Shown: one piece after another, positions 1-64,000 of the stretch | How positions within the stretch are numbered: position 1 is the first letter of the stretch | Layout of the letters: each line of letters starts with the position of its first letter | IMG/VR virus record: IMGVR_UViG_3300045988_079139 | Span: 4,378 to 68,377 of that record | Strand: one strand, 5' to 3' | DNA from: a virus | DNA: 64,000 nucleotides | Position numbers and translations under genes: made by a program | The notes under the pieces: model-generated | Told to the model about the DNA's origin: nothing | The model's input: only the letters and a program-made list of their open reading frames with translations | The model's database searches: none

Positions 1-72
1 AAAACCAGAAAGCCAGCCTGATAACTGGATGAAAAATATTCACTAACTAAAATTTTAAGGAGGATACTAACC

Positions 73-1011
73 ATGAAATTTGGTGTACGCGAAATTTGCG
101 ATGTCGTTCTGAAGGCGAAGGCAGCTCAAAAAGTAGGTAATAAATTATTCTACAAGAATGAGCCTGTAATTTATTTTGATACTCTAAAGAGCTCTAGCAT
201 GGAAGGTGCAGCAACTACTGTTTATGCACAGGGTGGTCGTGGTAACTCTCGTTTGATTGCTTGGGAAGGCGAGCGTACTATTACTTTCACCATGGAAGAT
301 GCTCTAATCTCTCCCGCTGGCTTCATGATCCTGTCTGGTGCAGGTTTGATTGAGGCTACTGAAGAGAAGTCCATTAAGGTTCATACTACTGAGCAGACTG
401 ACAAGGTTACTGTTGAGAGTGGCGATGTTAAGTACGGTGCAGAAGGATATGCTGATGCTATTACTTCTGTAACTATTGAGCTTGATGAAGTTCCTTATGA
501 TGACGTTGATGGCGATTACATTTATGTAATGCTATTGGAGAATGGCGAAGTTGTTACTGAGCCTTACATTCCTGAGTCCGTTGACCAGGAGAAGAAGACT
601 ATTACTCTAAAGACTTCTGATGATTTGGCTAAGTTCTATGATAACTGCGTTGTTTTGGTTGACTACTACACTGAGAAGAAGGCTGGCGCTCAGCAGATCG
701 AAATTACTCCCGATAAGTTCGGTGGTAACTACTATCTAGAGGCTTCTACTCTATTCCGTGATACAAATGGTGTTGACATGCCTGCAGAGTTCATTATTCC
801 TAACTGCAAGATTCAGTCTAACTTTACTTTCACCATGGCATCTTCTGGCGATCCATCTACTTTCACTTTCACTATGGACGCTTTCCCTGACTACACTCGT
901 TTCGACAAGACCAAGAAGGTTCTGGCCGCAATCCAGATTGTTGACGTAGCAGGTTCTAGCGACTTGGTTCGTGACATGACTGCTTCTAAGCAGCACAACA
1001 AGTTTGATTAA
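73..1011 (+). CDS. Major tail (tube) protein candidate (312 aa); abundant structural protein, TAG-free
   Basis: Uninterrupted ORF with an AGGAGG RBS at 56-62 and a TAATAA stop followed by a hairpin plus U-tract terminator. It lies directly upstream of the chaperone-like genes and the tape measure, which is the canonical MTP-G-TMP order. Codon usage (AAG, CAG, TTC, TAC, CTG) differs sharply from the neighbouring genes, as expected for a very highly expressed gene. It contains no TAG. Confidence 0.55.
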   Translation: MKFGVREICDVVLKAKAAQKVGNKLFYKNEPVIYFDTLKSSSMEGAATTVYAQGGRGNSRLIAWEGERTITFTMEDALISPAGFMILSGAGLIEATEEKSIKVHTTEQTDKVTVESGDVKYGAEGYADAITSVTIELDEVPYDDVDGDYIYVMLLENGEVVTEPYIPESVDQEKKTITLKTSDDLAKFYDNCVVLVDYYTEKKAGAQQIEITPDKFGGNYYLEASTLFRDTNGVDMPAEFIIPNCKIQSNFTFTMASSGDPSTFTFTMDAFPDYTRFDKTKKVLAAIQIVDVAGSSDLVRDMTASKQHNKFD

Positions 1012-1027
1012 TAAAACTTAATATTTT

Positions 1028-1068
1028 GGGGAGAGACTAATATAGTCTCTCCCCCTTTTTTTTATTTT
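1028..1068 (+). terminator. Rho-independent terminator after the major tail protein gene
   Basis: ggggagagacta-ata-tagtctctcccc hairpin followed by a T9 run. Confidence 0.8.
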
Positions 1069-1088
1069 GAGAGAAAGGAGATTCGTAA

Positions 1089-2297
1089 ATGATTGAAAAA
1101 AGTTATATTCAATACTTAGATTATAAACCGTCAGTTGCATATTCTTTTTTCGCGTAGCGTCAGAATGCTTTATTGTTGGCAAATACTAAATCTGCTTTTG
1201 ATAGCAATGAAGCGCGTCTAAATCAGATTATTAGTAATGCTCAATAGGGATTAAATAAATTAACTAATAATATTGTGACTGAAGAAAATTTAGCAAACGC
1301 AATCTCTAAAGGAATGGAAGCTAGTGCTGCTTTATCTGGAGACTTAGAAAAAATGGCAGGGTCAATAAGTGGATATTTTAGTGAAGCAAATTCAAAAGCA
1401 GCTCAATTAAGAAATTTGTATGAAACCGGATACACAGATTTTGAAAGCATTGTTAGTTCAGTTTTGAAAAGTGGTAGAGTTACAATCAATCATGGTGAAT
1501 TGACACAAATTTTAAGCAATCTTCATCCAGATTAGATTGAAACCGCTTTTAGAGATGTAGCTAACCCGCTTGGTTGGATAGGTGAATTAAGTGGTTTGCC
1601 TCTTTTATCTAATATCGCAGATTAGTTATTAGAAACTTCGTTTAAGGGTATGCCTGGAGTTACTGTGGAAATTGTAAATACTGGTGCTCTTTACACAGAC
1701 AAAGGTTCTCGTTTAACCACTGATAATTTATTAATATTTAGACAAGGAAATCAAGTTTTATATTAGTTAAATCTTTCTAATAAATTAAATACTGTTTATC
1801 AAGATAAATCTAAAAATACTAAACGTGCAATTAAATTAAGAACTACAACAGTAAATTCTTTTTTATCTGGCCATGAAGACTGGGCTGAGCACGTTTATAA
1901 TATTATTAGTTATCACTGGGACACTTCTAAAGATATGCGAGTAGATTATTTAACTGGAGAGGGTAATATCGCAAGACAGAGTTTGGGGTTATAGATTTTA
2001 TATGACCATATTTATGGCACTAAAGAAAACTTTTTAGTTGGTGATGATATATTTAAGGATGAAGTTCAGTTGATAGCTTATGGTACAAAAATTATTGCCA
2101 GCAATAGTGTATTAAGACACGCTTTATTTACTAAAGCCATGAATGATAAGAAAAAATTTACAATGATTACCATTGATAGAAAGTCTTGGTTTCATAATGA
2201 AGATGAATAGGGAAAGACCTATATTCAAAATGAATATGATGCTCAAAGAAGAATTGCTGCCTTTGGTTTGATTTATAAACAAACTTTACAAATTTGA
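1089..2297 (+). CDS. Hypothetical tail-module protein (402 aa), read through 7 in-frame TAG codons
   Basis: ATG at 1089 is preceded by gagagaaaggag. The frame stays open to TGA at 2295-2297 except for TAG codons at 1155, 1245, 1533, 1623, 1764, 1992 and 2208. The ORF track shows only the 1275-1535 fragment. Confidence 0.55.
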
Positions 2298-2322
2298 CAA
2301 ATCAGAAAATTTCTGGTATAAT
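2294..2322 (+). promoter_or_regulatory. Consensus sigma-A-type promoter (TTGACA-17 nt-TATAAT)
   Basis: TTGACA at 2294-2299, a 17-nt spacer and TATAAT at 2317-2322, placed 36 nt upstream of the ATG at 2358. Confidence 0.7.
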
Positions 2323-2357
2323 ATAAATATAAAATGAGATAAAGGAGGAATTTAGCT

Positions 2358-2897
2358 ATGGCTAAAGTACCATTTTCAAAATTGCAGGCTAAAGTTGATA
2401 GTAAAGTAACTCAAAATTGCTATTGTAATTTAGCTGGCGAAGAAGTACATTATGAGGTAAAGCATTACTTACCTTTTGTAGAAAAACTCGACCTAGTTTC
2501 TCGTATCATCAATAATTCTATTGATGATAATGGTTTTTACAATCCAATGCGAGTAAAAATGTATATGGTTCTTGAAGTAACTTTCGCATATACTAATCTA
2601 AGTTTCACTGAAAAAATGAAGGAAGACCCTTTTAAACTATACGACATTTTAGTAAGTACTAGTATTTTTACCGATATTGTAAATGCTATCTGTGAAAAAG
2701 ATTGGACTGAAATTCAAGCAGATGTCTGGTCTACAATTGATAATATTTACAATTATAGAAATTCCGTGATGGGAATTCTAGAAACTATTACTGCCGATTA
2801 TAGTAATTTAAATCTTGATGCCAGTGAAATCCAAAAGAAATTGGCTGATCCAGATAATATGGATTTTTTGCGAGATGTTTTAAGTAAATTGGGCTAA
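2358..2897 (+). CDS. Putative tail assembly chaperone (179 aa), independently transcribed and TAG-free
   Basis: AAAGGAGG RBS, its own consensus promoter upstream and a strong terminator downstream. The chaperone call rests only on its position between the major tail protein and the tape measure. Confidence 0.45.
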   Translation: MAKVPFSKLQAKVDSKVTQNCYCNLAGEEVHYEVKHYLPFVEKLDLVSRIINNSIDDNGFYNPMRVKMYMVLEVTFAYTNLSFTEKMKEDPFKLYDILVSTSIFTDIVNAICEKDWTEIQADVWSTIDNIYNYRNSVMGILETITADYSNLNLDASEIQKKLADPDNMDFLRDVLSKLG

Positions 2898-2943
2898 TTA
2901 AATTAGTTTATTTATTAAGACTTTTACATTTTAATAGGAATGG

Positions 2944-2990
2944 ACGGCGGCTGGATAAAAACATTCCAGCCGCCGTTATTTTTATTTTTG
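2944..2990 (+). terminator. Rho-independent terminator
   Basis: acggcggctgg / ccagccgccgt 11-bp stem followed by ttatttttatttttg. Confidence 0.8.
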
Positions 2991-3026
2991 CAAAAATAAA
3001 AAATTGGAGAGAAAGGAGTATTTTAA

Positions 3027-6000
3027 GTGGCAAAACAATTAAATGTTAATTTAGCATTTAATGCTGATACTAGCAAGGTAAAAGCGTAGTTGTAGGAATT
3101 ATAGAATCATTTAAATAATTTAACTAACACAACAGCGGCTTAGTTGCCTATTACTAAAGAGGTCCAAGAGGCTCAATAGGCAACTATTCATTTGAAAACT
3201 GCCTTGCAGCAAGCAGTAAATGTAAATACTGGTAAATTTGACCTATCTAAGTTCAATTAGTCCATTAAGACTTCTGGAACTTCTCTAGAGCAAATTCGAA
3301 ATCGTTTGGTTCAAATTGGGCCTAGTGGATAGTAGGCTTTTGCATCGTTGGCACAATCAATTGCTTCAGCAGAAATCCCTGCTCGTAGAACCAGTGCTTT
3401 ATTAAGTGAGCTAGGAACCACTTTAAAAAATACTGTTAAATGGCAATTTTCTTCTAGTATGTTGCATGGTTTTATGGGCGCAGTTCAAAGTGCTTATGGA
3501 TATGCTCAAGATTTAAATAAATCTTTAAATGATATTCGAATTGTAACTGGATTGAGTGCTGATGAGATGGATAAATTTGCTATTAAGGCTAATAAGGCAG
3601 CAAAAGCTTTGAGCGCATCTACATTAGAATATACTAATGCAGCATTAATTTATTATCAACAGGGTTTAGATTCTAAGGCTGTTGAGGAACGAACAAATGT
3701 AACAATTAAAATGGCAAATGTTACTGGAGAAGTCGCTTCTGACGTATCTAATTATATGACAGCAGTCTGGAATAATTTTGCCAAAGGCGGCGAAACATTA
3801 GAGTATTATGCTGATGTTATGACTGCTTTAGGTGCTGCTACAGCTTCAAGTACAGATGAAATTGCAGCTGGATTGGAGAAATTCGCTTCTGTCGCAGATA
3901 CAGTAGGATTAAGCTATGAATATGCAACTGCTGCATTGGCAACTGTTACTGCCACAACTCGTCAAAGTGCTGATGTTGTAGGTACTGCTTTTAAAACCTT
4001 ATTTGCACGTATCCAAGATTTGGAGCTAGGAGAAACTTTAGATGATGGTACCACTCTTGGCAGTTATTCATAGGCTTTGCAAAAAGTTGGTATTAATATT
4101 AAAGATACTTCCGGTCAATTGAAAGATATGGATATTATCCTAGAAGAAATGGCTGCTAAATGGGAAACTCTTGGAAAAGCCGAGAGAACTGCCTTAGCGC
4201 AATCTGTTGCTGGTGTTCGTCAATATACTCAATTGATTGCTTTAATGGATAATTGGGATTTTATGGAATCCAACCTTGGAGTTGCGAATTCTGCTGAAGG
4301 TACTCTTCAAGAACAAGCAGATATTTATGCTGAAAGCTGGGAAGGTGCTCGAGATAGAGTAAAAGCCGCCGCTGAAGCAATTTATAGTGATTTGCTAAAT
4401 GATGATTTCTTTATCGATTTAACAAACGGTTTAGAAAAAGTATTGACATTATTTGACCATTTCTTAGATGCTATTGGAGGAGCTAAAGGTTTAATCTTTG
4501 GTTTATCTAGTATTTTATTAAATACTTTTAGCGCTTAGGCGGCTAAAGGTTTAGAAAATATGGTTTATAATTTAAAGAGCTTTGTAGGTTTAACGCAAAA
4601 AGAAGCCATTGCAACAAAAGCAGAAGCAAATCGATTAATGGCAGAAAAAGTGCCATCTGCAGGCCCTAGTGTTTTAAACACTTTCACTTCTGATGCTAGC
4701 ACAACAGGAATGTAGACATAGTTTGAATTGACGTCTCAAGTTGCTATGTTGAAAGAAAAGATGACAGAGCATCAACAAATGGAAGCACAAGCTATTTTAA
4801 GTTAGAACAAAGCTTATGCTGATTAGTTAGTGGTGTTGGGACAAAAGGCTGATGCTTTAAAAAGTGAGAAAGAAAGCGCCAGATCAAATTTATTAGATGA
4901 CGCTGCTTTTGAGTTGGGTACCGTTCGTGCTCAAGAAGCTTTGTCTCAAATTGATGCAGATATTATGAATGGCGAAAGCATTGTAGCTGAAATTGAATAG
5001 GTTGAACAGGCTTTTAAAAAAGGAACTGTAACTCTTGAAGATTATAAAGCTAAAATGGGAGAGCTAGGAAAGAAAGCTAAATCTTAGGGCTTAGAAGAAA
5101 CTGCAAGTATTATTGCGAAAGTTTCTGGCCGTACTGCAAGTGGAAAACCTCAAGATTTAGATATGGCAGGAATGGCTCGTACTGCCGCAACGAAAGATAC
5201 TCGCAAGCGAGCTAGAAAAGCTTTAACAGATAAGGGAGCAAAAAGTCCTGCTGTTGATGATAAAACAATTGATAAATATATCACAAAAACAAAAGAAGCT
5301 GCAAAAGCAGATAAAAAATTTGCTGATGGTAAAAAAGAGTTAGAGAGAAATACTGCTGAATCATCTAAAGCAATTAAGAATTTAACTAATACAACACAGC
5401 AAGTTTCACAAACCATTGTTAAGACTGCTTAGGCTACAATGTCTTTAGCTTATGGTATTAATGCTTTAAGTCAGCTAGGTGATATTTGGTCTGATGATAC
5501 GCTTTCTGGCGGACAAAAGTTCTTACAAACATTAATGTCTCTTGGTACAGCTATTCCAATGTTAATGAATGGTTTAACAGGAATGAATGCAGTATTAGGA
5601 GTTACTAGTGTTTTAGAACAAAAAGCAGCTATTGCATCTCAACTATATCTTGCGGCTCATAGTAAAAAGTTAGCTGTATTAACAGCAGAGCAACAAGCAG
5701 AATTAGCTGCAAATATGTCTAAAGCAACGGGCTTAACTTTAGATTAGGCAAAAGTTCAAGTAAGCAATGCAGTCGCTGCAGCTAAATTACAAGAGGCGGC
5801 CGCCTCTGGAGCGCTAACTGCTGCATCTACCGCAGAACAAATTGCTGGGCTAGCAGGAATTTCTATGGACTAGGCTGAAATCATTTCTAAAAAGCTTGCT
5901 GCAGGTGCAACAATAGAAGAGGCTATGGCTGAGGCTGGATTGACAGCTACTAAAACTGGCGGTATTGCTGCATCAGTAATGCAAATTTATACCAAAGGTT

Positions 6001-9000
6001 TAGAAAGTGGTGCACGATGGGCTAATGTAGTGGCAATGATTGCAGAGCAAACTGCGATGTCTCCACTGCTGATTATGACATTGCTTTTAGTTGCTGCAAT
6101 GGCAGCATTAGCTGCAGTAATAGCAATTGTAGTTACAGCTGTCAACGCAATTGTAAGCGCGTATAATGCTGATTCAATAGCAGCTGAAAAAGCAGAAGCA
6201 GCAGCAAAAGAATTGGCAAAAGCATATAATGAAGCAAAAGCCAGTTATGAAGAAATGGTTGCTGCGATGGAAGAATATCAAAGCGCACGAGATGCTTTGG
6301 ATTCTTTAACAAAAGGAACTGAAGAATATTCTCAAGCTTTAAAAGAAGCTAACCGTCAAGCTTTAGATTTAATTAATACATATGATAAATATTTAACTTC
6401 TGATGATTATAAATGGGATAATGGTCAATTGGTTATTGATGATGCTGCTTTAGAAAGAGCTAAGCAAATGGCAAGTCAAGATCTTGATACTGCATATGCA
6501 GCAAGCTCTATGGGCGCAGCCAATGCCAAAGAAATGCGAGCCGTATCTGATCAAACTAATTTAAAACGTAGTTATTACGATGGTAATATTGGTACCGCAG
6601 CACTTCAAGCAATGGGAAGTTCACTTGCTTCAACATTAATCCCAGGACTTGGCACTCTATTGGCCCCCGTACTAGCGACTGCTTCGCTTGCAACGTATGC
6701 AGCAAAGCAAGGTGAGGAATAGGCTTATGGCAAGGGCGTTGACGCTGCCATGAAGTTATATCGAGAAGGCAATAAGAATATTTTTGATTCTTAGGAAAAT
6801 TTATCAACCGCTTTAAGCGAAGTCGGTATTACCAACACTGATTTAATTACAGCATTGTGGGAAAATAAAGACGCTTTGCAAGAGCTGGGTAGCAAATTTG
6901 ATGCGGCTGAAATGGCTGGAAGAGCTGCTGCTCAAGAAAATGCTCGTGCCTTTATCGAAAATTCTTCTTATAGCAATTCAAAATATGCTGATGAAATGAC
7001 TCATATGGTTGGCAATAAGTATTATGAGCGTCAACAAGAAGTGGAAGCTCAGATGTCTGAATTGGTAAAAACCAAGGGTGGATTAAAAGCAGCTGCTAAT
7101 TCTTATTTCGCTAATAGTGGCATTGCTGATCAGTCAGGATTTAAAGTTGAAAAATACGATAAGAAAAATGGCGTTGTAAAATATAGCTACATTGGTGAAG
7201 ATGGAAAACGAGAAGAAAAAGAGGTAACAGCAGAATTTATTGCATAGATGGAAGCTGCTACCAAAGTGCAATCTGAATTAACAGAAAGTTGTAAAATTGT
7301 TAGCGATTCTTTTAGTGCTTTAGATGGACAGCTTGGTTCAACTAATGAAGCGTTAAATGAAGGCATGAAAGCCTTTTTAACAACTGGTGATATTAGTAAT
7401 TTAACTAAAGATTAGTATGATGAAATCGCCAATTTATCTGATGAAGATTTATTAAAATATTTAAATAATATCGGAATTAATGAAGATACTGTAAAGTCTT
7501 TTGGATATGATAATATGTCAGATTTTACAGATAGTATGAATGTTGATGGAGTAGGAGAGACTTGGGACAAGTACCAAAATATTACTGCCCATCAAGGAAC
7601 AGAAGATTTAACATTAAATCAAGCAGAGAATATTAGTAATGCTCTGGAGGGTATTGCAGAGTTCTTCGGTGAAGAAGTCGGACATGAGATGCTAGATTTA
7701 TCTGCGTTAATGGCTGATTCTTTAGATGAAGCCGCTCAAGACGATTTCTGGGAGCAACTGGGTAATATCTCTGATTATACCGATGCTGATCAATGGGATG
7801 CATTCTTAGAAGCCATGAAAGATTCTGAAGATATGACAGATGAATAGATTCAAGCTTTAGAAGAATATGTTGATACAGCTAAATTGGCAGCAAAAGCAAC
7901 TAAAGATTTAGATTTTGATGCTATGGCTGAAAGCGTAAAGAGTTTACGCGATATTATGCAAAGTATTTCTGATGGAAATAGAGAGATTACTGATGAAGAA
8001 TTTGCTGCTCTTGAAGCTCAAGGAATTGACACTTCTAAATTTGCAAAAACCATTGATGGTTATCGTTATCTTGGTGATAGTGCAGATTTAGTTGCAGATA
8101 TCTCTGAAGGTATTACTAAGCAATTTAAAGAAGCAGAAATGAATTTCTCTAATATCGCTGCAACTGCTGCTCAAGCTAGTTAGAATTTAATTGATGCTGA
8201 AGCTGCACTTGATGCTGCTCGTATAGCTGGCGATCAAGCAAGAGCATCTGCAGAAGCTGGCGCTACTAATCAATTAACTAATACTGAGAAATTAAGTGTT
8301 ATCATGTCACAAATTGTAAACAATGTTGTATCAAAGATTAAGGCAGCATGGGAATGGATTTGTGGAATCATGATGGATATTTATGATTTCTTTGCTAATA
8401 TTTTTAATAAAATTGGATAGGGTATTACTGATATTTGGAATGGCTTCTTAGAAATTATTGAAAATATTATTAATGGCGTAGTTGGAAAAGTTGTCGAACT
8501 ATTAGAAGAAATTCCTGGTGTTGATATTGATTGGGAAGATATTTCATTTGAAAAAGCTAATTTTGAAGGTGTAAAAACAACAGAAGAAATTGAAGCGGAA
8601 GAAAATGCTAGAAAAGCAGAAGAAGATTTAATAGCTTCTACTCAAGCATTGGCTGATGCTATACCTGATATGGTAGCTAGTATTGAATCTAGTGCTGATT
8701 ATCTTTCTGAAGCAGAACTTGAAGCTGGTCGTGTTGAAGCAGAATAGAATTATAATACTGCGCAATCTCAATATGATGCAGCTGTTGCAACATATGGTAA
8801 AGATTCTACTCAAGCTAAATATTATGAACAATTAGTGGCATATTATGAAGCTCAAATGGACGCTTATGCTAAGGCTTTGGATTCAAAAGCTTGGGGCGAG
8901 GTAATTGCAGAGGGCATTGATACCAAAGAGATGGAAGCTTATATTGATCTTCTGGAGCAAGCGCATCCAGAAATGCGTAAATTATATGAAACTACAGAAG

Positions 9001-12000
9001 ATTATGAAAATGCATTGCTGCAAGTCGCTACTGCCAATAAAAAAATGGAAAAGGGTGTTAAATCCTTAGCTTCTAACTGGGACAAATGGAATGATATTAT
9101 GGGTGATAGCGAAGCTTCAGCTTCAGATATTGCTACAATTTTACCAGAGGTTAATGATGCCGTACAAGATGTTTTAAATCTTGATACTAGTGAGTTCGCC
9201 ATGTTACCTCCTGATTTTGCTCGAAAGCATTGGGATTTAATTCAAGACGTTGTTAAGGGCGTAGAAGGATCTGTAGATAAATTGCGTAATGTAGCAGGCC
9301 AAGAAATTTTAATGCAAATTGATGGCGTGCTAGATGCCGATGGAAATCTTGACGCTCAATTTATGGCCTTACATGAAAAAATTGCTCAATACGATCAATC
9401 TCAATTTACTGTTGGAGTTGCTATTGATCCACAAGCAAATGCAGATTTTATTGCAGCTTGTAATGATATTATTCAAAAAGCTGGTATGACTGCAGAATAG
9501 GCTTAGGCTTATTTCGCATCCATGGGTTACGATATCAAGTTAAAGCCTGTTAAGCAAAAGATTACTGAAACACAATGGAATCACATTTATAAAAATGTTT
9601 ATGACGCCAAAGGAAATCTGTCTGGTAGAGTAATTTAGAAAGCTTGGCCTTCTACATTTACTGGTGAAGTTGATGCTTTGGCCATTGAGACTATTACTCC
9701 AAATGGCTCTTATGGTGGTGGTATTGGAGTAGAGACAACTCCTCCAAAATCTTCTACATCTGCCGCTGATTCATCAGGCGGTAATAATGATGAGCCAGAA
9801 GCAGCAGAAGAAGAAGAAGTTTCTAAAAAGTCTGATATTGTCGATAGATATCATACAGTTAATCGACAATTGGAGGATATGACTAAGGCGATGGAAAAAG
9901 CTTCCAAAGCCGCAGATAAATTATGGAGTCGTAAAAGATTACAGTATTTAAAAGATTAGAATGAATTATTAGATCAAGAAATAGGGTTACTGGAAACAAA
10001 GAAGCAAGAAGCAGAAGACTATCTTCGAGATGAAGATATTCCTAATTTAACTTAGGCTATGGCAGATGCCGGCTTTAATGCTACTTTTGATGATAATGGT
10101 GAAATTACAAATTATAGAAGCGTTATGGACACTTTGGCAGATTAGCTAATTGCCGCGCAAAATCAGCGTAATACGCTAGCTACAAAAGACGATCAAGATG
10201 CTTATACTAAAACTGTTATTGAACCTTTAGAGAAAAAGATTGAAGAATTGCAGGCTGCAATTGAAATGTATGAAGCAACATTAGATACTATTGAAGAAGT
10301 AGATACTGAAATTCAAGATCGAGTAGACCAGAAACTTGCTAATAATTATGAAGCTTGGAGCTTAGAGCTTGAATTAGACATTGCAATCAATGAAAGAGAT
10401 TTGGAATTATTAGATTATTACTTATCTAAAATTGAAGACGATGTTTATTCTATGGCTGAAGCCGCAGCTTATATGATTGGTTCTTTAGAAGGACTAGCTT
10501 CTGGAGAATTCGGTGGTCAATTAGGCATATACTTAAACAGCTTATCAACTTATAGTTCAGCCCTAGATGATTTAAATACAAAATTAGCTGCTGGAGAAAT
10601 TACTGAAGCAGCCTATGAAGAAGGTCTAGAAGAAATTCGTTCTGGTTTAATGGATAATTTATCTTCATTAAATGAATTGGACGATGCCATGTTAAATTAT
10701 TATGGTGATACTCTATCTATGGTTACAGAAGAAATTGATAAATATACTGAAAAAATGGAACATCAATCTTCTGTTCTGGAACACTATAGTAATATGATGG
10801 AAATCTTAGGTAAGTCTCAAGATTATGAATCAATGGGTACTATTTTGCAAGGTCAAGCTGATGTATTAGCAGACCAAGTTGATGTTGCAAAAGCTGAATA
10901 TGATTTATATGCACAAGAAGCTGCTAATAAGCGTAAATTATATGAAGATGCTATTGCGGCTGGTGACCAGGCAGCAGCAGAAGTCTACAAGAAAGAATGG
11001 GAAGCTGCTGATGAAGCCGCCATGGAAGCTCAATCTAATATGCTAGATAAGACTGAAGAGTGGGCAGAATCCATGAAGTCAGTTGTTGAAAATAAGTTGG
11101 CAGGTTTAGCGCAATCCTTGGAAAGTGCTTTAACGGGTGGAACTTCATTCGATGAATTAACCACTTCTTTGGAGCGTGCGGCAAGCTTACAAGAAGAATA
11201 TCTAACTACTACAAATTAGATTTATGAAACTAATAAATTAATGCGTACTGCACAGCAAGAAATTGATAAAACTACAAATACTGTTGCAAAATAGCGTTTG
11301 AAAGATTTTATTAAAGAAACTGACCAGTTGCAAGATAAGTCTAAATTAAGTCAATATGAGTTAGAAATTCAACAAGCTAAATATGATTTGCTTCTGGCTG
11401 AAATCGCTTTAGAAGAGGCTTAGAGTGCTAAATCTACTGTCCGTTTGCAGCGTGACGCTGAAGGTAATTTCGGTTATGTATATACTGCAGACCAAGACCA
11501 ATTAGCTAATGCTCAGCAAGAATTAGAGAATGCTCAAAATAGTCTATATAATATTGGTTTAGAGGGCGCCAATGAGTACACTGAAAAATACTCTCAAACC
11601 ATGCAAGAAATGTATGATACATTAACCTCAATCCAAGAGGCTTGGTTGAATGGTGAAATTGCTACTCAAGAAGAATATGATAGACAAATGTTGGCGGCTC
11701 AAGAATATTATTATCAGTAGTTAGAAGATTATTCTAGCTTATATAGTGTTGCCATTTCCACAGACAGTCGCGTTGTAAAAGATGCTTGGAGCACTGGTTT
11801 TAACTCAATGATGAGTAAAACCAACGAATGGAAAGACAAAGTCAATCAATATAGCGCCGAAGCTCGTGAGACTTTAGTCAATTGGTATGCTAAGGTTGAT
11901 GAAATCGCTAATAAGACTGGTTTAGATAATATTGCTTCTAAGGTAAAGGCCGTTACTGACGAATCTAAGGCTTTGAAAGATGCTGTTATTGGCGAAGATG

Positions 12001-12836
12001 GTAAGGGCGGAGTTGTTCAAGCTCTTAAAGATGAATTGACTGCAGTAAGCAATTTAACTGGTGGTTATGCATCTTTGCGTGGCACCATTTAGGGATTAAT
12101 TGCAGACTATGAAGCATTAATGGATACTGTTAATAATGCTTAGAATCAGCAAACTTCAATTAATCAAACAACTGAAAATGGTGACGGAGGCAGTAATGGT
12201 GGAGACACTGGAGGTAACACAGGCGGTGATACCGGAGGTAATAATACTGGAGGTAACACTGGTGGAAATACCGGAGGTAATAATACTGGAGGTAACGTTA
12301 CTCCAACATTGGCCGAGGGTCAAGATGTTACTGTTAAAGCTACTGCTACTCACTTCTCACGAGATGGCGGTAATGGAACTCGTATGAGATCCTTCGTACC
12401 TGGCTCTACTTATTCAGTAATGTAGATTCAGGGTGAAGAAGTTCTAATTGGACGCAATGGCACTGCCACAGGATGGGTAAGAAAAACTGACCTAGTTGGT
12501 TTTAATACTGGTGGTTACACTGGAGAATGGGGTCCATATGGTAAATTAGCCATTTTGGATGAAAAGGAATTGGTGTTAAATAAGAATGATACAGCTAATT
12601 TCTTAGCTAGTATGGAATTATTAGAACATATTCTAGAGATAATTGATTTGTAGGCCGCAAGCGCTCAGCTTGGTGGTATATTAAGTAGTCCTGGATATGC
12701 AGATACACCAACTGAAACAATTGAACAAAATGTTCATATTGAAGCATCATTCCCCGCAGTTCAAGATAGAAATGAGATTGAAGAAGCATTTAATACTCTT
12801 ATTAATAGGGCTTCTCAATATGCTAATCGAAAATAA
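3027..12836 (+). CDS. Tail tape measure protein, 3,269 aa, read through about 41 in-frame TAG codons
   Basis: GTG start 7 nt after AAAGGAG. A single frame runs open from 3027 to TAA at 12834-12836 and is broken only by TAG. Every gap between ORF-track fragments (3348, 4077, 5163, 5439, 5925, 6855, 7515, 7884, 8835, 9678, 10248, 11445, 11808...) was checked codon by codon. The protein is Ala/Gln-rich coiled coil. It has classic TMP N-terminal-domain sequence (AQSIASAEIP...GLSYEYATAALATVTATTRQSADVVGTAFKTLFARIQD) and a hydrophobic segment near 8330-8410, as TMPs typically do. Confidence 0.8.
12185..12300 (+). repeat. Intragenic tandem repeat of about 15-18 nt encoding GG(D/N)TGGNTGG... (Gly/Thr/Asn-rich) within the TMP C-terminal region
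   Basis: Repeated ggaggtaa(c/t)a(c/a)tgg(t/c)gg(a/t)(g/a)a(t/c)acc units. This explains the spurious ORFs on both strands at 12136-12387. Confidence 0.7.
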
Positions 12837-12843
12837 AATTTTA

Positions 12844-12876
12844 GGGTAGGTTATATTTTATAACCTACCCTTTTTC
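12844..12876 (+). terminator. Rho-independent terminator after the TMP
   Basis: gggtaggttatattttataacctaccc hairpin followed by ttttt. Confidence 0.8.
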
Positions 12877-12897
12877 TATTTGGCCTAAATAAAAAAA

Positions 12898-12926
12898 TTG
12901 ACTTTTCTAAAATTTTATAGTATAAT
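12898..12926 (+). promoter_or_regulatory. Consensus sigma-A-type promoter (TTGACT-17 nt-TATAAT)
   Basis: TTGACT at 12898-12903, a 17-nt spacer and TATAAT at 12921-12926, followed by ggagagaaaggagat and the ATG at 12957. Confidence 0.7.
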
Positions 12927-12956
12927 AGATTAAGGAGAGAAAGGAGATACGAGATT

Positions 12957-15900
12957 ATGGCATTTGATGTTGAGCAAATTTTTGGTGCGATGGATATTAT
13001 TCTCGCACAGCGTTTGCAAGATGTTTCATTCGATAAAACTCTAATTTGTACCATTGTTGATGATAGTGATAAGAAAAATGGTCATTATATTGTTACTGAT
13101 GGTACGATCAAATTTGATGCATACGTAAGTGATGCAACATATAAAAATGATGACCAAGTTCGCGTATCTGTTTTAGGTGGTGATTTTAGTGATAAAAAGT
13201 TTATCACTGGAAAATATGTGGCAGATGAAAATACTGGCCCAATCACATATGTTTCACCGCTAGAGGGAATTATTCCTATCACCGGAAATTTATTTTCCAA
13301 TGGTTCTAATGTATTTTCCATTAAAGCCAATGGCACTCCTCGTGATAAAGTATTATGGAATATTAATTTAACAGATAATGCTGAGTTTAGAGATTTGCAA
13401 TCTAATGGTATTTACAATACTATTACTTTAAAAGCAGATTTTAAAACACTATTATCTCATTACAATTTAAAGTCTGGTAATTTTGGATTACGATTAGACT
13501 TATTTATTCAACCTTCTTTAAATAGTCCCCGTCGCATTCGCAAATGGGTGTCTTTAGATAGTAGTGAGTTCTTTGGAAATCCTTATGCCTTTTCTATTTA
13601 TTCTACTCAAGGTAAGAAAATTAATATTGCATCTACTGGAGTTATTGCTGAAATGGCCTTATGGCTATATCAAGGAATGGATGGAGATGGTAATGATTCT
13701 TATTTCTTAAATAAAAAAGGCGAACAATTAAATCCAAATAAAACAGTTAACGGGCGACTGGTGCAAATGGATGATGATATTTTAGTAAAAAATATCGAAA
13801 TTGGATTCGGTAGTGATATTACTTCGATTACTGATAATACACTAGAATTATATACTTATAGTAGTCCAACTTATTTATATGATAATCACACCCAAGATAC
13901 GAATGAAAAAGAATTGGAATTATTGTGGTATAATAAGACTGAGGATAATGAGTATATCGGTTTTAGTGATGGTATTTATGATTTAGATTATGATGAAATT
14001 GATTATTTAAAATTAGCTCATCAAGACAGTAGATTGGTTGCTTAGGTTGGCCGAGAAGGCATTCCTACCGATAAGCCGGGTTTGACTCTTGCGGCAGATA
14101 TGCAAGAAGCAAAACCGATTATGATTTCAACAAGAGAATATTTGACAAAGGATTTAAATTCTGTTATTCGTTCTTTTAGTAATTAGGTCCTTGGTGTCAA
14201 TTCATTTGTTACTCTCTTGGATGGCTTATTAAACACTACAAATGGTGCTATTATTACTGCATACAATAGCGCAATGGCGGCAACTGATAGTATGATTGCT
14301 AGCTATGAAGGCGTTCTTCGTTTTGCTTATGACAAACAAAAGGATGTACAAGATAAGACCTCTTGGGATGCTGCTTGGGAGACTAATTATTATAACAATT
14401 TTAAAACGGCTTTTAATACTGTTTTAAATAAAATTGATATAGTGTTAAAAGATATTGAAAAAGAAACTCGTGCCGACGCTTCTTTTTCTGGATATCGTGG
14501 TATCTATGATACTTATGATACTCGCATTAGACGAGAAATGAAAGTAATTACTGATAGATTAAAATAGATTGATACTTTAATGAGTGATAATCATTCTATA
14601 TTAATTGCTTATAAAAATAATGCTTATCAATTTAATGAATATACAAGAAAAGATTTTTCTGATTACGCTAATAAATATTGTATTTATTGGTATAGATATG
14701 AGCGAGGTTATAAATTAACTTATGATAGCACTGAAGGTGCAAATAATGATGAATATAATTTCGGTCAATTTGTAACAGACAACTGGAGACGTCTAACTCC
14801 CGTCGGAGATTCTATTTTAAAGAACCTCGGATTACCTCGAAATGAGGCTGACACAAAGCTTGTAGATGGTAAAAAATATTATCCTCCTAAGGCAATTGGA
14901 GAGAAACTAGTTCGCTATATGAATAATAAAACTCAAGAAGAAAAATATATGGTTGTATTATTTTATAATCATGAAATGTATAAGAGTAATATTATTACAT
15001 TTACAAATAGTGAAGATGTTCCAGATGAATATTTAGTGGATCAAAGAGATGCATTAAGAATTGAGCATGATGTGCAATCTTTTGAGCATTATCAATCTTA
15101 TGATGTTACTAATATGTTAATCAATGTTGCAGATGGTGGAAAGGTTCGTCAATTAAAATGTTTTTATGAGGGTTTATTCTCTGGAGATGAAGCTTTAATC
15201 GATGCAGGTTTATATTGGTATGTTCCTAATACTGCAACAATGCTTACCTTTGATAAAGATGACTTAATTAAAGAAGGTTTTGCAACTGATGCTGATTTGC
15301 CAGAAGGAGAAAAATCTGATAAGAGTAGACCTGGATTTACTTATTTCTATAAAAAAGTTGGAAAGAGTGATACTCCTTTAACTGGATATAATCCAGATGG
15401 TACCACCTACACTTACGACACTTGTAAAAATGAAGATAGATATTTCTTCTATAAAATTAAACCTTATTTTGAACAAGCCGCAAGTAAAAATACTATTGAA
15501 GTATGGGCTTATTTACCAAACGTAACTGAGCCAATTAAGGGCGAAATTTCATTCACATTTAGTACTTTTGGTACTAATGGAACTAGATATACTTTGGCGA
15601 TTACTCCAGCGACTTCTCAAATTGCTGTAATTGGTGCGCCGTCTTATACAGAAATTACAACTGTAACAGCTGATAATTATGAACCTAATGTATATTATAT
15701 CCCAGATGGCGATGATTATAAACTAGCCACAGGAGAGTATTCTAGTGCCCTATAGTATTATACGGTTGCCGCAAACCATTCATTACCATTAGAAGTTTCT
15801 TTAAGAGACGCATCTAATAATAAAATTCCTATGGTAGATGGAGCAATAAGTGAAAATGCCGATGAAGCTTATGCATTTAAGACCTCTTGGATGGGTCCTA

Positions 15901-18900
15901 CTACATATATTGCTCATTCTAAAGATAGTAATGGTGACGGTAGTATTGATAGTATTACTATTACTCGTGATACTCGACATGATGAAAATCAATACTATTA
16001 TGGAATTTTAAAAGCAAGTGTTCAATTTAAATATGACGATGAAGCAGAATAGGCAAAACAGGAAGCTCAAAATAATCCTGCGAATGTTGATAAATATCAA
16101 AAATATAGAGTATTAGATTTAAATGCTTTATATGCAGTTCCATATTCTTCTTCTGGTCAATATTATATTTCTGGTCCTACATCTATTGTTTATAATAATC
16201 AAGGTGTAGTTAGCCATATGAGTGAAGATCCATTCTGTTTATATCAAGTTAATGATAAAGAAAATAAACCAGTTGAAAATCAGCGTTGGGTATTGGAATA
16301 CTATAGTGAGACTGGTGAATGGATTGATGAAACTCACGACGATTGGTTAACCATGTTAAATTATATGCCAGTTTTAAACGCAGAAAATGGATTGACTGCG
16401 GCTCCCATGTATATGCAAGGTTTGCCTTATTATCCAGTTGCCATTTGCACTGTTGATGGTAATATTTTATGGGTACAACCAATTATTATTACGCAAAATC
16501 GTTATGCTTCTTCCACTCTAAATGATTGGAACGGAAGCTTGACAATTGATGAAAAAAATGGTACAATATTATCAACCATGGTGGGTGCAGGTAAGAAAGA
16601 AACTGATAATTCTTTCTCTGGCTTGCTAATGGGTGATATAGGTGCTGGTGCTAACTTTGATACAGATAATTATAATGGATTAGGTTTATATGGTTTTCAT
16701 TATGGTGCTCAAAGTTTAGCCTTAACAATTGATGGTAAAGCATTTTTTGGTAAAGCTGGTCGAGGTCGAATTTATATTGATGGCGATAGCGGTAGTATTG
16801 CTAGCGCCTCCTATGAAGAGGTTCGTAGAAAAGGTGAATAGCTAACTTCCGCAGGTATGTTTATTGACTTGGATGATGGTTTTATTCATATGCTTGGTTC
16901 AACCATTATTGATAAAACTTATTCACCTGATTATCCTGATGGAAAAACTTCTCAGGCAGAAGTATTGCTTTCAACAGGCATGAAACATGGTGAAAAAGAT
17001 GCTTATTTTAAAATCAGAAGTAAAGATTAGCCAAATCCAGACCACTATTTAATCTATGTTGATACTGACAAGTATTATTTATAGACAGATGATTATACTT
17101 CTTGGACATATACAAAGACAGATAATTCCGGAGAATTAGACTTTAGTGGTAAGGGTTTAAATTTAGACTTAAAGAATGGTAAATTAGATGCTTATAATTT
17201 CCAACTAAGTTCTAAAAATGTATATATTGATTCTACAGATTCATCAGAAGGCTTCTTTATTATTAAAGATAATGCTGGTGTTAATTTATTTTTTGCTGGA
17301 AGAAATGATTATTATTTAAAATCTAGCGATTTTAAACCTATGAGTGCAACTGATATGGGTAAAGGAATGCGTTTGCATTTGATGAGTACAACTGATGATC
17401 CAAGTGGAATTGAAGCTTATAATTTTAATTTAAGAGCTGGTACCGTTGGCGTGTCTGGTAATCAAGATCACGCAATTGTATTAAGTGACAGTGGTAATCC
17501 ATATTTTATGGTTAATACTAGTTTATATGACACAGATGGTAACGTTACAGGGAAAAAAACTTTGGTACTTATCAGCAAAACAGAATAGTCACTTCAATCT
17601 AGTGATTATGCCGCGCCAAGTGGAGATGCTAGGGGTTAGGGTATCCGTATCAGCCTGTCAGACAAAGAATTAAAAGCCTATAGCGGTTTTTAGTTAAAAG
17701 CATACGGGTCTGCTAATAATTTTGTTGAAATCAATTCTGATTCTAATAATCCTACACCAATTCATGTTGATGGCGATGGTACTATTACTTATACAGATGC
17801 AGATGGTAAGCAGCAAATCGTAAATAAAGAATTTAAAGTTTTTTGGGATGGTAGTATTAGTGCAGTTGGTGGAACTTTTAAAGGAACTATTAATGCAACT
17901 GATGGTACTTTCTCAGGCACCATTAAAGCAAATGGTACAATTACAGGTGGTAAAATAAAAGGTGCAAGTATTTATGCAGCAAACCTTTATGCAGGTGGTT
18001 CTGACGGAAATAGTGAAACTCCGGAAGACTATAATATTAGAGCTTCTGGATCTGGAGTAATGATTAAAGGTGCTACTATCGAGGGAGTCAATGATGGAAG
18101 TCAAACCTTTGGATTAACCTCTGATGGATACTTAACAGCTAGTGAGGCCACAATGACAGATTTAATTGTTAGTACAAGTTTTACCACAGAAGACACTTGT
18201 ACAGTTGATATTGATGGTTTTGTCGGCATTGGCATTGAACATGATGAAGAATATGACTTAAAAATTGCTGGTGATGCTAATTTTTAGGGCTATTTATATA
18301 TGGGTGCGAATGGTTCTGAATATATCTACGCCGGTGGTACAACCCATAAAACAGATGGTATAATTATTAATGGTAATGACGTTTGTTTGTATTCTGACCA
18401 AGTGTGGATTGGAAATGATAATAAAAATACTTATGTAAATGGATACATGCAAGTTAATGCTTCTCTTGGTATTGGAGAAGAGCCTGATACTACTGGTGAT
18501 TATAATTTAAAAGTCAATGGTAGTTCTATGATTAGTGGAGACGTTTTATACACTGGAGATATTTATTGCACCCAAAAGGATAACGACCATAAAGGTGTTT
18601 CTGGAACTTACAAGGTTGAAACGGGTTGGTGGACTAGTAAACAATTAACTTTTGATAAGGGTATTTTAGTTAAAATAGGTGGTAAAAAAGACGACGGATC
18701 TGATGACACTGATGTGGGAACCTCCGCTCCAGATATTAAGGGTAATGCGAATAAATTCTTACAAGTAAATGCCAGTGCCACTGGTATGCAATGGACTGAA
18801 CTAGGTGATTTAGCTTTTAAAGATTCTATCACCATTAGTAGTTCAACTTTTAAATTAGGTAGTGGTAGTGCATATAATGTTACTCCAACGCTATCCGGAA

Positions 18901-19142
18901 ATACTGCTACCTTTTCTGTGACAATCCCCGGATAGTCTTATAGTGGTGGTACTGTCGCTGGACACTGGGTAACAGTTTATGCTAATAAAGCTTTGCCCGC
19001 AGGTTACAGTATTGGAGGATACGAAGATAAGGGATCTGACTGGGTTAAGGTTGGATCTGTATGGGCTGATGGTGGTAGTACTAGTGGAGGTACTACTAGT
19101 GACAGAACAGGTGTATTTACTGTTTCTTTAAAAGCAGAATAA
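12957..19142 (+). CDS. Giant distal-tail/baseplate structural protein (2,061 aa, Dit/Tal-like position), read through about 17 TAG codons
   Basis: One frame is open from 12957 to TAA at 19140-19142. The ORF-track pieces 12957, 14217, 14580, 15831, 16218, 17340, 18060 and 18300 are all in this frame, and the gaps between them contain only TAG. The gene lies immediately downstream of the TMP. Confidence 0.6.
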
Positions 19143-19168
19143 TATAATAATAAAGGAGATAAAGGATT

Positions 19169-19537
19169 ATGAAAATGACCAATAATGAAATTTATACTCG
19201 TGCAACTGCATTAGCAGAGGCATTTCAGGATGGCTCTCAAAAGCTTCCTATTAAAGTAAATTTTTATTTACAGAAGAATAAGGCTGCTTTATTAGCCTTG
19301 GCGCAAGATATTGAGAAATCTCGTATCGAAATTGCAGAAACCTATGGCACTCTTGACACAGAAACTTCTCAGTATGTAATTCCAGCTGAAAAGATGGCTG
19401 ATGCAGCAAAAGAGCTAGAAGATTTATTCAATCTAGAGTAGGAAGTTCAAATTTATAAGATTAACATTGATAGCCTAAGCGATGATCTGGCTATGACCAC
19501 TGCTCAGATGGAAGCTATCATGTTTATGATTGACTAA
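19169..19537 (+). CDS. Hypothetical protein (122 aa, 1 TAG)
   Basis: RBS aaaggagataaaggatt, ATG at 19169, TAG at 19439, TAA at 19535. Confidence 0.5.
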
Positions 19538-19543
19538 TTTAAA

Positions 19544-19575
19544 TGGGTCATGGCATTTAGCTATGACCCATTTCA
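19544..19575 (+). terminator. Possible weak terminator or stem-loop
   Basis: gggtcatggcatttagctatgaccc hairpin with only a weak T-tract after it. Confidence 0.3.
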
Positions 19576-19602
19576 CTTTATTGAGGGAAAGGAGTTAAGT
19601 AA

Positions 19603-22257
19603 ATGGATATAACCTTATACCCACCTTAGGTAGACACAAAACTACCTGCTTTTTATGCCAGCTCAAATGGTAAAATTATTTTACGAGTTCCTTTTCATTT
19701 GAATCGTGCTCATGCACGAGAAGAATTTAATGGAATGGCGATTATCTTAAAAACAGTTACTACTGGAGCAGTTAAATATCAACATACTGCAAATAATGGT
19801 GATATTCATTATGATAAAAATACTAAAAGCTATTATGTAGAATATGACTTAACATCTGTTTCGCAACTTTCTCCAGAAGATAAGAATTTTTTTGCACCAG
19901 TTGTTGGGCAATATTATAAATTACAAATAGCTTTTGCAAAAGATGATTATATTGGATATTATTCAAGCATGACGGTTGTCAAGTACACCTCTCGCCCTTC
20001 TAAGTTTGAGATTAGTGGATTAAAACCAGATTAGAATAATGTTCATTCATATACATACAGTGGTGTATATAGTCAAGAGGGTCGAGATACTACAGAAAGA
20101 GTTTATTCTTATCGCTTTGATGTGAAAACAAGTGAAGGCACTTTAGTCGATTCATCTGGTGATATATTACATAATAGTAATTTAGATAAGCACACTTATG
20201 AGTCTCAAGACACTTGGACTGTTACAAAAACCCTTGAGCGCAATACCCAATATTTAATTCAATATACCGTAACAACTTTGAATGGTTGCGAGTTCCAAAC
20301 TCAAAATTATTATATTATTGCGGGAGAGACGATTGATATCCAAGCCCCAATTCAGTTAAAGGCAGAAATGAATAATGATGATGGCTGTGCGATTTTATCT
20401 TTAATTCCAAATAGAAATGAAGCTCCAAAAGCTATCAGTGGCAATTTTGTATTGCTAAGAGCATCTAGCGAAGATGATTACGGAAACTGGACGGAGATTT
20501 GTCATTTTGAATTGGCTCAACAATATATTGATGATTTAAAAATCTGGGAAGATTTTACTCTAAAGCATGGTTATAAATATATTTATGCAATTCAAGCATA
20601 TAATAGTAAAGGTTTATTTACTAATAGACTATTAAATGTTGTTGAAGGCCGCAAGTATGTTTCTGCCAATTATAGTGAATATACTTATAAGCATATCGAA
20701 CTTTTGGCTGATTTTGAGGACGCTTATTTGTTTGATGGAAAACGTCAATTGCGTATTCGTTATAATCCTAAAATTTCTTCTTTTAAATCCACTATTTTAG
20801 AGACTAAGACCGATACTATCGGCGGTAGATATCCATTTATTTTCCGCAACGGAAATGTTCAATATAAAGAATTTCCTATTTCAGGTTTAATCTCATTAAA
20901 TAGTGATCCAAATGAAAGATTTATGAAGGGTATCCAAAATAAATATAAAGATACTTCAAGAAGAGAAATTTTAAGTGATGAAACTGATTATGAGTTTGAT
21001 ACTTAGTTAACTTCACGCAATATTCAACGCGAACGAGAATTTAAAATGGAAGTTTTAAAGTGGCTAACCAATGGTGAGCCTAAATTATTCCGTTCTCCTG
21101 GCGAGGGAAATTATATTGTTCGATTAATGAACACTTCTTTAAGTCCCAACGATCAATTGGGAAGAATGTTACATACTTTTTCTTGCACCGCTTATGAAAT
21201 TGCCGAATATAATTTTGAAAACTTAAATAAATTTAATTTCATTCAATCTACAGCTATCGAAACTAAATCTTTAAAAATTGCTCAGTTGCAATTAAATGAT
21301 TTAGAAGATGGTGTTTATGAGAATGGTGTTGAAGTAAAAAATTCTACTGTATATTTACCAGACGCCTATATAGTCAGTATCACTGAAGCAATTCCTGGCA
21401 CCACAGTTGGTTGGAACTTTAGCGATGGTACTGGTGAAGTGTCTGTTGAAATTGGTGTTACTGGAGCTTATTATATTGAAATTGAAGATAGACCAGTTAC
21501 ATCTATTACTCTTGAAAAAGGAACTTTTGAAGGAGCTAAATTAACTTATGGTTATTATGAAACTCAAATTCCTGATAACTTTACTTATGTTGCAGATATT
21601 AAATTATCTGATGAAATCGCCCAATATTTTGGACGAGGCTTAGTCGAAAAGACAGACAATTTAATTGATTTAATGGAAGATATTAGAAAAGAAACTGGTA
21701 AATTCCATTATATTAGAATTCGATTAAGAGACCATACTAATCTTTGGTATGTTAATGGTATTTATAGCCGTAATGAAATTGGCACTGATCCATTGCCTCC
21801 AGCTGAATGGTTTAGTGGTACCGTTTATTATGTTAAAAATCAAAATAAATGGTATGATGGTAGTATTAGTAAACCAATTCCCAAACCTGAATATGTTTTT
21901 AGATTGAATGGTAGTACAGTAGTAGACTTTTCTCGTTACCGCACAGATGAACCTATTACTCAAGGTCGTTATGAAGCATTGACCAATATTGACAAAGTTG
22001 ATATGCTAGTAGCAGGCACTGGATTAGTTATTGATGTGGTGTACCAGTTAAGAACTATTGAATATACTGTTGAGACCACAGTTCCTTCTGTTAAGTTAGC
22101 TAAGGAGGAATGGGAGGCCGCAGTTAAAACTCATGAGACCAATCCCGATGGTTAGAGTTTAGAAACAATGAACCAAAAATATGCTGTTTATATTAGAGAA
22201 TTAACAGCAGCATTGAATGAGTAGAAAGGAGCGTATGAAGTTGTCTATGCAGTCTGA
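19603..22257 (+). CDS. Tail/baseplate structural protein (884 aa, 5 TAG)
   Basis: RBS gagggaaaggag, ATG at 19603. The 19699, 20122 and 21046 fragments are in the same frame, separated only by TAG, and the gene ends at TGA 22255-22257. Confidence 0.55.
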
Positions 22258-22279
22258 TAAAAAAGAATTTTTATTATAG

Positions 22280-25111
22280 ATGGATAAAAATCGCAATAAA
22301 ACAGTATATGCAAAAGTAACTGCGCTCACTTTTGACGAAATGCCAATTGAAACAATCGAAGGCCGCGTAACGCAAGGCTCCATCAACTTAGATGGAGCTT
22401 CTGCGATGCGTCGCTCTTGTTCATTGACTATCGTAGCACAAGACTTTAATTATACTGATTATTATTGGGGTCTTAATACTAAATTCAAATTGGAAGTTGG
22501 AGTACAAAATTATGTTGATGATTCTATGCCAGAAATTATCTGGTTTAATCAAGGCATTTACTTAATTACTTCTTTAAATACTTCTCGAAGCACAAATAAT
22601 TTTACCATGTCTTTACAAGGTAAAGATAAAATGTGCTTACTGAATGGTGAGGTTGGAGGTTCTCTTGAGGCTTCGGTTGACTTCGGCGCAATTGAAGAGG
22701 AAGATGAAAATGGAAACTGGGTAATTACAAAAATTCCGATTCCAGAGATTATCCGCCAAGCTGTCCATCAATATGCGGGAGAGCCTTATCATAATATTAT
22801 TATTAACGATTTGGAAACATATGGTTTGGAATTAATGGAATATCGCTGTGATGCTCCTATGTATTTATGGCGTTCTGAAGATGATGGAAAAACCCCTAAT
22901 TATTTTGTTTATACCAATGCTTTTATTGACACTGGGGCAACCTGGTACAAAGGCGCCTCCAAGGAGGAGGTTTTATTAGAAAACGTTCCAGACGAGGATT
23001 TAGATTAGTTGGTTGAAAAACTTGCAACTTCGGGAGATCCTAAAATCTTCTATGAAAATAGCACAGACACAAAAGGATATTATCTGGCGCGTATTAAATA
23101 TGGTCAAACTGCAGGTTATCGTGAAACTGACTTAACTTATGCGGGAGATTTAATTGCAGCCGTTGGTGAAAGCATTACTTCTGTTTTAGATAAAATTAGA
23201 AATATGCTTTCTGAATTTGAGTATTTTTATGATTTAGATGGTCGTTTTGTATTTTAGAAAAAACGCTCTTATATCAATACTTTATGGTCACCAATTACAG
23301 AAGATTCATCTGGATAGGGTACTGTCCAAGAGAGTCTTGCAACTCAGTCTTCATATGTTTACTCTTTTAATGATGGTGAATTAATTACAGCGTTTAATAA
23401 TAATCCTAATCTTATGAATTTAAGAAACGATTATTCTATTTGGGGTGAGCGCACAGGCGTTAGCGGTGCGAAGATTCCAGTGCATATGCGCTATGCTATT
23501 GATAAAAAACCAAGCTATTATAAACTATCGGACGGTAGTAAATTTTATAGCACTGAGAAAAAGACTGACCAAGAGTTATATGATGAAATTTTTGCAGAAT
23601 TATATGGTAATTTTAAGAAAAAGCCAAATCCAAATGGACTGCCAGAAGACTGGTGGGATATTATGGATTGGGCTGAGTATTATAAAATTCTAAAAGGCAC
23701 TTATCCGGTCGGCCGCATTGGTAATTATTGTCCAGAATCTTGTGAAGGAACTATCGACTTGAATAGTTACTTCCCTCCAGGTAATAGGTGGAATCCTGCC
23801 GCCAATCGACGCATTTATATTTTTGACGTTGAGAACGATGGCACTCTTGGATATTTTGGACACTATGCTGCCTGTAGTCATGAATACTCTTATTTCTTAA
23901 ATCGTGCTTTAGCGGGAACTGGAACTTCTTATATTTATAAACCAGTTATTCCAATTGCAGAAGGTGGAGATGTTGAATAGATTATTCGAGAAATTATGAA
24001 GACTCGTATTTATAATCAAGATTGGCGCGAGATTATTTATCAAATGGCTAAAGACTATTATAAAAATAATCAGAATGATGATTTTGAAATTAATATCATT
24101 CGCAACAACTATCCCCGTTATACTAGTGGAAAAACTGGATATGAACAATATTATATTGACATGGAAGGTTTTTGGCGTTAGTTATATAATCCAGAAATCG
24201 AAGAAAAAATTCAATCTTTAACAGATAAATAGAATGAGGTAGAAAGCGAAATTGAAATTTTGACTGCAACTAACTATGGTTATAATGTTAATAATTACAT
24301 TAAAAACAATAAGAAAGATGATGTTGATAAAGATATTCCCAACACTATTTTATTTGTTGAAGATATTATTAGAGCGCAATCAGATTATATTACAACACTA
24401 GAAAATGCAGGAAATGTTAATTATCAAGTAATTGCAGACGAAGAAAATTATCTTTATCAATTACAATTAAAGCTGGGTAAGCTAAATACAGCTCTAGCTA
24501 AATATAAATCTCAATCTGAAGAGCTCCAATCAAAAATTGAAAGTCATTAGAAAAATAAAACAAATTTCTATTATCCAAACCAAGATATTGATTATCCTGT
24601 TGAGCGCACCTATTGGAATCAATCCATTTGGGTATCACCAGAAAATCTTAACTTCTGGTTTGATTTTATGGATACTGAGGGCACACTTTCTCAATTTAGT
24701 GTCAAGAATATTGGTAGAAGGTCAAAAGCTATCAATGATACAGCAGTAAAATCCATTTATTTTAGAGAAACTCCTCAAGTTATTTTTGATGAAAATTTAA
24801 CTGATGGGTATTTAAGCGGCTATAGTTATGTTCAAGTGCCCAATATTGATTATATGTTTACAATTAGTGCTCAAGGCAAATCTGCTAAAGATAGACTTGA
24901 TGAATTAATTTATCAACACAGTTATTGTATTGAAAGCGCAACAATTACCACCATTCCAATTTATTATTTGGAACCAAACACAAGAATTCATTTGTCTGAT
25001 AAAGATACAAATCTTGAAGGTGATTATATTGTTAGTAAACTTACAATTCCATTAACTTATAATGGCACTATGTCAATTACAGCAACTAAAGCTGCTGAAA
25101 GTATTATATAA
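22280..25111 (+). CDS. Tail/baseplate protein (943 aa, 7 TAG)
   Basis: The 22280, 23009, 23414, 23996, 24260 and 24668 fragments are co-frame with only TAG between them, ending at TAA 25109-25111. Confidence 0.55.
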
Positions 25112-25126
25112 TAAGGGGGCGAGCGA

Positions 25127-25471
25127 ATGAAATATATAAAATAGTTTAGATATTATGGAGAAGATCATCAAGATAATTTTCCTAAATATACAAATTATTA
25201 TGGTATGTTGAAAAGCGGAAATATTTTACAAGGTCTCGGCGTTGTTTCTCAGCTTGGTATTCAGGCTCGACCTGAAACAAAATTTTATTTAAATGGTAGT
25301 GATTCTCCCATTGTAATTGGTAAAACTGGTATTTTTGAACTTGATTTGGATGGTCGAGGAATGATTACTTCTATCCGATTTGACCCAAAATCATTAGACG
25401 ATTATAATGCACCTAATAATACAGATAGATTATTAGTTGATGTGGTTTATGAGGGGGTTGACGTCGGATGA
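25127..25471 (+). CDS. Hypothetical protein (114 aa) with TAG at codon 6
   Basis: The ATG at 25127 has a GGGGG RBS, whereas the ORF-track start at 25205 has none. The TGA stop overlaps the next start in an ATGA arrangement. Confidence 0.5.
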
Positions 25472-26511
25472 GTTTTTATGGTAGTATATATTATGAATTA
25501 GTTGATACTTTTTACAAAGTATTGGTTCATAATAAAGGAAAAACGAACATTGGATTTCCTGTTGCGGCCGATGTTAAAGACGAATAGACTTTGATGGCTA
25601 TTGGTCGAAAAGGCGTTTTAGATATTGATAGTGGTAATAGATGGATTAAGTTTACTGCTAGCCCAGATACTACAAAATATACTATATGGCATGAGAAACC
25701 AGATGAAGAAAATGTTTAGTCCATTGCTAGTTTTACAAGATTAGAATCTGCTCCAGAAGGAGTGACACCGACTAATTTATATGCTGGTGATGTTATTTAG
25801 GTCTCAAGCTTTGATTATGACAAAGCAGGCCACACTGCGAAATCAGAAATTAGATATTACAAACTACCGACATCTACGGTTGAAGCTGATATTGCTTCTT
25901 TAATGTCCGCAGTTGGCGATATTAAAGATATTTATCCAAGTAAAACTGAAGAAGATGTGGAAAACGACGAAGATGTAAAAAATATCGGTAAAGCTATTGG
26001 CGATATTGAATCTTATCGTCTGCAGATGGGAGAGGGACATGAGACTTATACCTTATGTAATGGTCTATATGATTTAAATCAAATCGCAAACACAATTGGT
26101 TCTGTATCAGAAGATATTTATGACGGCTTTGTTTGGGATAGAACATTTACAGACTCTTTTGGTAATTTAAGAACTGTATTTCCTACAGAGTATAGTAAGA
26201 AGAGTCTATGTGATGCAATTGGTAATGTTGAGTTATTGGTTGATGCGAATGGAGACCCTTTAAATATCGTTCAAGCAATAAATAAGACAGCAGGCGATAA
26301 TAGTGCCCTTACTGGTAATTTAACTGTTACTAACATCGCTGTGGAAAAGCATGAAACCGATATAGGTCTTTTAAATGATGCAGTTACTGCATAGCAAGAA
26401 AAAATCACTGAGCTTGAAACAAAAATAGCTGAATTAGAAGGTTATAAAGCTTTAATAGAGGATTATGGTACTCGTATTGAAGCTATAGAAGCACAATTAC
26501 AAACTGAATAA
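25468..26511 (+). CDS. Structural protein with a C-terminal coiled coil (347 aa, 4 TAG)
   Basis: ATGA overlap with the upstream gene and a gaggggg RBS. The 25903 fragment is co-frame, ending at TAA 26509-26511. Confidence 0.55.
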
Positions 26512-26567
26512 AATTTCTTTTAAAGAATTTTATATAATTATTTGAGAAGAAAGGAGCGCGAATTACA

Positions 26568-28043
26568 TTGCCAAATTATGTAAAGTTTAGACGTGGTACG
26601 CCAGAAGCGTATAAAAATCTATTGGATCTTGGTCGAATTGAGCAAGATACCCTATATTTCTTATATAAAGAAGATGGCTCCACAGAAGCGACCTTATATT
26701 TAGGAACTAAGTTAATTGGCGGTGGATCAGAAAGCTCCGGAGGCGCGTCTACACTGCGTGACTTAACAGATGTTTTAATCCAAGAGAACTTGGCAGATAA
26801 ATCAATTTTGATTTATGATACAAAAGCATCTGCTTGGGTTGATAAGACATTGGCAGAGGTTGTTCCCACTATGGTGGGAGCAACCATTGCTTCCTCTGGA
26901 GTTGGCGGATTGGTTCCAACCCCTCCCCAATTAGATGAAAATGGCGAATTAAAGTTCTTAGCAAATAATGGCGAATGGGTTCATATTGATACAACCAATA
27001 AGAATCAGCACATTATTTCCGTTGAGAACGGTGAAATGTTATTACATGAAAATGTAATTAATGAAGCTACTAAGGAATTAGAATTATCCGTAAATGATAT
27101 TCTAATTATTAAAGACCCTATCTCCGCAAATAAGTGGCAACACACCGCTTATGTCTATAATGGAGCAAATTGGGTTGCAATGGATGGTAATTATAATGCA
27201 GAGAATGTTTATTTCGATGAGGATTTAATTACTACTTTTGCAATTGGTAATATTTCACTTACTAATGGTCAAGGCAAAATTGCAGCCGCAGGTAAAAACT
27301 TAAAAGAAGTTTTTAATACAATTTTCTTAACAGAAAAAAATCCTAGCACTACTCAACCTTCAGTAAGTTTCTCTTCTGTCACTTCTGGAGGATATGAAGT
27401 TGGTACTACTGTAACTCCTTCTTATAATGCATCATTTAGCACAGGCTCTTATTCTTATGGTCCTGCTACTGGTGTAACTGTAGATTCTTGGGAAGTTACT
27501 TCCACAGATGGAGATACAAGTGATGCTAAATCTGGCACTTTTGCTTCTTTTATTGTGGAAGATGATACAAATTATACCATTACTGCAAAAGCAAATCATA
27601 GCGCTGGCGTTGTTCCTGTAACAAATGTCGGTAATGATTATGAAGATGGCGCAATTAAAACTGGTAGTAAGAGTAAAACTTCTTCTGCCATTTATGGCTA
27701 TCGCAACAGTTTCTATGGTACTGCAGAAAATAAAGATGCTTTAGATTCTGACAAGATTAGAGCTTTAACTGCAAGCGGTTATGCTTTAGCTAATGGTGCT
27801 CAGATTGAAGTTGCAATTCCTTTGGATGCTATGCGTGTAATTATTGCTTATCCAGCAACACTAAGAGATGTAACTTCCATCTTAGATGTTAATGGCATGA
27901 ATGCTGAAATTGTTTCTGGTTTTACCAAGCAAACAATTGAAGTTGAAGGCAAAGACGATTATGACGCAATTAGTTACAAAGTTTATACAATGGATTATGC
28001 AAATCCAAATGATAAAGAAAATACTTATAAAGTACAAATCTAA
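26568..28043 (+). CDS. Tail fibre / receptor-binding-type protein (491 aa, TAG-free)
   Basis: TTG start after AAGGAG. The N-terminus (FRRGT...LYF...LYLGTKLIGG) belongs to an N-terminal module shared with 29448, 31294 and 41052. Confidence 0.6.
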   Translation: MPNYVKFRRGTPEAYKNLLDLGRIEQDTLYFLYKEDGSTEATLYLGTKLIGGGSESSGGASTLRDLTDVLIQENLADKSILIYDTKASAWVDKTLAEVVPTMVGATIASSGVGGLVPTPPQLDENGELKFLANNGEWVHIDTTNKNQHIISVENGEMLLHENVINEATKELELSVNDILIIKDPISANKWQHTAYVYNGANWVAMDGNYNAENVYFDEDLITTFAIGNISLTNGQGKIAAAGKNLKEVFNTIFLTEKNPSTTQPSVSFSSVTSGGYEVGTTVTPSYNASFSTGSYSYGPATGVTVDSWEVTSTDGDTSDAKSGTFASFIVEDDTNYTITAKANHSAGVVPVTNVGNDYEDGAIKTGSKSKTSSAIYGYRNSFYGTAENKDALDSDKIRALTASGYALANGAQIEVAIPLDAMRVIIAYPATLRDVTSILDVNGMNAEIVSGFTKQTIEVEGKDDYDAISYKVYTMDYANPNDKENTYKVQI

Positions 28044-28060
28044 GAAGGAGGATAAAGATA

Positions 28061-29428
28061 ATGGCTTTAGATTTTGGTAAATTAAATTTCAGCGTTAGCT
28101 TTAATCCTACTTCTGCTTTCCCGATTGATGCAAGATGTTATTTTGAAAGCTATGCTGCTGCAGAAGCTGCGGCCGCAAAAGCAGAAGCCGCAGGAAGCAC
28201 CAATACAGTTTATTACTATGGTCAAAATGTGGTTGTTGTTGAAAATGGTGTAGCAAGTTTCTACATTATCCAACCAGATGGTACTCTTGGCGAAGTCGGT
28301 GGAAAAATTACCATTAATACAAGTTTATTTGAATATGACGAAGATGGTAATTTAAGTCTAAAGGGATTTGCTGATGCAGTTGCTGGCGCACAACTTGTAA
28401 AAGGCGCTGATAATACAGTCTCTTGGGTTAAACCAGATTCTACTACTGTAGAAGGTTTATCAACAGCTGTTGAAACTCTTCGTAAGGATGTAGACGCTTT
28501 AACTAAGAATGTATATACAAAAACAGAAGTTGAAAAATTAATTTCTGATGCAGCTCATTTAAAGCGTAAAATTGTTGATAGGGTTGAAGATATTTTAGCT
28601 TATATCACTGAAGCTGAAGATGAAGAGCATTATATTTTTATGGTACCTACTGGCTTCCAAGAAGAAGCTGATAAATATGATGAATATATTGTTGTTAATG
28701 GTGCCATTGAAAAAATTGGTTCTTGGGAAGTTAATCTTGATGACTATGCAACTAAAGATGATTTAAAAGATAAAGTCGATAAAGTTGAAGGATATGGATT
28801 AATTTCTAATGAGAATGCTAATAAACTTGATGGAATTGAAGAAGGCGCTGAAAAGAACTACATTAGTTCTGTAGAAGAAGCTCAGTTCCAAGTTATTGAA
28901 GGTAAACTAAAATTAATTGCTGTTCAACAGAATATTATTACCGGATTAGCAGATACATTAAAAGGCAAAGTTGATGTTATTGAAGGTAAGGGTTTATCTA
29001 CCAATGATTTTACAAATGAGTTAAAAGCTAAGTTAGAAGCAATTCCTGTTGCTGATTTAAATGCAGCTTTATCAAAAGTTAATGCTTTAGACAAGGATAT
29101 CTATGGATATCAAGATGAAGAGGGCAATGAGGTTCCTGGTTTAATTGCAGTTGTTCCTCAGTTACAAAATGAGTTAAATTTATTAACTCAAACTGTAAAT
29201 ACTAATAGCGGCAGTATTCAAACTTTGAATTCAACTGTCGGAACTTTAACACAAACTGTTAATACTTTAACCCAGACAGTTAATGGTTTTGCTGATACAT
29301 ATGTTTCTATTGCTAATTTCAATGCAGTTGTTGGTAATTTAGATTCTATGTTGGAAAACCAGGTTAATATCATGAATGAAATTGATGATATTAATAATAG
29401 ACTGACTTGGCATGGTATTGAAGACTAA
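28061..29428 (+). CDS. Fibre-like coiled-coil protein (455 aa, TAG-free)
   Basis: AGGAGG RBS. The protein is Ala-rich N-terminally and has C-terminal repeats (LTQTVNT...) with a coiled-coil appearance. Confidence 0.6.
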   Translation: MALDFGKLNFSVSFNPTSAFPIDARCYFESYAAAEAAAAKAEAAGSTNTVYYYGQNVVVVENGVASFYIIQPDGTLGEVGGKITINTSLFEYDEDGNLSLKGFADAVAGAQLVKGADNTVSWVKPDSTTVEGLSTAVETLRKDVDALTKNVYTKTEVEKLISDAAHLKRKIVDRVEDILAYITEAEDEEHYIFMVPTGFQEEADKYDEYIVVNGAIEKIGSWEVNLDDYATKDDLKDKVDKVEGYGLISNENANKLDGIEEGAEKNYISSVEEAQFQVIEGKLKLIAVQQNIITGLADTLKGKVDVIEGKGLSTNDFTNELKAKLEAIPVADLNAALSKVNALDKDIYGYQDEEGNEVPGLIAVVPQLQNELNLLTQTVNTNSGSIQTLNSTVGTLTQTVNTLTQTVNGFADTYVSIANFNAVVGNLDSMLENQVNIMNEIDDINNRLTWHGIED

Positions 29429-29447
29429 TAAAGGAGGAAAATAAATA

Positions 29448-31157
29448 ATGGCTGATGTTTTATTTAAACGCGGTTCACAAACCGATTTAGACGCATTGCG
29501 CGTTAATAGTGATAAAACAAAGAGAATTCCTGGAGCTTTTTATTTAACTGAAGACTCTCATAGATTATATGTTGGTATCAACAATGATAATAATGATATC
29601 GTTCCTGTGAATGAGGGTATTACTACTGTTGAGACTTTAAATCAGTTACCTAATCCTTCAACCGCAGATGATAAGAAATTAACTACGGGTCAATTCTATT
29701 ATGTTTATAAAGACAACTCTGGTAATGCGCTAAATGTTTTAGCTATTTATAATGGCCAAGAGTGGATTCAAATTAACTCTAATACTGATACTACTATCAG
29801 TTCTTTCACTCAGACCGTATCTGTTTCCAGTGGTACTGCAACTATTAAGGGTGATATTAAAGACTCTTCTGGTACTACTAAATCTAGTAATTTTAAAATT
29901 ACAGTTGCTGGTGGCTTAACATTAAGTGTTAATACTGCTAAAGATACTTTAACTATTGACGCTAGTGCTTTACAGCAGGATTTAGGACATACTGTAGACA
30001 CTTCTGGCGTTGATATTACTTTATTACATCCTAAAACAACTGGAAATAAATTCCGTATTGAAGCTGGTAATTTCACTACTATTGAAGCAAACTCTGACAA
30101 TACTGGTATTAAAATTAACAGTGCTGACCATAGAGTAAAATCTGTCGCCATCGGCAATGGCAATGCCGCAGGTAATAGCACTAATGGTTTTAATATTAAA
30201 GTTACTGATAATAGTAGTAATTCAAAGAGTGCTAATTTTGATCCAACCATTAAGCTGGCAAATGACACAGATGCTCGTCATTTCACTGGCGGTAACATTA
30301 CTTTGCCAGTATATACCACTACTGAAATTGATGATAAATTCAAATCAGAGCTAAAAGCAATTGATGGTATGACCTATAAAGGTACTATTGGTACTAATGG
30401 TACTGGTCACAATGGTAATGCATTACCAACAACTAATGTTCGCATTGGTGACACTTATAAAACTCTTTCTACTTTTACTGTTGCAATTGGTGGAGTAACT
30501 CCCTCTGAAGGCGATGTAATTATTGCTCGTTCTACAGATGGAACTGAAAATGCTAATGGTTATATTGATTCCGCTAAAATTACTTGGGATTTAATTCCTT
30601 CTGGTAACGAAGATACTACTTACTATGGAGTATCTGCAACACACGGTATTGGACTAAAAGACAGTAGCAATGCAACTGTTATGGCTTTCACATTAGAAAG
30701 CGGAAATGCTAGCATTACTTTAGAAGATACCACTGGTGATAAATCCAATAAAGTAAAAATTACTCACGCAGCTCCAACTGCCCAGACTAAAACTGCTGAA
30801 ACTATTACTGGTGTAAAAGGAAGCGGAGATCACGTTCAAAACACTTTGACTGGTACTGTTATTAAAGATGTACTGAAAGATTCAACTGGTCACGTTGCTG
30901 GTTTACAACAGGCCAATATTAGTTTTTCTGACACTAATGCAACTTTAGTTTCTGCTGGTGATACTACTGTAGCTGCAGCTTCTTTGGGTAGTAGTTCTAG
31001 TAAAGTTTCTTTAAAAACTACTTTGAAACAATCTAGTGGTACTACTAAAACTTCCACCTCTGTATTTACTGTATATTCTGATAATAAAAATTTACAAGTT
31101 TCTGCAGATGCTACTAATGATGCTGTAAAAGTATCCTTTGTGTGGGATTCTTTCTAA
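29448..31157 (+). CDS. Tail fibre-like protein (569 aa, TAG-free), Thr/Ser/Gly-rich beta-rich body
   Basis: AAAGGAGG RBS. Its N-terminus (LFKRGSQTDLDAL...GAFYLTED.HRLYVG) is shared with paralogues. Confidence 0.6.
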   Translation: MADVLFKRGSQTDLDALRVNSDKTKRIPGAFYLTEDSHRLYVGINNDNNDIVPVNEGITTVETLNQLPNPSTADDKKLTTGQFYYVYKDNSGNALNVLAIYNGQEWIQINSNTDTTISSFTQTVSVSSGTATIKGDIKDSSGTTKSSNFKITVAGGLTLSVNTAKDTLTIDASALQQDLGHTVDTSGVDITLLHPKTTGNKFRIEAGNFTTIEANSDNTGIKINSADHRVKSVAIGNGNAAGNSTNGFNIKVTDNSSNSKSANFDPTIKLANDTDARHFTGGNITLPVYTTTEIDDKFKSELKAIDGMTYKGTIGTNGTGHNGNALPTTNVRIGDTYKTLSTFTVAIGGVTPSEGDVIIARSTDGTENANGYIDSAKITWDLIPSGNEDTTYYGVSATHGIGLKDSSNATVMAFTLESGNASITLEDTTGDKSNKVKITHAAPTAQTKTAETITGVKGSGDHVQNTLTGTVIKDVLKDSTGHVAGLQQANISFSDTNATLVSAGDTTVAAASLGSSSSKVSLKTTLKQSSGTTKTSTSVFTVYSDNKNLQVSADATNDAVKVSFVWDSF

Positions 31158-31230
31158 TAATATAAATCTAGGACAAAGCTTGTTAAGAAAGCTTGTATGA
31201 TTTTTAATTCTCTATAGAGGATATTTGAAT

Positions 31231-31269
31231 GGGTGACAGGATTATATCCTGTCACCCGTTTTTTTATTT
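31231..31269 (+). terminator. Rho-independent terminator
   Basis: gggtgacaggattatatcctgtcaccc hairpin followed by gttttttt. Confidence 0.8.
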
Positions 31270-31293
31270 AAAAGGAAAGAAAGGAGAATATAA

Positions 31294-34200
31294 ATGAATA
31301 GTTCATTTAGACCCGTGCGTGGTATTGAGGCAAAAATTGTTGACCAGCCTTTGCATGACGGCTATATCTATTTTGCGACTGACAGCGGAAAAATTTATTT
31401 AGACACTGCAACAGATAGATATTCACTTGGTGCTAATGGCGCCGCAGTTTTATATGCAAATGCTGAAAATGTAATTTTTAACACAGATAACTCTTATACT
31501 ATTCTATATAGTTATCTAGATGACCAAAATGCCATTCCAAAAGCTGAAGATTTAGTAATCAATAGTGATGGTCGATTCTTTAGAGTTAATTATTACGATT
31601 CTGCTTCTGGCTTAATTAACTGTAAGCTAATCGCAGTTAGTGGTAGCGGAGGCGGCGGAGGTAATACCCCAGGCAGTCCAGATGCTCCAAGTGATGATCC
31701 AAAAGTAATTAAAGTTACTTATCACGATTTAACTTACTCCTTCTTGAACGGTCGTACATATACAATTGATTTCACTGCATTATCTCAGGTTGACTTATAT
31801 TTAAATATTAGTTATACTGTTAAAAATGCACAAAATCATACTACTGGTTTTGGTAGTATGCAAGTAAAGTCTGGCCAACGTGTAAGCTTGCCAGTAGGTC
31901 AGTATATTACACCAGAAGGCGGCTATCATGCAGTTGATATTATTATTCAGGGTGCTAATGCTTATGAATATACCCGTACTATCAATAGAATTAAATGTGT
32001 TGATTTATAGGTTGCCAATGATCCAGAAAAATTTACTTGTCAAAAAATTTATGATGGAACAATTCCTTATTATGTAAAAGTTGTCGGTCAAATTAATAAG
32101 ACTTTACATATTGAGATTGATGGAAAACCTTTTACTACTAAAACTTTAAGTTCTAGTGAAAGTGATACTTCTATTTACGTGCCGATTGACTGTAAGACAT
32201 TGGGCTTAAATACTGGCGTACATACTATTACTGCATATATGATGGCTGACGGTGTTCCTAGTAACACTATCATGACAGACTTCATTTATCATCCAGAAAA
32301 TGCTGCTGATGCAGTTTATGTTATTGTAACAGAATATCCAGAAGAGTGTATGAGTTATGAGACTCCCGCTGTTTACTACTGGGTATATAATACCGCACAA
32401 ACAGAAGGATATAAAAACTCTCTGTCCTTCACTGTTGATGGTGTAGTTGTAGCAAAAGATATCGTTGAAGCTCAGAACACAGGTACAAGCCTAAGATGGA
32501 ATGTTACTGGTTTGAAACCAGATGCTAAAAATATTTGTGAAATTAACTGCGGTAGCGGCAGCCGTACATTTGAAATTTACTGTCATTATAGTAGTATTTT
32601 TGAACCAACTACTGATGGTGCAGTTTTAATGTTAAGTGCTGAAGGTCGTACAAATAGCACTTCTTTAGAGCGTCGCTTAGAATGGAAATACACTAATGAC
32701 CGTGGTACTTCCTATACCGCTGAATTAAAAGATTTCAACTGGAATAACAACGGTTGGACAATTGATGATGCTACCGGAAGAGATTGTTTAAGAATTAGCA
32801 ATGGAGCTTCTGTAGAGATTCCTATGATGCTATTCCCAAATGCAGCTCCAAATACTGGTGGTTACACTTTTGAATTTGAATTTAAGCCTTATAACTTATA
32901 TTCTTATAATCTTTTAACTCAATCAACTATCACTGTGGAAAATGACAATAACACAGAAGATGATGAAGTTGATATTCTTCGTGAATTTAACTCTGACTTA
33001 GCTGCAATTTCTTATATTGCTACTGGCAATGATGGTAAGGCATACGGTATGTGCTGTGGTACTCAGGATGCTTTCTTCCGCATGAGCGATGGTAAAAATG
33101 TTACTGTCCGCTATACCAATGATACTGTAGTAAATGTTGCTATCACTGTTAATGCAGCGAAAGAACAAATTTGTATGTATGTTAATGGCGTTATGAGTGG
33201 CATGGTCGCTTATAAGAGAAGTTCCGCAAAACTTCCCATTCAGGCTAATAAGTTAATTATTAATTCTGATCAGTGTGACTTGGATATTTATAATATTCGT
33301 ATTTATGACCAGGCATTAACTTCAAAACAAATTGTTCAAAACTATATTGCAAGCACTAAGGACATGGATATTTATAATCAAAATGTTTTTAATGCTGCAG
33401 ATGAAACTGTAAGTTTAGCCGCATTGCAAGATTATAATGATGATAATCCAAGTAATGCGACAATTCCTTATATGATTTTTAAGACTAAATCTCCTGATAT
33501 TTTGCCTTTCAATAAAGCAAATGAAGATGTTATTTGCTCTATTGAATTTGTAAACCCTGCTTTGGACTATGCTTTGGCAAAAGGTGAGATTAACGAGTCT
33601 TATTATAAAAAACACGCACCTAGTTTTACTGCTGATGAAGTTACAATTAATGTTCAGGGTACTTCTTCTCAGAAATATCCAAGAAAGAACTTTAAAGGTA
33701 AGTTTAAGAAAGCAAAAAATTGGCAATGTCGTGAAAAATCTGTAAATGATTTAGTTGGTGATAAGTCACTATCTAAATTCTATATGGATGAAAGTATGGC
33801 AGAAAAAAGCATTTGTTGGAAAGCTGACTATATGGATAGCTCCAGTTGTCACAATACTGGTTTTGCTAGCTATGTGCAAGAGCTATATTGGAATCACCCA
33901 TTAGATTACTATGAAGGAACTAATGTGCCAGCCGCAAACAAGGATGGACAATTGGGTGAATATCGTAAGAAATATCGTACTAGCCTATATGGATTCCCTG
34001 TTTTAGTGTTCCATCAAAAGTCTGATGGTTCTACTGAATTCATTGGCCGCTATAATTTCAACTTAGATAAGGGCGCAGACGATACTCTTGGTATGGCTTT
34101 AGAAAAAAATCATCCAGTATTAACCGACAAAACCTATGATAAGGTTTGTGAATGTTGGGAAATGGCAAATAACATGGGTGGTCGTTGCTCTTTCAGAGGT

Positions 34201-37200
34201 AATCCTTTTGATTATTGCTATGACTATAATCATGTTAATGCTGATGGTACTATCGGTGCTTATATCGTTGATGGTAAAGAGAGTCAGAGCGATATTGGTG
34301 ACGATATTGAAGTACGTTATCATATTAATGGTGATGCCATTGAGGGCGCTTGGGATAATTTAACTAAACCCTTGGATGATGGTGGCACTCCAATTTCTTC
34401 TAGAGAAGCTTTCGAAGTATTGCTTGGAGGCGATGCTGACGGAAACAATAGAACTGGTGCTTATGCGCATTTAGAAAGATTGTTTAAGTGGTTACAGTCT
34501 TGTTATTATGCTTTTGATATGAATACTGATGAAGATAAAGATTGGGTAAGAGAATTATTAGGTCGAGATCCTATTGCCGACGAAGATGGTAAATATTACG
34601 ACGCTAATGGAATTCCTATTGACCCAGACTTTAGAGAATTGAGAAATGCTCGTAAAGTTAAGTTTGAAACTGAATTTGACAAGCATTTAAATAAAGAATA
34701 TTGCACTGTTTATTATATTTTAACTGAATTGTTATTACAATATGACTCTCGTGGAAAAAATATGATGTTATCCTCTTGGGGTCCTATGGAGGCCGGAGGA
34801 GAATATATTTGGTTCCCAATTTTCTATGATATTGACACTCAGCTTGGTGTTAATAACTCTGGTATTCCTTCTTGGGAGTATAACGTAGAACCAACAACTG
34901 GTTTTAATAATCCTGGCGGCAATAGAGCTTTCTCTACTGCAAACAGTTTGTTATGGAATAATTTCCATCAGTCTTATGCGGTTGAAAGTAAATATGTTCA
35001 AGATTATTACCGTTTATTGAGAGGTAGTACTTTAACAATTGCTAAAATTAATGGATATTATAATTTTGATTATGATATTAGTAAGGCTTATTGTATGAAG
35101 GGTATCCTTCCAATTAGTATTATGAATGCAAATCAAAATTATAAGTATATTGCTCCAAGCACTAAAGGTTATATTATTGGCGTCGATGACGCTGGTGCTC
35201 CTAAATATAGAACAACTAGTGCATATTTCTATTGTTTGCAAGGAACAAGAGAATTACATAGAGCCCAGTTATTACGTAATCGCTTCAACTATTACGATAG
35301 TAAATGGATGGCTCAGGACTACCAGCCTGGTACTGGCGGTAGTGCAATGCGTTGGCGTGCCAATGCTTATAATGACCCAGAAGATGCTAGCTTGCGCAGT
35401 CATTTAACATTACAGGTAAGACCTGCATTAGACCAATATCTAGTATTGTGGCCTGATGAAAGTGCAACTTATGTTGTGCCTATTTTTGCTAAGGGTGGCG
35501 AAACGGCTACTATTGATTTGATGAATTTGTTCTCTTCTGGAACTTATCAGCAACAGTTGATTTATATCGGTGGTTATAAATATTTGCAAGAATTTGGCGA
35601 TGTAAGTTTGTTATATCTTGATGAATTTGAATTCCCTGATGATGCTAATAATATTACTAAGATTCAACTTGGTAATGAGAATCCTCGATATAAGCCCAAT
35701 GAGCAGTTTAAAGTTGATGCGATTGATGAAGCAACTCAAAAGAAACCTTTGTTAAAAGTTTTTGATATTACTAATATTGATAAAATCAATAGTAAGATTG
35801 AGCTGTTAGATTCTGTTAAGCTAGAGACTTTTAAGGCTCTTGGTAGTAAAATTACTGGTGCAGTATTTGCTGATGGTGTTAACTTGCATCATTTATATTT
35901 ACCTAATACTGTTAACTCTTTATCATTGAGTAAAGCTACAAATCTAGAAAGAGTTCTATATAGTCCTAGTGAATTAAAAGAAACTTTGGATGATGGTACT
36001 GTTGTTGATACTGAAGGTTTATATATTGAAGATCTTGTAAAAACTGTTAATGGTTCTAAGACCACTAATATTAGTGAAATCAATATTGTCAGTGGCGGGT
36101 TGAAGTTATATAGCTATGATATGCTAAATAAGGTTACTGAAGCTGTCGACAGTATGATTGCTTCTGGTTCTGATGCTGCATTATCTATTAATATGGAAGA
36201 TGTTCATTGGACTCCTTACACTCAGTTGGGCGAGGGTGCTATTTACCAGCAGAGCAAGGTTGATAATTATAAATATGCAACTAATAACTACTCTTTCAGA
36301 GATTATGAATATAGTAATGAAAACCAGTGGCAATTAGATTTGTTAAATGGTCGTATTTATGAATATGTTGAAAGCCCTGTTGCTCCTCCTGTAAATCTTG
36401 ATTTACTTGATGTATATCTGGATCAGGAGAAAGACAGCGAGACTCAAATGCCTAAGCGCTTTACTAATATTACAGATACATTGGCTAAAGCTTTACCAGT
36501 TATTACTGGTGAATTATATATTGATAATGCAAATCATGCTGCGATTTCTGAAGCTGATATTGCTAATGTTTATAATGTTGCTTTCCCAAGTTTATCTATT
36601 AAGGCAGCAAAAGTGGCTGATGCTTATCGAGCTCGTTTTGTTCGTAAAGATGGTAATGTTGAATCTGAAATTAAAGTTTTGCGTTTTAATACGACTGATC
36701 AAAACATTATTATTACACCTCCTTCAGACAATGAAATTTCTACTCCAAACCATTATGACTTTAAGGGTTGGACTACTACCGATCCTGCAACTGTAAATGA
36801 TTTAGATAAATTGCCAATTATTACTGATTTTTCTACTTTTGCATTCTCCGAAAGTGTTCCAGAATTAACTTTCTATGCAGTATATAAGAAGCATGAATAT
36901 CAAATCACCTTCCTAGACCCTGGCGCTTCTGGAAATGATGCTTATGAAGAAGTTATTCCTACTGCTTACGGTTCAATTCTAACTGAACCATCTCGAATTC
37001 CTTATAGAGGTGCTGCTGAAGCAGAGATGGACTTAGATCAAAGACTAACTTTTAAAGGTTGGACTGATGTAAGAGATAATGCTGGTGTCGTTGGTACAGA
37101 AATTTTAAATGGTGTTTTGGTTGATATTTCAACATATAAAGCAGATAGAAATTATACCTTCTATGCTGTATTCACTCAAGAAAGTGTCTACACAAATACT

Positions 37201-37983
37201 ACTGATAACAAGTATTTTACCTTCGGTTATAATTATAATTATGTTGATCCAGTAGATCCTTCTAAGAATGCTGTCGGAAGTACAATTAGAATTTCTTCAG
37301 AATATCAAAATGGTGATTTAAGAGGTAAGATTACTGTGCCAGCTGTTGATGATTAGGGTAACCCAATTGTTTCTATTATGGGCTTTGATACTGATGCAGC
37401 AAAAGCAATTACTCATTTATTCTTTATGCCAGATAATAATATTTTGCAATTTGAATCTCAAGCCTTCGAAGGAAATAACTTTGATAGTAAATTGCAATAT
37501 ATTGACTTCCCAAATCTTACTAAGTTACGCTCAATTAACAGATATGCCTTCCGTTATCTGGATAATTTACAATTATCTGAAATTCCTGCTCCTGTTGTCT
37601 ATGTTGGACAAGAAGCATTTAATGGAAGCTTTGAGTCTTTGTCTGGAATTAAAGAATTCTATATTAATGGTAGTGTAACAAAAATGGACCCTGGAGCTTT
37701 CTCTAACTGTGATGTTCCAATTGAAACTCTATATGTAGGAAAGCCTGGAGACCCAACACAGCTGGATATTAGTTCTTGGAATTCTTCTCAAGCTCCTTAT
37801 TTCCAGCAAAATCAATATTTCCGTCCTAAGACTGTATATATTTATTGTGATGGAGATCGCATTGATGCGTTCCATGCGGCAATGTCTAAGTATGCAGAGG
37901 GTCAATCTATTTTCCAAGTTGCTTGGGAGGGCGAAGAAGAATTAGGACAATATTTTGTTAAAGATGCTAATGATTTTTCTTGA
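31294..37983 (+). CDS. Giant fibre/receptor-binding protein (2,229 aa if both TAGs are read through) with a LamG-like lectin domain and a C-terminal BspA-type leucine-rich-repeat domain
   Basis: RBS ggaaagaaaggag. The 31294, 32179 and 37378 fragments are co-frame, and only the TAGs at 32008 and 37354 separate them. The supposed starts at 32179 (GTG) and 37378 have no RBS. A LamG-type motif, DIYNIRIYDQALTSKQI, lies near 33290. The 37378-37983 segment has a BspA-like LRR pattern. An alternative reading splits it into three genes if these TAGs terminate. Confidence 0.5.
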
Positions 37984-38001
37984 GAAAGGAGTACATAAAT
38001 A

Positions 38002-38199
38002 ATGAAAAAAGAGGTCTTATATACATATTTAGGCACTAATGGTATTATTTGTTCTCCTGTCCATTTAGAGGATACATATTATACTCGCAAAGTGCGTTTA
38101 TATGCCGATAAAGATAAGCGACTAACCAAAGACGGCAAGACCTTCCATAAAGTCGTTGTTGTTCAAGATGAAGAGGTTAGTGAATGGTATGAAGTATAA
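38002..38199 (+). CDS. Small hypothetical protein (65 aa)
   Basis: RBS gagaaaggag, TAA stop. Confidence 0.45.
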   Translation: MKKEVLYTYLGTNGIICSPVHLEDTYYTRKVRLYADKDKRLTKDGKTFHKVVVVQDEEVSEWYEV

Positions 38200-38307
38200 G
38201 GCCAAATATAATTATTTGACTTACTTCATACGTTATATATAACAAAGGGCCAAGGGAATTTTCCCTTGGCCTCATAATAAAAATATAATAGAAAGGAAGA
38301 GTTTAAA

Positions 38308-40272
38308 GTGATTACTTCTCAAAATGTTCAAAATAGTGCCAAGTACTCTGCGTTATTTACTGATGCTTACAATCTGTTGAAGAAAGAAAATGATTTAACT
38401 CAGGGTGAATTAGATCTTGGCGGCTTTACTCGCTTAGAGGAATATTTTACTCGTATGCAAACTTTAAGCGCTAAGCATGTTGGCGAAGTTCAGAATATTG
38501 TAGATATCTTTGATGAGAAAAACAATGTTTATTATGCTAAATATGCGAAGTTCTTAATGCTTCCTCTTGATGAAACTCCTTTTGAAATTAATGCTAACTC
38601 TCGTCAGATTACTGTTCCTGATAATTTCAGAAAGTATGGCGTTAGCTTACATGGTGACCAGATTGCTGAAACTTTATTATTTAGAGTTGATAGATTCTTT
38701 GATTTCCAGGATTTGTTGAATACCACAATTCTAGTTCAGTGGACTAGACCCGGCAAAGAAGCAGAATCTGAGCGCGAAGGCGTTTCTTTAATTACTTTGG
38801 TTGACTATGAAACTGAGCCTGGTAAGATTTGGTTTGGTTGGCCATTAACCTCAGATATTACTAAAGAAGCTGGCGAATTAAAGTTCTCTGTTCGTTTCTT
38901 GCGCAAGAACTCCTCTTCTGGCAATATCTCTTATAGTTTAAATACTTTAACTACTCAAGTTACCATTAAGCCTGCTCTACATCCTAATTTAAATAATAAT
39001 TTAACTATGGATGAAGCTTCTATTTTATTTAGTGAAGCTATTGTAAACAGTCCTTCTACTGGTAGTACTCCTGCCGCTCGTCCTGTATATCTACAGAATT
39101 TGGCACAGAAGGCATGGTTGGTAGACGATGCATTGAAATTAGCTGTTACTGTTAAAACTGGCGATACTGGTGTATTAACTTATACTTGGTATAAGGCTGA
39201 TATTACTGGTGTTGACGCTGATGGTAAGTTTATTATTGCTGATGGTGTTTAGTTAGAAGGTAAGACTGAATTGCGTCGTACCACTGACGTTGTTCGTGCA
39301 GAAGATAAAGCTTATTATTTAGATAGCGAAGATGGCGCTGGTGTTCCTTATTTAGGAGAAATTAAAGCTGGCGTTGATGAAAACAATCAGCCTGTGGGTG
39401 TAAGCACTGACGGAGCCGCTGTCTATGAAAGATATTCTGTGTATGAAATGCCTGCCACTGGAGAAGTTTCTGGTCAGTATTGGGTTATTGCCCAGAATAG
39501 AGCTGGTACTTCCACTGAGCAGACTAAGAGTGTTTACTGTGAAATCCCTGGTCCTAAGACTTTGGTATTTACCGCAGATAAAGCTTTGGCTACTAATGTA
39601 TTTATCGCTGATGATGGTTCTGTAACATTACAGGCAGAGGCCACTCCTGATGATCCTGACCCAGCTCATACCACTCTAACTTATAAGTGGGAAAAGAAGA
39701 CTGCTATTGATGGTGAATATCAGGAAGTTAAAGTTGATGGCACTCCAGTATCCACCGGTAAGACTTTAGTTTTGGCTAAGGCTGGTGAAAATGAAGTGGC
39801 AGCTACTAAGCATATTGGATGGTATCGCGTTACTGCAAAATCTGTAGTAAATCGTGATGAAATGACTTGTGTAAGTGCTCACGATTGTAAGGTTACTGCT
39901 CATCCTACTTTGCCAACTGTCACTTTCCCAACTCAGGAAATTACTTTGGTTAAAGAACATGATGCTGATGATAATGGTGTATTCACTTTGAATATTGAAT
40001 TGGCCGACAAGGGTGGTTTATTACATAGTGAATATTATACTTACACCTGGTATCGTAGTATCACTGATAGCGATCCAGTTGAAGTTAGTGCTGATGATGC
40101 AGATATTATTACTGCTGCTGACATTCTAGCAGAGCATCGTAATAATACTTTACAGGTAAAATTGGCTCCAAACGATGAAGTTGAATTCTACTTCTGTGAA
40201 GTCCGCAATCATTTGAATGGAGAGGTTTCTGGTCCTGCTGTTACCAAGCTATTCAGAGTAAGTGCACAGTAA
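38308..40272 (+). CDS. Structural protein (654 aa, 1 junction TAG at 39250), paralogue of 40298
   Basis: GTG start after gaaaggaag. The 39271 fragment is co-frame, ending at TAA 40270-40272. Residues 60-200 align with the 40298 protein (F.VDRF.D..DL....I.VQ...). Confidence 0.5.
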
Positions 40273-40297
40273 TATTTAAGAAGGAGGGCTGTAATTT

Positions 40298-40981
40298 ATG
40301 ATTACAACTGCTGAAGAGTATTACCGCGCTTTATTTAGAGTTCAAGATGATAATCCTCCAACGCTAGCCCTATTACCTCACGCAGAAACTACTTATAAAG
40401 TTGATTTAAATAAGAGAACTATTGAAACTCCTGAGTTTCTAAGTGTTGCTCGTGACCATAAAGCAGAAAATATCTACTTTGAAGTAGATAGATTCTGCGA
40501 TTATATGGACTTATCAACTTGTTGCTGCATTGTACAATATGAGGCTGGAGAAGGAGAAACTCGTAGAAGCGGTATTTATCCAGTACCTTTTTATGATATT
40601 ACAACACCAAATAATCGTAGAGAAATTGAGAATCAAGGACAGGATATTCCAGAAGGTGGAGAAACCACCGAAACAGATAATCCAGTTTTATATATTAAAG
40701 ATAAAATGTTAGTGCCTTGGTGCTTAGATGGTGCGGCAACCGCTTATCCCGGTCCTATCACCTATTCCCTACAGTTTTATCGTTTGAATATTGATGGTAC
40801 TAAATTCGTTTATAATATGAATACCACTCCAGTAACAAGTGAAATCCTTTATGGCATGGACGTTGTAAAAGAAAATTACAACGGTGCATTTGATATTGAG
40901 CCAGATGAATATCAAAAGATTTTGGCTCGTGTCGTTGCTTTAGAGGGAACATTTGATATTAAGTGGATGGATATGTTCTAA
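40298..40981 (+). CDS. Structural protein (227 aa), paralogue of the N-terminal region of 38308
   Basis: AAGGAGGG RBS, TAG-free, followed by a terminator. Confidence 0.6.
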   Translation: MITTAEEYYRALFRVQDDNPPTLALLPHAETTYKVDLNKRTIETPEFLSVARDHKAENIYFEVDRFCDYMDLSTCCCIVQYEAGEGETRRSGIYPVPFYDITTPNNRREIENQGQDIPEGGETTETDNPVLYIKDKMLVPWCLDGAATAYPGPITYSLQFYRLNIDGTKFVYNMNTTPVTSEILYGMDVVKENYNGAFDIEPDEYQKILARVVALEGTFDIKWMDMF

Positions 40982-40990
40982 TTTTTATAT

Positions 40991-41028
40991 GGGTGGAATG
41001 ATTTAATCGTTCCACCCATTTTTTTATT
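40991..41028 (+). terminator. Rho-independent terminator
   Basis: gggtggaatgatttaatcgttccaccc hairpin followed by atttttttatt. Confidence 0.8.
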
Positions 41029-41051
41029 ATATATAGATTGGAGGGATAAAA

Positions 41052-41711
41052 TTGGCAGATTTAAAATTTTTAATGGGTATTGAGAAGACTAACACTGGCG
41101 ATTCTCGTTTACCTGCCGCAAATGTGGCTATCGTAAAAGGACAAGTATATTTTGCAGAAGATAAATCTAAAAATGGTTTTGCAAGAATTTACTATGATAC
41201 AGAAGATGGAAGACGCGTTACTGTCAATAGCTTATCATCAACCTATGACTCTAGTAATCATGAAATTGCTAGTTATTATGTTACTTTTCCAACCTTACAA
41301 CTGGATTACAGTAGTGGTAAATATGCTTTAATATTTAGTGATGGAAAAGGTTCAAAATCAACTTATAATTTATCAGATATTTATCCCAGTCAGTGGACTT
41401 GGAGCGGAGGTACGACCGCAGGTCCTACTGCTTCTATTAAGTTATTAAGAAATGGTTTAGATTATGGCAATGTCAGTGTTGCTGCGATTCCTACAGCTTC
41501 AACTTCAGCTTCTGGTATTATTACAACCGGAAGTCAGACTCTTGCTGGTGAAAAAACTTTTAATAATAAAATGACTGTTGGTACTGGTTCATCTTCTGGA
41601 ACCATTTTACAAGTCAGTGGTAATGCTAATATTACTTATAAATTAAGTTTCAATGATAAAGCTCATCTACAATATGACAATGCAGATGAATGTCTATATT
41701 TTACATTTTAA
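41052..41711 (+). CDS. Fibre N-terminal-module protein (219 aa)
   Basis: TTG start 6 nt after GGAGGG. It shares the N-terminal motif (KF..G.......L.....V.G.VYFAED....RIYYDTEDG) with 26568, 29448 and 31294. Confidence 0.55.
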   Translation: MADLKFLMGIEKTNTGDSRLPAANVAIVKGQVYFAEDKSKNGFARIYYDTEDGRRVTVNSLSSTYDSSNHEIASYYVTFPTLQLDYSSGKYALIFSDGKGSKSTYNLSDIYPSQWTWSGGTTAGPTASIKLLRNGLDYGNVSVAAIPTASTSASGIITTGSQTLAGEKTFNNKMTVGTGSSSGTILQVSGNANITYKLSFNDKAHLQYDNADECLYFTF

Positions 41712-41724
41712 GAGGTGAAAATTA

Positions 41725-44532
41725 ATGAGTTTACAAGTTTGGTTACCTCTTAATGGACATATAAAAAATTATGGCTTATCAGACGTAACAACCTCATTAA
41801 TTAATAATCCAACTATTGTTGCGTCTAATCGTGGAGAGTGCTATAATTTTAATCCTAGTAATGAAAATAAATAGGCAATTGAAGTAAGCATTCCCGATAT
41901 GCCTAGATGGATTCAAAATGAATTTTCAATCGCATTTTGGTTTTATCATCGAGAAGGTTCTGATAGAAGTGTTATTTTTGGCAATCATCAATATAATGGA
42001 AGCTATACTTTTAATATTGAAAAGCTTGCTAATAACCAATTAAGAGTATATATGTAGGCCAAACCAGATGCTTCTTTTTCTACTTGTACAATAGCCGCAG
42101 ACACATGGACTCATATTACCATTGTTAAAACATCGGATGAATTACGTATTTACAAAGATGGAGTTAAAGTAAGTACTCGCACACATTTATCTTCTGATTT
42201 ATGGCAAGCCGCTGATGGAGTAAAGTATTTATTAGGTAGAGACGGCCGCACAAACAATACTGCATTAAATGGTATGATAAGTGATTTCCGTATTTATGAC
42301 CATATATTATCTCAAAAGGAAATTAAAAATATATCGCAAGGTTTATTATTAAATTATTCTTTTGATGATTTATATATGACTGCTACAACTAATTTAGTGA
42401 ATAAAGCAGATGGAAGTTTTACAAAAAATGCTAGTTCTGTTTGGCATGCAGGATTAAGTTGTCCAAAAGCTTATGTCACTCCTGGAAAAACTTATACTTT
42501 CTCTTGTGAAATGCGTCATACTGGAACCTAGACTTATACAGCTTATTTTGATACGAATTGTACTGATGAGGATGGCGTATATAGTGGAAATGATGCAGCT
42601 ATGCAAAATATTAAATCCAACTCTGGTGCAACAATTCCAAAAGACGGAACATGGGTAAAAATTTGGGTTACAGTAACTATTAAACCGGACGCAGGAAAAC
42701 CATATATTCATCATACAATATGTCCACAGGTTACAGCAGAAGAAGTAACTTTTTATTATCGAAATGTACAATTGGAAGAAGGTCCTATGGCAACACCTTA
42801 TGTTGCTTATAATTCACCAAGAGAAAATTGCATTGTAGATAATTCTGGTATGGGAAGACATGGCAAATTAAATACAAGCAGTTGTTATGTTTCCACTGAT
42901 ACTCCTCTTGGAGAATACTCTTTACATTTAAATGGCTCTGATACTGGGGATAGAGCTTGTGTTATAGGCGATTTAAATTTGGATGATATTAAGACTTACA
43001 CCTTTGCAAGCTATATAAAAATTAATACTTGGGGAAAACAAACAAGTGGTTTGTTTAATGCAAATTATACTTCAAGTTCATCTCCTGGAGATTATACGGC
43101 AAGCCCTATTCATCATCGCGACTCTCATTTTGATATTGCTACGAAAGGTAATACGGTGGCTACAACAGGAGCAACATATCAAAGATTATCTTGTTCAACA
43201 TCAGATATTCCAGTAGGTTAGTGGAAGCATGTCGCAGTTACTTTTGATGGTAAGACAGCTACTTTATATATTGATGGAGTTAAGAAAAGAAGCGTATCAT
43301 TTAGCGCAGCAGTGACTTTAGCACCTTGCAAATATATCTTTTTATCATATTCCTCTGCCGGTGGTGCATAGAGAGTAACAAATGCTAATTGGTCTGATTT
43401 TAGAGTATATTCAACTTGCTTATCTGCTGATGATATTAAAAAATTAGCTTTAAATCATGTGGCAGTAGATAAAGATAATAACTTACATTGTTATGGTCTT
43501 GTAGAAGAAACTAATATTGAACACAATATATCAAAACAGAGTGTGGTTAATGTTGGGGTTAAAGAAGAAGTAAACATCTATCCAGGTTCACAATATAATG
43601 CGGCGTCTATGAATGTTACTTATAATTTTGCAACGGATATATTCAAGGATTATGGATTTAATTCTTGTACCAAATTTGCTGCTTCAAATACATCTACTTC
43701 TGCATTTATGGCTTATTCATATTTGTTACCAATTTCTTACTACACTCCAAATTCTACTTATAGCTTTGCATGTTATGCATATGTTTCACCTGATTGTAAT
43801 GCAAATTTGCGTATCAATTTGGAGCAAAGCACAGGTTGGGTTAAAAATTATTAGAATACAAAAAGCAATATTAATGATACAACAAAAGGACAAGTAATTA
43901 AAGTTACTGGAACTATTAAGGCCAATAGTAACGGAAAAATTTATATAATGTTCTATCCTAACCCGAATCAAGCAAATACTTTTACAACTGGATATTTCTT
44001 GATTGCTGGTTTAACCATAGTCCCTGGAGAAAATATTCCACATCCAAGAGTAGAAAGAATGAGTGGAAATTTAATTTCATCTATGTCTCCTGGCACAAAT
44101 ATGACAGCCAATGGAACTCATAGTTTAATTGGAGATTTTAGTAAAAATTCAGATACTTATGGTTGGTTCAATACTGTTGAACCATTAGAGTTCGATAGAA
44201 TGTATCGCCTAACTTTTAATGTATCTAATTTAACAGATGGTAGTATTTGGGGTTGGAGATTGTGGAATAATGCTAATTACGAATTAAAAGTAGATAGAAA
44301 TGGAAATTATTCTTATACTTTTATTGTAAAACGAAATAAACTTCCTGCGAATGTTAGTTTCCAAAGATTTTTGTGGGATGACGGTGGCCGCACAAATCCC
44401 ACAGGCACAGTTTATTTTAATAATTTTAAACTGGTAGAATGTATTGCTCAACCGTATCATGGAATTTTTGAAACTAATAAAGCAGCTATCCATCCTTCAT
44501 ATATTGAAATGAATAATATATATGAAGATTAA
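41725..44532 (+). CDS. LamG (concanavalin-A-like lectin) two-domain receptor-binding-type protein (935 aa, 7 TAG)
   Basis: RBS agaggtga. The 42274, 42601, 43459 and 43948 fragments are co-frame with only TAG between them. LamG signature motifs are ISDFRIYDHILSQKEI and SDFRVYSTCLSADDI. The N-terminus MSLQVWLPLNGH is paralogous to 47675. Confidence 0.6.
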
Positions 44533-44621
44533 GGGCAGTTTTAATTAAAAGTCCTAATTTAATTTTTAATTCTTATAGAAGGTAAAACTTTCTATAATTT
44601 AATCAAAGGAGAGATTCTATT

Positions 44622-44849
44622 ATGTTAAAGATTGAAAACAAGAATTTGAGTTTCAACGCAGTGAGCATGATCAACGATGAAGTCGTTGCTAGATTCACTT
44701 CCAACTATTATGGAGCTGGCGTCGATTTTAATTATAGTGTTGAGAATGCTGTGGCCCATTTGGCACATTAGGTCGAAGCAGACGCTGATTTTGATGCATT
44801 TAAGGGTCATGTAATGGACACTATTGGTGCAATGGCTACCATTGTCTAA
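44622..44849 (+). CDS. Small hypothetical protein (75 aa, 1 TAG)
   Basis: AAGGAGAG RBS, TAA at 44847, then a terminator. Confidence 0.4.
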
Positions 44850-44863
44850 TAAGAACCATATTA

Positions 44864-44900
44864 GGGGCGAGAGCTGATAAAGCTCTCGCCCTTATTTTTG
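44864..44900 (+). terminator. Rho-independent terminator
   Basis: ggggcgagagct-gataa-agctctcgccc hairpin followed by ttatttttg. Confidence 0.8.
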
Positions 44901-44981
44901 TTTCTCGGACAAATAAAATTAATTATATGAGTTTAATTTTTATACATATATAGAGAAATTTTTGAAAAGAGAGGTGTAAAA

Positions 44982-47663
44982 ATGGCTCAATTAAAAGATT
45001 TAATTGTAGCGGGAGCCTCAAGATTTCTAGGTAAAACTTATTTTGAAGACTCAGTTACATTTAATGACACCTTAATTTTAGCAAAATCGCAAGATTTATC
45101 TGGTATTGCTGATAACAGACCAGCTTTAATCGTAGGTGGATTACCATCAGAGTCTCATGTGGAGATAGATGCCAATGAAATCTAGGCTAAAAGCTCTGGC
45201 ACAGCGATTGCTTCATTATACATTAATAATGATGGTGGCTCAGTAATTTTAAGTGGTAATGTTACTACCGCTGCAGATGGCAATGATGTCACGGCCGCAG
45301 GTGGTGGAGCTTTACGTATTACTGGTGGTTTATCAACTACTAAAGCTTCCTACTTTGGTGGTGCAATTACTGCGGCAAGTACATTAGGAGTTAGCGGTAA
45401 AACAACTTTAAGCGGCGAAGCTTTATTAAAAGGTGTTACTAAAATTGAAAACACTTTAAATGTTACCAAAGCAGTTGATTTTGATAGCACTTTAAATGTT
45501 GATGGCAAATTAACATTAGGTGGCAATATCGCTTATCAAAATGGCTCATATAGTAATTATGATGTAATTAAGTTTCTCACTGGTGATGATAACGGAGCTG
45601 GTGTTGTAATCGGCGGTGGTGGAGTTGCAATTTTTGGTTCCGGTGAATCTGCTTCTAATTTAGCAACTGCCGCAAGCATAAGTGGCACAAGCGAAACTAC
45701 TTATATCACTTCTGATAATAATATTGAGTTTTATACTAATTGCCAAACTATTGGCGATAGAGTTGGTGTTATCCTAAATACTTCTCGATATTTTTATCCT
45801 AATGCTAATAATACCGGTAGTCTTGGTACTTCTGGCAACGTTTGGAATAGTCTATATGTAAATACTGCTAATATTAATGGAAATGCGACTGTTAAAGGAG
45901 CTTTAGTAGTTAATGGTACTACGACTTTAAAAGGAACATTAACTTTAGGTACATATGTAGATCAAGCAACAGTACCCTCCGATGGTGGTATTATTGTTAT
46001 GGATTTACGCAATGCCACTGTAACTCCAGATAGTTTTGGAGATAGAAGAGTTAATTTTTATTTTGACTAGATTACTGATGATTTTTATACAACTACAAGT
46101 GCAACAAGCCCATCTTCTGCCACTAAATGGATGGGTATATTGCATATGAAAGGTTGGAAAGATAGTACTTATGCCGCATGGGAATTAGCTGGTAATGCTG
46201 ATACTACAAGCGTTCAAGATACATTAAGATTTAGATAGGGCGTTGGTAATACTTGGGGAGCTTGGCAATCTGTTATTACTGATGCTAATATTAACCAGTA
46301 TATGGATGGCCGATATGTGAATGTCACTGGAGACTCAATGAGTGGACATTTATATATGACAGGATCTCATGCAAGCAGCAGTACAGCTAATACGTCCTAG
46401 ATTGTCATGGGAACTTCTTCTGCTCAACATTTTGCCTTAACCGCAAATGATAAAGCAGTTGTTTTTAACCCTAGTACAACAAGTACAGATAATCAAATTG
46501 TATTATATTTAAAAACTAATACTCAATCACTTTTCCCCAACGGTATTTCAGTTGGCGGAATTTTATCTACCTCTTCTGGAGCAGATGCTTCTGGTTCAAC
46601 TGGTTCAGGCGACTTAAGAGTAGCTGGCGGCGCAGGTATTGCTAAAAAATTATATGTTGGTTCTAATTTAAGTGTTGGTGGAACTGCCACTATAGCTTCT
46701 ACATTAGATGTGAATGGTGAAGCATATTTCGCTTAGAATATTACTTTTGACGGTGCAGCTAATAGAGATCAATGGATTAGTTTCTTGCACACTGGTTCTG
46801 AAACCGGTTATGATTGGCGCATTGGACATCAAGGAACTGGTTCAAGTGATGCTAACTATTTTGTTATTCAATCTAATTCTACAACTGGCACCTGGACCAA
46901 TGTTTTAAGATTGGGATTAACAAGTTTTGCCGCAGTTTTTGGTGGGTCTATTACTTCTGGAGGAAATGTTGTTCCAGGAACTACTAGTGCTTATACGCTA
47001 GGCACTTCTTCCAGTTATTGGAATAATTTATATACAAATGTTGCAAACGTAGGCAACGGAACAGATTCTTCCAATACTACCACTGGAGCTTTAATCGTTA
47101 ATGGTGGTGTTGGAATTAGTAAAAAATTATATGTTGGTACTAATTTAACAGTAAATGGTAACGCAACTCTTGGTGACGCAACCAGTGATACTCATAAAAT
47201 TAACGGCAACACTACATTCAATGGAATACTATATTTTGCAAATGGCACTACTTATTATATTAATGCTAGTGCAAGTGCTAAATTTTCAGGTTTAAATGTG
47301 GCTGGTAATGCAGCTGTTACTGGTACAATGAATATTGGCGGTAATACAACAATTGGCGATGCCACTTCTGATACTCATAAAGTAAATGGAAATATGACTC
47401 ATAATGGTCATATCTATTTAGCGAATGGTACAACTTATTATATCAATTCTTCTGCTACTGCAAATATTCTTGCATTAACAACTAATGGCGCAGTAAAAAT
47501 GAATGGTAATACAGCATCAAGCAATATGACTTCAGGTCAATTGGTTGTGGTTGGCGGTGTTGGTATAAGCGGTCAAGTTAATGCCAAATCGGTTCGACTT
47601 GACAATGCAGTAAGATTTGAGTATAATAGTACTGATAAATGTGTTGATGTTATATTTGATTAA
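44982..47663 (+). CDS. Tail fibre A (893 aa, 6 TAG) with internal beta-rich repeats
   Basis: The N-terminus MAQLKDLIVAGASRFLG is shared with 50167. The 46407 and 46785 fragments are co-frame. There are repeats GDATSDTHK(I/V)NGN and G.L.V.GG.GI.KKLYVG.NL.V. The segments DNNIEFYTNCQTIGDRVGVILNTSRYFYPNANNTGSLG and GDSMSGHLYM resemble tail-fibre sequence. Confidence 0.65.
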
Positions 47664-47674
47664 GGAGGACGCTT

Positions 47675-50146
47675 ATGAGTTTAATGGCTTGGTATCCTCT
47701 GGATGGTAATACTAGAAATCAAGGGGTTGGTAATCTAACCCCTAGTATTTCAGGTACTCTTACTTATGCAGCTGGAAAAATTGGGGCAAAAAGTCTAAGT
47801 GGTGGAGGATTAACTTGGACTGCCGATTAGACAGCTTCAGTTTTAAATAATAAAGAATTTTCTATTGCCTTTTGGATTAAACCAGTTGGAACTACTTCAG
47901 GTCCGATTTTTGGTAATACCGGCATGGGAGCATCAAACAATAGAAAATTTTGTATTTACGCTTATCCTACTGTTAATGACTTACATTGGAGCTGGATGAA
48001 TGATGCAGCGGAGGTTGTTTATGCAGGAGGGTCAATCAATGGCAGTTTACCCTCTAATAAATGGACTCATGTTTGTATCACATATAAAAATCCTCAAGGA
48101 TATGTATATATTAATGGAGTTTAGAAATCTTCATTTAGTGGAGAAAGTAAATCTTCATCTTTTAAATATGCAACAACAGTATTGCATAATAATACTAGTC
48201 GTTATATTAATGATTTGCGTATTTATAATCATGCCTTGTCTGTTAGAGAAGTCCAATAGGTAAGTCAAGGATTGATATTACACTTACCTCTTAAAGATTA
48301 GGATCTTGAGAGCACTACGAATTTGGCTCCATATCCAACGCCAGGAGCGGCTTATACGCCAGGTTGGGTAACAAATTTACATCCTGATGCAATTTCTGTA
48401 AGTAGTTGGTCTTCTGGATATAATGGCGGAGTTGGAACCCCACAAGCTGGTTATCATGCATATTGGAAAATGATGGATGGTATTCCGACGATGGTGTTTT
48501 AGCATTTAAATTCTCAATTAGGTCTAGGAAATCGTTGGCTAGGAATAAGCTGTGGAGATTTTCAAGGTAAAATTGGACCCTCAAAAACTTATACTATTTC
48601 TTTTAATGCAAAATCTAGCGTTGACGGAGTAGTGATATCTACAGGTTATTATTATCGAACAACAGGAAGCACTTCAAATAATTTTCATGATGGATGTCCA
48701 AGTACAGCCTTAACAACCTCATGGAAAAGATATAGTTTTACTTTTACAACTTTAAATACTTTAGATACTTCTGTTAATGCCTCTATGTATATTTATGGAC
48801 ATAATGGTTCTGTTAATGGCATTGCCTATGTTCGTAATATTCAAGTTGAGCTAAAAGATCATGCGACTTCTTATACACCAACTACTAGAACTGCTAGCAG
48901 TGTTATGGATTGTTCTGGTTATTAGCACCATGGCACAATGGTTGGAACGGTAGTACCAAAAAATGATAGCGCTCGATATGATACTTGTATTTACCAAGGT
49001 GATGGCGTAAATAATTATCTAAAGAGTGGAGCAATTACAATGCCAACTGATAGTGTTACTATGAGTTGTTGGTTTAAAAGTTCAACCACAGGATATAACG
49101 GTTATCACATTCCAATGGCAGTAAATTCTAGTTCTTATGAACTAAGTATTGATTCATCCGGCCATTTTAGAAATGGCTTTGTAATTGGTGGAACTCGTTA
49201 GGTATTAACCACTTCACATACTTCAATTCTTGACGGCAAATGGCATATGATTACTGCTACATATGATGGTGCAACTATTAGACGCTACTTAGACGGTAAA
49301 GAATTAACATCATATGCTACTTCTGCAACTGGAACTTTATCTGGAGTTACTTCTGAGTTGCTTGTAGGTAGTTATGGTAGTGGAGGCTATGGTAATAAAA
49401 ATGCTTATATGAGTGATATTCGTATTTATGCTACGGCTTTAAGTGCGGCCGCAATTAAAACTTTATATGAGTCTAGAGCATCTCTAAATTCCACAGGTAC
49501 TTTAATGACTTATGAATTTATTGAAGATGGTTCAGCAAATATTAAAATGACCAGTGAGGGCTTAATTCGTGCAGGAGTAGTAAGCGAAACACAAACTGCT
49601 TTTGGTATGCCTATAAAGGTTTTAAGTGATGGAAGTGCTTGGGCACGAATTCACTGGATTGATGTTACTGGAGTAAATTCATGGTTTGCTAATGCGACAG
49701 AAGTGGATGAATGTATAGATAAATCTAATCGATTTAGTCGTATGGGTTCAGTTGAAAAATTCATTGGATCTGATGGATATTACGAATTTATGTTAACCTA
49801 TCCTCGATTATCTAAAACAAACTTTAACCGCTGGAAGCAGACAAGCTCTCCAAAAGCAAGTACAGTTACTGGTTTTACACCTATTACGACAGCTTGGTCT
49901 GCTCATAATGGTGGTATTAGAAAACACGGAAGCTCTTGTTTATATAATTGTGATACTGGTTCAACATGGTTTGCTCCAATAGGCCAATATGGAAAATGGA
50001 CTGAAACTCAATATATACCTGCGGCTGACGGAAGTTCTTAGACTGAAACTGAATTATGGGTAAGAATTGATACCTTACCTTCTTTAAATAAAATTAGTAT
50101 GTTTGATAATAAATTTATTCAAGCATTGAATATACATGAAATATGA
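47675..50146 (+). CDS. LamG two-domain receptor-binding-type protein 2 (823 aa, about 8 TAG)
   Basis: AGGAGG RBS. The N-terminus MSLMAWYPLDGN is paralogous to 41725. The 47924, 48632, 48938 and 49247 fragments are co-frame, ending at TGA 50144. LamG motifs are INDLRIYNHALSVREV and MSDIRIYATALSAAAIKTLYESRAS. Confidence 0.6.
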
Positions 50147-50166
50147 GAGAAAGGAGCTGAAATTAA

Positions 50167-53100
50167 ATGGCACAACTAAATGATTTACTGGTATTGGGTA
50201 AATCTAATTTATTGGGCGATACTAGTATTTTTGGAGCCTTTAATATTAATGGTAATGTTGCTATCGACGGCACTTTAACTGTTGAAGATGCTACTTCATT
50301 AAAGAGTTCCTTGACAGTTGCTGGATCTTCTACGATTGGCGGAGCCACCACAATTGGTGGAGCTACTACAATTGGTGGCGTCTTAACCGCGTAGGATAAT
50401 ATTAAAGTTTCAAGTAATAAAACAATTATTCAAGCTCAAAGTTCTGGTAGTAACTACACTACAGTTATTAGATGGGATTGGGCGGATAAAGGTTCATTTA
50501 GCTACTATCCGCAAATTGGTCATCATAGTAATGGAGACACTACTGGCGCTATTGTTTTATTGCCATATGCCACTAATGCCAAGCCCTGGGATGCAAATGA
50601 TGGTTTATATATATCTGCGTCTAGATTAAGATGGAATAATTTAATTGCGGCTGATAATAGTAGAAATTTTTATCCTACTCAAAATGGCACTGGTTCCATT
50701 GGTACTTCAAGCTACTATTGGAATAATGGTTATTTAAATAACTTAACTATTAAAACAGCTTTAACTTTAAATGGAACAACATATTTAAATGGTAACTTAG
50801 TTTGGAAGCCAAGTGTTAATATTACTTGTACACCAACTGCTGCGAATCAAGAATTCTCAATTGACGTTGGTAGCAGTTCTTTTACAGGGTCTTATTTCCA
50901 TATTTGGTCTGCAGTTAAATCTACTTCGATTTTAAGTTGTTATCCAGATGATTTATCTGTGAAGATGGGCGGCGCTGTCACTATCGCAGGAGCCATCACA
51001 GCTAATAGTACAGCTTTAATTAAAGGCTCAACTGAAATTCAAAATAATGTTAAAATTACTAATGGTAACTTAACTATTCATAGAGACTCAACAAAGGCTG
51101 CAAATACACCAGCTAAAATTATTTTTTCTAACAAACAAACCGATGGTAATATTACAACAAATTCTGCCTGTATTGCTGCTTATGATGATCATGATGCCTC
51201 AAGTTATGGTCAAAATTTAGTTATTTAGGGTTGTTCTAATGTTGTTGTAGGTGCAGGTGAAAGTGCTACCAGTTTTTATGAAGCAGTTTTAAAAGATAGT
51301 TCATCAGAAGGTTTATATCTAACTTCTGATGGTAGTATTTATTTCTATCCTAAATGTGACACTGTTGCTAATAGAGTTGGAGTAATTCTTGATACTTCAA
51401 GACAGTTTTATCCCGACTCAAATAACACTGGTTCTTTAGGTGTAAGTTCTTACCGCTGGGCAAATGCATACATTGGTAATTTAAATGCTTCAGGAACTGG
51501 TACAATTTCTGGCAATACTTCTATTGGAGGCACATTAAGTGTAAGTAGCACTTTAACAGTTGGTAGTACCACATTATTAAAAAATACCTTAACTGTTCAA
51601 GGCAATATTTATATTAATCAAACTGCAGGTACAGGTACTGGCCTAGCTTTGTACGGAACAAGTGCACCTGCAACATATGGAGTTTATTTTGCTCAAACTG
51701 CTAATTTTAGTAAGCATGGCGACGTTCAAGGAGATTGGGCAACTTACTTTGGAATGAATGCCGTTGGTACAAGAGGTTGGATTTTCCGTCCTGGTACAAC
51801 AAATGTGGCAAGTATTTCCGCAAATGGTGTAGCATCTTTTTCTGCTATCGGTGATGGTGTTGCTTATTTAGCATTCCCCAAGGGCGGCACTCTAACTATT
51901 GGCTCTAGTGGCCAAAAAGGATATTTAACTATTGTAATGCCAGCAGGATTTAACTCCACAATGGTTAAATTCAAGGTATCTGTTTATAATTATTCAACCG
52001 GCACTTCTGTTGACTATATTATCGGAGGTTATTGTTATTCTTCTGATAATAAATGGTATAATCCAACTGCATATTGTATTGGTCCTAGAGGTAGCGGATT
52101 AGCAAACTTAACTGTTAATTACGGTATGTCTGGAAGTAATCCAGCAATTCAGATTGGTGCGGCAGACACAACTTGGGAATATCCAAATATCGCAATTTCT
52201 GATGTTTATTTAGGTCATAGCCGTAATTATTCTAATTGGTCTAAGTCATGGACCGTAAGTATTACCACAACTGCTATTACTTCTATCACACAAACTATAT
52301 CCAATACTTATATGGCCAACTTTAGCGGTACAAATAATAAAGTTGCTAAATTCTCTAATAGTGGTCTTAATATTACTAATAGTAATATTACTGATGATGG
52401 CTCCACTGTTACTATTGGTTCTAAACTTGTTGTTTAGGGTAATGGTAGTTCATATAATGAAGGTATTCGTATTTTACCAGCTTCAAATGGTTGGTCAAAT
52501 ATCTTCTTCTCCGCTGACTCCAGCGTTTAGGGAACTCATGATGGTGGATGGCTGATCGGACGACGCGGTGCCGTAGGTTCAACCGCAGGAGCTATTGGTG
52601 ACTTCACTATTGAAGAACAAGATTCTTCTGGCGTTAACCTCACTATTCACAAAGATGGTAATGGCGCAACGTTAATGGGTAGTTTACGCATTAATAAACC
52701 GATCATTTATAGCACAGAAGCTTCCGGTACTCGTATTCTGTATGGATCTACTCGTAATTCAGGTATGAAATATGACTATAGTGGCAATGAAAGTTTCATG
52801 ATTTCTGCTGGTACTTATGCATCTGCATCAATTCTACTATTGACCGGTGGACAATTAAATATGAATGATAGTAATGGTCAATGGAATGCTAGTACAACTG
52901 TTCCAGCAATGTCTCTGCGTAAGTCAGGTGTTGCAGTTAATTATAACTTAACTTCTGACCCAACTCATAATTTTTATGTTAAGGGTACTTCAAAATTTGA
53001 TGGTGTTGTTTTTGGTTATAATTATATTAATTCAAGTAACGCTGCAGCTTTTATGTGGGACAAGAATGGAACTAACTACACAGGCGTTGGTTCTTGTGGC

Positions 53101-54189
53101 GTAGCTGATACAATTCTTTTTGCTCCTTGTAGCGCAGACGGAGCTTGGGTAAGTAGTTATGAACAGATTTGGAGATTCCAAGGATCTATTGAATTCCCTC
53201 AAAACTCTGCTCGCGTAAGAGGAAATACTGCTACTGATTATACTCCTGTTTACATAAGTGGTGAGAAAAACACTTATGGCGGTATCGCTTTTTAGAATGG
53301 ATTGCATGTCATGTCTAGTGCAGATCACCATGGTTTTTGGGACGGTACATGGATCCTTTATCGAAACACTTCTCATGGAGCTATTAGTATTGGTACCGCT
53401 CAAACCACTGCTAACGGATATGCAATTACTCTTGCGGGAAGTACTTATATTAATGGTAATACATCCATTAATGGAACTTTAACTATGAGCAACGCTATTC
53501 AACTACAAGTTGATGGTGGTAACTGGTATAATCCTATTAAGAATTTAACACATAGTGGACTATATTATGATGCGTCAAGTTCTAATACTTCTACCTACTG
53601 GAGTTTAATTGCTTTAAAATTCCCTAACCAAACTTACTCTTTAGGTGGCGAGCGCTCCGGAAATACCTTCGGTATTTATAGTTACAATAACAGTAGAACA
53701 GATAACGGATACGATGGAGCTCTTTACGTTCATGGTGGCAACCACTACTTCTATTGTACTACTAGACTATATGGCGCTGTATGGAATGACTATGCGGAAT
53801 TCCGTACTCAAGAGCAAGAAGTAGCCCCAGGCTATTGTGTCGCTTCTAGAGATAATGGCAAAATTCATAAAACCCATAAGAGACTATAGGCTTGTGACGG
53901 TATTGTCTCTGATACTTATGGTTTCTCCATTGGTGAAAATGAAGAAAATAAAACGCCTCTTGCTGTTGCAGGTCGTGTACTTGCATACTGCGAAGGAGAT
54001 AAAAACGATTATCGTGCTGGTGATACTGTTTGCGCAAGCGAAAATGGTAAAGTCTGCAAGATGACTCGTGAAGAAATTCAAATGTGGCCTGACCGAATTG
54101 TTGGTACAGTTTCTGAAATTCCTGATTATGAAATTTGGGGAACTGGAAAGGTTAAAGTTAATGGTCGTATTTGGATTAAAGTAAAATAA
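50167..54189 (+). CDS. Tail fibre B (1,340 aa, about 8 TAG), paralogous to fibre A at the N-terminus and at an internal segment
   Basis: RBS gagagaaaggag. The N-terminus is MAQLNDLLVLGKSNLLG. The 50560, 51649, 52675 and 53302 fragments are co-frame. The segment DGSIYFYPKCDTVANRVGVILDTSRQFYPDSNNTGSLG matches fibre A. A TAG at 53887 precedes the last 100 aa, and the gene ends at TAA 54187. Confidence 0.65.
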
Positions 54190-54192
54190 TAT

Positions 54193-54232
54193 AAACCCAG
54201 AGAACAAAATGTTCTCTGGGTTATTTTTTTTA
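54193..54232 (+). terminator. Rho-independent terminator after fibre B
   Basis: aaacccagagaac-aaaat-gttctctgggtt hairpin followed by a T9 run. Confidence 0.8.
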
Positions 54233-54396
54233 TCTAAAAATACCTAAACAGGTATTCTTCAGGTCCTCTTCAATTCCATTAGTGGTCTCGTTGAGGTCCA
54301 CGGCTGGACAAATTTCATTAATTTTCCCATCCTAATTTTTACATATCTATGAGGGGATGGATAAGAAAATTTTTTGTATGGAAGGAGACCTTACAT

Positions 54397-54834
54397 ATGT
54401 ATTCCAACTATAATTATTATCCACAGCAAACCCAATAGCAAGTCAGACCAGTTATGACTCAATCACCCTATCAAACTTATATGCAACCTGGCCAATTACC
54501 TATGAGTTTAAAAGGTAGATTAGTTTCATCGCTGGAGGAAGCTCGTGCATCTTCCATTGACTTCGATGGTTCTGTATTCTACTTCCCCGATTTAGCAAAC
54601 AAACGAATCTATACAAAACAAATAAATATTGATGGCACTGCGTCACTGTATGTGTATGAATTAAGGGAAATGCCCGTTTAGAAAGAAGAGAGCAGCTTTG
54701 TTCCATCAGTTGAGAAATTTGTTACAAGAGAAGAGTTTGAGCGGGTCTTGGAGTATATTAAAACACTCCAAAAGCCAACCGAGCCGGCCGCATCCGCACC
54801 AGCTAAAGAAAAAGTAGAATTACTATCATTCTAA
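54397..54834 (+). CDS. Hypothetical protein (145 aa, 2 TAG) with a Gln/Tyr/Pro-rich N-terminus
   Basis: GGAGG RBS. The N-terminus reads YYPQQTQ(TAG)QVRPVMTQSPYQTYMQPGQ. The 54454 fragment is co-frame. Confidence 0.5.
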
Positions 54835-54844
54835 GGAGGTATGA

Positions 54845-55099
54845 ATGATGTATCCAGTAGACCCTAAAATGTTAATCCAAATGATTAGACAAGGGCAAAA
54901 CCCTCAGCAATTAATGATTTCAATTTTGCAAGGACAAGCCTACAATAATCCCCTCGGAAAAAATCTCCTAAATTTAGCACAGTCAGGTCGCACCGACGAA
55001 CTAGAGAAAGTAGTTCGCAATCTATACACCCAATAGGGAGGTAAGAATTTTGACCAAGACTTTGAAGCCTTTAAACGTGCAATAGGCTACAATACTTAA
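54845..55099 (+). CDS. Small hypothetical protein (84 aa if the TAG at 55034 is read through, 63 aa otherwise)
   Basis: AAGGAGG RBS, then a downstream TAA at 55097. Confidence 0.4.
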
Positions 55100-55119
55100 A
55101 TTTTAAGGAGGACAAAATT

Positions 55120-55827
55120 ATGTTTAATGGAAATGGTTATTCTTTGGCAGATGTCGCTGCCGCAACTCGTGGCACAGAAGATGGTTTCTTCGGTGGAGCA
55201 AATGGATGGTGGATTATCCTACTGTTTATGTTCTGCGGCTGGGGTAATGGCGGATGGGGTGGCAACCGCACTGGCACTGAGAATGTGCGCGATGCTGTCG
55301 CATATGGTTTCGACATCAATAATTTGGAGAATGGCGTTCGTGGTTTAGAACATGGCATTTGCGATGGTTTCTATGATATGAACACTTCTCTGCTAACTGG
55401 TTTCGGCAATGTTGCAATGGGCAATATGCAGAATACCAATGCTCTTATGGGTCGTTTGTCTGATATGGCTGCACAGAGTGCTGCCTGCTGCTGTGAGACT
55501 CAGCATCTAATTGAGAGAGGATTGTGTGAAGTTAATTATAATATCCTAACTCAATCTAACGCAACAAATACTAATATTGCGTCTGCCGCACGTGATATTA
55601 TTGAAAGCAACAATAACGGCGTTCGTTCCATCCTAGACTTCTTGACTCAGGACAAGATTGCTACTTTGCAGGCTGAAAATCAGGCTTTGCGCTTGACCGC
55701 TTCTCAGCAGGCTCAGAATGCTTTCTTAATCGACCAGCTAGGAACTAAAGCACCCGTTCCCGCATATGTAGTAGCTAATCCTTATGCTTCTGGATATTAT
55801 GCTGGCTGTGGATGCAGTAACATCTAA
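55120..55827 (+). CDS. Membrane-anchored Gly/Trp- and Cys-rich protein (235 aa), TAG-free, with host-like codon usage
   Basis: AAGGAGG RBS. It has one predicted TM helix (WWIILLFMFCGW) flanked by GG(A)NGW and GWGNGGWGG, then CCC and CGC cysteine clusters and a Gln/Asn-rich coiled-coil-like C-terminus. Gln is encoded almost entirely by CAG. Confidence 0.65.
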   Translation: MFNGNGYSLADVAAATRGTEDGFFGGANGWWIILLFMFCGWGNGGWGGNRTGTENVRDAVAYGFDINNLENGVRGLEHGICDGFYDMNTSLLTGFGNVAMGNMQNTNALMGRLSDMAAQSAACCCETQHLIERGLCEVNYNILTQSNATNTNIASAARDIIESNNNGVRSILDFLTQDKIATLQAENQALRLTASQQAQNAFLIDQLGTKAPVPAYVVANPYASGYYAGCGCSNI

Positions 55828-55840
55828 GGAGGAATGATAT

Positions 55841-56263
55841 ATGGAAATTATTGCTAATGCTGTTCAAACTGTTGCGGCAAATCAAAATGTTTATTTCACA
55901 GATTCCGTAACTTCTGGAAATTATTCAATTGAGCATCGTGACGGAAGTGGTTTAGTTACTCTTCGTGGTGTTACTGCTACTCAATGTCGTGCTCGTTTTA
56001 GAATTCATTTCGGAGCTAATATTGCCATTCCTACTGGAGGAACCGTAGAAGCAATTTCACTTGCAATTGCACTTGATGGTGAAGCAATCCCCTCAACAAT
56101 TATGACTATCACCCCAGCCGCAGTTGAAAATTATTTTAATGTAAGTGCATCAATTTTTATAGATATTCCAAAAGGTTGTTGCTCTCATGTAAGCATTCAG
56201 AATATTTCAACTTAGCCTGTATTAGTGCAAAATGCTAATTTAATTGCGGAGCGCTCTGCATAA
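55841..56263 (+). CDS. Hypothetical beta-rich protein (140 aa, 1 TAG)
   Basis: GGAGG RBS, TAG at 56213, TAA at 56261. A faint resemblance to the BclA C-terminal / C1q-like fold is speculative. Confidence 0.45.
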
Positions 56264-56275
56264 AGGAGGAGTAAT

Positions 56276-56701
56276 ATGAGTCACATAAAATTGATGTGGA
56301 TGGAGGAGCAGCTGATTGCAGAAGCTGAAAAACAATTTGAATGTTTGGAAAAAGTCTGCACAAAAGAACTTGGCGAAGTTATTGATATGATAAAAGATTT
56401 GAAAGAAGCTATTTATTATGAAACAGTGACTAAAGCCATGGAAGCTGGTGACTCTTATAAAACAGAAAAAAGCGACCATCTTCATGGAGAAGACGGCCGC
56501 CAAGAAAGTCGTAGCTATAGATATATAGAAGCACGAGAAATGAAAAAAGATAAAGCAACACAGTTGCGCGAATTAGAAAAGTATATTCAGGAAATGAGCT
56601 AGGAAATCATTGATATGATTAGTGATGCTTCAGTTGAAGAGAAAGCTTATTTGGAAAAGAAACTTACTGCTCTTGGAGTAAAAATTGGACAAATGAAATA
56701 A
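56276..56701 (+). CDS. Hypothetical coiled-coil protein (141 aa, 1 TAG)
   Basis: AAGGAGG RBS, TAG at 56600, TAA at 56699. Confidence 0.45.
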
Positions 56702-56751
56702 AAAAAATAAAGGCGAGATAATCATCGTGATTATCTCGCCTTATTTTTTTT
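56698..56751. terminator. Bidirectional rho-independent terminator between the converging late (+) and replication (-) operons
   Basis: aggcgagataat / attatctcgcct hairpin flanked by A9 on the left and T9 on the right. Confidence 0.8.
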
Positions 56752-56754
56752 GCT

Positions 56755-57225
56755 TTAAACAAGTGGGTCATTCTCAGTCTTTAATGGTAAAGCAACTGCT
56801 TTATTATAAAATGCTTCAGCTTGACCATTACCACCTAAACCTTTGTATAGCTTATAGAATTCGATTAATTGTTCCAGTTGTCCTTCAGTAATGTATCCTT
56901 GATGTAAAAAACCTTTACATAACTGAATTAGACGGAAACGATAGGACGCAACAATTAAGTTCATATGAGATTTTTCCATATTTTCATTATCACGGCAGTA
57001 TTTTCTTAAATCTTCTAATTCTTGAAATACTGGTTCTAATTCAATATCAATCTTATTCTCAATCTTTTCATCCAATTTCTATTCTGCTAAGGTGGCAGCA
57101 TTTTTCTCAGCTGTTTCTTTCTCTCTCATAATTTGAGAATTTTTCCATTTTGCATAGCCAATAACAGCAGCGCTAATTAGACCGAACAAAATTTCTGTTC
57201 CCCACTCTGCTAAAAGAGCTTCCAT
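56755..57225 (-). CDS. Membrane-anchored hypothetical protein (156 aa, 1 TAG between the TM segment and the soluble domain)
   Basis: The ATG at 57225 (minus strand) has GGGGG upstream. The N-terminus MEALLAEWGTEILFGLISAAVIGYAKW is a TM helix. An in-frame TAG at 57076-57078 joins it to the ORF-track fragment 56755-57075, whose start is TTG. Confidence 0.45.
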
Positions 57226-57290
57226 AAGAAAATCATCCCCCTTTCAACTTCTCTACTGATGTTAAGAAAAGTGAAAGAGGGATTAATAAG

Positions 57291-57776
57291 TTAAGACCAG
57301 TCGAATACTTCGACCTTGTTATTTACATAATGAGCACCAATACAAATAGCATCACATTCATCTTGAGTTGGTTTTACGCCATAGGTTTTTTCAACCCAGG
57401 CCTGTGCCGCTTTCTTTTGGGCTGGACGATCCTTGCCCTTGATTCCAAGAGTGGATTTCCATACCGTAGAAAGAACTGCGGTACGAGGCATTTTTAAAGT
57501 TACAAATAATTCATATAAAACGCCAAACACTTCTGCCAATGCTTTAAATGTAGCTACATTATTTGCCACATTACCTTGTAATTGGATATCTTCAAAAACC
57601 ACTTCATCAATATCATATTCATCAATGAGCGAGTTTACTTTACTTCTGATAAAATGTAGTCTATCTCCAACATCAGAATGGTCTGCAGTAAACTTGCCAA
57701 AAGTGACAAGCTTACCATCATTGAATACAGCCCATCCGCTTGTGCGGCTTGCTTGATCTAATGCTAGAACTCGCAT
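57291..57776 (-). CDS. ruvC: RuvC-like Holliday junction resolvase (161 aa)
   Basis: N-terminal motif MRVLALDQASRTSGWAVF with a RuvC/YqgF-like acidic catalytic pattern. TAG-free. Confidence 0.55.
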   Translation of the reverse strand: MRVLALDQASRTSGWAVFNDGKLVTFGKFTADHSDVGDRLHFIRSKVNSLIDEYDIDEVVFEDIQLQGNVANNVATFKALAEVFGVLYELFVTLKMPRTAVLSTVWKSTLGIKGKDRPAQKKAAQAWVEKTYGVKPTQDECDAICIGAHYVNNKVEVFDWS

Positions 57777-58315
57777 TACTTAGAAGTAGAGCCAAATCCG
57801 CCAGTGCGTTCTCCACCTGCGACGTCATTTTCAGTTACGCCGTAGGGAAGAATAATTGCCTGACCAATGGCCTCTCCCTTTTTGATTTGAATATTGAATG
57901 GAGATAGATTATAAATCTGGAAGAAGATTTCTCCTTCATTGTCTGGATTGTTGTAATAATCAGCATCAATAATGCCAATACCATTACCCATCATTAACCA
58001 ATACTTTAAAGGAGAAGAGCTACGAACACTCAACTGCAACCAAGTACCTGGGTCAAGCTTGCACTTCATACCAGTAGAAACAAGAGTTGGCTTGAAGCCA
58101 GTTTCCTTTGTGAATTTAGCCATTAGCTCCATAGTGACGAACTCATCATTAGCTACGGGCCACAACTCTTTAGCTTCTGCAACCATTTGCCACAAGGAAG
58201 GAATAATATAATCCTCTGCAGCAACCATATCATAACCTGCGGACTGTGCAGTCTTTCTGACCGGCATAGCAATATCCGCATCTGTATATTTAGAAACTTT
58301 TTCAAAAATAGCCAT
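57776..58315 (-). CDS. dut: dUTP diphosphatase (trimeric dUTPase, 179 aa)
   Basis: Motifs SVRSSS, GIIDADY...GE and the C-terminal GGERTGGFGSTSK. TAG-free. Confidence 0.85.
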   Translation of the reverse strand: MAIFEKVSKYTDADIAMPVRKTAQSAGYDMVAAEDYIIPSLWQMVAEAKELWPVANDEFVTMELMAKFTKETGFKPTLVSTGMKCKLDPGTWLQLSVRSSSPLKYWLMMGNGIGIIDADYYNNPDNEGEIFFQIYNLSPFNIQIKKGEAIGQAIILPYGVTENDVAGGERTGGFGSTSK

Positions 58316-58320
58316 CTTAA

Positions 58321-58566
58321 TTAACCCCTTTCATAAGATACGGTAAACACATCTTCAGGGTCTTTTTCTGCAGTGAACTGCTTAGTGGCCTGAACTACCA
58401 TATACTCTTCTATTACTTCGCCCTTGGCCTTAATCTGCTTTACCTTATAACTAAAGCCGACCAAGTCAAAACAAGGGTCGTTTAGAAGCTCGTCATGAAG
58501 AGCTTCAACTGCTGCCTCATCGGGCACTCTGTAAGTGTCAACTGCTTTCAATAAATATCTGCTCAT
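58321..58566 (-). CDS. Hypothetical protein (81 aa)
   Basis: ORF in the tightly packed minus-strand operon. Confidence 0.45.
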   Translation of the reverse strand: MSRYLLKAVDTYRVPDEAAVEALHDELLNDPCFDLVGFSYKVKQIKAKGEVIEEYMVVQATKQFTAEKDPEDVFTVSYERG

Positions 58567-58844
58567 TACTTTAATACCTCAACTTCAATATTATTCCAAC
58601 TATAATGTTTCTTTGAATATGCTAGCACATCTTCTGCAACGGCCGCACCGTACACACTATTACCAGCCAATGTTACTTTAAATACTTTTTTTGCATCACA
58701 AATAGCACTGATTACTTCTGGCAGTTCCTCCAAAGTAGTAATCGCAACCTGGTCCTTAGTGCCAACTGCGGGGTCAACAACATAGATATTTTGATGCAAG
58801 TCAAACATATGAATTTCGCAATATACTCTCTTCATCTCATTCAC
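58566..58844 (-). CDS. Hypothetical protein (92 aa)
   Basis: ORF with 1-nt and 8-nt overlaps with its neighbours, suggesting translational coupling. Confidence 0.45.
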   Translation of the reverse strand: MNEMKRVYCEIHMFDLHQNIYVVDPAVGTKDQVAITTLEELPEVISAICDAKKVFKVTLAGNSVYGAAVAEDVLAYSKKHYSWNNIEVEVLK

Positions 58845-59331
58845 CTACTTCTACAAGTCCCAAGTCATAAGGGAATAAATACAAACAAGTGGGTTCATCA
58901 TTATTAATAACCCAAATCTCAACAGCATCATTTGCTTCAGTCATATCTACTGCTTTAACAGTACCAACATTGGGAATGCAATCAGCAACAGTATCACCAA
59001 ACATTAGAGGCTCGTTTACCTTAAATAATGTAAAGTAAGAAATCTCTTTACCATACATCATATAATATGTGTTGTGATGAAAATTATAAAAATCATTCAA
59101 TAAAGCCTCAACTCTATCCCAGTCGGTTAAATCGGGAAGCTGCGCAATAATCTGCTTATTCATATCATATAAACTCAAATCAATGCCAGAACTTTCCATA
59201 TTGATCGTATTCCATTGATTATCTTTCCAGATAAGATATTCTCCTTCTGGGTTCTGGACAATTTCTCCCTCCTGGGGAGTATATCTGATTTGAGAAGGGT
59301 CAATCTTTTTGATTTTAATTTCATTGCCCAT
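58837..59331 (-). CDS. Hypothetical protein (164 aa)
   Basis: ORF in the operon, TAG-free. Confidence 0.45.
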   Translation of the reverse strand: MGNEIKIKKIDPSQIRYTPQEGEIVQNPEGEYLIWKDNQWNTINMESSGIDLSLYDMNKQIIAQLPDLTDWDRVEALLNDFYNFHHNTYYMMYGKEISYFTLFKVNEPLMFGDTVADCIPNVGTVKAVDMTEANDAVEIWVINNDEPTCLYLFPYDLGLVEVGE

Positions 59332-59369
59332 ATCAAATCTCTCCTTTATCTCTTGATATATCTATTATA

Positions 59370-59852
59370 TCAATTTTTTTTCTTTAAGTCAATAATTCGC
59401 TGATTGCGGGAGCCTCTCATTTCCAGTGTAACATCACGCTCTTCTTCAATATATGGACCATCAATTAAGAAGTCCGCAATCTCCAAAACGTGTTTTACTT
59501 GAGGATGACTCGCGTGTTGTAGCTGTTCATATGTATAGCCACTCCAGATATATACCTTTGTTCCTGGAACTTTCTCCTTAACCTCTTTAGCTACCAAATA
59601 GGTAAGGAAAGCATTTTCGTCACAAAGAGGTTCGCCGCCCATGATACACAAATCTCTTTGTATACCCTGGGCGGTTAGTCCGGAGATAATCTCATTTAAA
59701 GTCCCAGTAGTAAATTCCTTACCACGGTTGAAGTCCCAAGTTTCAGGATTATGGCATCCTTTACATCTGTGCGGACATCCTTGTACAAAAAAGCTGACAC
59801 AAAGACCGGGCGCGGCGGTAATATCATTTAAAATTAAACCACTATATTTCAA
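59370..59852 (-). CDS. nrdG: Anaerobic ribonucleoside-triphosphate reductase activating protein (radical SAM)
   Basis: CPHRCKGCHNPETWD radical-SAM cluster motif, a length of 160 aa, and a position directly downstream of nrdD. Confidence 0.85.
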   Translation of the reverse strand: MKYSGLILNDITAAPGLCVSFFVQGCPHRCKGCHNPETWDFNRGKEFTTGTLNEIISGLTAQGIQRDLCIMGGEPLCDENAFLTYLVAKEVKEKVPGTKVYIWSGYTYEQLQHASHPQVKHVLEIADFLIDGPYIEEERDVTLEMRGSRNQRIIDLKKKN

Positions 59853-59902
59853 TGGAATTTACTCCTTTCTTATTAGCGTAGCTAACTTGTAGTTAACTAC
59901 GA

Positions 59903-62110
59903 TTAAGAAAATTTACTATGCTTAACTCTGTGTTCAACCTCTGACTGTTTTCCTTTGTTAAAATGGCGATAATCAGTGGTTAGATAGCCTGTAACACGAC
60001 GCAGTTGCTGAATGTTGTGGCTGCCGCATTCGGGACAAGCATCATTGAATTCAGCCTGGTAGCCGCAATCTAAACAAGAGTCAATTGGGAAGTTGAATGC
60101 TAGATAAGGAATATCCAACTTCTGGAATGCATAGTCAATAATCTGCTCAATTGCTTTTGTATTCTTCACGAAAGTAGAATCTAACTCAACGTAAGTGATG
60201 CATCCACCAGTAGGATACTTACAGAAAGGAGATTCAACTTCTAACTTTTCAAAGATACCAATTTCGTGCCACACGGGAACATGGTGGCTATTGGTTAAGA
60301 ACTCATGGTCAGTGACATTAGGAATAATACCATACTGCTTACGAAGAGCCTTTGCCGCAGTATGACACAAACCTTCAGCAGGAGTTGCATAACAAGAGAA
60401 GTTCAAGTCATGTCTGTCAGAAGCCTCTTTTGCGTATTCGTTAATTCTCTTAACAACTTTTAAAGCAAAAGCATGAACTTCTTTATCTTCTGCGTGATTC
60501 TTACCAAACAGCGCCTGGCACATTTCAGCAATACCAATATAACCCATAGCTAGAGTTCCGTGCTTCAGTGCTTCATAGTTAGACATTACACAATCTTGAG
60601 CGTCTTTCATAGTACCATTCTGATACATAAAAGGAGCAGCTTCAGGTGGCTGATTAACCATAATATCAAAACGCTCCAGAAGACCCTGTTCACAAAGCAT
60701 CAATAAATCCTCGAACGCAGACCAGAAACCGTCTAAGTCCGGGGTCTCACGCTTGCCCAGACAAACTCCGTATTCAATACCAAGCTTCGGCAAAATCATA
60801 GTATTAGGAACAAGGTTTCCACGACCGACACGATTATAGGAATCAGTATGTCTGTCATAACCAAGCATGGTGCGGCAACCCATAGTGGCGAAATAAGTAT
60901 CCTTATTATCTGGGTCTTCATGTGCTTGAGAATAATCACAATTGACAAAGTTAGGATAAATACGCTTACTCAAAGACTCAATAGCCATCTGCTTTAAGTC
61001 ATAGTTGGGGTCGCCAGGGTTGGCATTACATCCAGCCTTATACTGGAAAATACTAATTGGGAAAATAGGAGTTAGGTGATGCTTGCCGATACCGGACATA
61101 GAAGCACCCAACATTTTCTTGGTTACAAAACGGCCTTCACTAGAAGTGTCACGACCAAAGTTGATGGAAGTGAAAGGAACCTGGCTTCCCGCACGGGACT
61201 CCAAAGTGTTCAAATTATGGAACATTGCTTCAGCAGACTGCTTACCTTCACGTTCCAGTTGCTTTAGTGCGAAAGCAAAAGCCGCACTCATATCTTGTTT
61301 CAACTGATGATTGTCCATTTCAATGGGACCGTGTTGATTTAAAATAATATCAGCATTTTCATCGCTCTGACCTTCAACATCAGTTAGATAGTGATGCATA
61401 TGTTTACGGAAACTCTTCTTAACAAAAGGAGCCAAGTCGTAGTCCAGGTGAACAGTACCAACTCCGCCGAACTGTACTTGCGACTGGCATTGGAAAATAA
61501 CTGCTGTTTGCTGGCATGCACTACTTAAAGTAGCAGGAGGACGAATATCACCATTACGAGTTACAAAACCTTCATTGAAAACTTTTTCAAAGTCTACAAA
61601 TAAACAGTTGTGTTCACCAATGTTGGTTTTCTCCAAATCGTGTTGGTATAATAGCATATTCTTGTGTGCTTGGCTAACTTCTGGAGAAAGAGTATAATCC
61701 AGCGCAATCACTTTTTGAACATCTGCTGACGCCTCTTTTTCACGACCGGAGAAGCTCTTCTCGTCTACGTTAGCATTTGAATTTTCGACAGCGGTAGCTT
61801 CAGTGCGCTTCATAACAGCTCTGATTAACTTACTACGACGAGTACGCTCCTTGCTACGCTGATCACGATAAATAATATAAGATTTAGCTACTGCTGGATA
61901 TTCACTCTTCATCAAGTAGCTCTCAACTAAATCTTGAATTTGTTCGACGGACATATCGACACCGCGACTACCAATTAAATCTGCAATCTCTTCAGCAGTA
62001 TCGGATTCATACACGGAGCCATATGCACTGACCATCGCTTTATTAATGGCACGGACAATCTTGTTTGGATCAAACAGAACGCGAGTGCCGTCTCTCTTAA
62101 TTACGTGCAT
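59903..62110 (-). CDS. nrdD: Anaerobic (class III) ribonucleoside-triphosphate reductase
   Basis: 735 aa. It has an N-terminal ATP-cone (VIKRDGTRVLFDPNKIVRAI), a C-terminal Zn ribbon (CLDCGYQ...CPECGS) and the glycyl-radical motif RVTGYL. GGAGG RBS. There are zero TAG codons in 735 codons. Confidence 0.9.
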   Translation of the reverse strand: MHVIKRDGTRVLFDPNKIVRAINKAMVSAYGSVYESDTAEEIADLIGSRGVDMSVEQIQDLVESYLMKSEYPAVAKSYIIYRDQRSKERTRRSKLIRAVMKRTEATAVENSNANVDEKSFSGREKEASADVQKVIALDYTLSPEVSQAHKNMLLYQHDLEKTNIGEHNCLFVDFEKVFNEGFVTRNGDIRPPATLSSACQQTAVIFQCQSQVQFGGVGTVHLDYDLAPFVKKSFRKHMHHYLTDVEGQSDENADIILNQHGPIEMDNHQLKQDMSAAFAFALKQLEREGKQSAEAMFHNLNTLESRAGSQVPFTSINFGRDTSSEGRFVTKKMLGASMSGIGKHHLTPIFPISIFQYKAGCNANPGDPNYDLKQMAIESLSKRIYPNFVNCDYSQAHEDPDNKDTYFATMGCRTMLGYDRHTDSYNRVGRGNLVPNTMILPKLGIEYGVCLGKRETPDLDGFWSAFEDLLMLCEQGLLERFDIMVNQPPEAAPFMYQNGTMKDAQDCVMSNYEALKHGTLAMGYIGIAEMCQALFGKNHAEDKEVHAFALKVVKRINEYAKEASDRHDLNFSCYATPAEGLCHTAAKALRKQYGIIPNVTDHEFLTNSHHVPVWHEIGIFEKLEVESPFCKYPTGGCITYVELDSTFVKNTKAIEQIIDYAFQKLDIPYLAFNFPIDSCLDCGYQAEFNDACPECGSHNIQQLRRVTGYLTTDYRHFNKGKQSEVEHRVKHSKFS

Positions 62111-62195
62111 AATAAAACCTCCATTTAAAAAACTATATTTTGTAGATGGGCAAAAAACCTCTTACTAGATATAGTGTTTCTTCTTAATCAATTAA

Positions 62196-62765
62196 TTACT
62201 TTTGTCCTCGCGCGAACCTGCGTCCGCTCTGGACCAAAATCTCCTTGACGTTATCTTCCAGGTCACCAGGAGTGTTGTTAATCAGACCGGTGTAGCTGAA
62301 ATCAATATTATCGAAATCATTATAGTCAGCTTGGAAACGTCTGACAACTTCTCGAACGTCAGGGTCCTCTTCTCTATTTAACTGGCGTAATAGACGGATC
62401 TTGTCATTGGTTTGAATCCAAAAGACGAGAACATTACAATCCGGACGAGCCAAGAGAGACTCAACACCTGTGGGATTGAATACTCCAATGTTAATTACTC
62501 CATCACTGCGGACAGAGTCATAACTTGTGCCATAGAACCAGTCATTAAAAACAGTACACTCTAACATTTCTCCATCAAGAACTTTCTATCCGAATTGCTC
62601 GGGAGTGTAATAAAAGTAATTAACTCCGTGCGCTTCACCCTAGCGCATAGGACGAGTCGTACAGCTGATAATTTCGTGGAGGGTAGGGTCGGCCGCAAGC
62701 ACAGCCTACATAGTCCGATCTTTACCAGAACCTGCTTCTCCCATTAAGGCAATAACGTTGTACAT
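62196..62765 (-). CDS. gmk: Guanylate kinase-like nucleoside monophosphate kinase (189 aa) containing 3 in-frame TAG codons
   Basis: ATG at 62765 with GAGGAGG upstream. P-loop GEAGSGKD, then the GK signature CTTRPMR(TAG)GEAHGVNYFYYTPEQFG(TAG)KVLDGEMLE...FYGTSYDSV. The TAGs are at 62708, 62645 and 62588 on the minus strand. It overlaps the upstream gene by 22 nt. Confidence 0.6.
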
Positions 62766-62992
62766 TTAATGTCTTCCTCCTCTTCAAATTCGTATTCTAG
62801 CTTACCAGGAAGTTCGCCTTCCCAGAAAGTTGCATGACCATCACAATCGAGATTCTCACACTTATAAGGATATTGTGCTGGATAAGTAGTGAGACAAATG
62901 CCAGTGGGGATTAACTCCCCACCGCACTTATCACAAATTGCTCTGGTTGTATAAATATTTTTTACTTTGTATCTTTTAAGCATCTTCCTCAA
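62744..62992 (-). CDS. Small zinc-finger-like protein (82 aa, CxxC...CxxxxC)
   Basis: Cys pairs CDKCGG and CENLDCDGH. It overlaps both neighbouring genes. Confidence 0.45.
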   Translation of the reverse strand: MRKMLKRYKVKNIYTTRAICDKCGGELIPTGICLTTYPAQYPYKCENLDCDGHATFWEGELPGKLEYEFEEEEDIKCTTLLP

Positions 62993-64000
62993 TGCCTCCT
63001 TGATAACGAGAGTCTTTCAATACCAATTCTCCATTGGGAAGAACTGACTCAATCTTATATAACTGGTGACCGCCCGTAGAAGCATACTTCTTAGATACAA
63101 AATCGTCACCAGAACGAATACCAGTAACCACAATCATATTTCCACGATTGAACCAAGACTTCTCCATAATCTTCTTAGTTCCATCTGCTTGACGCTCAGA
63201 AATCTGCTTATCAAACATTGTAAAATATTCTTTTCTAAACTTGACATTTACAACACCTGTTGTAGTCAAAATAGTTACTGTACTCTTAGTCTTATTCTTC
63301 GCAATACAAGTGCCGCAGATACGATTCAACTTAAAGATATGAATATCTTTTCCGCCCTTTGTGAAAGTCTTCTCAATCACTGGGTCTTCTGGTAGACTAT
63401 AAAAGTCTACAAAACCATATTTGTCGTTATTAATATGCTCAAGTTCATGCTCGTGATAATAGAAGCACAATACTTCCATTTCCCACGCGGAGATAGTTCC
63501 CTTCGCATATTTCTCCCAATCCTGCATAAAGATTTCAGTATTCAGTGCATCTAAGATAGCTTCTTTGTCAGACGCAATCCATGCTCTAAATACATCCATA
63601 TGCTTCTGGTAAATTGCATCCCAATTCTTAGTTTTTACAAACCAAGCAAGGTTATCTGTTTCCATAATATCATCACATTCAATTTCATGCAAGAACGCAA
63701 TTGCTCTTTCATCAAGTGAATACATATTAGGATAAGCATATTTATCTGCCTTTGTAATTGCTTTTAAATATCTGTTAAACTCGTAGACTCTACGAGCCAA
63801 AACCTGTTCAGGAGTCTTTTCAGGCAGAAGATTATGTTTAATCAAACCACCCATATTCTGTAATGTGATACGACTCTTCTTATCACAAGTCTCCCAAATA
63901 TACCATGCCATAGTAAACTTTCTATCTTCCATATCATCAAAAGCTCCGCCCTTGATTAGAGAAATCATTGCCTGCTTACTAGGCTTAACTTTATTCAAAA
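62976..64000 (-). CDS. dnaE: DNA polymerase III alpha-subunit-like replicative polymerase, C-terminal part (partial; the N-terminus lies beyond the window end)
   Basis: LIKGGAFDDME matches the DnaE helix-hairpin-helix region (LIKAGAFD). The C-terminal OB-fold-like segment reads TVTILTTTGVVNVKFRKEYF...NMIVVTGIRSGDDF. The ORF runs into the window edge. TAG-free. Confidence 0.55.
   Translation of the reverse strand, partial: LNKVKPSKQAMISLIKGGAFDDMEDRKFTMAWYIWETCDKKSRITLQNMGGLIKHNLLPEKTPEQVLARRVYEFNRYLKAITKADKYAYPNMYSLDERAIAFLHEIECDDIMETDNLAWFVKTKNWDAIYQKHMDVFRAWIASDKEAILDALNTEIFMQDWEKYAKGTISAWEMEVLCFYYHEHELEHINNDKYGFVDFYSLPEDPVIEKTFTKGGKDIHIFKLNRICGTCIAKNKTKSTVTILTTTGVVNVKFRKEYFTMFDKQISERQADGTKKIMEKSWFNRGNMIVVTGIRSGDDFVSKKYASTGGHQLYKIESVLPNGELVLKDSRYQGGIEEDA

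Follow-up and report, generated by a model that had tools for sequence, protein, structure and literature searches.

Within the window, a stretch of viral DNA of 64,000 nucleotides that was analysed as a whole, two large LamG proteins alternate with two putative tail fibres. An earlier note took this arrangement for a [LamG + fibre] cassette that was duplicated in tandem, after which the distal domains diverged and the host range widened. The question raised by the locus is whether such a cassette is indeed its building block, or whether the genes recur in another unit, with other consequences for how fibres and LamG proteins are joined.

Genetic code and gene content

Under translation table 11, with no readthrough of TAG, the region 41725-54189 breaks up into ORFs of 60-290 aa. 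The in-frame stops of LamG1, FibA, LamG2, and FibB are exclusively TAG (6, 5, 8, and 6, respectively; 25 in all), and decoding TAG as glutamine yields four intact genes. Alignments with orthologues place CAA or CAG opposite TAG at 26 of 41 informative sites. The TAG-only stops and the glutamine codons of relatives agree in pointing to genetic code 15 (TAG=Gln) as the predicted code of the locus. Provided that TAG is read through, the four gene starts and the end coordinate given in the earlier note are all exact. TAG-recoded clades of gut phages are known, and the present code-15 phage fits them (10.1101/2021.08.26.457843). The locus would belong to the genome of a gut phage of about 200 kb, whose late genes decode TAG as glutamine. 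No tRNA of any kind, and hence no suppressor tRNA(CUA), is found within the 64-kb window, and a suppressor may be encoded elsewhere in the ~200-kb genome. In TAG-recoded phages, late-gene loci are missed by standard-code ORF calling. The features of the locus are as follows.

40989..41019, + strand: intrinsic-terminator-like hairpin, 14-bp stem and T run, closing the upstream unit
41073..41711, + strand: g41073, 212 aa, putative short stalk or adaptor, no TAG
41673-41708, + strand: codons of the g41073 C-terminal motif, protein end ...HLQYDNADECLYFTF
41725..44532, + strand: LamG1, 935 aa, 6 TAG, C-terminus ...NNIYED
44622..44849, + strand: small ORF, 75 aa, one TAG, good RBS, phrog_2566
44862..44894, + strand: strong intrinsic-terminator-like hairpin, 14 pairs (8 GC) and T run, between the LamG1 unit and FibA
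44982..47663, + strand: FibA, 893 aa, 5 TAG, N-terminus MAQLKDLIVAG...
45354..45953, + strand: FibA block common with FibB, aa 125-324
47599..47627, + strand: 12/12 sigma-70 consensus (TTGACA-17-TATAAT) within the FibA 3' end, a consensus match only
47622-47660, + strand: codons of the FibA C-terminal motif, protein end ...RFEYNSTDKCVDVIFD
47675..50146, + strand: LamG2, 823 aa, 8 TAG, C-terminus ...LNIHEI
50167..54189, + strand: FibB, 1340 aa, 6 TAG, N-terminus MAQLNDLLVLG..., putative terminal fibre
50965..51567, + strand: FibB block common with FibA, aa 267-467
53773..54186, + strand: FibB C-terminal domain, ~138 aa, GAVWNDYAEF...GRIWIKVK, phi29 gp12 C-terminal autochaperone fold
54194..54222, + strand: bidirectional terminator-like hairpin, ending the FibA-LamG2-FibB unit

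The terminators at 40989-41019, 44862-44894, and 54194-54222 delimit two units, g41073-LamG1-small ORF and FibA-LamG2-FibB. The small ORF is conserved 3' of the first LamG gene in the related loci L002, L004, L006, and L009. The sigma-70 consensus match in FibA sits 48 nt 5' of LamG2.

Two pairs of paralogues

The proposed kinship within each pair is borne out. LamG1 and LamG2 are paralogues with 22% identity over 695 aa (E 3e-18; Smith-Waterman score 315 against 53+/-8 for shuffles, z=33), and FibA and FibB share 36% over 213 aa (125-324 vs 267-467; E 5e-28, z=21). The common N-termini described previously are also real, since the first 40 residues alone reach z 13.6 for the LamG pair and 9.5 for the fibre pair; FibA 1-74 matches FibB 1-95 at E 4e-5. 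The distal parts, which had been described as divergent, are not detectably related (z 1.5 for the LamG proteins from 620/640 to the end, z 3.3 for the fibres). Low complexity had been named as the alternative to a real alignment; in shuffle tests, LamG-versus-fibre cross pairs reach only z 0.1-2.1, and the within-pair similarity is therefore not compositional.

The LamG proteins

LamG1 and LamG2 have an identical Pfam layout (Laminin_G_3, CBM_4_9, Laminin_G_3) and differ in their C-terminal regions, which comprise ~320 aa in LamG1 and a ~200-aa beta domain in LamG2. Laminin_G_3 (PF13385), present as two domains in each protein, scores 132.5 bits in LamG1 and 117.2 bits in LamG2 (gathering cut-off 27.6; Pfam E-values 2e-38 and 9e-34), while CBM_4_9 (PF02018) scores 31.4 and 33.3 bits (gathering cut-off 25.9). 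Bacillus phage proteins whose annotation reads receptor-binding protein or tail fibre also contain the CBM_4_9 domain. An AlphaFold model of the 94%-identical protein P0001 (pLDDT 90.3) consists of four beta-sandwich domains and displays the jelly roll of Laminin_G_3-type lectins. Compared with the PDB by Foldseek, this model retrieves lectin or receptor-binding jelly rolls, namely neurexin/laminin LG, neurotoxin Hc, and trans-sialidase lectin domains (E 1e-8 to 5e-11); compared with BFVD, it retrieves phage LamG, minor-tail, or putative-adhesin proteins. These similarities suggest that the LamG proteins bind carbohydrate, presumably host-surface glycans. No glycan-binding residues were identified in them, and LamG and CBM folds can also be purely structural.

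The LamG N-terminus is near-invariant and always lies at residue 1, including in homologues of 1000-1350 aa. Natural LamG-fibre fusions of the 'Rosetta stone' kind were not found among the homologues, the long ones gaining internal domains only. The literature searched held nothing relevant on LamG or Laminin_G_3 tail-fibre proteins.

The fibres

Sequence searches say little about the fibrous proteins. FibA and FibB find nothing meaningful among PDB sequences, and Pfam (E<=5) returns nothing useful for FibA, FibB, g41073, or the small ORF, apart from a faint BppL_N match in g41073. PHROGs gives weak matches to tail or structural families. Together with composition and a Gp34_trimer match on the fibre orthologue of L002, these matches suggest that FibA and FibB are trimeric fibres. 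At the nucleotide level, megablast of 41-55 kb finds no match among deposited phages, and tblastn searches with FibA and the LamG1 core find none either.

Profile searches with the C-terminal domain of FibB were uninformative, so that a fold search was needed to identify it; this reveals similarity to a phi29 gp12 fragment (PDB 3gqh). In phi29, the chaperone is carried by a beta-helix spike of the pre-neck appendage, whereas FibB is a long fibre. Peptidase_G2 (PF11962) is absent from FibB, in which no Pfam family is found at E<=5. A PAAR match of the domain profile among PDB sequences is due to chance only.

A C-terminal motif coupled to LamG genes

The proteins g41073 (...QYDNADECLYFTF) and FibA (...EYNSTDKCVDVIFD) end in a common motif, with the consensus Y-N-S-T-D-(E/K)-(S/C)-(L/I)-D-F-(V/I)-F at the extreme C-terminus, which FibB lacks. 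The motif family was defined in this analysis and comprises 54-60 unique examples. Across ~86 deduplicated loci, a LamG N-terminus comes next after 67 of the 72 ORFs that end in the motif (Fisher p ~2e-70). A motif-ending gene precedes every LamG gene in the window and in L001, L002, L004, L006, L008, L009, and L010, and the fibres of these loci that have no downstream LamG gene also have no motif. Orthologues of g41073 in L002, L004, and L006 (52-87% identity) and its analogues in L009 and L001 all carry the motif at their end, with a LamG gene next. In 38 of 56 cases, the LamG gene starts 9-20 nt downstream, and a Shine-Dalgarno sequence lies in the spacer; the gaps from stop to LamG start in the window are 13 nt (g41073 to LamG1) and 11 nt (FibA to LamG2).

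The coupling spans three genetic codes and different phage families, including cultured T4-like Vibrio phages, while about a fifth of viral LamG loci have no recognisable upstream motif. Conserved motif positions are written in synonymous codons, with both Ser codon families in use, which indicates that selection acts on the protein. A conserved nucleotide element at the junction, considered as another explanation, is ruled out by this codon usage. Motif and gp12-like chaperone domain are mutually exclusive fibre C-termini. The recurring unit is a motif-ending protein followed by a LamG protein, i.e., g41073 with LamG1 and FibA with LamG2, and FibB stands alone. No earlier description of this junction rule was found in the literature searched.

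Comparison with known systems

The Vibrio phages D479 and 6E35.1a (Schizotequatrovirus, Straboviridae; KVP40-like) encode a homologous LamG core (31% over 657 aa to LamG2, E 7e-74). The fibre directly upstream ends in ...YNSSTKSIDFKFV, with LamG following within about 10 nt, and a motif HMM built without these two phages scores their fibre tails at E 2e-7 and 4e-5. As with FibA and FibB, there is a second, distal fibre, which stands alone and has the same N-terminus as the motif-bearing one. The Vibrio systems differ in several respects: their LamG proteins have an ILEI domain like T4 gp35, whereas the window's do not; their terminal fibres carry Peptidase_S74 chaperones and FibB a gp12-type one; their fibre N-termini are gp36-like, unlike the window's; and they use the standard genetic code, with one LamG gene per locus. 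At E<=1, ILEI (PF15711) is found neither in the C-terminal regions of LamG1 and LamG2 nor in those of four relatives.

The T4 long tail fibre (gp34-gp35-gp36-gp37) offers a parallel in gene arrangement, in that genes for trimeric fibres are interspersed with a gene for a non-fibrous connector, as would be the case here. Gene 35 begins 8 nt beyond gene 34, close to the gaps of the LamG genes, and T4 fibre N-termini are of the MA.(L/I)K style found in the window. The tail of gp34 (...VRIVPDPVNKTVKFEWVE) is strand-turn-strand and part of a three-hairpin cap; the three beta-hairpins at the trimer end are believed to touch gp35, the knee protein, which is a monomer (PMC5537660). LamG1 and LamG2 resemble gp35 in being encoded directly after a fibre with a putative C-terminal hairpin cap. 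T4 differs in having a single knee with no lectin-type domains, gp35 being 372 aa long. Membership of the gp34 tail in the motif family was considered and rejected; the tail is not among the motif HMM matches up to E 3, and the resemblance is qualitative only. Homology of the LamG family to gp35 was likewise discarded (hhalign probability 0.4% with a 73-sequence LamG alignment), and BLASTP with gp35 gives no match below E 0.1.

Phages of the T2, T6, and S16 type carry an adhesin gene, gp38, directly downstream of the fibre gene gp37, and the adhesin binds the C-terminal end of gp37 and sets receptor specificity. The window is similar in placing a separate putative adhesin gene directly after a fibre gene, but the adhesins of the gp38 type are small proteins whose fold is unrelated; the searches revealed nothing that resembles them in sequence or domain content, and the fibre C-terminal motif is different. 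The branched tailspike complexes of CBA120 and G7C combine several receptor-binding proteins (RBPs) per locus with conserved N-terminal attachment and exchangeable distal modules, as the window would do as well. These systems rely on tailspike N-terminal adaptor domains, to which no search returned homology.

A model of the apparatus and its alternatives

We consider it somewhat probable that the locus encodes a modular apparatus of tail fibres and adhesins, with lectin-like LamG proteins docked on a fibre C-terminal hairpin cap, where they may be either tips or gp35-like knees. The region 41,073-54,222 would be a distal tail-fibre and adhesin locus, in which fibrous, presumably trimeric, proteins alternate with LamG proteins. 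Its functional unit would consist of two genes, a stalk of any length and a LamG protein started 9-20 nt further on. The last ~13 residues of the stalk would form the strand-turn-strand motif, and three such C-terminal hairpins would cap the stalk trimer and provide the socket for the LamG protein, which in turn would supply carbohydrate binding to host-surface glycans. Physical docking is suggested by gene adjacency, conserved termini, and the analogy with T4. Two pairs would thus be present, the short stalk g41073 with LamG1 and the long fibre FibA with LamG2. FibB would be a self-sufficient terminal fibre that has a FibA-type N-terminal anchor and in which a phi29-gp12-type intramolecular chaperone replaces the motif.

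Another arrangement of the same parts is a serial jointed fibre (g41073, LamG1, FibA, LamG2, FibB) with the LamG proteins as enlarged gp35-type knees; we regard it as rather unlikely. Each LamG protein would bind the preceding cap as well as the MAQL... N-terminus of the next fibre, and LamG copy number would set the number of segments. The order stalk, LamG, MA.L-type fibre is indeed found in the window, L002, L004, L006, L009 (three times), L010, and the Vibrio phages, and resembles T4 34-35-36-37. An MA.L-type fibre follows LamG in 38 of 91 cases, as opposed to 19 of 381 (5%) after other genes (p 2e-17), yet this adjacency is facultative and more than half of LamG genes have no such fibre next. 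Pfam ILEI is common to T4 gp35 and both Vibrio LamG proteins (E 1e-8, 6e-10, 6e-4), and the gene after the Vibrio LamG encodes a Phage_T4_gp36 domain; however, the LamG proteins of the window show neither ILEI nor any detectable similarity to gp35. A recombinant, L002, retains the LamG2 C-terminal domain together with the FibB N-terminus, which is in favour of this arrangement. Against a chain stand direct LamG tandems with no fibre in between (four in L041; also L052, L072, and L023) and the strong terminator between the LamG1 unit and FibA. Moreover, the motif-bearing and distal fibres of the Vibrio phages have the same gp36-like N-terminus (E 1e-10), which suggests that they are alternatives for a single site and not links of a chain. 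An improbable further reading, which concerns fibres without a C-terminal chaperone domain of their own, reduces the motif to a foldon-like trimerisation cap, with LamG merely co-expressed and attached elsewhere (e.g., at the baseplate), or acting as a non-structural assembly factor. The mutual exclusion of motif and gp12-like domain is consistent with it, and gp34 hairpins likewise cap a trimer. A generic cap is nevertheless not expected to be tied to one gene family so consistently across genetic codes and phage families, and a study using virion proteomics annotates the Vibrio LamG homologues as structural proteins of the virion.

The alternation of two paralogous pairs with unrelated distal parts, and the existence of relatives with one, two, or three units, would also be accounted for by the tandem duplication proposed in the earlier note, in which a [LamG + fibre] cassette was copied within the lineage and diverged distally to widen host range. 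Paralogy and distal divergence stand, whereas a recent or lineage-specific event does not, and we give this history little credence. LamG1 and LamG2 are not each other's nearest relatives, contrary to what a copying event in this lineage would leave: they fall into separate clades with 100% bootstrap support, each has nearer relatives in other phages, and a Vibrio phage protein (29%) is nearer to LamG2 than LamG1 is. Their identity of about 23%, within a range of 22-36% for the paralogues as a whole, compares with 54-97% for LamG orthologues in syntenic relatives, and all that remains of DNA similarity between the copies is a single 120-nt stretch of 72.5% identity (FibA about 45701-45818). 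The proposed cassette register is also not supported, because the terminators split the locus differently and, with the motif rule, bring in g41073. Copy number varies among related phages, as had been asked of them, a locus having 1, 2, 3, or 4 LamG genes; L006, a relative with a single copy, seems to have undergone secondary loss or replacement, as it keeps a 55-aa remnant of the FibB N-terminus. Judged from these comparisons, the paralogous copies are ancient, and independent acquisition of LamG1 and LamG2 through recombination is an equally possible origin. The duplication itself is ordinary, since mosaic receptor-binding loci with several copies are a standard feature of phage genomes.

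A broader proposal, which we hold only tentatively, is that motif hairpin and LamG protein form a portable plug-and-socket joint, used by phages as different as T4-like marine Vibrio phages and gut jumbo phages with recoded stop codons. The LamG proteins would be lectin-bearing relatives of the gp35 knee, with the ILEI-containing Vibrio proteins as the evolutionary bridge. If so, phages would add or swap pairs, so that a fibre would bear between one and four lectin 'knees' or branches, and there would be a general, sequence-recognisable rule for joining fibre segments, which would offer an engineering handle. The junction rule itself predicts the accessory protein of each fibre. Should the motif be a docking socket, it would help to annotate the RBP complexes of uncultured phages, provide a modular point for adhesin swaps, and yield a testable hypothesis for the gp34-gp35 junction of T4-type fibres.

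Mosaicism of the distal half

Diversity of the apparatus would arise from cassette exchange, chiefly within 46.7-54.2 kb, and from whole pairs being gained or lost. This interval, an exchange hotspot, covers the distal part of FibA, the LamG2 core, and the FibB tip. Sequence comparison supports the distal half of the region as a recombination hotspot of the kind linked to host-range change. The host-range expansion suggested for the locus is plausible, and the locus may have a role in host range. In Schizotequatroviruses, the homologous region is a hotspot at which long-tail-fibre RBPs recombine (PMC12028318). Breakpoints lie at 47,728 for L002 and at 46,671 for L006, and in L002, a close relative, the LamG2 core (47729-49626) is replaced while the last ~125 aa are kept.

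Genetic code and gene models

Under the standard bacterial code, the region 41725-54189 is a scatter of short ORFs. In the four frames proposed by the earlier note (LamG1, FibA, LamG2 and FibB), TAG is the only interruption, occurring 6, 5, 8 and 6 times, respectively. Over the whole window, ORFs of 100 codons or more add up to 18,465 codons with TAG as a stop and to 26,780 with TAG as sense, and the second reading yields an orderly plus-strand late-gene array. Because CAA or CAG lies opposite TAG at 26 of the 41 sites where orthologues align reliably and carry a sense codon, the alignments indicate that TAG encodes glutamine (code 15) in this phage. Such a reassignment is known from the late genes of large gut phages (10.1101/2021.08.26.457843). 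ARAGORN found no tRNA genes in the 64-kb window. The gene coordinates of the earlier note coincide exactly with the models obtained when TAG is read as glutamine (TAG=Q).

Features of the LamG and fibre locus
40989-41019, strong terminator-like hairpin
41073-41711, + strand, g41073, stalk or adaptor gene, 212 aa
41725-44532, + strand, LamG1, 935 aa (TAG=Q)
44622-44849, + strand, small ORF, 75 aa (TAG=Q)
44862-44894, strong terminator-like hairpin
44982-47663, + strand, fibre FibA, 893 aa (TAG=Q)
47675-50146, + strand, LamG2, 823 aa (TAG=Q)
50167-54189, + strand, fibre FibB, 1340 aa (TAG=Q)
54194-54222, strong terminator-like hairpin

The three hairpins delimit two units, g41073-LamG1-small ORF and FibA-LamG2-FibB, which replace the register of repeated LamG-plus-fibre cassettes first proposed. 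The 75-aa ORF, directly followed by a strong terminator, belongs to phrog_2566 (unknown function), is kept after the first LamG gene in the related contigs L002, L004, L006 and L009 (39-100% identity) and may encode an assembly factor. Inside the 3′ end of FibA, at 47599-47627, a perfect 12/12 sigma-70 consensus (TTGACA, 17 nt, TATAAT) lies 48 nt before the LamG2 start and, as a consensus match only, might provide LamG2-FibB with its own promoter. Upstream of the fibre locus, the adjacent genes 38455-40272 (605 aa) and 40298-40981 (227 aa) are paralogous in their N-terminal domain, with 26% identity over 159 aa (E 5e-11). The two genes, kept in this place in L002, L004, L006, L009 and L010, could encode baseplate or attachment proteins.

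Across positions 1-57000, TAG is a sense (Gln) codon in plus-strand late and structural genes; it occurs 33 times in 3459-12836 and 13 times in 12957-19142, for instance. Most replication and nucleotide-metabolism genes of the minus strand at 57291-63968 (RuvC-like, dUTPase-like, NrdD, DNA polymerase III alpha fragment) are free of TAG, and the sign of the GC skew flips at ~56000-58000, where the coding strand passes from plus (late genes) to minus (replication genes). Read-through also yields three giant ORFs, 3459-12836 (3125 aa), 12957-19142 (2061 aa) and 31294-37983 (2229 aa); orthologues of the last have only faint LRR_5 or CotH matches.

Coupling of a C-terminal motif to a downstream LamG gene

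The part of the locus worth pursuing is a junction rule, whereby a gene ending in the motif Y-N-S-T-D-(E/K)-(S/C)-(L/I)-D-F-(V/I)-F is followed by a LamG gene. The g41073 protein ends in ...HLQYDNADECLYFTF and LamG1 starts 13 nt past its stop codon, FibA ends in ...RFEYNSTDKCVDVIFD and LamG2 starts 11 nt past its stop codon, while FibB has neither the motif nor a LamG gene downstream. The rule is kept in every relative fetched by exact-protein look-up (L002, L004, L006, L008, L009, L010 and L001), including L001, a distant contig that uses the standard code, and holds for upstream proteins that differ in length (205-1068 aa) and in N-terminus. It is also found in cultured Straboviridae: the tail fibre proteins of Vibrio phages D479 and 6E35.1a end in ...SVSYNSSTKSIDFKFV and ...SIEYNSSTNSIDFIFA, respectively, and directly downstream of each lies the gene for a LamG homologue (1057 or 1094 aa).

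Scanning IMG/VR with a profile added 79 LamG loci. In ~86 deduplicated loci, 72 of the ORFs of 100 aa or more end in the strict motif, and a LamG-type N-terminus lies within ~420 nt downstream of 67 of them (Fisher p ~2e-70, a value that overstates independence because the loci are phylogenetically related); of the other five, at least one precedes a genuine LamG gene that the regular expression missed. A motif HMM built from 54 unique tails, with the Vibrio and T4 sequences left out, picks the two Vibrio tails out of 1,823 background tails (E 2e-7 and 4e-5). Invariant residues are written with either synonymous codon, and serine with codons of the TCN and AGY families alike, which places the constraint on the protein. 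Stop and start codon are 9-20 nt apart at 38 of 56 junctions (mode 12), and a Shine-Dalgarno sequence (GGAGG or a near-variant, for instance) usually lies between them. On the LamG side, M1, L3, W6 and P8 are each conserved in at least 90% of N-termini, which always lie at residue 1, even in homologues of 1000-1350 aa; nearly all homologues end in ...x-E-(I/D/F), and none of them is a LamG-fibre fusion.

In L041 (IMGVR_UViG_3300031993_000059, ~10001-17500), a single 1953-aa fibre ending in ...EYDSTLQCTNFVFY is followed by an uninterrupted row of four LamG genes that encode the core only (558-623 aa); L052, L072 and L023 have LamG-LamG tandems of this kind too.

Domains of the LamG and fibre proteins

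LamG1 and LamG2 share the layout Laminin_G_3, CBM_4_9, Laminin_G_3, followed by differing C-terminal regions. The confident AlphaFold model of P0001, a homologue 94% identical to LamG2 (73 homologues as input; pLDDT 90.3, pTM 0.79), comprises four beta-sandwich domains. Its PDB neighbours are lectin-type or receptor-binding jelly rolls, namely neurexin and laminin LG, clostridial neurotoxin Hc, the trans-sialidase lectin domain and CBM22. Among predicted viral structures, neighbours include LamG proteins of KVP40-like Vibrio phages, T4-like cyanophage structural proteins, actinophage minor tail proteins and one 'putative adhesin'. Searched by itself, the CBM domain matches Bacillus phage proteins whose annotation reads receptor-binding protein or tail fibre. 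FibA and FibB match no Pfam or PDB sequence; their PHROG matches are weak and fall in tail-fibre or structural families, and the L002 orthologue of FibB has a Gp34_trimer match.

In L001 (1258-4361), two separate, overlapping genes encode the LamG core (620 aa) and a 413-aa C-terminal domain that has weak F5/8 type C and CBM_4_9 matches and ends in ...KDFYEI, so that the LamG proteins of the window correspond to a two-module fusion. The phi29-gp12-like chaperone domain at the FibB C-terminus (53773-54186) forms a large family with P0170-P0289 (520 matches, 60-75% identity, no Pfam model); three JGI records label it 'fructose-1,6-bisphosphatase/inositol monophosphatase family enzyme', probably a misannotation.

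Paralogy and exchange of modules

The pairing of the genes proposed in the earlier note extends well beyond low-complexity composition. LamG1 is 22% identical to LamG2 over ~695 residues (E 3e-18), and FibA is 36% identical to FibB over a 213-residue block (E 5e-28) and aligns with it at the N-terminus as well. Smith-Waterman z-scores against 200 shuffles are 33 and 21 for these pairs versus 0.1-2.1 for the four LamG-fibre cross pairs. The distal parts score 1.5 (LamG pair) and 3.3 (fibre pair) and are not detectably related, in line with the proposed distal divergence. The tandem duplication itself is less secure: the two halves share a single 120-nt stretch of DNA similarity (72.5% identity), the copies are ancient, and duplication and independent acquisition are equally possible origins.

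Gene order is the same in relatives on ~200-kb contigs, with identities of 54-97% between orthologues versus 22-36% between paralogues. The phylogeny of the shared module does not make LamG1 and LamG2 nearest relatives: neighbour joining of the LamG cores unites the LamG1 orthologues in one clade (100% support) and pairs LamG2 with L004_b (100%), then with L008 and L009_a. The slot-2 LamG protein of L002 groups with L009_c, although L002 is otherwise near-identical. LamG2 is 29% identical to the D479 protein versus 23% to LamG1.

At the DNA level, L002 stays collinear with the window at 87% identity as far as 47,728, 54 nt into LamG2; the LamG2 core is unrelated, similarity returns from 49,627 (LamG2 C-terminal domain and FibB N-terminus), and the FibB tip (53,166-54,060) is again unrelated. 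L006 splits from the window at 46,671 and rejoins it at 54,218; it lacks LamG2 and encodes one 1408-aa fibre made of FibA residues 1-574 (91%) and a different distal part. What is left of a FibB-type N-terminus in L006, a contig without LamG2 and FibB, is a 55-aa ORF (14243-14410; 54% identity to FibB 1-41), which suggests that the second module was secondarily lost or replaced. Copy number does vary among related phages, from one LamG gene per ~20-kb locus (65 loci) to two (13), three (3) and four (1), and L009 carries three stalk-LamG pairs. In Schizotequatroviruses, the homologous 195-205 kb region, which encodes long-tail-fibre RBPs, is one of two main recombination hotspots (PMC12028318). 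The locus is a modular multi-RBP tail-fibre locus, and the duplication itself is ordinary.

Known systems and possible function

By logic, the closest characterised system is the T4 gp34-gp35-gp36-gp37 fibre; by homology, the nearest counterpart is an uncharacterised LamG 'virion structural protein' that KVP40-like phages encode in their long-tail-fibre hotspot. The T4 gp34 trimer bears three somewhat flexible terminal beta-hairpins that 'most likely' touch gp35 and/or gp36, and gp35 is a monomeric knee-cap (PMC5537660). Four points lead us to infer that the LamG protein would dock on the upstream fibre's hairpin cap: motif and LamG gene are nearly always coupled, the spacing between the two genes is tight and suits co-translation, two free termini are conserved at the protein level, and T4 offers a precedent. 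The lectin-type domains, together with the allelic replacement concentrated in the LamG2 core and the FibB tip, suggest that the apparatus recognises a receptor (glycan).

We lean, with slightly better than even confidence, towards LamG being a docked lectin adhesin that optionally serves as a branching node. A pure serial knee, in which LamG also connects to the next fibre, ranks second and appears rather improbable. An MA.L-type fibre does follow LamG in 38 of 91 cases versus 19 of 381 elsewhere (p 2e-17), yet more than half of LamG genes have no such fibre next, direct LamG tandem arrays exist and the LamG1 unit ends in a terminator. An ILEI domain common to T4 gp35 and the Vibrio LamG proteins favours a connector, but the LamG proteins of the window show neither this domain nor gp35 similarity. 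The gp36-like gene after the Vibrio LamG also favours a connector; the gp36-like N-terminus common to the Vibrio stalk and distal fibre speaks against one.

Membership of the window's LamG proteins in the gp35 family failed both sequence and domain tests, and the match of the T4 gp34 tail to the motif is not significant. A 569-aa protein (29448-31157) ends in ...DATNDAVKVSFVWDSF, which is closer to the gp34 tail (...DPVNKTVKFEWVE) than the LamG-associated motif is; it matches the motif HMM weakly (E 0.45), and the next gene is the 2229-aa giant, not LamG.

Follow-up and report, generated by a model that had tools for sequence, protein, structure and literature searches.

The sixth and last in-frame TAG of a phage tail-fibre gene is very probably an ordinary glutamine codon, Gln1241, of a virus using genetic code 15, and it lies inside a G2-type intramolecular chaperone domain, predicted to be self-cleaving, with which the fibre ends. 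The gene belongs to a window of 64,000 nucleotides from the viral record IMGVR_UViG_3300045988_079139, to which all coordinates below refer unless a locus is named. The initial annotation had placed this codon at the hinge between a beta-rich shaft and a terminal domain of about 100 residues, and had suggested that it governs the regulated production of tip-less and tipped fibres.

When TAG is read as sense, the fibre gene forms a single reading frame of 1,340 codons, preceded by a Shine-Dalgarno-like sequence and followed by a terminator. Its layout is as follows:

50151-50156, plus strand: Shine-Dalgarno-like AAGGAG, read off the sequence, 10 nt 5' of the ATG
50167-54189, plus strand: tail-fibre gene, 1,340 codons with TAG as sense, ATG at 50167 and TAA at 54187-54189
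50392-50394, plus strand: first of six in-frame TAGs, codon 76 (from the reading frame with TAG as sense, as for the next four)
51226-51228, plus strand: second in-frame TAG, codon 354
52435-52437, plus strand: third in-frame TAG, codon 757
52528-52530, plus strand: fourth in-frame TAG, codon 788
53293-53295, plus strand: fifth in-frame TAG, codon 1043
53887-53889, plus strand: sixth and last in-frame TAG, codon 1241, Gln, inside the chaperone domain (from the homologue column, the codons of relatives and a structure model)
54194-54232, plus strand: intrinsic terminator, a hairpin with a 13-bp stem and then a T run, directly 3' of the TAA

The letters at 53881-53892 read AGA CTA TAG GCT. Around the codon the peptide runs ...KIHKTHKRL, TAG, ACDGIVSDTYGFSIGE..., with 99 codons between the TAG and the TAA at 54187-54189; both the claim that this is the last TAG of the 1,340-residue fibre and the peptides originally quoted for its flanks are borne out by the sequence. 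With Gln put in, the stretch across the codon becomes ...KRL-Q-ACDGIVSDTYGF..., and the tryptic peptide following KR is L-Q-ACDGIVSDTYGFSIGENEENK. Given six TAGs in 1,340 codons, the chance of at least one falling within the last 100 codons is about 37% by our own arithmetic. Gene calling under the standard code delivers this fibre in seven pieces, and one of the cuts falls in the middle of a folding domain, where it may pass for an isoform switch or the edge of a module.

Across the window, we show that the phage reads TAG as glutamine (genetic code 15), mainly in its structural genes. About 115 in-frame TAGs are distributed over roughly 20 genes, and one of them near a C-terminus is therefore unremarkable. 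Once TAG is taken as sense, fragments fuse into long open reading frames: ORFs of 100 aa or more add up to 26,780 aa instead of 18,465 aa, and genes of 3,269, 2,229, 2,092 and 1,340 codons appear. Most in-frame TAGs belong to structural genes of the plus strand (tail and fibre); on the minus strand, the genes encoding NrdD, dUTPase, RuvC and a polymerase fragment contain none. The 3,269-codon ORF (3027-12836), whose homologue on locus L089 carries PF10145, is the likely tape-measure gene; it holds 41 in-frame TAGs, eight of them within its first ~100 codons (3087-3333). A minus-strand membrane protein (56755-57243) has one in-frame TAG, which had been placed at 57076, at the junction of a transmembrane helix and a soluble domain. 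The codon actually occupies 57079-57081, some 22 residues past the hydrophobic helix and within the charged sequence AATLAE-Q-KLDEKIEN, so this TAG, too, is away from the junction.

The tail families are of SPbeta type (YomU tube, YomV, YomW, YomO, YonB and YonD) and are accompanied by a giant tape-measure protein, according to the gene calls of two contigs, one of 100% identity and one, a relative, of 92%. The former is a 53.9-kb ENA contig (ERZ27229684 k119_127491) that is 100% identical to window positions 1-11011, as is recorded with L090; the latter is L089, a 204-kb contig with 92% identity over the first 2.8 kb of the window, a stretch with the tube gene, the gene at 1089-2297 (402 aa) and some of the gene after it. 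Since matching contigs occur in other samples, the phage recurs across samples. The best match of a neighbouring structural protein, from Faecalibacterium phage FP_Brigit, is only 35% identical. An Rfam scan of the 64-kb window returned nothing at gathering thresholds.

This pattern is that of the code-15 gut phages (crAss-like, Lak, Garnet, Amethyst and phAss-type), in which TAGs are likewise concentrated in structural genes, replication and nucleotide-metabolism genes have few or none, and TAG aligns with Gln and swaps with CAG between close relatives (bioRxiv 10.1101/2021.08.26.457843; PMC9523058; PMC10607447). Recoded codons within structural genes and lysis genes have been described as a form of late-gene control, and recoding in gut phages is thought to delay the translation of these genes (bioRxiv 10.1101/2021.08.26.457843); in other phages, decoding of TAG as Gln has been proven by proteomics (PMC9523058). 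As in these phages, tRNA(CUA) genes are found among relatives of the window phage. The window phage nevertheless differs from them in that it is not close to any deposited genome, and no suppressor tRNA was found in the 64 kb of the window; unlike that of the crAss-like phages, its tail module is SPbeta-like (YomU, YomV, YomW and YonB families).

The C-terminal module of the fibre begins well before the TAG. A search with the last 200 fibre residues yielded 714 homologues, the best 120 of which were aligned with the query. In these 120, conservation sets in abruptly at Y1202 (Y1202-G-A-V-W-N-D-Y-A-E-F), 39 codons before the TAG, with the consensus Y-G-A-[VA]-W-N-D-Y-A-E-[YF]-R at the module start, and it runs unbroken across the TAG column to the final residue; upstream of Y1202 the homologue sequences are unrelated to each other. 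The residues directly preceding the TAG (GYCVASRDNGKIHKT) are already part of the conserved domain. Because conservation extends from Y1202 to the end, the module comprises ~139 residues and not about 100. The features of this region are listed here:

53617-53769, plus strand: residues 1151-1201, likely distal end of the mature fibre, from a weak likeness to tail fibre S of phage Mu in its C-terminal region
53782-53802, plus strand: predicted autocleavage motif W1206-N-D-Y-A-E-F1212, from conservation and alignment to phi29 gp12
53785-53787 and 53788-53790, plus strand: codons of N1207 and D1208, between which the cut is predicted from alignment to phi29 gp12
53788-54186, plus strand: intramolecular chaperone domain of the phi29 gp12/Peptidase_G2 type, residues 1208-1340 (133 aa)

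The TAG thus does not mark the junction of shaft and terminal domain, as had been proposed: conservation starts at Y1202, the domain boundary falls at N1207/D1208, and the codon lies 33 residues inside the module as counted from that boundary. The motif residues N, D, Y, A and E are kept in 118-119 of the 121 aligned sequences, the Asp and the Glu each in 119. Residues 1151-1201, in turn, are variable among homologues and match residues 380-428 of PDB entry 5yvq in a phmmer search of the PDB (E 0.0018).

Searches of the whole fibre and of its C-terminal pieces against Pfam, PHROGs and NCBIfam gave no useful match, and neither megablast nor tblastn found a match to the fibre in deposited phage genomes. 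A profile of the domain, by contrast with these database searches, matches residues 687-742 of the phi29 pre-neck appendage protein gp12 (E 3.7e-4), precisely at its cleavage site, with G-A-V-W-N-D-Y-A-E-F of the window aligned to G-N-T-W-S-D-F-A-E-Y of phi29. We take the phi29 site S691/D692 ... E695 to be the counterpart of N/D...E in the window. The crystallised C-terminal fragment of gp12 (PDB 3gqh) has the aligned Asp as its first residue, and the uncleaved 'pre-mature' form (PDB 3suc) carries Gln where the aligned Glu stands. In an hhalign comparison with a Peptidase_G2 alignment, built from true G2 domains of Bacillus, Staphylococcus, Clostridium and Cobetia phages (two members were scanned, and both match PF11962, at 1e-82 and 3e-50), the domain scored E 3.7e-5 with a probability of 71%, of which only the first ~56 residues form a convincing part. 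The Pfam Peptidase_G2 model itself gave no match at E <= 1, whether the query was the entire fibre, its last 200 aa or its last 99 aa; judged by sequence, the domain is a remote G2 relative outside the curated PF11962 model.

The fold could also be established. An AlphaFold2 model made from the domain of the closest relative (P0001), in which 3 of 143 residues are other than in the window, is confident (pLDDT 91.6, pTM 0.85), and the compact, beta-rich fold agrees with that of the gp12 C-terminal fragment. The fibre module is hence described here as related to the G2-type (Asp/Glu) intramolecular chaperone of phi29, but compact and divergent. The earlier proposal of an intramolecular chaperone stands in the light of the gp12 match, although the type is G2 and not Peptidase_S74: the profile check for S74 gave no match in the C-terminal part of the fibre, and no S74 chaperone structure was among the fold matches. 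An S74 Ser-Lys chaperone was accordingly rejected, and the test for a Ser-Lys dyad does not apply. The S74 family (K1F endosialidase, T5 pb1 and the GA-1 appendage) does share role and position with the fibre domain, serving at the C-terminus in trimerisation and folding and releasing itself by cleavage, but its body is elongated, whereas that of phi29 is compact and beta-stranded (PMC4690869).

With phi29 gp12 (PDB 3gqh, 3suc; PF11962; MEROPS G2) the fibre domain shares a place at the very C-terminal end of a fibre or spike, the W-[SN]-D-[FY]-A-E motif at the domain start, and the strands G-Y-x-V and G-[IV]-[IV]-S-[DE]-T-x-G-F after the motif. The two differ in that the phi29 domain has about 163 aa and the fibre domain 133 aa, their second halves cannot be aligned by sequence, the fibre domain falls below the Pfam model, and its cleavage is predicted; in addition, gp12 lacks the invariant C1224 and C1243 of the fibre domain. 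These two cysteines (53836-53838 and 53893-53895), the second of which stands two residues after the TAG-encoded Gln1241, are invariant or nearly so, and C1276, C1291 and C1298 are frequent further cysteines; all of the domain's Cys residues are missing from phi29-type G2 domains. They may form a disulfide or a metal site.

In phi29, the C-terminal domain is required for trimer folding and is afterwards cut off (PMC3357383; PMC4690869). By analogy, three copies of the fibre domain would bring three fibre chains together in register, so that the fibre folds; after trimer assembly, the domain would cut itself off between N1207 and D1208 by means of the invariant Asp1208 and Glu1211. The fibre of the mature virion would then end at N1207, and a cut at this position would leave it without the TAG-encoded Gln1241. 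Self-cleavage and chaperone activity are thus assigned to the fibre domain by its likeness to gp12. A rather unlikely but credible alternative is that the domain stays on the fibre as its distal tip, in the manner of the P22 tailspike C-terminal domain or of a decoration-protein-like knob. The auto-chaperone domain of P22 is indeed kept in the mature protein (PMC3357383), and the fibre domain scores below the Pfam Peptidase_G2 threshold. Yet the near-invariant N-D-Y-A-E aligns residue for residue with the S/D-F-A-E site of phi29, the aligned Glu is the very residue replaced by Gln in the uncleaved 3suc, and an identical module sits on unrelated upstream tips, which suits a folding device better than a receptor-binding tip. 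We therefore retain the reading of a released chaperone as the more probable one.

The domain is widespread. A search of 1.84 billion representative proteins grouped it into 2,772 clusters at 50% identity, and in all of the best 150 representative matches, in proteins of 189-2,728 aa, it ends no more than one residue from the C-terminus. The window holds a single copy; a second one was sought and rejected. On the contig IMGVR_UViG_3300029305_005185 (L014, L027 and L057), several different fibre genes end in the same chaperone domain, and L042, L061, L068 and L069 likewise come from phage genomes with multiple fibre genes ending in it; such genomes have two or three different fibre genes, each with the same terminal domain. 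This distribution suggests shuffling of the module among the fibres of one phage.

The residue encoded by codon 1241 can be read from relatives. In the best 120 of the 714 homologues, the TAG column holds Gln in 100 sequences, Glu in 7, Ser in 6, Ala in 5 and Cys in 1. At the orthologous position, the closest relative (P0001, locus L092, 93% identical) has CAG and the next (P0002, locus L093, 77% identical) has CAA. Elsewhere in the window, the gene at 1089-2297 has six TAGs in common with a 96%-identical relative and differs at four positions, all four of which are exchanges between TAG and CAG, with no other kind seen. In total, five TAG exchanges with close relatives were found, every one with CAG or CAA and none with a Ser, Leu or Tyr codon. 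In a codon alignment of 73 distinct IMG/VR domain sequences, no residue is more enriched at TAG columns than Gln (11-fold). The Gln column, the CAG and CAA codons of relatives, the exchanges and the enrichment together lead to the conclusion that the TAG at 53887 encodes Gln1241. In the closest relative (L092:3-2116), the C-terminal 234 fibre residues are called as an ORF of their own after a TAA or TGA at about 1316; with a contig coverage of only 2.6x, this stop is probably a sequencing error.

No suppressor tRNA(CUA) gene was detected in the 64-kb window or in the 4.4 kb further upstream, which represent part of the genome; the 4.4 kb were reached through the tube protein, and looking for exact DNA matches in IMG/VR and among the JGI metagenomes gave none. 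Three such genes lie near fibre genes of related recoded phages:

L027, 5982-6072: tRNA with anticodon CTA, close to a fibre gene
L041, 7717-7805: tRNA with anticodon CTA, close to a fibre gene
L053, 10161-10255, minus strand as listed: tRNA with anticodon CTA, close to a fibre gene

These tRNAs measure 89-95 nt, resemble class II tRNAs in their long variable arm, and have a mismatched 1:72 pair, G2:C71 and the discriminator G73. The L027 gene lies in a 181-kb viral contig together with a full-length ROOL RNA (Rfam RF03087, 330 bits; L027:6270-6890) 200 nt downstream of the tRNA, and a cow-rumen-4 RNA motif (RF02948, 60.7 bits; L041:7267-7332) is located ~400 nt upstream of the L041 tRNA.

That the TAG is a sense codon for another amino acid, such as Ser, is very unlikely. 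The long variable arms of the tRNA(CUA) genes on L027, L041 and L053 would suit a serine tRNA, and Ser does occupy column 1241 in 6 of 120 homologues. Against this, Gln makes up 83% of the column, all five TAG exchanges in close relatives are with CAG or CAA, and the long-arm tRNAs belong to other phages and not to the window; moreover, their mismatched 1:72 pair, G2:C71 and G73 resemble identity elements of E. coli tRNA-Gln.

As a Gln1241 codon, the TAG takes an unexceptional place within the domain. Gln1241 is residue 44 of the AlphaFold2 model, in a loop flanked by strands 36-38 and 48-50; this block has a mean pLDDT of 97 and follows 3 of the 11 secondary-structure elements. Across the 73 distinct domain sequences, TAGs are found at more than 20 columns. 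Column 1241 is TAG in nine sequences, including that of the window, and no Gln column is more conserved; counting TAG against Gln in the 43 clearly recoded sequences gives 9:16 there and 28:70 in the other columns (odds ratio 1.4, Fisher p = 0.47). The recurrence of TAG at column 1241 is as expected for a conserved Gln in recoded genomes. Enrichment of TAG in a domain that is to be discarded was considered and rejected, as TAG accounts for 30% of Gln-equivalent codons in the domain and for 36% in upstream fibre parts (p = 0.23).

Like the others of the window, and in line with what is proposed for recoded phages, the TAG at 53887 would bar the complete product for as long as the cell reads TAG as stop, and it has no position-specific role; a part in timing is ascribed to it only in common with the remaining TAGs. 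It is very unlikely that read-through of this last TAG is a final licensing step, by which fibres become assembly-competent only after the code switch is complete. If that were true, the presence of TAG at the conserved Gln (9 of 25 Gln-equivalent codons in recoded homologues) would reflect selection and not drift; however, no positive support for licensing emerged from TAG use, which matches the background at this column (p = 0.47) as well as over the domain (p = 0.23).

Regulated production of tip-less and tipped fibres, in which termination at a hinge TAG gives one functional form and read-through the other, is scarcely credible. Stop-codon suppression is rarely complete, the fibre does end in a separable module of chaperone type, and the same alignment column is TAG in eight other distinct homologous sequences; this recurrence, however, equally fits Gln conservation (p = 0.47). 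Programmed read-through, as in the A1 protein of Q-beta with its two isoforms, likewise involves an in-frame stop codon followed by a translated C-terminal extension. Read-through of this kind would call for a stop conserved at the edge of a domain and for a short product able to stand alone. The fibre codon has its meaning changed genome-wide, shares its gene with five other TAGs, is CAG or CAA in close relatives, and interrupts a domain instead of preceding it. A check of homologues for TAGs at the supposed hinge found them spread over the more than 20 domain columns noted above. Termination at codon 1241 would leave a 33-residue stub containing 3 of 11 secondary-structure elements, a broken folding domain, and phi29 and K1F chains lacking the C-terminal domain aggregate (PMC3357383). 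Since five upstream TAGs need to be read through first, the sixth is not separately regulable; and should the module be cleaved off, the mature fibre would be no different between the two forms.

Finally, there is next to no chance that the TAG is a true stop, with the fibre ending at L1240 and the next 99 codons forming a separate gene or an untranslated remnant: standard-code gene callers do split the gene here and P0067, a 192-aa database protein with 100% identity, matches the query just in its half upstream of the TAG, but conservation is continuous over the codon, homologues encode the domain as one unbroken unit, the terminator follows the TAA at 54187 with no comparable hairpin 3' of the TAG, the window has about 115 in-frame TAGs within otherwise coherent genes, and no in-frame start occurs before the ATG at 54061, 58 codons downstream. 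The same distance led us to reject an internal start right after the TAG.

Both recoding and the G2-type chaperone domain are known biology, and the sole mildly new element is that a compact chaperone family is widespread and yet missed by the Pfam model. Compact G2-like chaperones are common in metagenomic phage fibres, and a dedicated profile would improve their annotation. If the fibre is cut between N1207 and D1208, its receptor-binding end would be the variable region just upstream, at about residues 1100-1207, and the conserved last 133 residues would be absent from the virion, which would bear on host-range prediction and fibre engineering.

Follow-up and report, generated by a model that had tools for sequence, protein, structure and literature searches.

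The five small genes at positions 54397-56701 of the window, our term for the whole 64,000-nucleotide stretch of viral DNA analysed here, are genuine genes that form a single operon bracketed by terminators. They are neither a peptidoglycan hydrolase cassette nor a spore or exosporium gene set. They are one copy of a very widespread, uncharacterised cassette centred on a predicted membrane-anchored coiled-coil protein and a predicted C1q/BclA-like protein. We propose tentatively, giving the proposal somewhat less than an even chance, that the products form a membrane-based complex that assists lysis or egress late in infection.

Gene content and boundaries of the operon

The operon and its boundaries comprise the following features:

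54194-54222, intrinsic terminator hairpin 3' of the last fibre gene, 13-bp stem, T-run on both strands
54397-54834, + strand, g1, 145 aa
54845-55100, + strand, g2, 84 aa
55120-55827, + strand, g3, 235 aa
55841-56263, + strand, g4, 140 aa
56276-56701, + strand, g5, 141 aa
56710-56742, bidirectional intrinsic terminator, 15-bp stem, T-runs on both strands

A strong AAGGAGG-type Shine-Dalgarno site precedes each of the five genes, and the gaps between them are 10-19 nt. Together with the flanking terminators, these sites and the tight spacing bear out the five-gene set put forward in an earlier reading of this DNA made from the letters alone (the sequence-only reading). Of the two strong terminators, that at 54194-54222 forms the upstream boundary of the cassette, and that at 56710-56742 ends both the cassette and a convergent minus-strand unit. 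With terminators present on both sides, no sigma-70 promoter was detected in the 175-nt spacer upstream of the cassette.

In the window, the cassette lies directly 3' of four fibre genes with Laminin_G_3 and CBM domains. The closest relative, L003, is 91% identical by blastn over window positions 54218-64000 and gives no nucleotide homology by blastn upstream of 54218, an onset that coincides with the terminator at 54194-54222; the fibre module is swapped relative to this relative, and the cassette is untouched.

TAG decoding in the late genes

Under the standard code, only g3, which has no in-frame TAG, reaches the extent given above, and the other four genes need read-through at these codons:

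54436-54438, + strand, g1 codon 14, in-frame TAG
54679-54681, + strand, g1 codon 95, in-frame TAG
55034-55036, + strand, g2 codon 64, in-frame TAG
56213-56215, + strand, g4 codon 125, in-frame TAG
56600-56602, + strand, g5 codon 109, in-frame TAG

When TAG was taken as sense throughout the window, the total length of ORFs of at least 100 aa rose from 15,173 to 24,042 aa, in fewer ORFs, and split fibre and tape-measure genes became fused. Locally, the PHROG and homologue matches of g4 extend across its TAG as far as residue 139-140. Both the window-wide gain and these g4 matches through the codon justify a sense reading of TAG. The standard-code ORF reading, which fragments four of the five cassette genes and most late genes, was rejected.

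Among homologues, a Gln codon (CAG/CAA) occurs at four of the five TAG sites and a Glu codon (GAA/GAG) at every one. Gln is the commonest homologue codon at g1 codon 14 and g4 codon 125, Gln and Glu are tied at g5 codon 109, Glu leads at g1 codon 95, and relatives mostly retain TAG at g2 codon 64. In protein alignments the TAG of g4 stands opposite Q in 22 of 24 full-length homologues. The in-frame TAGs are concentrated in late genes and their read-through restores full-length conserved proteins, which, with the alignment to Gln, is the pattern of genetic code 15. A search for a suppressor tRNA(CUA) with ARAGORN found no tRNA within the 64-kb window, with about 100 kb or more of the genome lying outside it.

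Borges et al. describe gut phages whose late structural genes and lysis-region genes use TAG for Gln, their replication genes keeping to the standard code, and propose that recoding serves as a timer for late and lysis genes (bioRxiv 10.1101/2021.08.26.457843). The same partition of TAG between late and replication genes is seen in the window, whose lineage (150-200 kb, predicted Clostridia hosts) lies outside the named clades sized in that preprint. Genes g1, g2, g4 and g5 become translatable only late in infection, when TAG is read as Gln, and since they need TAG suppression, they are not expressible from a quiescent prophage in a standard-code host. Their source is a stop-codon-recoded gut phage in which TAG stands for Gln in all late genes, and the genes are late. 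The sequence-only reading did not state the TAG caveat; an annotation of this kind of window that relied on the standard code would cut four of the five cassette genes short.

Family searches and lysis genes in the window

Searches of Pfam, NCBIfam, PHROGs and PADLOC gave no signature of a lysin, holin, defence or sporulation family in g1-g5, in agreement with the earlier remark that none has an amidase, lysozyme or peptidase signature. Endolysin catalytic domains (amidase_2/3, GH25, GH73, M15, CHAP, lytic transglycosylase) were absent from the five products at E<=1, the holin families of Pfam and PHROG went unmatched, and no homology of any component to a holin, antiholin, spanin or lysin was detectable. 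Literature searches for the cassette, its PHROG and DUF identifiers or BclA-like phage proteins found no relevant paper.

A hydrophobicity scan of the window returned one other membrane candidate, m1 (56755-57225, - strand), which is ambiguous; its family has no annotation, and its homologues are full length at 155-157 aa. Apart from internal segments of the tape-measure protein, the scan made two further calls, both discounted: a short ORF, out of frame, within the 44533-44981 gap, and residues that precede the accepted start of gene 58566-58844. PADLOC defence-system models gave no significant match to g1-g5 or m1, which leaves unsupported the suggestion that the genes serve defence or anti-defence.

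The sequence-only reading had also advised looking for the holin and endolysin elsewhere. The search turned up no endolysin among the scanned window proteins, the 2229-aa product of 31294-37983 lying outside the scan, and a six-frame HMM search of the window found neither the family holin (c17) nor the metallopeptidase-like gene (c11).

Predicted properties of the five products

The core and most widespread component is g3, which matches phrog_16490 (E 2e-35), with at least 7568 homologues and, at 50% identity, at least 1415 clusters. Its anchor is a Gly/Trp-flanked hydrophobic segment at residues 23-41 (55186-55242), with a short hydrophobic core of 11-14 residues and a strongly favourable Wimley-White value of -12.6 kcal/mol, and the segment is kept in all full-length family members. 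A CCC motif at 55486-55494 and a C-terminal tail PAYxVxNPY...GCGC provide Cys motifs that are conserved across the family. The earlier description of this gene as a Gly/Trp-rich, single-pass membrane protein with CCC/CGC clusters is upheld in its composition and Cys motifs, the anchor being a predicted one.

An AlphaFold monomer model of modest confidence (pLDDT 65 overall, 85-97 along helix residues 141-220) predicts a single long helix at about residues 66-207 (about 140 residues, or about 21 nm if straight). With this helix and a length of 235-315 aa, g3 and its homologues are atypical for a holin, and comparison with the family holin phrog_13712 gave an hhalign probability of 0.1%. A profile search against PDB sequences returned coiled-coil noise only.

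Two genes had been said to have host-like codon usage; a significant deviation is seen in g3 alone, whose score was reached by none of 2000 late-gene segments, and g1 and g2 do not reach significance (p ~0.13-0.20). Usage in g3 is of the early-gene type and is common to a TAG-free virion structural protein at 73-1011; because it matches phage early genes and this virion protein, it need not indicate host origin.

The product of g4 is predicted with confidence to be a C1q/TNF-type jelly roll of ten strands and about 130-140 residues, in keeping with the small all-beta domain foreseen by the sequence-only reading. Its nearest folds are those of the exosporium proteins BclA (C-terminal domain), F-BclA (C-terminal domain) and ExsFA, a resemblance at the level of fold only. 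The jelly roll of this stand-alone protein starts at residue 2, and its GCC motif is invariant; an N-terminal extension, a signal peptide, GXX repeats and an exosporium-targeting motif are all absent, unlike the make-up of a BclA-type glycoprotein. No match to the Pfam BclA_C or C1q families was obtained at E<=1, and a g4 profile found nothing among PDB sequences at E<=10. Structural matches in BFVD include collagen-like fibre proteins, and g4 homologues in public metagenomes number in the thousands.

The product of g1 has a Q/Y/P-rich low-complexity N-terminus, followed by a compact conserved domain (motif KGRxVSSxEExRAxxIDFDGSxFxFPDxANKxIYTK) and a C-terminal helix. It matches phrog_21718, of unknown function (E 6e-11), and nothing in Pfam, NCBIfam, PADLOC or PDB sequences; its homologues amount to 94 gene calls in the compared loci, including Butyrivibrio phage Ceridwen and C. 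perfringens phage HMD-PC1. The N-terminal composition is thus as the sequence-only reading described it, but the GerQ resemblance drawn from it found no support, since g1 and 11 diverse family members, scanned individually, failed to match Pfam Spore_GerQ at E<=1.

The small, helical, Q/M/N-rich g2 is unmatched in Pfam, NCBIfam and PHROGs; in Dulem virus 39 and HMD-PC1, as in the jumbo family, it remains a neighbour of g1 and g3. The helical g5, whose central variable region is a long G/Y/N/M/R-rich low-complexity insert in relatives, has no significant match in Pfam, NCBIfam, PHROGs or PDB and lies 3' of g4 in 40 gene calls of the compared loci. Neither a signal peptide nor a hydrophobic segment was found in g1, g2, g4 or g5.

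The cassette in the TAG-recoded Clostridia phage family

The cassette is syntenic across a family of TAG-recoded phages (150-200 kb contigs, predicted hosts Clostridia). Every family locus examined, with ORF calling weighted for Shine-Dalgarno sites, contains it in syntenic order, and it stands at the end of the late operon although g3 identity between members is only 38-95%. Of 28 other family loci, 26 include a holin gene (phrog_13712, E 1e-32); among the 27 loci with both the holin and g1, 25 have the holin one or two genes upstream. The claim that the five genes occupy the position of a lysis cassette is supported by these loci, and by the holin/endolysin pairs found upstream in other lineages. 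In the window, the neighbouring holin of the relatives is missing.

DNA and protein searches found no related genome in the GenBank phage collection. An abundant phage family that is absent from GenBank thus carries the cassette as a constant feature, and the five cassette genes have no Pfam family, name or paper that we could find, despite the thousands of g3 and g4 homologues.

The cassette in other phage lineages

Many other gut phages, crAss-like ones among them, also carry the cassette next to non-homologous lysis genes, and in several temperate lineages it lies just 3' of non-homologous holin/endolysin pairs. Among 100 non-redundant proteins encoded within six genes upstream of the cassette, we found four holin Pfam families (Phage_holin_4_1, Dp1, 5_2 and 6_1) and at least seven peptidoglycan-hydrolase families (Amidase_2, Amidase_3, GH25, Glucosaminidase, Peptidase_M15_3, M15_4 and ELLD), as well as CW_7 and PG_binding_1. 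Neighbours confirmed individually are proteins with Amidase_2 and PG_binding_1, with GH25 and CW_7, an M15C L-Ala-D-Glu peptidase and, in Ceridwen, a GH73 endolysin. The cassette proteins of cultured phages are QHJ73766, QHJ73768 and QHJ73769 in Ceridwen, XOB87409-XOB87412 in HMD-PC1 and WLZ21182 in C3_41T2LP.

Crass-like phages of Bacteroidales and viruses of Methanomassiliicoccales likewise have g3 homologues. In the crAss-like cr1_1 the g3 homologue lies between a putative holin and an L,D-transpeptidase-type lysin, in cr116_1 it comes just after a holin and an L,D-carboxypeptidase, and in cr52_1 it follows a 'lysis regulatory protein'. Exceptions to this adjacency were seen in C. perfringens phage HMD-PC1 and csAssE-Sib, where an antirepressor precedes the cassette, in Bacteroides phage C3_41T2LP, where the cassette lies among recombination genes, and in the archaeal virus vir215, where it lies between a DGR reverse transcriptase and an integrase. 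A small protein with a weak match to sigma-70 region 4/HTH precedes the cassette in two lineages.

Other lineages have unrelated small Cys-rich beta proteins in place of g4. The positional equivalents compared by hhalign, c4 (against g2), c7/c58 (against g5), and c45 or a crAss 136-aa protein (against g4), gained no support as remote homologues and are therefore termed positional analogues only; homology was seen only for c58 and the crAss DUF7841 proteins. Depositors have labelled crAss-like g3 homologues as 'outer capsid protein/viral fiber', 'spike protein' or 'spike protein/glycoprotein'.

Possible functions of the cassette

As an accessory to lysis or egress, the cassette would do its work at the cytoplasmic membrane, alongside the lysis machinery or immediately after it. 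In this proposal, g3 may oligomerise into a membrane-anchored coiled-coil stalk, on which soluble partners would assemble in the cytoplasm, or which they might reach through holin lesions as endolysins do. These partners would be g4 (or another small Cys-rich beta protein), the low-complexity g1 and g5, and the Q/M-rich g2, and the resulting complex could tune holin triggering and lysis timing, or perturb the membrane or envelope at release. If such a role is correct, the cassette would add a component to the Gram-positive holin/endolysin model.

In favour of this proposal are the layout of the operon and its late, TAG-dependent translation, the synteny with the family holin, the recurrence near varied lysis genes in independent lineages and in crAss-like phages, the architecture of g3, and the lack of signal peptides and hydrophobic segments in its four partners. 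The functional case for a lysis accessory is one of guilt by association. The slot 3' of lysis genes is a classical insertion site for morons in Firmicutes prophages, and for this reason adjacency alone is no proof of a lysis role. Also counting against a lysis role are the failure of every component to match a holin, antiholin, spanin or lysin, the missing neighbouring holin, the finding of no endolysin in the window, the exceptions to adjacency, and the modest confidence of the g3 monomer model.

Bitopic holins and holin-associated proteins include the T4 gpT class III holin, PBSX XhlA and SPbeta BhlA, and Holin_LLH. Like g3 as predicted, these proteins pair a single membrane segment at the N-terminus with a large domain that is mostly helical, and they too are late and encoded beside holin and endolysin genes. 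In contrast to them, g3 is longer, its predicted helix spans about 140 residues, it carries a conserved CCC motif and a CxC motif at the C-terminus, and several soluble partners always accompany it; it matches no Pfam or PHROG holin. The i-spanin Rz and class I viral fusion proteins resemble g3 in architecture only, each combining a Gly-rich hydrophobic segment or transmembrane domain with a long coiled coil and conserved cysteines, and no homology of g3 to either was detectable. Rz shares with g3 a location in the lysis cassette, but the g3 system has neither an outer-membrane lipoprotein partner nor a lipobox, and most of the hosts are monoderm Clostridia, which lack an outer membrane that could be fused.

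A broader proposal, which we regard as doubtful, is that g3 and its partners represent a previously unrecognised class of virus egress or lysis machinery, shared horizontally among gut phages of monoderm Clostridia, crAss-like phages of diderm Bacteroidales and viruses of Methanomassiliicoccales. Such machinery would consist of a membrane-anchored, fusion-protein-like, Cys-cross-linked coiled coil with small, exchangeable jelly-roll heads and would act, when virions are released, on the cytoplasmic membrane, the proposed target because it is the sole structure common to all these hosts.

A somewhat unlikely alternative is that the cassette is a moron unrelated to lysis, which occupies a permissive late-operon slot and provides membrane-anchored superinfection exclusion, receptor masking, defence or modification of the host surface, with g4 or its replacements as an exchangeable ligand-binding subunit. 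Its portability between unrelated backbones, with variable sites beside integrases or antirepressors and in early regions, would fit such a role, as would its own terminators on both sides; within the 150-200 kb family, however, it is a fixed syntenic core and not variable. The weak sigma-70-region-4/HTH-like match upstream in two lineages also speaks for a moron; against it, no sigma-70 promoter was detected in the 175-nt spacer of the window, and the four genes with TAG would not be made in an uninfected, standard-code lysogen. The replacement of g4 by unrelated small Cys-rich beta proteins elsewhere and the frequency of the C1q/TNF fold among adhesins and lectins also suggest a moron, but no known or candidate defence family was matched. 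Atypical codon usage points the same way for g3, although this compositional oddity is confined to g3 and does not extend to the whole cassette.

It is unlikely that the cassette encodes a virion appendage or decoration, with g3 as a coiled-coil shaft and g4 as a trimeric C1q-like knob in head or tail fibres, and with g1, g2 and g5 as chaperones or scaffolds. The predicted long helix of g3 resembles a fibre shaft, but its conserved membrane-type anchor is unexpected for a tailed-phage fibre. C1q/TNF knobs end many phage fibres, and the BFVD matches to collagen-like fibre proteins and the codon usage that the TAG-free g3 has in common with the virion protein at 73-1011 are compatible with a structural role. 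The cassette directly follows four fibre genes in the window, yet a terminator stands between them and the fibre module is exchanged independently; in temperate phages, moreover, the holin/endolysin pair separates the cassette from the structural genes, and some phages carry it in early or recombination regions. The fibre and spike names given to crAss-like homologues also favour an appendage, but they are depositor labels and may reflect coiled-coil resemblance only.

Highly improbable is the suggestion of morons of spore-coat or exosporium type that act on the host spore or its surface: the g4 fold, the Q/Y/P-rich, Gly-rich and Cys-rich compositions that recall coat proteins, and the predicted Clostridia hosts speak for it, but no product belongs by sequence to the GerQ, BclA_C or YjcZ families, expression would be TAG-dependent and late in a cell about to lyse, and the presence of g3 homologues in crAss-like phages of non-sporulating Bacteroidales and in archaeal viruses disfavours a spore role, so that phyletic distribution largely refutes it. 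The identity of g4 to BclA, the F-BclA tip fibrillum and ExsFA is 12-18%, with fold alone alike, and the collagen-like stalk and N-terminal exosporium targeting of BclA are absent. Unlike the Bacillus exosporium proteins, the g4-type cassette is also associated with non-sporulating hosts.

Were the cassette a portable accessory or a virion fibre and not, as we prefer, a lysis or egress accessory, it would still rank among the more widespread unannotated phage modules. If it does act in lysis or release, it would offer an experimentally tractable handle, because the cultured phages Ceridwen, HMD-PC1 and C3_41T2LP carry it.

Anatomy of the five-gene cassette and its reading through TAG

Between the stop codon of the last fibre gene (54189) and a convergent terminator lie five plus-strand genes, each preceded by an AAGGAGG-type ribosome-binding site, separated by just 10-19 nt, and all ending in TAA. 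Since strong intrinsic terminators flank them on both sides, g1-g5 probably form a transcription unit of their own:

54194-54222, strong intrinsic terminator, upstream flank
54397-54834 (+), g1, in-frame TAG at codons 14 and 95
54845-55100 (+), g2, in-frame TAG at codon 64
55120-55827 (+), g3
55841-56263 (+), g4, in-frame TAG at codon 125
56276-56701 (+), g5, in-frame TAG at codon 109
56710-56742, strong intrinsic terminator, convergent, downstream flank
56755-57225 (-), m1, the convergent neighbour

The gene extents assigned in the sequence-only reading hold in the standard code for g3; those of the other four hold only if in-frame TAG is read through, and the end coordinate, 56701, is attained solely when the TAG at 56600 is translated.

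Late genes of this phage read TAG as sense. When it was counted so, ORFs of 100 aa or more grew from 15,173 to 24,042 aa in summed length as they fell in number, and the broken fibre genes were joined, as was a 3269-aa tape-measure gene (PhageMin_Tail, 41 TAGs), into an uninterrupted late operon. For g4, alignments with its PHROG profile and with over 100 homologues of full length continue past the TAG to the C-terminus, and the TAG column is Gln in 22 of 24. At the five cassette TAG sites, homologues carry Gln (CAG/CAA) at four and Glu (GAA/GAG) at all five, with Gln commonest at two sites and equal to Glu at one more; relatives mostly retain TAG at g2 codon 64. The minus-strand replication genes (RuvC, dUTPase, NrdG, NrdD; 57.3-64 kb) contain no TAG, and no tRNA gene, suppressor or other, was found within the 64-kb window. 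This pattern agrees with that of recoded gut phages, whose late and lysis genes depend on a code switch (bioRxiv 10.1101/2021.08.26.457843), and the recoding context is a known phenomenon. TAG also reads as sense (Gln) throughout the late region 1089-54189 (+), for example at 3027-12836 and, six times, in a 1340-aa fibre gene. A guanylate-kinase-like gene on the "early" strand, 62196-62765 (-), has three in-frame TAGs, unlike its neighbours, and recoding is therefore not strictly limited to the plus-strand late operon.

Codon usage

Synonymous codon choice was scored as the log-likelihood ratio of early-gene versus late-gene usage. The score of g3, +0.131 per codon, was reached by none of 2000 equal-length late-gene segments; its GC3 is 0.39, versus ∼0.2 for late genes, and its CAG:CAA ratio is 10:1. 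Scores of g1 and g2 were within the late-gene range (p ∼0.13-0.20), and g4, g5 and m1 are typical late genes, so that the host-like codon usage proposed for two genes comes down to one atypical gene, g3. The deviation is genuine yet need not indicate host origin, because a virion structural protein gene at 73-1011 (+) (phrog_2729, GC3 0.41) is likewise TAG-free with early-type synonymous codons. Expression level or timing could be the cause; TAG-free, GC3-rich genes such as these two may be late genes with high expression that avoid having to rely on suppression. TAG avoidance is not conserved in the g3 family, since TAGs occur in g3 of several relatives.

The five proteins

Searches of g1-g5 against Pfam, NCBIfam, PHROGs and PADLOC matched no lysin, holin, sporulation or defence family, which bears out the original impression that the five genes lack a lysin signature. 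Three belong to PHROG families of unknown function (g1, phrog_21718; g3, phrog_16490; g4, phrog_20016). A low-complexity Q/Y/P-rich N-terminus, a small conserved domain and a helix make up g1. It had been likened to GerQ; neither g1 nor 11 diverse relatives matched Spore_GerQ, and a g1 profile search against PDB sequences gave no match. g2 is small, helical and Q/M/N-rich, and g5 is helical with a variable central region that in relatives has grown into a G/Y/N/M/R-rich low-complexity insert.

The g3 family is large (at least 7568 matches; 1415 clusters at 50% identity). Conserved in it are a hydrophobic segment flanked by Gly/Trp, NGLCDGFY and CCCET motifs, and a C-terminus of the form ASQQAQN...PxPAYxVxNPY...GCGC. 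At 11-14 residues the hydrophobic core is short, yet its score on the Wimley-White octanol scale is -12.6 kcal/mol; all full-length relatives score between -8.5 and -15.8 kcal/mol, and no comparable segment was found on this scale in g1, g2, g4 or g5. An AlphaFold model of g3 (mean pLDDT 65; 85-97 over helix residues 141-220) shows a single unbroken helix from residue 66 to 207. g4, a C1q/TNF-type protein, has no signal peptide; gut phage metagenomes commonly contain proteins of like fold and size that stand alone.

Distribution and neighbouring lysis genes

Close relatives are gut metagenome contigs of ∼150-200 kb, binned with Clostridia MAGs, in which the order and location of g1-g5 are kept as g3 identity ranges from 95% to 38%. 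Downstream follow convergent m1, RuvC, dUTPase, NrdG, NrdD, guanylate kinase and a DNA polymerase III alpha gene. No relative of this lineage was present in the GenBank phage collection. The cassette was found, whole or in part, in unrelated phages:

Butyrivibrio virus Ceridwen and a Butyrivibrio prophage, g1, g3, g4
Dulem virus 39, g2, g3, g4, g5 (tblastn) and g1 (profile search)
Many ∼40-kb temperate phages in IMG/VR, cassette present
C. perfringens phage HMD-PC1, g1, g2, g3, with a Cys-rich beta protein of 119 aa, distinct from g4, where g4 would lie

Outside Firmicutes phages, homologues of g3 are encoded by many crAss-like phages, by a Bacteroides phage in culture and by two Methanomassiliicoccales viruses. 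In one lineage of Firmicutes phages and in the crAss-like phages cr52_1 and cr1_1, g3 occurs together with a DUF7841 protein (L105 3348-3947, L106 3192-3935 and L068 8083-8637 across these phages; hhalign probability 99.3%), which is thus a second partner whose conservation spans host phyla.

Synteny with lysis genes is repeated and was observed directly. A holin gene (phrog_13712, E 1e-32; weak Holin_LLH match) is present in 26 of 28 other family loci, and in 25 of 27 loci with both genes it lies one or two genes 5' of g1. One lineage of the ∼40-kb temperate phages has the order tail fibre, holin, endolysin, small HTH protein and an extended cassette (c6-g1-c4-g3-g4-c7-c8, the c proteins being neighbours or positional analogues), followed by an integrase on the opposite strand. 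Across lineages, 100 non-redundant proteins encoded no more than six genes 5' of the cassette included four distinct holin families, at least seven distinct peptidoglycan-hydrolase families, and CW_7 and PG_binding_1 domains. Individual cases bore this out. Among crAss-like phages, the g3 homologue lies between a putative holin and lysin in cr1_1, directly 3' of a holin and L,D-carboxypeptidase in cr116_1, and 3' of a lysis-regulator-like gene in cr52_1. Exceptions are HMD-PC1 and csAssE-Sib, with an antirepressor 5' of the cassette; C3_41T2LP, where it sits amid recombination genes; and vir215, in which a DGR reverse transcriptase lies on one side and the integrase on the other.

Small protease-like genes flank the cassette in relatives (e.g., L017 11124-11435, L103 5804-6190, L024 7770-8234): an HExxH metallopeptidase-like gene 3' of g5 in most of the jumbo family; in temperate phages, 5' of g1, a phrog_3754 gene resembling Cys/His proteases; and a PolyVal metallopeptidase in a Bacteroides phage. 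None of these types, nor the family holin, is present anywhere in the window, which is unusual within its family. No endolysin domain was found in the scanned window proteins, a set that excludes the 2229-aa product of 31294-37983; lysis enzymes are presumably encoded in the ∼100 kb or more beyond the window.

Besides internal segments of the tape measure, m1 was the only other membrane-protein candidate retained; two calls were discounted, one a short out-of-frame ORF in the 44533-44981 gap and the other a stretch 5' of the accepted start of 58566-58844. m1, the cassette's conserved convergent neighbour in the family, is 156 aa long with a phrog_4105/4257 domain of unknown function and one in-frame TAG, whose read-through is confirmed by homologues of 155-157 aa. 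Its N-terminal hydrophobic helix is ambiguous (Wimley-White unfavourable), but the window showed no better candidate for a holin.

Role of the cassette

We rate the cassette as a phage lysis-region accessory module. The best-supported reading, held tentatively, is a late, membrane-based accessory complex tied to lysis or release, as its anatomy, late TAG-dependent expression and place beside lysis genes suggest. In the assembly that we infer, soluble partners would gather on g3, acting as a coiled-coil stalk anchored in the membrane, or would reach it upon holin firing, and the outcome would be altered lysis timing or an effect on the integrity of membrane or envelope. The likeness of g3 to bitopic holins, XhlA/BhlA-type proteins and i-spanins is confined to its outline, and literature searches found no described counterpart of the cassette. 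That it represents a genuinely new class of egress machinery, common to gut phages of bacteria and to archaeal viruses, seems to us unlikely. Cultured phages carry the cassette, which makes the question directly testable.

The main rival, which we consider less probable, is a portable accessory module that uses a permissive slot after the lysis genes for functions such as exclusion or receptor masking; the TAG codons in the cassette genes and the fixation of the cassette in the phage family weaken it. A virion fibre or decoration, a somewhat poorer candidate again, would suit the folds and the location after the fibre genes, but not the membrane anchor of g3, and in other phages the cassette lies apart from structural genes. 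The fibre module has also been swapped independently of it: 91% nucleotide homology to the closest relative (L003, 172.9 kb; its 7933-8560 set against 54190-54396 here) begins at 54218, within the post-fibre terminator, and the fibre module upstream is unrelated, marking a recombination breakpoint. The spore-coat or exosporium role first proposed is very improbable, being reduced to a fold resemblance and strongly opposed by the occurrence of g3 beyond Firmicutes phages: g4 shares the C1q/TNF fold class of BclA but falls outside that family in sequence and architecture, with no collagen-like stalk or targeting N-terminus.

Other features of the region

Four large tandem fibre/receptor-binding genes (935, 893, 823 and 1340 aa) occupy 41725-54189 (+), two of them with Laminin_G_3 and CBM_4_9 domains; relatives have fewer fibre genes, which suggests expansion of the host-range module in this window. 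Small ORFs that have Shine-Dalgarno sites but no annotation lie in two longer intergenic gaps: one of ∼66 aa in 37984-38307 and one of ∼75 aa, with an in-frame TAG, in 44533-44981. Long antisense ORFs, at 55137-55439 (-) and at matching positions in the compared loci L043-L104, overlap g1 and g3; a length-based ORF caller chooses them over the real genes, an annotation hazard for this phage family.

Follow-up and report, generated by a model that had tools for sequence, protein, structure and literature searches.

Stop-codon-recoded phages were reportedly treated by Ivanova in 2014. In recoded cellular organisms, the reassigned or ambiguous codon is depleted in highly expressed genes, as general codon-reassignment theory describes. 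In stop-codon-recoded gut phages, the replication genes keep the standard code while the late genes are recoded, and the idea of a temporal gate between the two is already published (Yutin, 2021, PMC7886860; Borges, 2021/22, doi 10.1101/2021.08.26.457843; Peters, 2022, PMC9523058). Borges et al. described alternative-code use in the replication machinery as "variable", ran per-family tests of the preference for TAG versus CAA/CAG and proposed a temporal-switch model (doi 10.1101/2021.08.26.457843); the temporal-gate model is also that of Peters et al. (PMC9523058). The gut phage phAss-1 represents the proposed "Phassvirus" group, or "Caudoviricetes code 15 clade" (PMC10607447, GenBank OQ749652).

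The window analysed here, a stretch of 64,000 nucleotides from the IMG/VR record IMGVR_UViG_3300045988_079139, comes from an SPbeta-like siphophage of an anaerobic gut community that uses TAG for Gln (genetic code 15), and its host is probably a member of Bacillota. The genome has a GC content of 35%. When TAG was read through, the long-ORF content of the window rose from 15,173 to 24,042 aa and the tape measure protein (TMP) gene became a single 3269-aa ORF with 41 in-frame TAGs, bearing out the recoding assumed in an earlier note on this DNA. Gln was the commonest residue aligned to window TAGs in standard-code relatives (145/464). The minus-strand unit ends with a gene whose TAG directly faces Gln in the ortholog of relative L169 (...ATLAEQKLDEK...). 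A search of the window and of 160 related loci yielded neither a suppressor tRNA nor a release-factor gene. The family comprises 38 standard-code and 113 recoded loci, on contigs reaching about 200 kb. A terminator-like hairpin divides the convergent virion (plus-strand) and replication (minus-strand) units (Table 1).

Table 1. Features of the window, with strand and in-frame TAG content
Feature	Position	Strand	Remarks
Tail tube (major tail) protein, SPbeta YomU type	73..1011	+	PF27173 YomU_Tube; phrog_2729; synteny to TMP, Enterococcus phage VRE9_2
Tape measure protein (TMP), 3269 aa	3027..12836	+	PF10145 in ortholog; 41 TAGs
Seven late tail-fibre/host-recognition-type genes, ~15 kb	26568..41711	+	3 TAGs in 4,837 codons
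Four large fibre-like genes	41725..54189	+	Two with LamG + CBM_4_9 domains
235-aa single-TM protein, function unassigned	55120..55827	+	phrog_16490; 0 TAG
Bidirectional intrinsic-terminator-like hairpin	56710..56742	.	15-bp stem, T-runs on both sides
Final gene of minus-strand unit, 156 aa, N-terminal TM helix	56755..57225	-	phrog_4105/4257; 1 in-frame TAG, codon 49
RuvC-like Holliday junction resolvase	57291..57776	-	0 TAG in window
dUTPase	57776..58315	-	0 TAG in window; family TAG share 6.6%
Three small function-unassigned genes	58321-58566, 58566-58844, 58837-59331	-	0 TAG
NrdG, anaerobic RNR activase	59370..59852	-	0 TAG in window
NrdD, anaerobic RNR, 735 aa	59903..62110	-	0 TAG in 34 Gln codons
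Guanylate-kinase-family nucleotide kinase (Gmk), 189 aa	62196..62765	-	3 in-frame TAGs
Zn-finger-like small protein (CxxC...CxxxxC)	62744..62992	-	0 TAG; overlaps both neighbours
Pol III alpha-type DNA polymerase (Pol), C-terminal 340 aa, cut by window end	62976..63998	-	0 TAG

The earlier note held that the replication operon avoids TAG entirely. Its identification of RuvC, dUTPase, NrdG, NrdD and the polymerase fragment was correct; these genes, the Zn-finger gene and the tube gene hold no in-frame TAG, and the TAG-free operon genes are complete as judged by full-length profile matches. However, the operon as a whole is not TAG-free, since Gmk carries three TAGs and the final gene carries one. 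That final gene lies outside the coordinates of the earlier note. One of the three hypothetical genes counted there as TAG-free, the 123-aa standard-code ORF 62196-62567, corresponds to the C-terminal portion of Gmk, whose TAGs (codons 20, 42 and 60) all lie within the first 60 codons. They were overlooked because a count of zero TAG in standard-code ORF calls is partly circular. Only the read-through Gmk matches Guanylate_kin end to end (PF00625, E=1.8e-16; Gmk residues 4-175, model positions 4-174 of 182) and contains the P-loop and TTRPxRxGE motif, and its match to phrog_1815 reaches E=3.9e-27 versus 1.9e-10 for the truncated form. Furthermore, a GAGGAGG ribosome-binding site precedes the Gmk ATG at 62765, all 17 of 17 standard-code relatives have CAA or CAG at codon 20, and the TAGs and the N-terminus are kept in L169, an 89%-identical relative. 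A read-through extension of the gene at 58566 to 58931 looks spurious, with a 95-nt overlap with the upstream gene and no family match.

TAG accounted for 3 of 83 Gln codons in the operon versus 107 of 491 in the TAG-rich late genes (Fisher P=1.6e-5). The pooled operon depletion stood in binomial (P=3e-6) and permutation (P=4e-4) tests and after a scan-statistic correction (P=0.002), applied since the region was chosen post hoc. NrdD alone was informative (binomial P=2e-4), whereas most small operon genes, with only 1-9 Gln codons each, were individually uninformative. As a control for composition, we used TTG:CTG, a synonymous first-position T/C pair internal to the same genes. The depletion held under this control, with an operon TAG:CAG of 3:45 versus a TTG:CTG of 41:15 (P=1e-12), that is, 35 TAGs expected and three observed. 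In the late genes, the corresponding ratios were 107:52 and 151:27; the fraction of 0.67 was lower than that of 0.85 (P=2e-4), and the genome of the window is therefore not fully at equilibrium. TAG use was heterogeneous among genes (per-Gln chi-square P=6e-4; permutation P=0.001), and no 5' bias of TAG codons within genes was seen. In the TMP, taken as the reference TAG-rich late gene, TAG made up 21% of Gln codons (TAG:CAG 41:21), and in the four fibre-like genes 17-36%. The rate of about 1.2% of codons reported earlier for the TMP and fibres fitted the TMP (1.25%) but not the large fibre-like genes (0.45-0.97%).

The tube and 235-aa membrane protein genes are also TAG-free, as had been claimed, though significantly so only against the T/C control and across the family. 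Per Gln codon, neither was significant alone (P=0.22 and P=0.13, respectively). Against the control, TAG:CAG was 0:8 versus a TTG:CTG of 6:3 in the tube gene (P=0.009) and 0:10 versus 8:2 in the membrane protein gene (P=7e-4; family TAG share 6.3%). The tube gene had an AAG/Lys of 0.88 and a GC3 of 0.41, and the membrane protein gene a GC3 of 0.39. Both encode Gln almost exclusively as CAG (CAG:CAA 8:1 and 10:1, respectively), a habit the earlier note extended to the operon, where CAG:CAA is 45:35.

Counts over about 40 de-duplicated recoded relatives (identical DNA removed; the statistics ignore kinship) showed that only Pol (2 TAGs in 13,445 codons, 0.6% of Gln codons), the tube (4 in 13,799, 0.9%) and two capsid-module proteins, YonB (1.8%) and the adjacent 293-aa head protein (1.5%), avoid TAG consistently. 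The TAG share was 5.9% in NrdD (TAG in 28 of 38 relatives), 15.5% in Gmk, 20% in NrdG (30 of 37), 30% in RuvC, 38% in the TMP, 45% in YomW and 52% in YomV. TAG/(TAG+CAG) versus TTG/(TTG+CTG) was 0.80 versus 0.86 in the TMP, 0.875 versus 0.84 in RuvC and 0.86 versus 0.78 in YomV. In relative L004, whose C-terminal fragment of Pol shares 95% identity with that of the window, the full Pol gene (1320 aa) and the primase, DnaB-like and RecD-like genes hold no TAG, and TAG is present in the RuvC (three), Gmk (four) and RecJ-like (two) genes. The boundary of avoidance is thus neither the operon nor a gene class, but is graded gene by gene. Across the family, TAG share decreased as codon bias rose (Spearman coefficients of -0.44 for the AAG fraction, P=0.02, and -0.58 for the TTC fraction, P=0.002) and did not follow protein conservation (P=0.36). 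The tube and capsid-module proteins have strong codon bias (AAG/Lys 0.64-0.77); in the head module of relative L166, YonB, which from gene order is probably the capsid protein, has a CAG:CAA of 14:1, an AAG/Lys of 1.00 and no TAG. Pol, with a fully AT-shifted TTG:CTG ratio (0.86) and an AAG fraction of 0.25, shows no codon optimisation, suggesting a second, separate cause of its lack of TAG.

Considering these results, we propose that the uneven use of TAG probably reflects a gene-by-gene balance of mutation and selection. With TAG read as Gln, AT-biased mutation pressure in a genome of this GC content would drive synonymous changes from CAG to TAG, and in tolerant genes TAG:CAG would climb to the T:C ratio of TTG:CTG, about 0.8, a state that the TMP, connector proteins, most fibres and RuvC of relatives appear to have reached. 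Purifying selection may clear TAG from two kinds of genes. The first would be the core replisome (Pol III alpha family-wide, primase and helicases in L004), lacking codon optimisation and presumably translated by the unmodified host apparatus, to which TAG is a stop, before or independently of the phage suppressor system. The second would be the most abundant virion proteins (tube, probable capsid protein and scaffold-position protein), with strong translational codon bias, in which imperfect suppression competing with host RF1 may be too costly. The recoding, the gene identities, the TAG statistics of each gene and their persistence among relatives are shown by the data; what we infer for this uncultured phage is the timing, the level of expression and how costly suppression is, the labels "early" and "abundant" being drawn from what the genes do, where they lie and their codon bias. 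In the accessory operon genes (Gmk, NrdG, RuvC, RecJ-like, and partly NrdD and dUTPase), selection against TAG would be weak or absent, which would account for the TAGs they carry in the window or in relatives; their synthesis would thus depend on suppression, despite co-transcription with TAG-free genes.

The block of seven late genes at 26568..41711 is as TAG-poor as the operon, though neither early nor obviously abundant, and belongs to the same functional class as the TAG-rich genes at 41725..54189. It went unremarked in the earlier note. The block includes a 2229-aa protein that has a BspA-type LRR and matches CotH weakly, below threshold, and the codon usage of the block is ordinary, with low GC3, and indistinguishable from that of its neighbours except for TAG. 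It leaves a model built on early and abundant genes without an explanation at this point, and the two-cause scenario is therefore incomplete. TAG-poor segments might instead be recent recombinational imports from standard-code relatives, mosaic in ancestry and too young to have gained TAG, an explanation we consider unlikely. Standard-code and recoded members are indeed mixed in the family, and the tail module varies greatly: no pattern match in IMG/VR was obtained for one gene of the block, and a flanking tail protein had only three relatives there (39-53% identity). The genes at 29448-37983 share 86-88% aa identity with the close relative L172 versus 97-99% in the flanks, and the block of the distant relative L173 does carry TAG (16%), suggesting that avoidance here is lineage-specific. 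However, the block differs from that of L172 by 37 switches between CAA and CAG, time enough for TAG to arise unless the divergence accrued in standard-code genomes, and only five changes involve TAG, versus 5/8 in the flanking genes; its codon usage also otherwise resembles that of its neighbours. Moreover, avoidance in the operon and abundant virion genes is kept in about 40 recoded relatives with AT-shifted TTG:CTG, which argues for selection.

More doubtful still is a strict gate by time or gene class, the reading of the earlier note and of the Borges model at its simplest, in which TAG is a designed switch, the whole replication operon is written in the standard code for use before suppression, and late low-copy genes depend on TAG. 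The lack of TAG in most operon genes of the window, in Pol family-wide and in the other core replisome genes of L004 agrees with it, as does its publication for crAss-like and Agate phages. In a looser sense the earlier note is upheld, since among the relatives both Pol and the virion proteins made in greatest amount are kept nearly free of TAG, in agreement with the published model, but the boundary it draws is not. The TAGs of Gmk and the final gene, within a tightly packed unit with Pol and NrdD, contradict the strict form; in relatives, TAG also occurs in RuvC, where it stands at the neutral ratio, and in NrdG, Gmk and the RecJ-like gene. The dependence of low-copy late genes on TAG fails for the seven-gene block, next to fibre-like genes rich in TAG, and the tube and capsid-module genes are also TAG-poor. 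The lack of 5' enrichment counts against a designed gate, which might produce one, and with TAG:CAG about equal to TTG:CTG, TAG-rich genes can be explained without positive selection. An origin by chance, from base composition or as an artefact of ORF calling, by which standard-code ORFs are TAG-free by definition and short, Gln-poor genes often so, is very improbable and refuted as a full explanation: the small operon genes, the tube and membrane protein tests and the circularity that concealed the Gmk TAGs fit it, but the NrdD, pooled operon and T/C control probabilities, the completeness of the TAG-free genes and the repetition of the pattern in relatives do not.

The balance of mutation and selection proposed here can be set beside known systems. 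The phage of the window resembles recoded gut phages in its TAG-to-Gln code with a presumably standard-code host, in its in-frame TAGs mainly in virion genes with a DNA polymerase lacking TAG, and in a family holding both standard-code and recoded members. In crAss-like phages, however, the MCP, TerL and portal genes hold recoded stops, whereas the tube and probable capsid genes of this family avoid TAG. Among published recoded phages, a tail tube family is preferentially recoded, unlike here; the sequence available for this family showed no suppressor tRNA, and its TAG-rich genes lie at a neutral T:C ratio. The gut phage phAss-1 is likewise TAG-recoded, with a size of about 136 kb versus contigs of up to about 200 kb in this family, and has Pol III alpha, RNR activase, dUTPase and a long TMP; in its group, close genomes differ in whether NrdG, dUTPase and holin contain TAG, as do the window and its relatives. 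The similarity is distant, with 42.5% identity between tube proteins and no nucleotide-level similarity to the window detected, and phAss-1 has three tRNA-Sup(CTA) genes, whereas the window and related loci yielded none. Among large siphoviruses of Bacillota, SPbeta-like or related, the Bacillus SPbeta group, Enterococcus phages EF1/VRE9 and the Lactococcus 949 group share a Pol III alpha-type polymerase and the virion module (YomU tube, YonB, YomW, YomV, YomO and a TMP of great length), but are cultured, and deposited and annotated with intact standard-code genes, at a protein identity of only about 35-40%. As in recoded cellular organisms, the genes with the strongest codon optimisation hold the fewest reassigned codons; unlike them, the phage of the window has a second TAG-free class, the polymerase, whose lack of codon optimisation suggests that something besides translational efficiency is at work.

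The window is a phage sequence in which TAG is read as Gln (code 15), because read-through of TAG increased ORF length, aligned TAG columns pointed to Gln, and TAG was matched by Gln in an ortholog. The gain was specific to TAG: the standard code gave 15,173 aa of long ORFs in the window, which rose to 24,042 aa when TAG was read through but only to 17,364 aa when TGA was, and the longest ORF grew from 1725 to 3269 aa with TAG as a sense codon. Under the standard code the plus strand held short ORFs, which TAG read-through merged, in the tape measure protein (TMP), into one ORF of 3269 aa. In alignments with standard-code relatives, Gln was the commonest residue at the TAG columns of the window (145 of 464), followed by Glu (83) and Lys (46), and TAGs lay inside conserved domains, including a match to positions 3–140 of the 141 of phrog_20016 that spans an in-frame TAG. 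A search for tRNA genes in the window (64 kb) and, at 160 related IMG/VR loci, within ±10 kb of the Pol and tube genes found none; a suppressor, if phage-encoded, would lie elsewhere in the approximately 130–200 kb genome. The first 103 codons of the TMP gene were dense in TAG, which made up 8 of the 16 Gln codons there.

Gene content and order place the window in an SPbeta-like siphovirus. An SPbeta-type virion module is present according to precomputed Pfam assignments of identical or orthologous genes (PF27173, PF27364, PF27256, PF27211, PF27287 and PF10145); among these, the tube gene carries PF27173 (YomU_Tube) and the TMP of an ortholog was called as PF10145. The neighbours of the tube gene in near-identical contigs are YonB, YonD_N, YomW, YomV, YomO and PhageMin_Tail. 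In tblastn, the C-terminal fragment of the polymerase (Pol) matched the Pol III alpha proteins of the SPbeta group and of Enterococcus phages EF1/VRE9 at approximately 35% identity, and the window shares gene order with Enterococcus phage VRE9_2. A nucleotide search of GenBank phages gave no close relative of the window; related contigs in IMG/VR numbered several hundred and reached approximately 200 kb. Among the 160 loci fetched, 113 looked TAG-recoded and 38 looked standard-code, the two groups showing approximately 60–70% protein identity; a change of genetic code has therefore taken place within this family. Relatives binned in MAGs were mostly assigned to Clostridia and other Bacillota, but their taxonomy was inconsistent, and the contigs found in the scan of bacterial genomes were phage-like. 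Exact-protein look-ups with NrdD returned nothing, and the same look-ups with the tube, truncated kinase and fibre homologs matched.

Positions of the features in the window, their in-frame TAGs and the TAG share of Gln codons in recoded relatives
Feature	Position	Strand	In-frame TAG	Family TAG share of Gln codons
Tube	73-1011		0	0.9%
TMP	3027-12836	+	41	38%
TMP start	3027-3335	+	8	
Fibre-type block	26568-41711	+	3	
2229-aa fibre-like protein	31294-37983	+	2	
654-aa protein	38308-40272	+		
Fibre-like neighbours	41725-54189			
Second hairpin	54194-54222			
235-aa membrane protein	55120-55827	+	0	6.3%
Hairpin between units	56710-56742			
Last gene of minus-strand unit	56755-57225	-	1	
RuvC	57291-57776	-	0	30%
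dUTPase	57776-58315	-	0	6.6%
NrdG	59370-59852	-	0	20%
NrdD	59903-62110	-	0	5.9%
Guanylate kinase (Gmk)	62196-62765	-	3	15.5%
Pol C-terminal fragment	62976-63998	-	0	0.6%
293-aa head protein				1.5%
YonB-type protein				1.8%
YomW				45%
YomV				52%

The earlier note had described the minus-strand replication operon as free of TAG. The identities that it gave to RuvC, dUTPase, NrdG, NrdD and the polymerase fragment were right, and these five genes, like the tube and membrane protein genes that it had also listed, lack in-frame TAG. The unit as a whole, however, contains four TAGs spread over 2 of its 11 genes, and the claim was partly circular, because ORFs called with the standard code by definition hold no TAG. 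The standard-code ORF at 62196-62567 (123 aa) covers only positions 68–182 of a guanylate-kinase PHROG, whereas the read-through form of 189 aa, with TAG at codons 20, 42 and 60, matched Pfam PF00625 (Guanylate_kin) over positions 4–174 of 182 (E=1.8e-16), a full span obtained only with read-through, and phrog_1815 with E=3.9e-27. It carries the P-loop GEAGSGKD and the motif TTRPxRxGE, and the gene, whose ATG follows GAGGAGG, runs over the stop codon of the Zn-finger gene upstream of it. All 17 standard-code relatives had CAA or CAG at codon 20, and one relative (L169) kept all three TAGs and the N-terminal sequence. The last gene of the unit, directly upstream of a strong bidirectional terminator, requires one TAG, which is Gln in the 89%-identical L169 ortholog (ATLAE-TAG-KLDEK vs ATLAEQKLDEK). 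A read-through extension of the ORF at 58566-58844 to 58931 was rejected as spurious, since it would run into the gene upstream and matched no family. The terminator-like hairpin that parts the convergent virion and replication units has a perfect 15-bp stem and T-runs on both strands, and a second perfect bidirectional hairpin of this type has a 13-bp stem, also with T-runs on both strands.

The depletion of TAG in the operon is real. TAG accounted for 3 of 83 Gln codons in the operon vs 107 of 491 in the TAG-rich late genes (Fisher P=1.6e-5), and for 0 of 34 in NrdD alone (P=2e-4). Permutation of Gln-codon labels among TAG, CAA and CAG, as the earlier note had proposed, indicated heterogeneity among genes (P=0.001) and a deficit in the operon (P=4e-4; 0.002 when corrected for the choice of region). 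For a control of composition, TAG/CAG was treated as a synonymous first-position T/C pair and benchmarked on TTG/CTG of the same genome. The late genes were near neutral (TAG:CAG 107:52 vs TTG:CTG 151:27), whereas the operon showed 3:45 vs 41:15, with 35 TAGs expected (P=1e-12), so that the difference in TAG distribution persists after this control. The tube gene (0:8 vs 6:3, P=0.009) and the membrane protein gene (0:10 vs 8:2, P=7e-4) were depleted on this benchmark as well. The earlier figure of 1.2% TAG in the TMP and fibres held for the TMP, but fibre-like genes had 0.45–0.97%; likewise, almost exclusive use of CAG for Gln was found in the membrane protein (CAG 10 : CAA 1) but not in the operon (45:35). 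No 5' positional bias of TAG was detected across all genes (KS P=0.2; 0.75 without the TMP), which argues against a purpose-built gate.

In the 160 loci, ORFs were called with TAG read through and matched to genes of the window and to head genes of a further relative (L166), and family TAG shares were calculated from recoded loci only after identical DNA had been removed. The shares were graded gene by gene (see table), from Pol, with 2 TAGs in 13,445 codons, through NrdD, with TAG in 28 of 38 relatives, to YomV. In the TAG-rich families, TAG/(TAG+CAG) was close to TTG/(TTG+CTG) (TMP, 0.80 vs 0.86; RuvC, 0.875 vs 0.84; YomV, 0.86 vs 0.78); these genes are thus at mutational equilibrium, and their TAG content calls for no positive selection. 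In L004, a relative whose Pol C-terminal fragment shares 95% identity with that of the window, no TAG occurred in the full Pol III alpha of 1320 aa, the primase, the DnaB-like helicase or the RecD-like helicase, and the RecJ-like gene, Gmk and RuvC had 2, 4 and 3, respectively. In the same relative, a TAG-free gene (4081-4968) that lies upstream of Pol amid the replication genes encodes a 295-aa protein, secreted or membrane-bound, that carries a lysozyme-like motif (GIMGNMMAECGG).

TAG share fell as two indices of codon bias rose, the AAG fraction (rho=-0.44, P=0.02) and the TTC fraction (rho=-0.58, P=0.002). Evolutionary rate was rejected as a driver of TAG share, which was not correlated with protein conservation (Spearman 0.18, P=0.36). 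Pol, which avoids TAG, shows no codon bias (AAG fraction 0.25, GC3 0.20), whereas the tube, YonB-type and 293-aa proteins avoid TAG with strong codon bias (AAG 0.64–0.77), indicating two separate causes of avoidance. The YonB-type protein is the probable capsid protein, as judged from gene order, in which it follows the portal and scaffold-position genes; PDB sequence searches with the tube and YonB-type proteins gave no match, and PHROGs gave neither a functional name. The membrane protein, encoded toward the end of the late unit, has a single TM segment, a Cys-rich C-terminus and a match to phrog_16490; its codon bias is extreme (GC3 0.39), and it is probably very abundant.

The block of seven genes for tail-fibre or host-recognition-type proteins, which share common fibre N-terminal motifs, does not fit "early or abundant", and neither early timing nor high abundance explains its scarcity of TAG. 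It held 3 TAGs in 4,837 codons (TAG:CAG 3:63 vs TTG:CTG 73:11, P=1e-26), with the same GC3 and Leu codon use as its TAG-rich neighbours; in the adjacent fibre-like genes, two of which carry LamG and CBM domains, TAG made up 17–36%. In L172, a close relative, the block was TAG-poor as well, with TAG at 2 of 139 Gln codons, despite 37 switches between CAA and CAG that separate this genome from the window; only 5 switches concerned TAG. In L173, a distant relative, TAG reached 21 of 134 (16%) vs 37% in neighbouring genes. The scarcity may reflect import from standard-code relatives, consistent with the greater divergence of the genes at 29448-37983 from L172 (86–88% aa identity) than of the flanks (97–99%), or it may reflect selection for a code-neutral, exchangeable cassette. 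In the 2229-aa protein, read-through joins standard-code ORFs of 238, 1725 and 201 aa in one frame; it contains a BspA-type LRR and, below threshold, a weak match to CotH, and its orthologs have 2232 aa in L172 and 2251 aa in L173. The 654-aa protein has repeated, Ig-like-looking segments and is codon-optimised (CAG 17 : CAA 4, AAG/Lys 0.63); an IMG/VR pattern scan gave no match to it, yet its L172 ortholog was 97% identical (aa) over the aligned part, and the same type of scan with a tail protein flanking the block gave only three distant loci. The proteins starting at 26568, 29448, 31294 and 41052 share the N-terminal motif K/R-F-x-R-G ... G-x-hydrophobic-Y-F-x-x-D ... Y-x-G, which suggests paralogous fibres docking on one baseplate site.

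The interpretation in the earlier note, a temporal or abundance gate with replication genes kept compatible with the standard code, was partly supported, as its observation was partly confirmed. In its favour are the low TAG shares of Pol family-wide and of the tube and YonB-type genes and the TAG-free primase and helicases of L004; against it stand Gmk and the last gene within the operon, the RuvC, NrdG and RecJ-like genes of relatives, which carry TAG, and the late but TAG-poor fibre-type block. Pol family-wide, and the primase and helicases in L004, thus conform to the temporal code-switch architecture of Borges et al., but the operon as a unit does not. Late genes were themselves divided into those using TAG for 17–52% of Gln codons (TMP, connector proteins and many fibres) and those avoiding it (tube, YonB-type, 293-aa head protein and the fibre-type block). 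No lysis gene was identified within the 64-kb window.

Considering the observed distribution and conservation of TAG, we propose that a mutation–selection balance is the most likely explanation, with timing, expression level and suppression efficiency as inferred terms. AT-biased mutation would load tolerant genes with TAG. Core replisome genes, which would have to function with the unmodified termination machinery of the host, would be purged of TAG by selection, and so would the virion genes translated at the highest levels, in which leaky suppression would be costly. In accessory operon genes selection would be weaker, so their translation would depend on suppression. We consider it unlikely that, in two more situations outside published models, genes are actively kept free of TAG. 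In the first, abundant virion proteins would avoid TAG because phage-driven suppression is leaky even late; reassignment would then never be complete in such phages, and TAG density would be a readout of tolerated truncation cost. In the second, the 15-kb host-recognition cassette would be kept code-neutral for exchange between standard-code and recoded members, and the code difference would be a recombination barrier circumvented by selection for host-range modules. A related reading, also unlikely, is that the TAGs in Gmk, RuvC and NrdG would delay translation of these genes within an early polycistronic mRNA.

If the mutation–selection picture holds, per-gene TAG density is mostly passive, set by mutation pressure and tolerance of suppression dependence, rather than a designed on/off switch, and the popular model of recoding as a lysis timer is tempered. 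The comparison of TAG:CAG with TTG:CTG provides a simple internal neutral control usable on any code-15 genome. Furthermore, code-11 gene calling can truncate genes in seemingly standard-code modules, as with the nucleotide kinase here, and code 15 is needed throughout the annotation of such phages. The present analysis adds a TAG-dependent kinase in a "standard-code" operon, a graded family pattern, a neutral T:C benchmark and a TAG-poor fibre block outside the early-or-abundant model.

Avoidance of the recoded codon by replication genes is already in the literature. In crAss-like phages, reassignment occurs mostly in late genes (Yutin et al., 2021; PMC7886860). Borges et al. (doi 10.1101/2021.08.26.457843) found that structural and lysis genes of eight clades use an alternative code, with standard-code replication machinery in crAss-like and Agate phages and "variable" use in other groups, performed per-family tests of TAG vs CAA/CAG, and put forward an explicit temporal-switch model. 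Peters et al. (2022; PMC9523058) gave proteomic support. In close genomes of the published code-15 gut phage phAss-1, the presence of TAG in NrdG, dUTPase and holin varies (PMC10607447). The "Phassvirus" genus is delimited at >80% nucleotide identity (PMC10607447), and the window had no nucleotide match to GenBank phages; the tube, 42.5% identical, was its sole link to phAss-1, whose group is at most a distant relative. The observation and interpretation of the earlier note are thus essentially the published picture in a different, SPbeta-like family, and the differences are modest. The TAG-rich genes here match the neutral expectation. The genes that avoid TAG here include those for the tube and the probable capsid protein, whereas recoded stops occur in the MCP, TerL and portal genes of crAss-like phages, and recoding is preferential in a tail tube family.

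Follow-up and report, generated by a model that had tools for sequence, protein, structure and literature searches.

In-frame TAG codons in a guanylate-kinase-like gene of a phage predicted to read TAG as glutamine

Results

Genes and transcription of the locus

The window (the whole stretch of 64,000 nucleotides of viral DNA that was analysed) carries on its minus strand a replication block, in which a guanylate-kinase-like gene containing three in-frame TAG codons is located between a DnaE-type DNA polymerase and the anaerobic ribonucleotide reductase NrdD (Table 1). The polymerase was identified through its relatives, which have PHP, DNA_pol3_alpha and HHH_6 domains. The small cysteine-rich ORF that separates it from the kinase overlaps both genes and gave no family match; the overlap takes in the start of the kinase, and several relatives have a kinase start that overlaps the stop codon of DnaE. 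The initial annotation had claimed a ribosome-binding site for the kinase, which is present as a Shine-Dalgarno-like element ahead of the start codon, and had described the surrounding operon as TAG-free and early. The second term is an assumption; the first holds for DnaE and NrdD but not for the last gene of the block, which has one TAG at a codon that is CAA in two relatives (loci L001 and L004).

Table 1. Features of the replication block and of the kinase gene (positions of the window)
Feature	Position	Strand	Remarks
DnaE-type DNA polymerase, 3' part	62976..64000	-	visible 340 aa, no TAG; runs off the window
Small Cys-rich ORF (CxxC...CxxxxC)	62744..62992	-	about 79-82 aa, between DnaE and kinase, no TAG
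Shine-Dalgarno-like GAGGAGG	62776..62782	-	10 nt ahead of the kinase ATG, within the 3' end of the ORF before it; direct reading
Guanylate-kinase-like CDS	62196..62765	-	189 aa, ATG start, TAA stop, three in-frame TAG
P-loop, codons 9-16	62718-62741	-	GEAGSGKD
TAG codon 20	62706-62708	-	helix alpha1, after the P-loop
TAG codon 42	62640-62642	-	variable x of the TTRPxRxGE loop
TAG codon 60	62586-62588	-	helix alpha2
NrdD anaerobic ribonucleotide reductase	59903..62110	-	735 aa, no TAG; 85 nt 3' of the kinase
NrdG activating enzyme	59370..59852	-	no TAG
dUTPase	57776..58315	-	no TAG
RuvC-like resolvase	57291..57776	-	no TAG in the window
Last block gene, function unassigned	56755..57225	-	156 aa; one TAG, codon 49 (57079-57081)
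Bidirectional terminator hairpin	56710..56742	.	15-bp stem

The only strong terminator is the hairpin at the meeting point of the minus-strand block with the structural block on the plus strand. There is no terminator between the kinase and NrdD, where the intergenic fold has a z-score of 0.26, and sigma-70-like matches are no more frequent in the region than chance would produce (22 found versus 23 expected). A separate transcription unit for the kinase was considered and rejected, since there is no terminator on either side of it. The kinase and its neighbours form a single co-oriented and uninterrupted string of overlapping or closely spaced ORFs. One sigma-70 match of 11/12 positions (TTGTCA-17-TATAAT, 62319-62347, minus strand) is located inside the kinase gene, about 210 nt 5' of NrdD, but the codons that it covers (VVRRF..DYND) are themselves conserved, which makes the conservation of the match uninterpretable.

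The gene order is shared across the family: primase, RecJ, a lysozyme-like gene, helicase, DnaE, (the small ORF), kinase, NrdD and NrdG, followed by dUTPase, RuvC, the 156-aa gene and the convergent structural block. In loci L011 (7340-8161 and 12880-13794) and L014 (12600-13205), genes for GIY-YIG, LAGLIDADG or HNH endonucleases interrupt DnaE and NrdD, which suggests intron- or intein-type insertions in some relatives. The 402-kb record IMGVR_UViG_3300032167_000002 (loci L019 and L024) contains two full replication blocks, whose kinases share only about 55% identity, and several other markers are duplicated as well; rather than a phage of 400 kb, the record seems to be a fusion, made during assembly or binning, of two related phages of about 190 kb each.

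The predicted kinase

The product of the gene matches the Pfam family Guanylate_kin (PF00625) over residues 4-175 with 60.8 bits, where the cut-off is 25.2, and it matches phrog_1815 (“guanylate kinase”) at 3.9e-27. Its identity to annotated phage guanylate kinases is 29-33%, and 33% is the highest found among GenBank phages, which contain no close relative; GenBank DNA searches with the window returned short NrdD and polymerase matches only. An AlphaFold2 model of a 97%-identical orthologue (P0001), which stands in for the window protein, has a pLDDT of 91.4, and its 50 best matches in the PDB are all guanylate kinases, with TM-scores up to 0.85. The model thus confidently predicts the three-domain fold of Gmk, consisting of core, NMP-binding and lid domains.

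The orthologues have 57 invariant columns, which include G9, G12, G14, K15, S34, R38, R41, Y50, E69 and Y78. The last six of these align with the matching residues of solved Gmk structures, where Ser34, Arg38, Arg41, Tyr50, Glu69 and Tyr78 (yeast numbering) are the contacts to the phosphate and base of GMP. With Gmk and the phage guanylate kinases of phrog_1815 (for example Enterococcus phage EF1-type and Brevibacillus phage Sundance), the protein has in common its fold (TM 0.78-0.85), its P-loop lysine and the motifs built around Ser34, Arg38, Arg41, Tyr50, Glu69 and Tyr78-Gly-Thr-Ser. It differs from Gmk at two sites. In the P-loop, the lysine of the Walker A pattern GxxGxGK[ST] is kept, but an aspartate, Asp16, takes the place of the Ser/Thr, without exception in 19 orthologues. 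The DxD segment of Gmk is also replaced, with E. coli “fldidwqG” aligning with “gvfnp...tG” (GVFNP), so that the acidic, guanine-contacting DxD residue is missing from the alignment. Given the GKD P-loop and the replaced DxD segment, the substrate of the predicted kinase may not be GMP. The P-loop of the T4 gp1 dNMP kinase also reads GKD. The assignment of the gene to the guanylate/dNMP kinases, which the initial annotation had made from its P-loop and TTRPxR-type motif, is upheld by the family matches and the modelled fold, with the guanine specificity uncertain.

The gene is maintained by strong selection. With TAG taken as glutamine, dN/dS is 0.007 at a dS of 0.35 and 0.039 at a dS of 0.98, the lowest in the block; the comparison with a 94%-identical relative gives 33 synonymous codon differences and a single non-synonymous one, and that with an 86%-identical relative gives 59 and 15. 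Orthologues were drawn from IMG/VR and ENA and comprise 52 distinct lineages with identities of 46-98%. Neither a frameshift nor an in-frame TAA or TGA was found in the kinase in any of the 52, and both the length of the protein and its catalytic residues are conserved. The initial annotation had argued from the preserved frame, ribosome-binding site and domain integrity that the gene is not decaying. The low dN/dS, the invariant catalytic residues and the confident fold agree with this argument, and the decay alternative is refuted, the lesions that would mark it being absent from all of these lineages. The comparison of sequences predicts a functional nucleotide-kinase gene under strong purifying selection.

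Decoding of TAG

Several patterns indicate that TAG is a sense codon in this genome and that it specifies glutamine. The summed length of ORFs of at least 100 aa rises from 45.7 to 72.3 kb once TAG is treated as sense, and the longest reaches 3269 aa. The plus-strand genes (structural and others) contain 113 in-frame TAGs, or 6.2 per 1000 codons, which amounts to 16.5% of their Gln-type codons, while the stop codons of all 38 mapped genes are TAA or TGA, TAG never serving as a terminator. Between the window and two close relatives, all five variable TAG columns pair TAG with CAA or CAG. When eight gene families are compared across about 50 lineages, TAG is found opposite a Gln codon of the nearest relative at 165 of 253 sites (65%), against a background of 3.6%. 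Within the kinase itself, the invariant column of Gln128 has Q in 17/17 standard-code relatives and TAG in 6 recoded lineages. The source of the window is accordingly predicted to be a tailed phage that uses genetic code 15, in which TAG stands for glutamine. Under the standard code, genes of this kind are mis-called as fragments.

The 3269-aa ORF (3027-12836, plus strand) contains 41 TAGs and is close in size to the 3149-3209 aa tape measure of phage phAss-1. Across the genes of the window, the TAG fraction is inversely correlated with the share of CAG in CAA+CAG (Spearman rho -0.66, p=8.5e-5): where TAG is abundant, CAG is nearly missing (for example 129 CAA : 21 CAG), whereas TAG-free genes prefer it (CAA:CAG of 14:20 in NrdD and 1:8 in the gene at 73-1011). 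This anticorrelation fits an origin of the TAGs from CAG by C-to-T change, or a shared effect of codon class.

The three TAG codons of the kinase

The initial annotation had counted three TAGs in the kinase, and these are confirmed as in-frame codons of the 189-aa protein. All three are in aligned, ungapped columns of the alignment with Gmk and the orthologues, but they differ in how far they are conserved. Codon 20, which aligns with a Gln of E. coli Gmk, is TAG in 8 near-clade lineages and persists as TAG in lineages down to 61-65% identity; elsewhere it is CAG, CAA, CAT or a Lys codon. Codon 42 is TAG in 5 lineages and codon 60 in 4, in both cases close relatives only, and elsewhere the former is mostly Glu and the latter CAA, Glu or Asp. 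Conservation of the TAG positions among relatives was therefore found for codon 20 within the near clade, and was not found for codons 42 and 60 beyond close relatives.

The confinement of the codon-20 TAG to one clade is consistent with a single inherited change, although its retention down to such identities could, on these alignments, reflect selection instead of drift. The retention expected in the absence of selection can be estimated from the ordinary Gln codons, 31% of which are switched between CAA and CAG when the window is compared with the relative at locus L004. At this rate of turnover, the neutral probability that all three TAGs are retained at a dS of about 1 is 0.69^3, or about 0.33. 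In the window, the three TAGs are confined to codons 1-60 and so to the first third of the kinase gene. Clade-wide, TAGs are found in 18 columns of the kinase, of which 7 are in the first third, and N-terminal clustering as a design feature was rejected, there being no such bias across the clade.

TAG load in the block and in late genes

The kinase differs sharply from its neighbours in TAG content. In the window, TAG accounts for 3 of its 9 Gln-type codons, versus 0/51 in the four flanking genes (Fisher p=0.0025) and 1/80 in all other minus-strand genes (p=0.0028). In the near clade, the corresponding counts are 25/84 for the kinase and 73/1562 for the putatively co-transcribed neighbours (p=1e-12). 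A comparison with the late genes gives a different result: set against the late-gene/genome baseline of 0.165, the 3/9 of the kinase is no excess (p=0.17), and the TAG share of Gln codons in the near-clade kinase (0.30) is similar to that in the portal (0.31) and the endolysin (0.21).

The set of 52 lineages consists of 35 that are TAG-recoded (11 near and 24 distant) and 17 that use the standard code, in which the kinase is intact and TAG-free. Across the recoded lineages, the replication block is not TAG-free; it has a reproducible, gene-specific gradient of TAG content (Table 2). The kinase has a TAG in 10/11 near lineages and in 8/24 distant ones, leaving 16/24 distant recoded lineages without. 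RuvC is the most TAG-rich family of the block, with 2-5 TAGs in most relatives. Among late comparators, the portal has 13.7 TAGs per 1000 codons, with TAG in 39/39 recoded lineages, the endolysin has 12.4, and the abundant virion protein (phrog_2729) has 0.3, with no TAG in 40/43 recoded lineages. Avoidance of TAG is therefore not limited to the replication genes.

Table 2. TAG per 1000 codons in genes of the replication block
Gene	Near clade	Distant recoded lineages
DnaE	0.2	0.2
Helicase	0.6	0.7
dUTPase	0.5	3.2
NrdD	1.1	1.9
NrdG	2.9	3.5
RecJ	3.8	5.8
156-aa gene	5.9	18.9
Kinase	12.1	4.0
RuvC	12.5	26.0

The GC3 of the kinase (0.44) is the highest in the window, and its codon usage resembles that of its TAG-free neighbours; a low-GC3 or low-expression codon class was rejected on this value as the source of its TAGs.

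Departures from the local TAG level are seen elsewhere too. Four plus-strand genes among the structural ones are TAG-free (73-1011, 26568-31157, 40298-41711 and 55120-55827). A 330-aa gene with a C-terminal GIY-YIG domain (locus L100, 1827-2819) has 9 TAGs, while the adjoining ligase, ThyA, DnaB and primase genes are TAG-free. At locus L257 (64-2760), an endolysin-type protein with lysozyme, amidase and SH3 domains and two small membrane proteins are TAG-free and adjoin GyrB-like and topoisomerase-like genes; endolysins of this type have TAGs in 20/22 recoded lineages overall.

Suppressor tRNA

Genes for tRNAs were sought with ARAGORN in the window and about 470 loci, and with Rfam in the window and two edge loci. 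Neither program found a suppressor tRNA(CUA) in the 64-kb window, which contains no tRNA gene of any kind, though its essential genes need TAG decoding. The nearest large relative, IMGVR_UViG_3300024272_000018 (171.6 kb; loci L016-L384), has no tRNA of any kind between 15.7 and 148.9 kb (about 133 of 171.6 kb, or about 78%). Either a tRNA cluster is located in the remaining 38 kb or so of this relative, or the clade is without a suppressor of its own. With neither the window nor the 133 kb of the relative yielding a suppressor tRNA, the account of how the clade decodes TAG rests on inference. Phage-encoded suppressor tRNA(CUA) is common but not universal in code-15 phages (PMC10607447). At locus L301 (1-2000), about 2 kb 5' of an HNH-like gene contain only poor ORFs rich in Cys, His and Tyr and look non-coding; no Rfam or tRNA match was found there.

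Discussion

The reading that best accounts for these results, to which we assign a probability of about 0.7, is that the window belongs to a code-15 phage with a functional kinase gene whose TAGs are read as glutamine and are tolerated, and that the kinase is made later, or in smaller amounts, than the products of the neighbouring genes. The kinase would be transcribed in one gene string with the TAG-free DnaE, the cysteine-rich ORF, NrdD and NrdG. Its full-length translation needs an amber suppressor, which that of its immediate neighbours does not; in a host that uses the standard code, ribosomes would stop at codon 20, and the yield of kinase would probably be delayed or reduced according to the availability of the suppressor. 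The TAG load of the kinase would then reflect tolerance rather than a device specific to this gene, with each gene family having its own steady-state level of TAG: near zero in DnaE, helicase, primase, ThyA and the abundant virion protein, low in NrdD, NrdG and dUTPase, and at the level of the late genes in RuvC, the last block gene, the GIY-YIG gene and the near-clade kinase. NrdD and RecJ have TAGs in most relatives, which implies that suppression is already active while the block is being translated, and the effect on the kinase is consequently more likely to be quantitative than to be an on/off gate. Since the abundant late virion protein is TAG-free, the avoidance of TAG seems to follow the amount of a product that is needed or the promptness with which it is needed.

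The initial annotation had proposed that the kinase is deliberately placed under the control of amber suppression. That the full-length kinase depends on suppression, unlike its immediate neighbours, can be retained from this proposal. The deliberate, kinase-specific design is not supported: most genes of the block bear TAGs across the relatives at gene-specific rates, with RuvC as rich as the kinase or richer, the kinase shows no excess over the late-gene baseline, its TAGs at codons 42 and 60 are confined to close relatives and that at codon 20 to the near clade, two thirds of the distant recoded lineages have no kinase TAG, and retention of the three accords with what neutral turnover of Gln codons predicts.

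The alternative that survives best is that the TAGs are kept by selection as a timer within the operon, so that synthesis of the kinase and of RuvC waits for high suppressor activity and a single mRNA yields immediate and delayed products. Several results are in its favour, namely the sharp contrast with the putatively co-transcribed neighbours (p=0.002 in the window, p=1e-12 in the near clade), the presence of TAG in nearly all near lineages and the persistence of the codon-20 TAG down to 61% identity, the placement of all three window TAGs in the first third of the gene, and the similar behaviour of RuvC, which plausibly acts late; Borges et al. invoke such a logic for lysis genes, and also for a homing endonuclease within an early gene. 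Other results speak against it. The TAG fraction of the kinase is not above the late-gene baseline, and 16/24 distant recoded lineages do without a kinase TAG; the positions of TAG shift among 18 columns and are not biased to the N-terminus when the whole clade is considered, the codon-20 TAG fits a single inherited event, three TAGs would survive by neutral drift at a dS of about 1 in roughly a third of cases (about 0.33), and the TAGs that NrdD and RecJ have in most relatives mean that suppression must be active by the time the block is translated. A selected timer is possible but not favoured, and we regard it as unlikely. Slightly less likely again is the form in which selection acts on a particular subset of genes (the kinase, RuvC, the GIY-YIG gene and the 156-aa gene) as an in-operon translational timer, maybe without a phage suppressor tRNA. 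If a timer were at work, DnaE, the helicase and NrdD would be made at once from the one mRNA and the suppressor-dependent products later.

It is very improbable that TAG is decoded as an amino acid other than glutamine, or that the only product is a C-terminal one initiated at Met67. A standard-code ORF of 123 aa does start at this methionine (62196-62567), and ARAGORN by default labels CTA-anticodon tRNAs as “Pyl”, but the pairing of 65% of TAGs with Gln codons in the nearest relatives argues against non-Gln decoding, and a product initiated at Met67 would be without the P-loop and the TTRPxR motif. As an internal start, Met67 was rejected, since this methionine lies inside the protein as an invariant part of the EMLE motif and the GGAG that precedes it is only 2 nt away, too close for a ribosome-binding site. 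That the TAGs are true premature stops in a pseudogene, as the end of the standard-code ORF at codon 20 might suggest, can be practically dismissed in view of the low dN/dS (0.007-0.039), the excess of synonymous differences (33:1 and 59:15), the intact frame, length and catalytic residues in 52 lineages, and the use of in-frame TAG throughout the genome, essential genes included (the portal has it in 39/39 lineages).

The wider interest of the locus is that it provides a reproducible gene-by-gene ranking of TAG tolerance within one replication operon over 35 recoded lineages. That an abundant late virion protein has as little TAG as DnaE points to an avoidance governed by the amount or earliness in which a product is needed, and not by a simple division between early and late genes. 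The window also represents a large family of gut phages with genomes of about 140-200 kb, most of it undescribed; recoded and standard lineages are interleaved in this family.

Comparison with known systems

Gut phages that read TAG as Gln under code 15 include crAss-like, Lak, Garnet and Amethyst phages, among others (10.1101/2021.08.26.457843), and this decoding has been validated by proteomics by Peters et al. (PMC9523058). The heavy recoding of structural and lysis genes, and the existence of gene-family preferences, have already been described (10.1101/2021.08.26.457843; PMC9523058; PMC10607447). Borges et al. characterize the use of the alternative code in replication genes as “variable” (10.1101/2021.08.26.457843). 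The GIY-YIG gene of locus L100 resembles the homing endonucleases of early regions, for which heavy recoding has been published.

The phage studied here is like those of Borges et al. in that TAG is predicted to encode Gln, structural and lysis genes are heavily recoded while replication genes are largely or variably standard, recoding frequency is specific to the gene family, and standard and recoded lineages are interleaved (17 versus 35 here). It is unlike them in belonging to a separate, siphovirus-like lineage with a DnaE polymerase and a genome of about 140-200 kb, and in having no suppressor tRNA that could be found in the window or in about 133 kb of a relative. Its TAG-free abundant late virion protein is also unlike their pattern, and implies that the avoidance of TAG is not purely a matter of timing.

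The nearest annotated genome is that of a published code-15 phage. The best GenBank match to NrdD (46% aa identity) is in phAss-1, of the proposed Phassvirus in the “Caudoviricetes code 15 clade” (OQ749652, PMC10607447), which shares with the window phage the reading of TAG as Gln, a gene of tape-measure size (about 3150-3270 aa), DnaE, NrdD/NrdG and dUTPase. The relationship is nevertheless distant, and phAss-1 has no syntenic kinase; a tRNA-Leu and two tRNA-Sup-CTA genes (locus L015, 8677-8938) are found directly upstream of NrdD, in the position of the window kinase. Another shared trait is that orthologues in sister genomes are not recoded in the same pattern (Babkin et al. 2023, PMC10607447). 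A kinase is mentioned neither by Borges et al. (0 occurrences) nor in PMC10607447, and the kinase described here is a fresh instance of the phenomenon that Borges et al. described, not a new mechanism.
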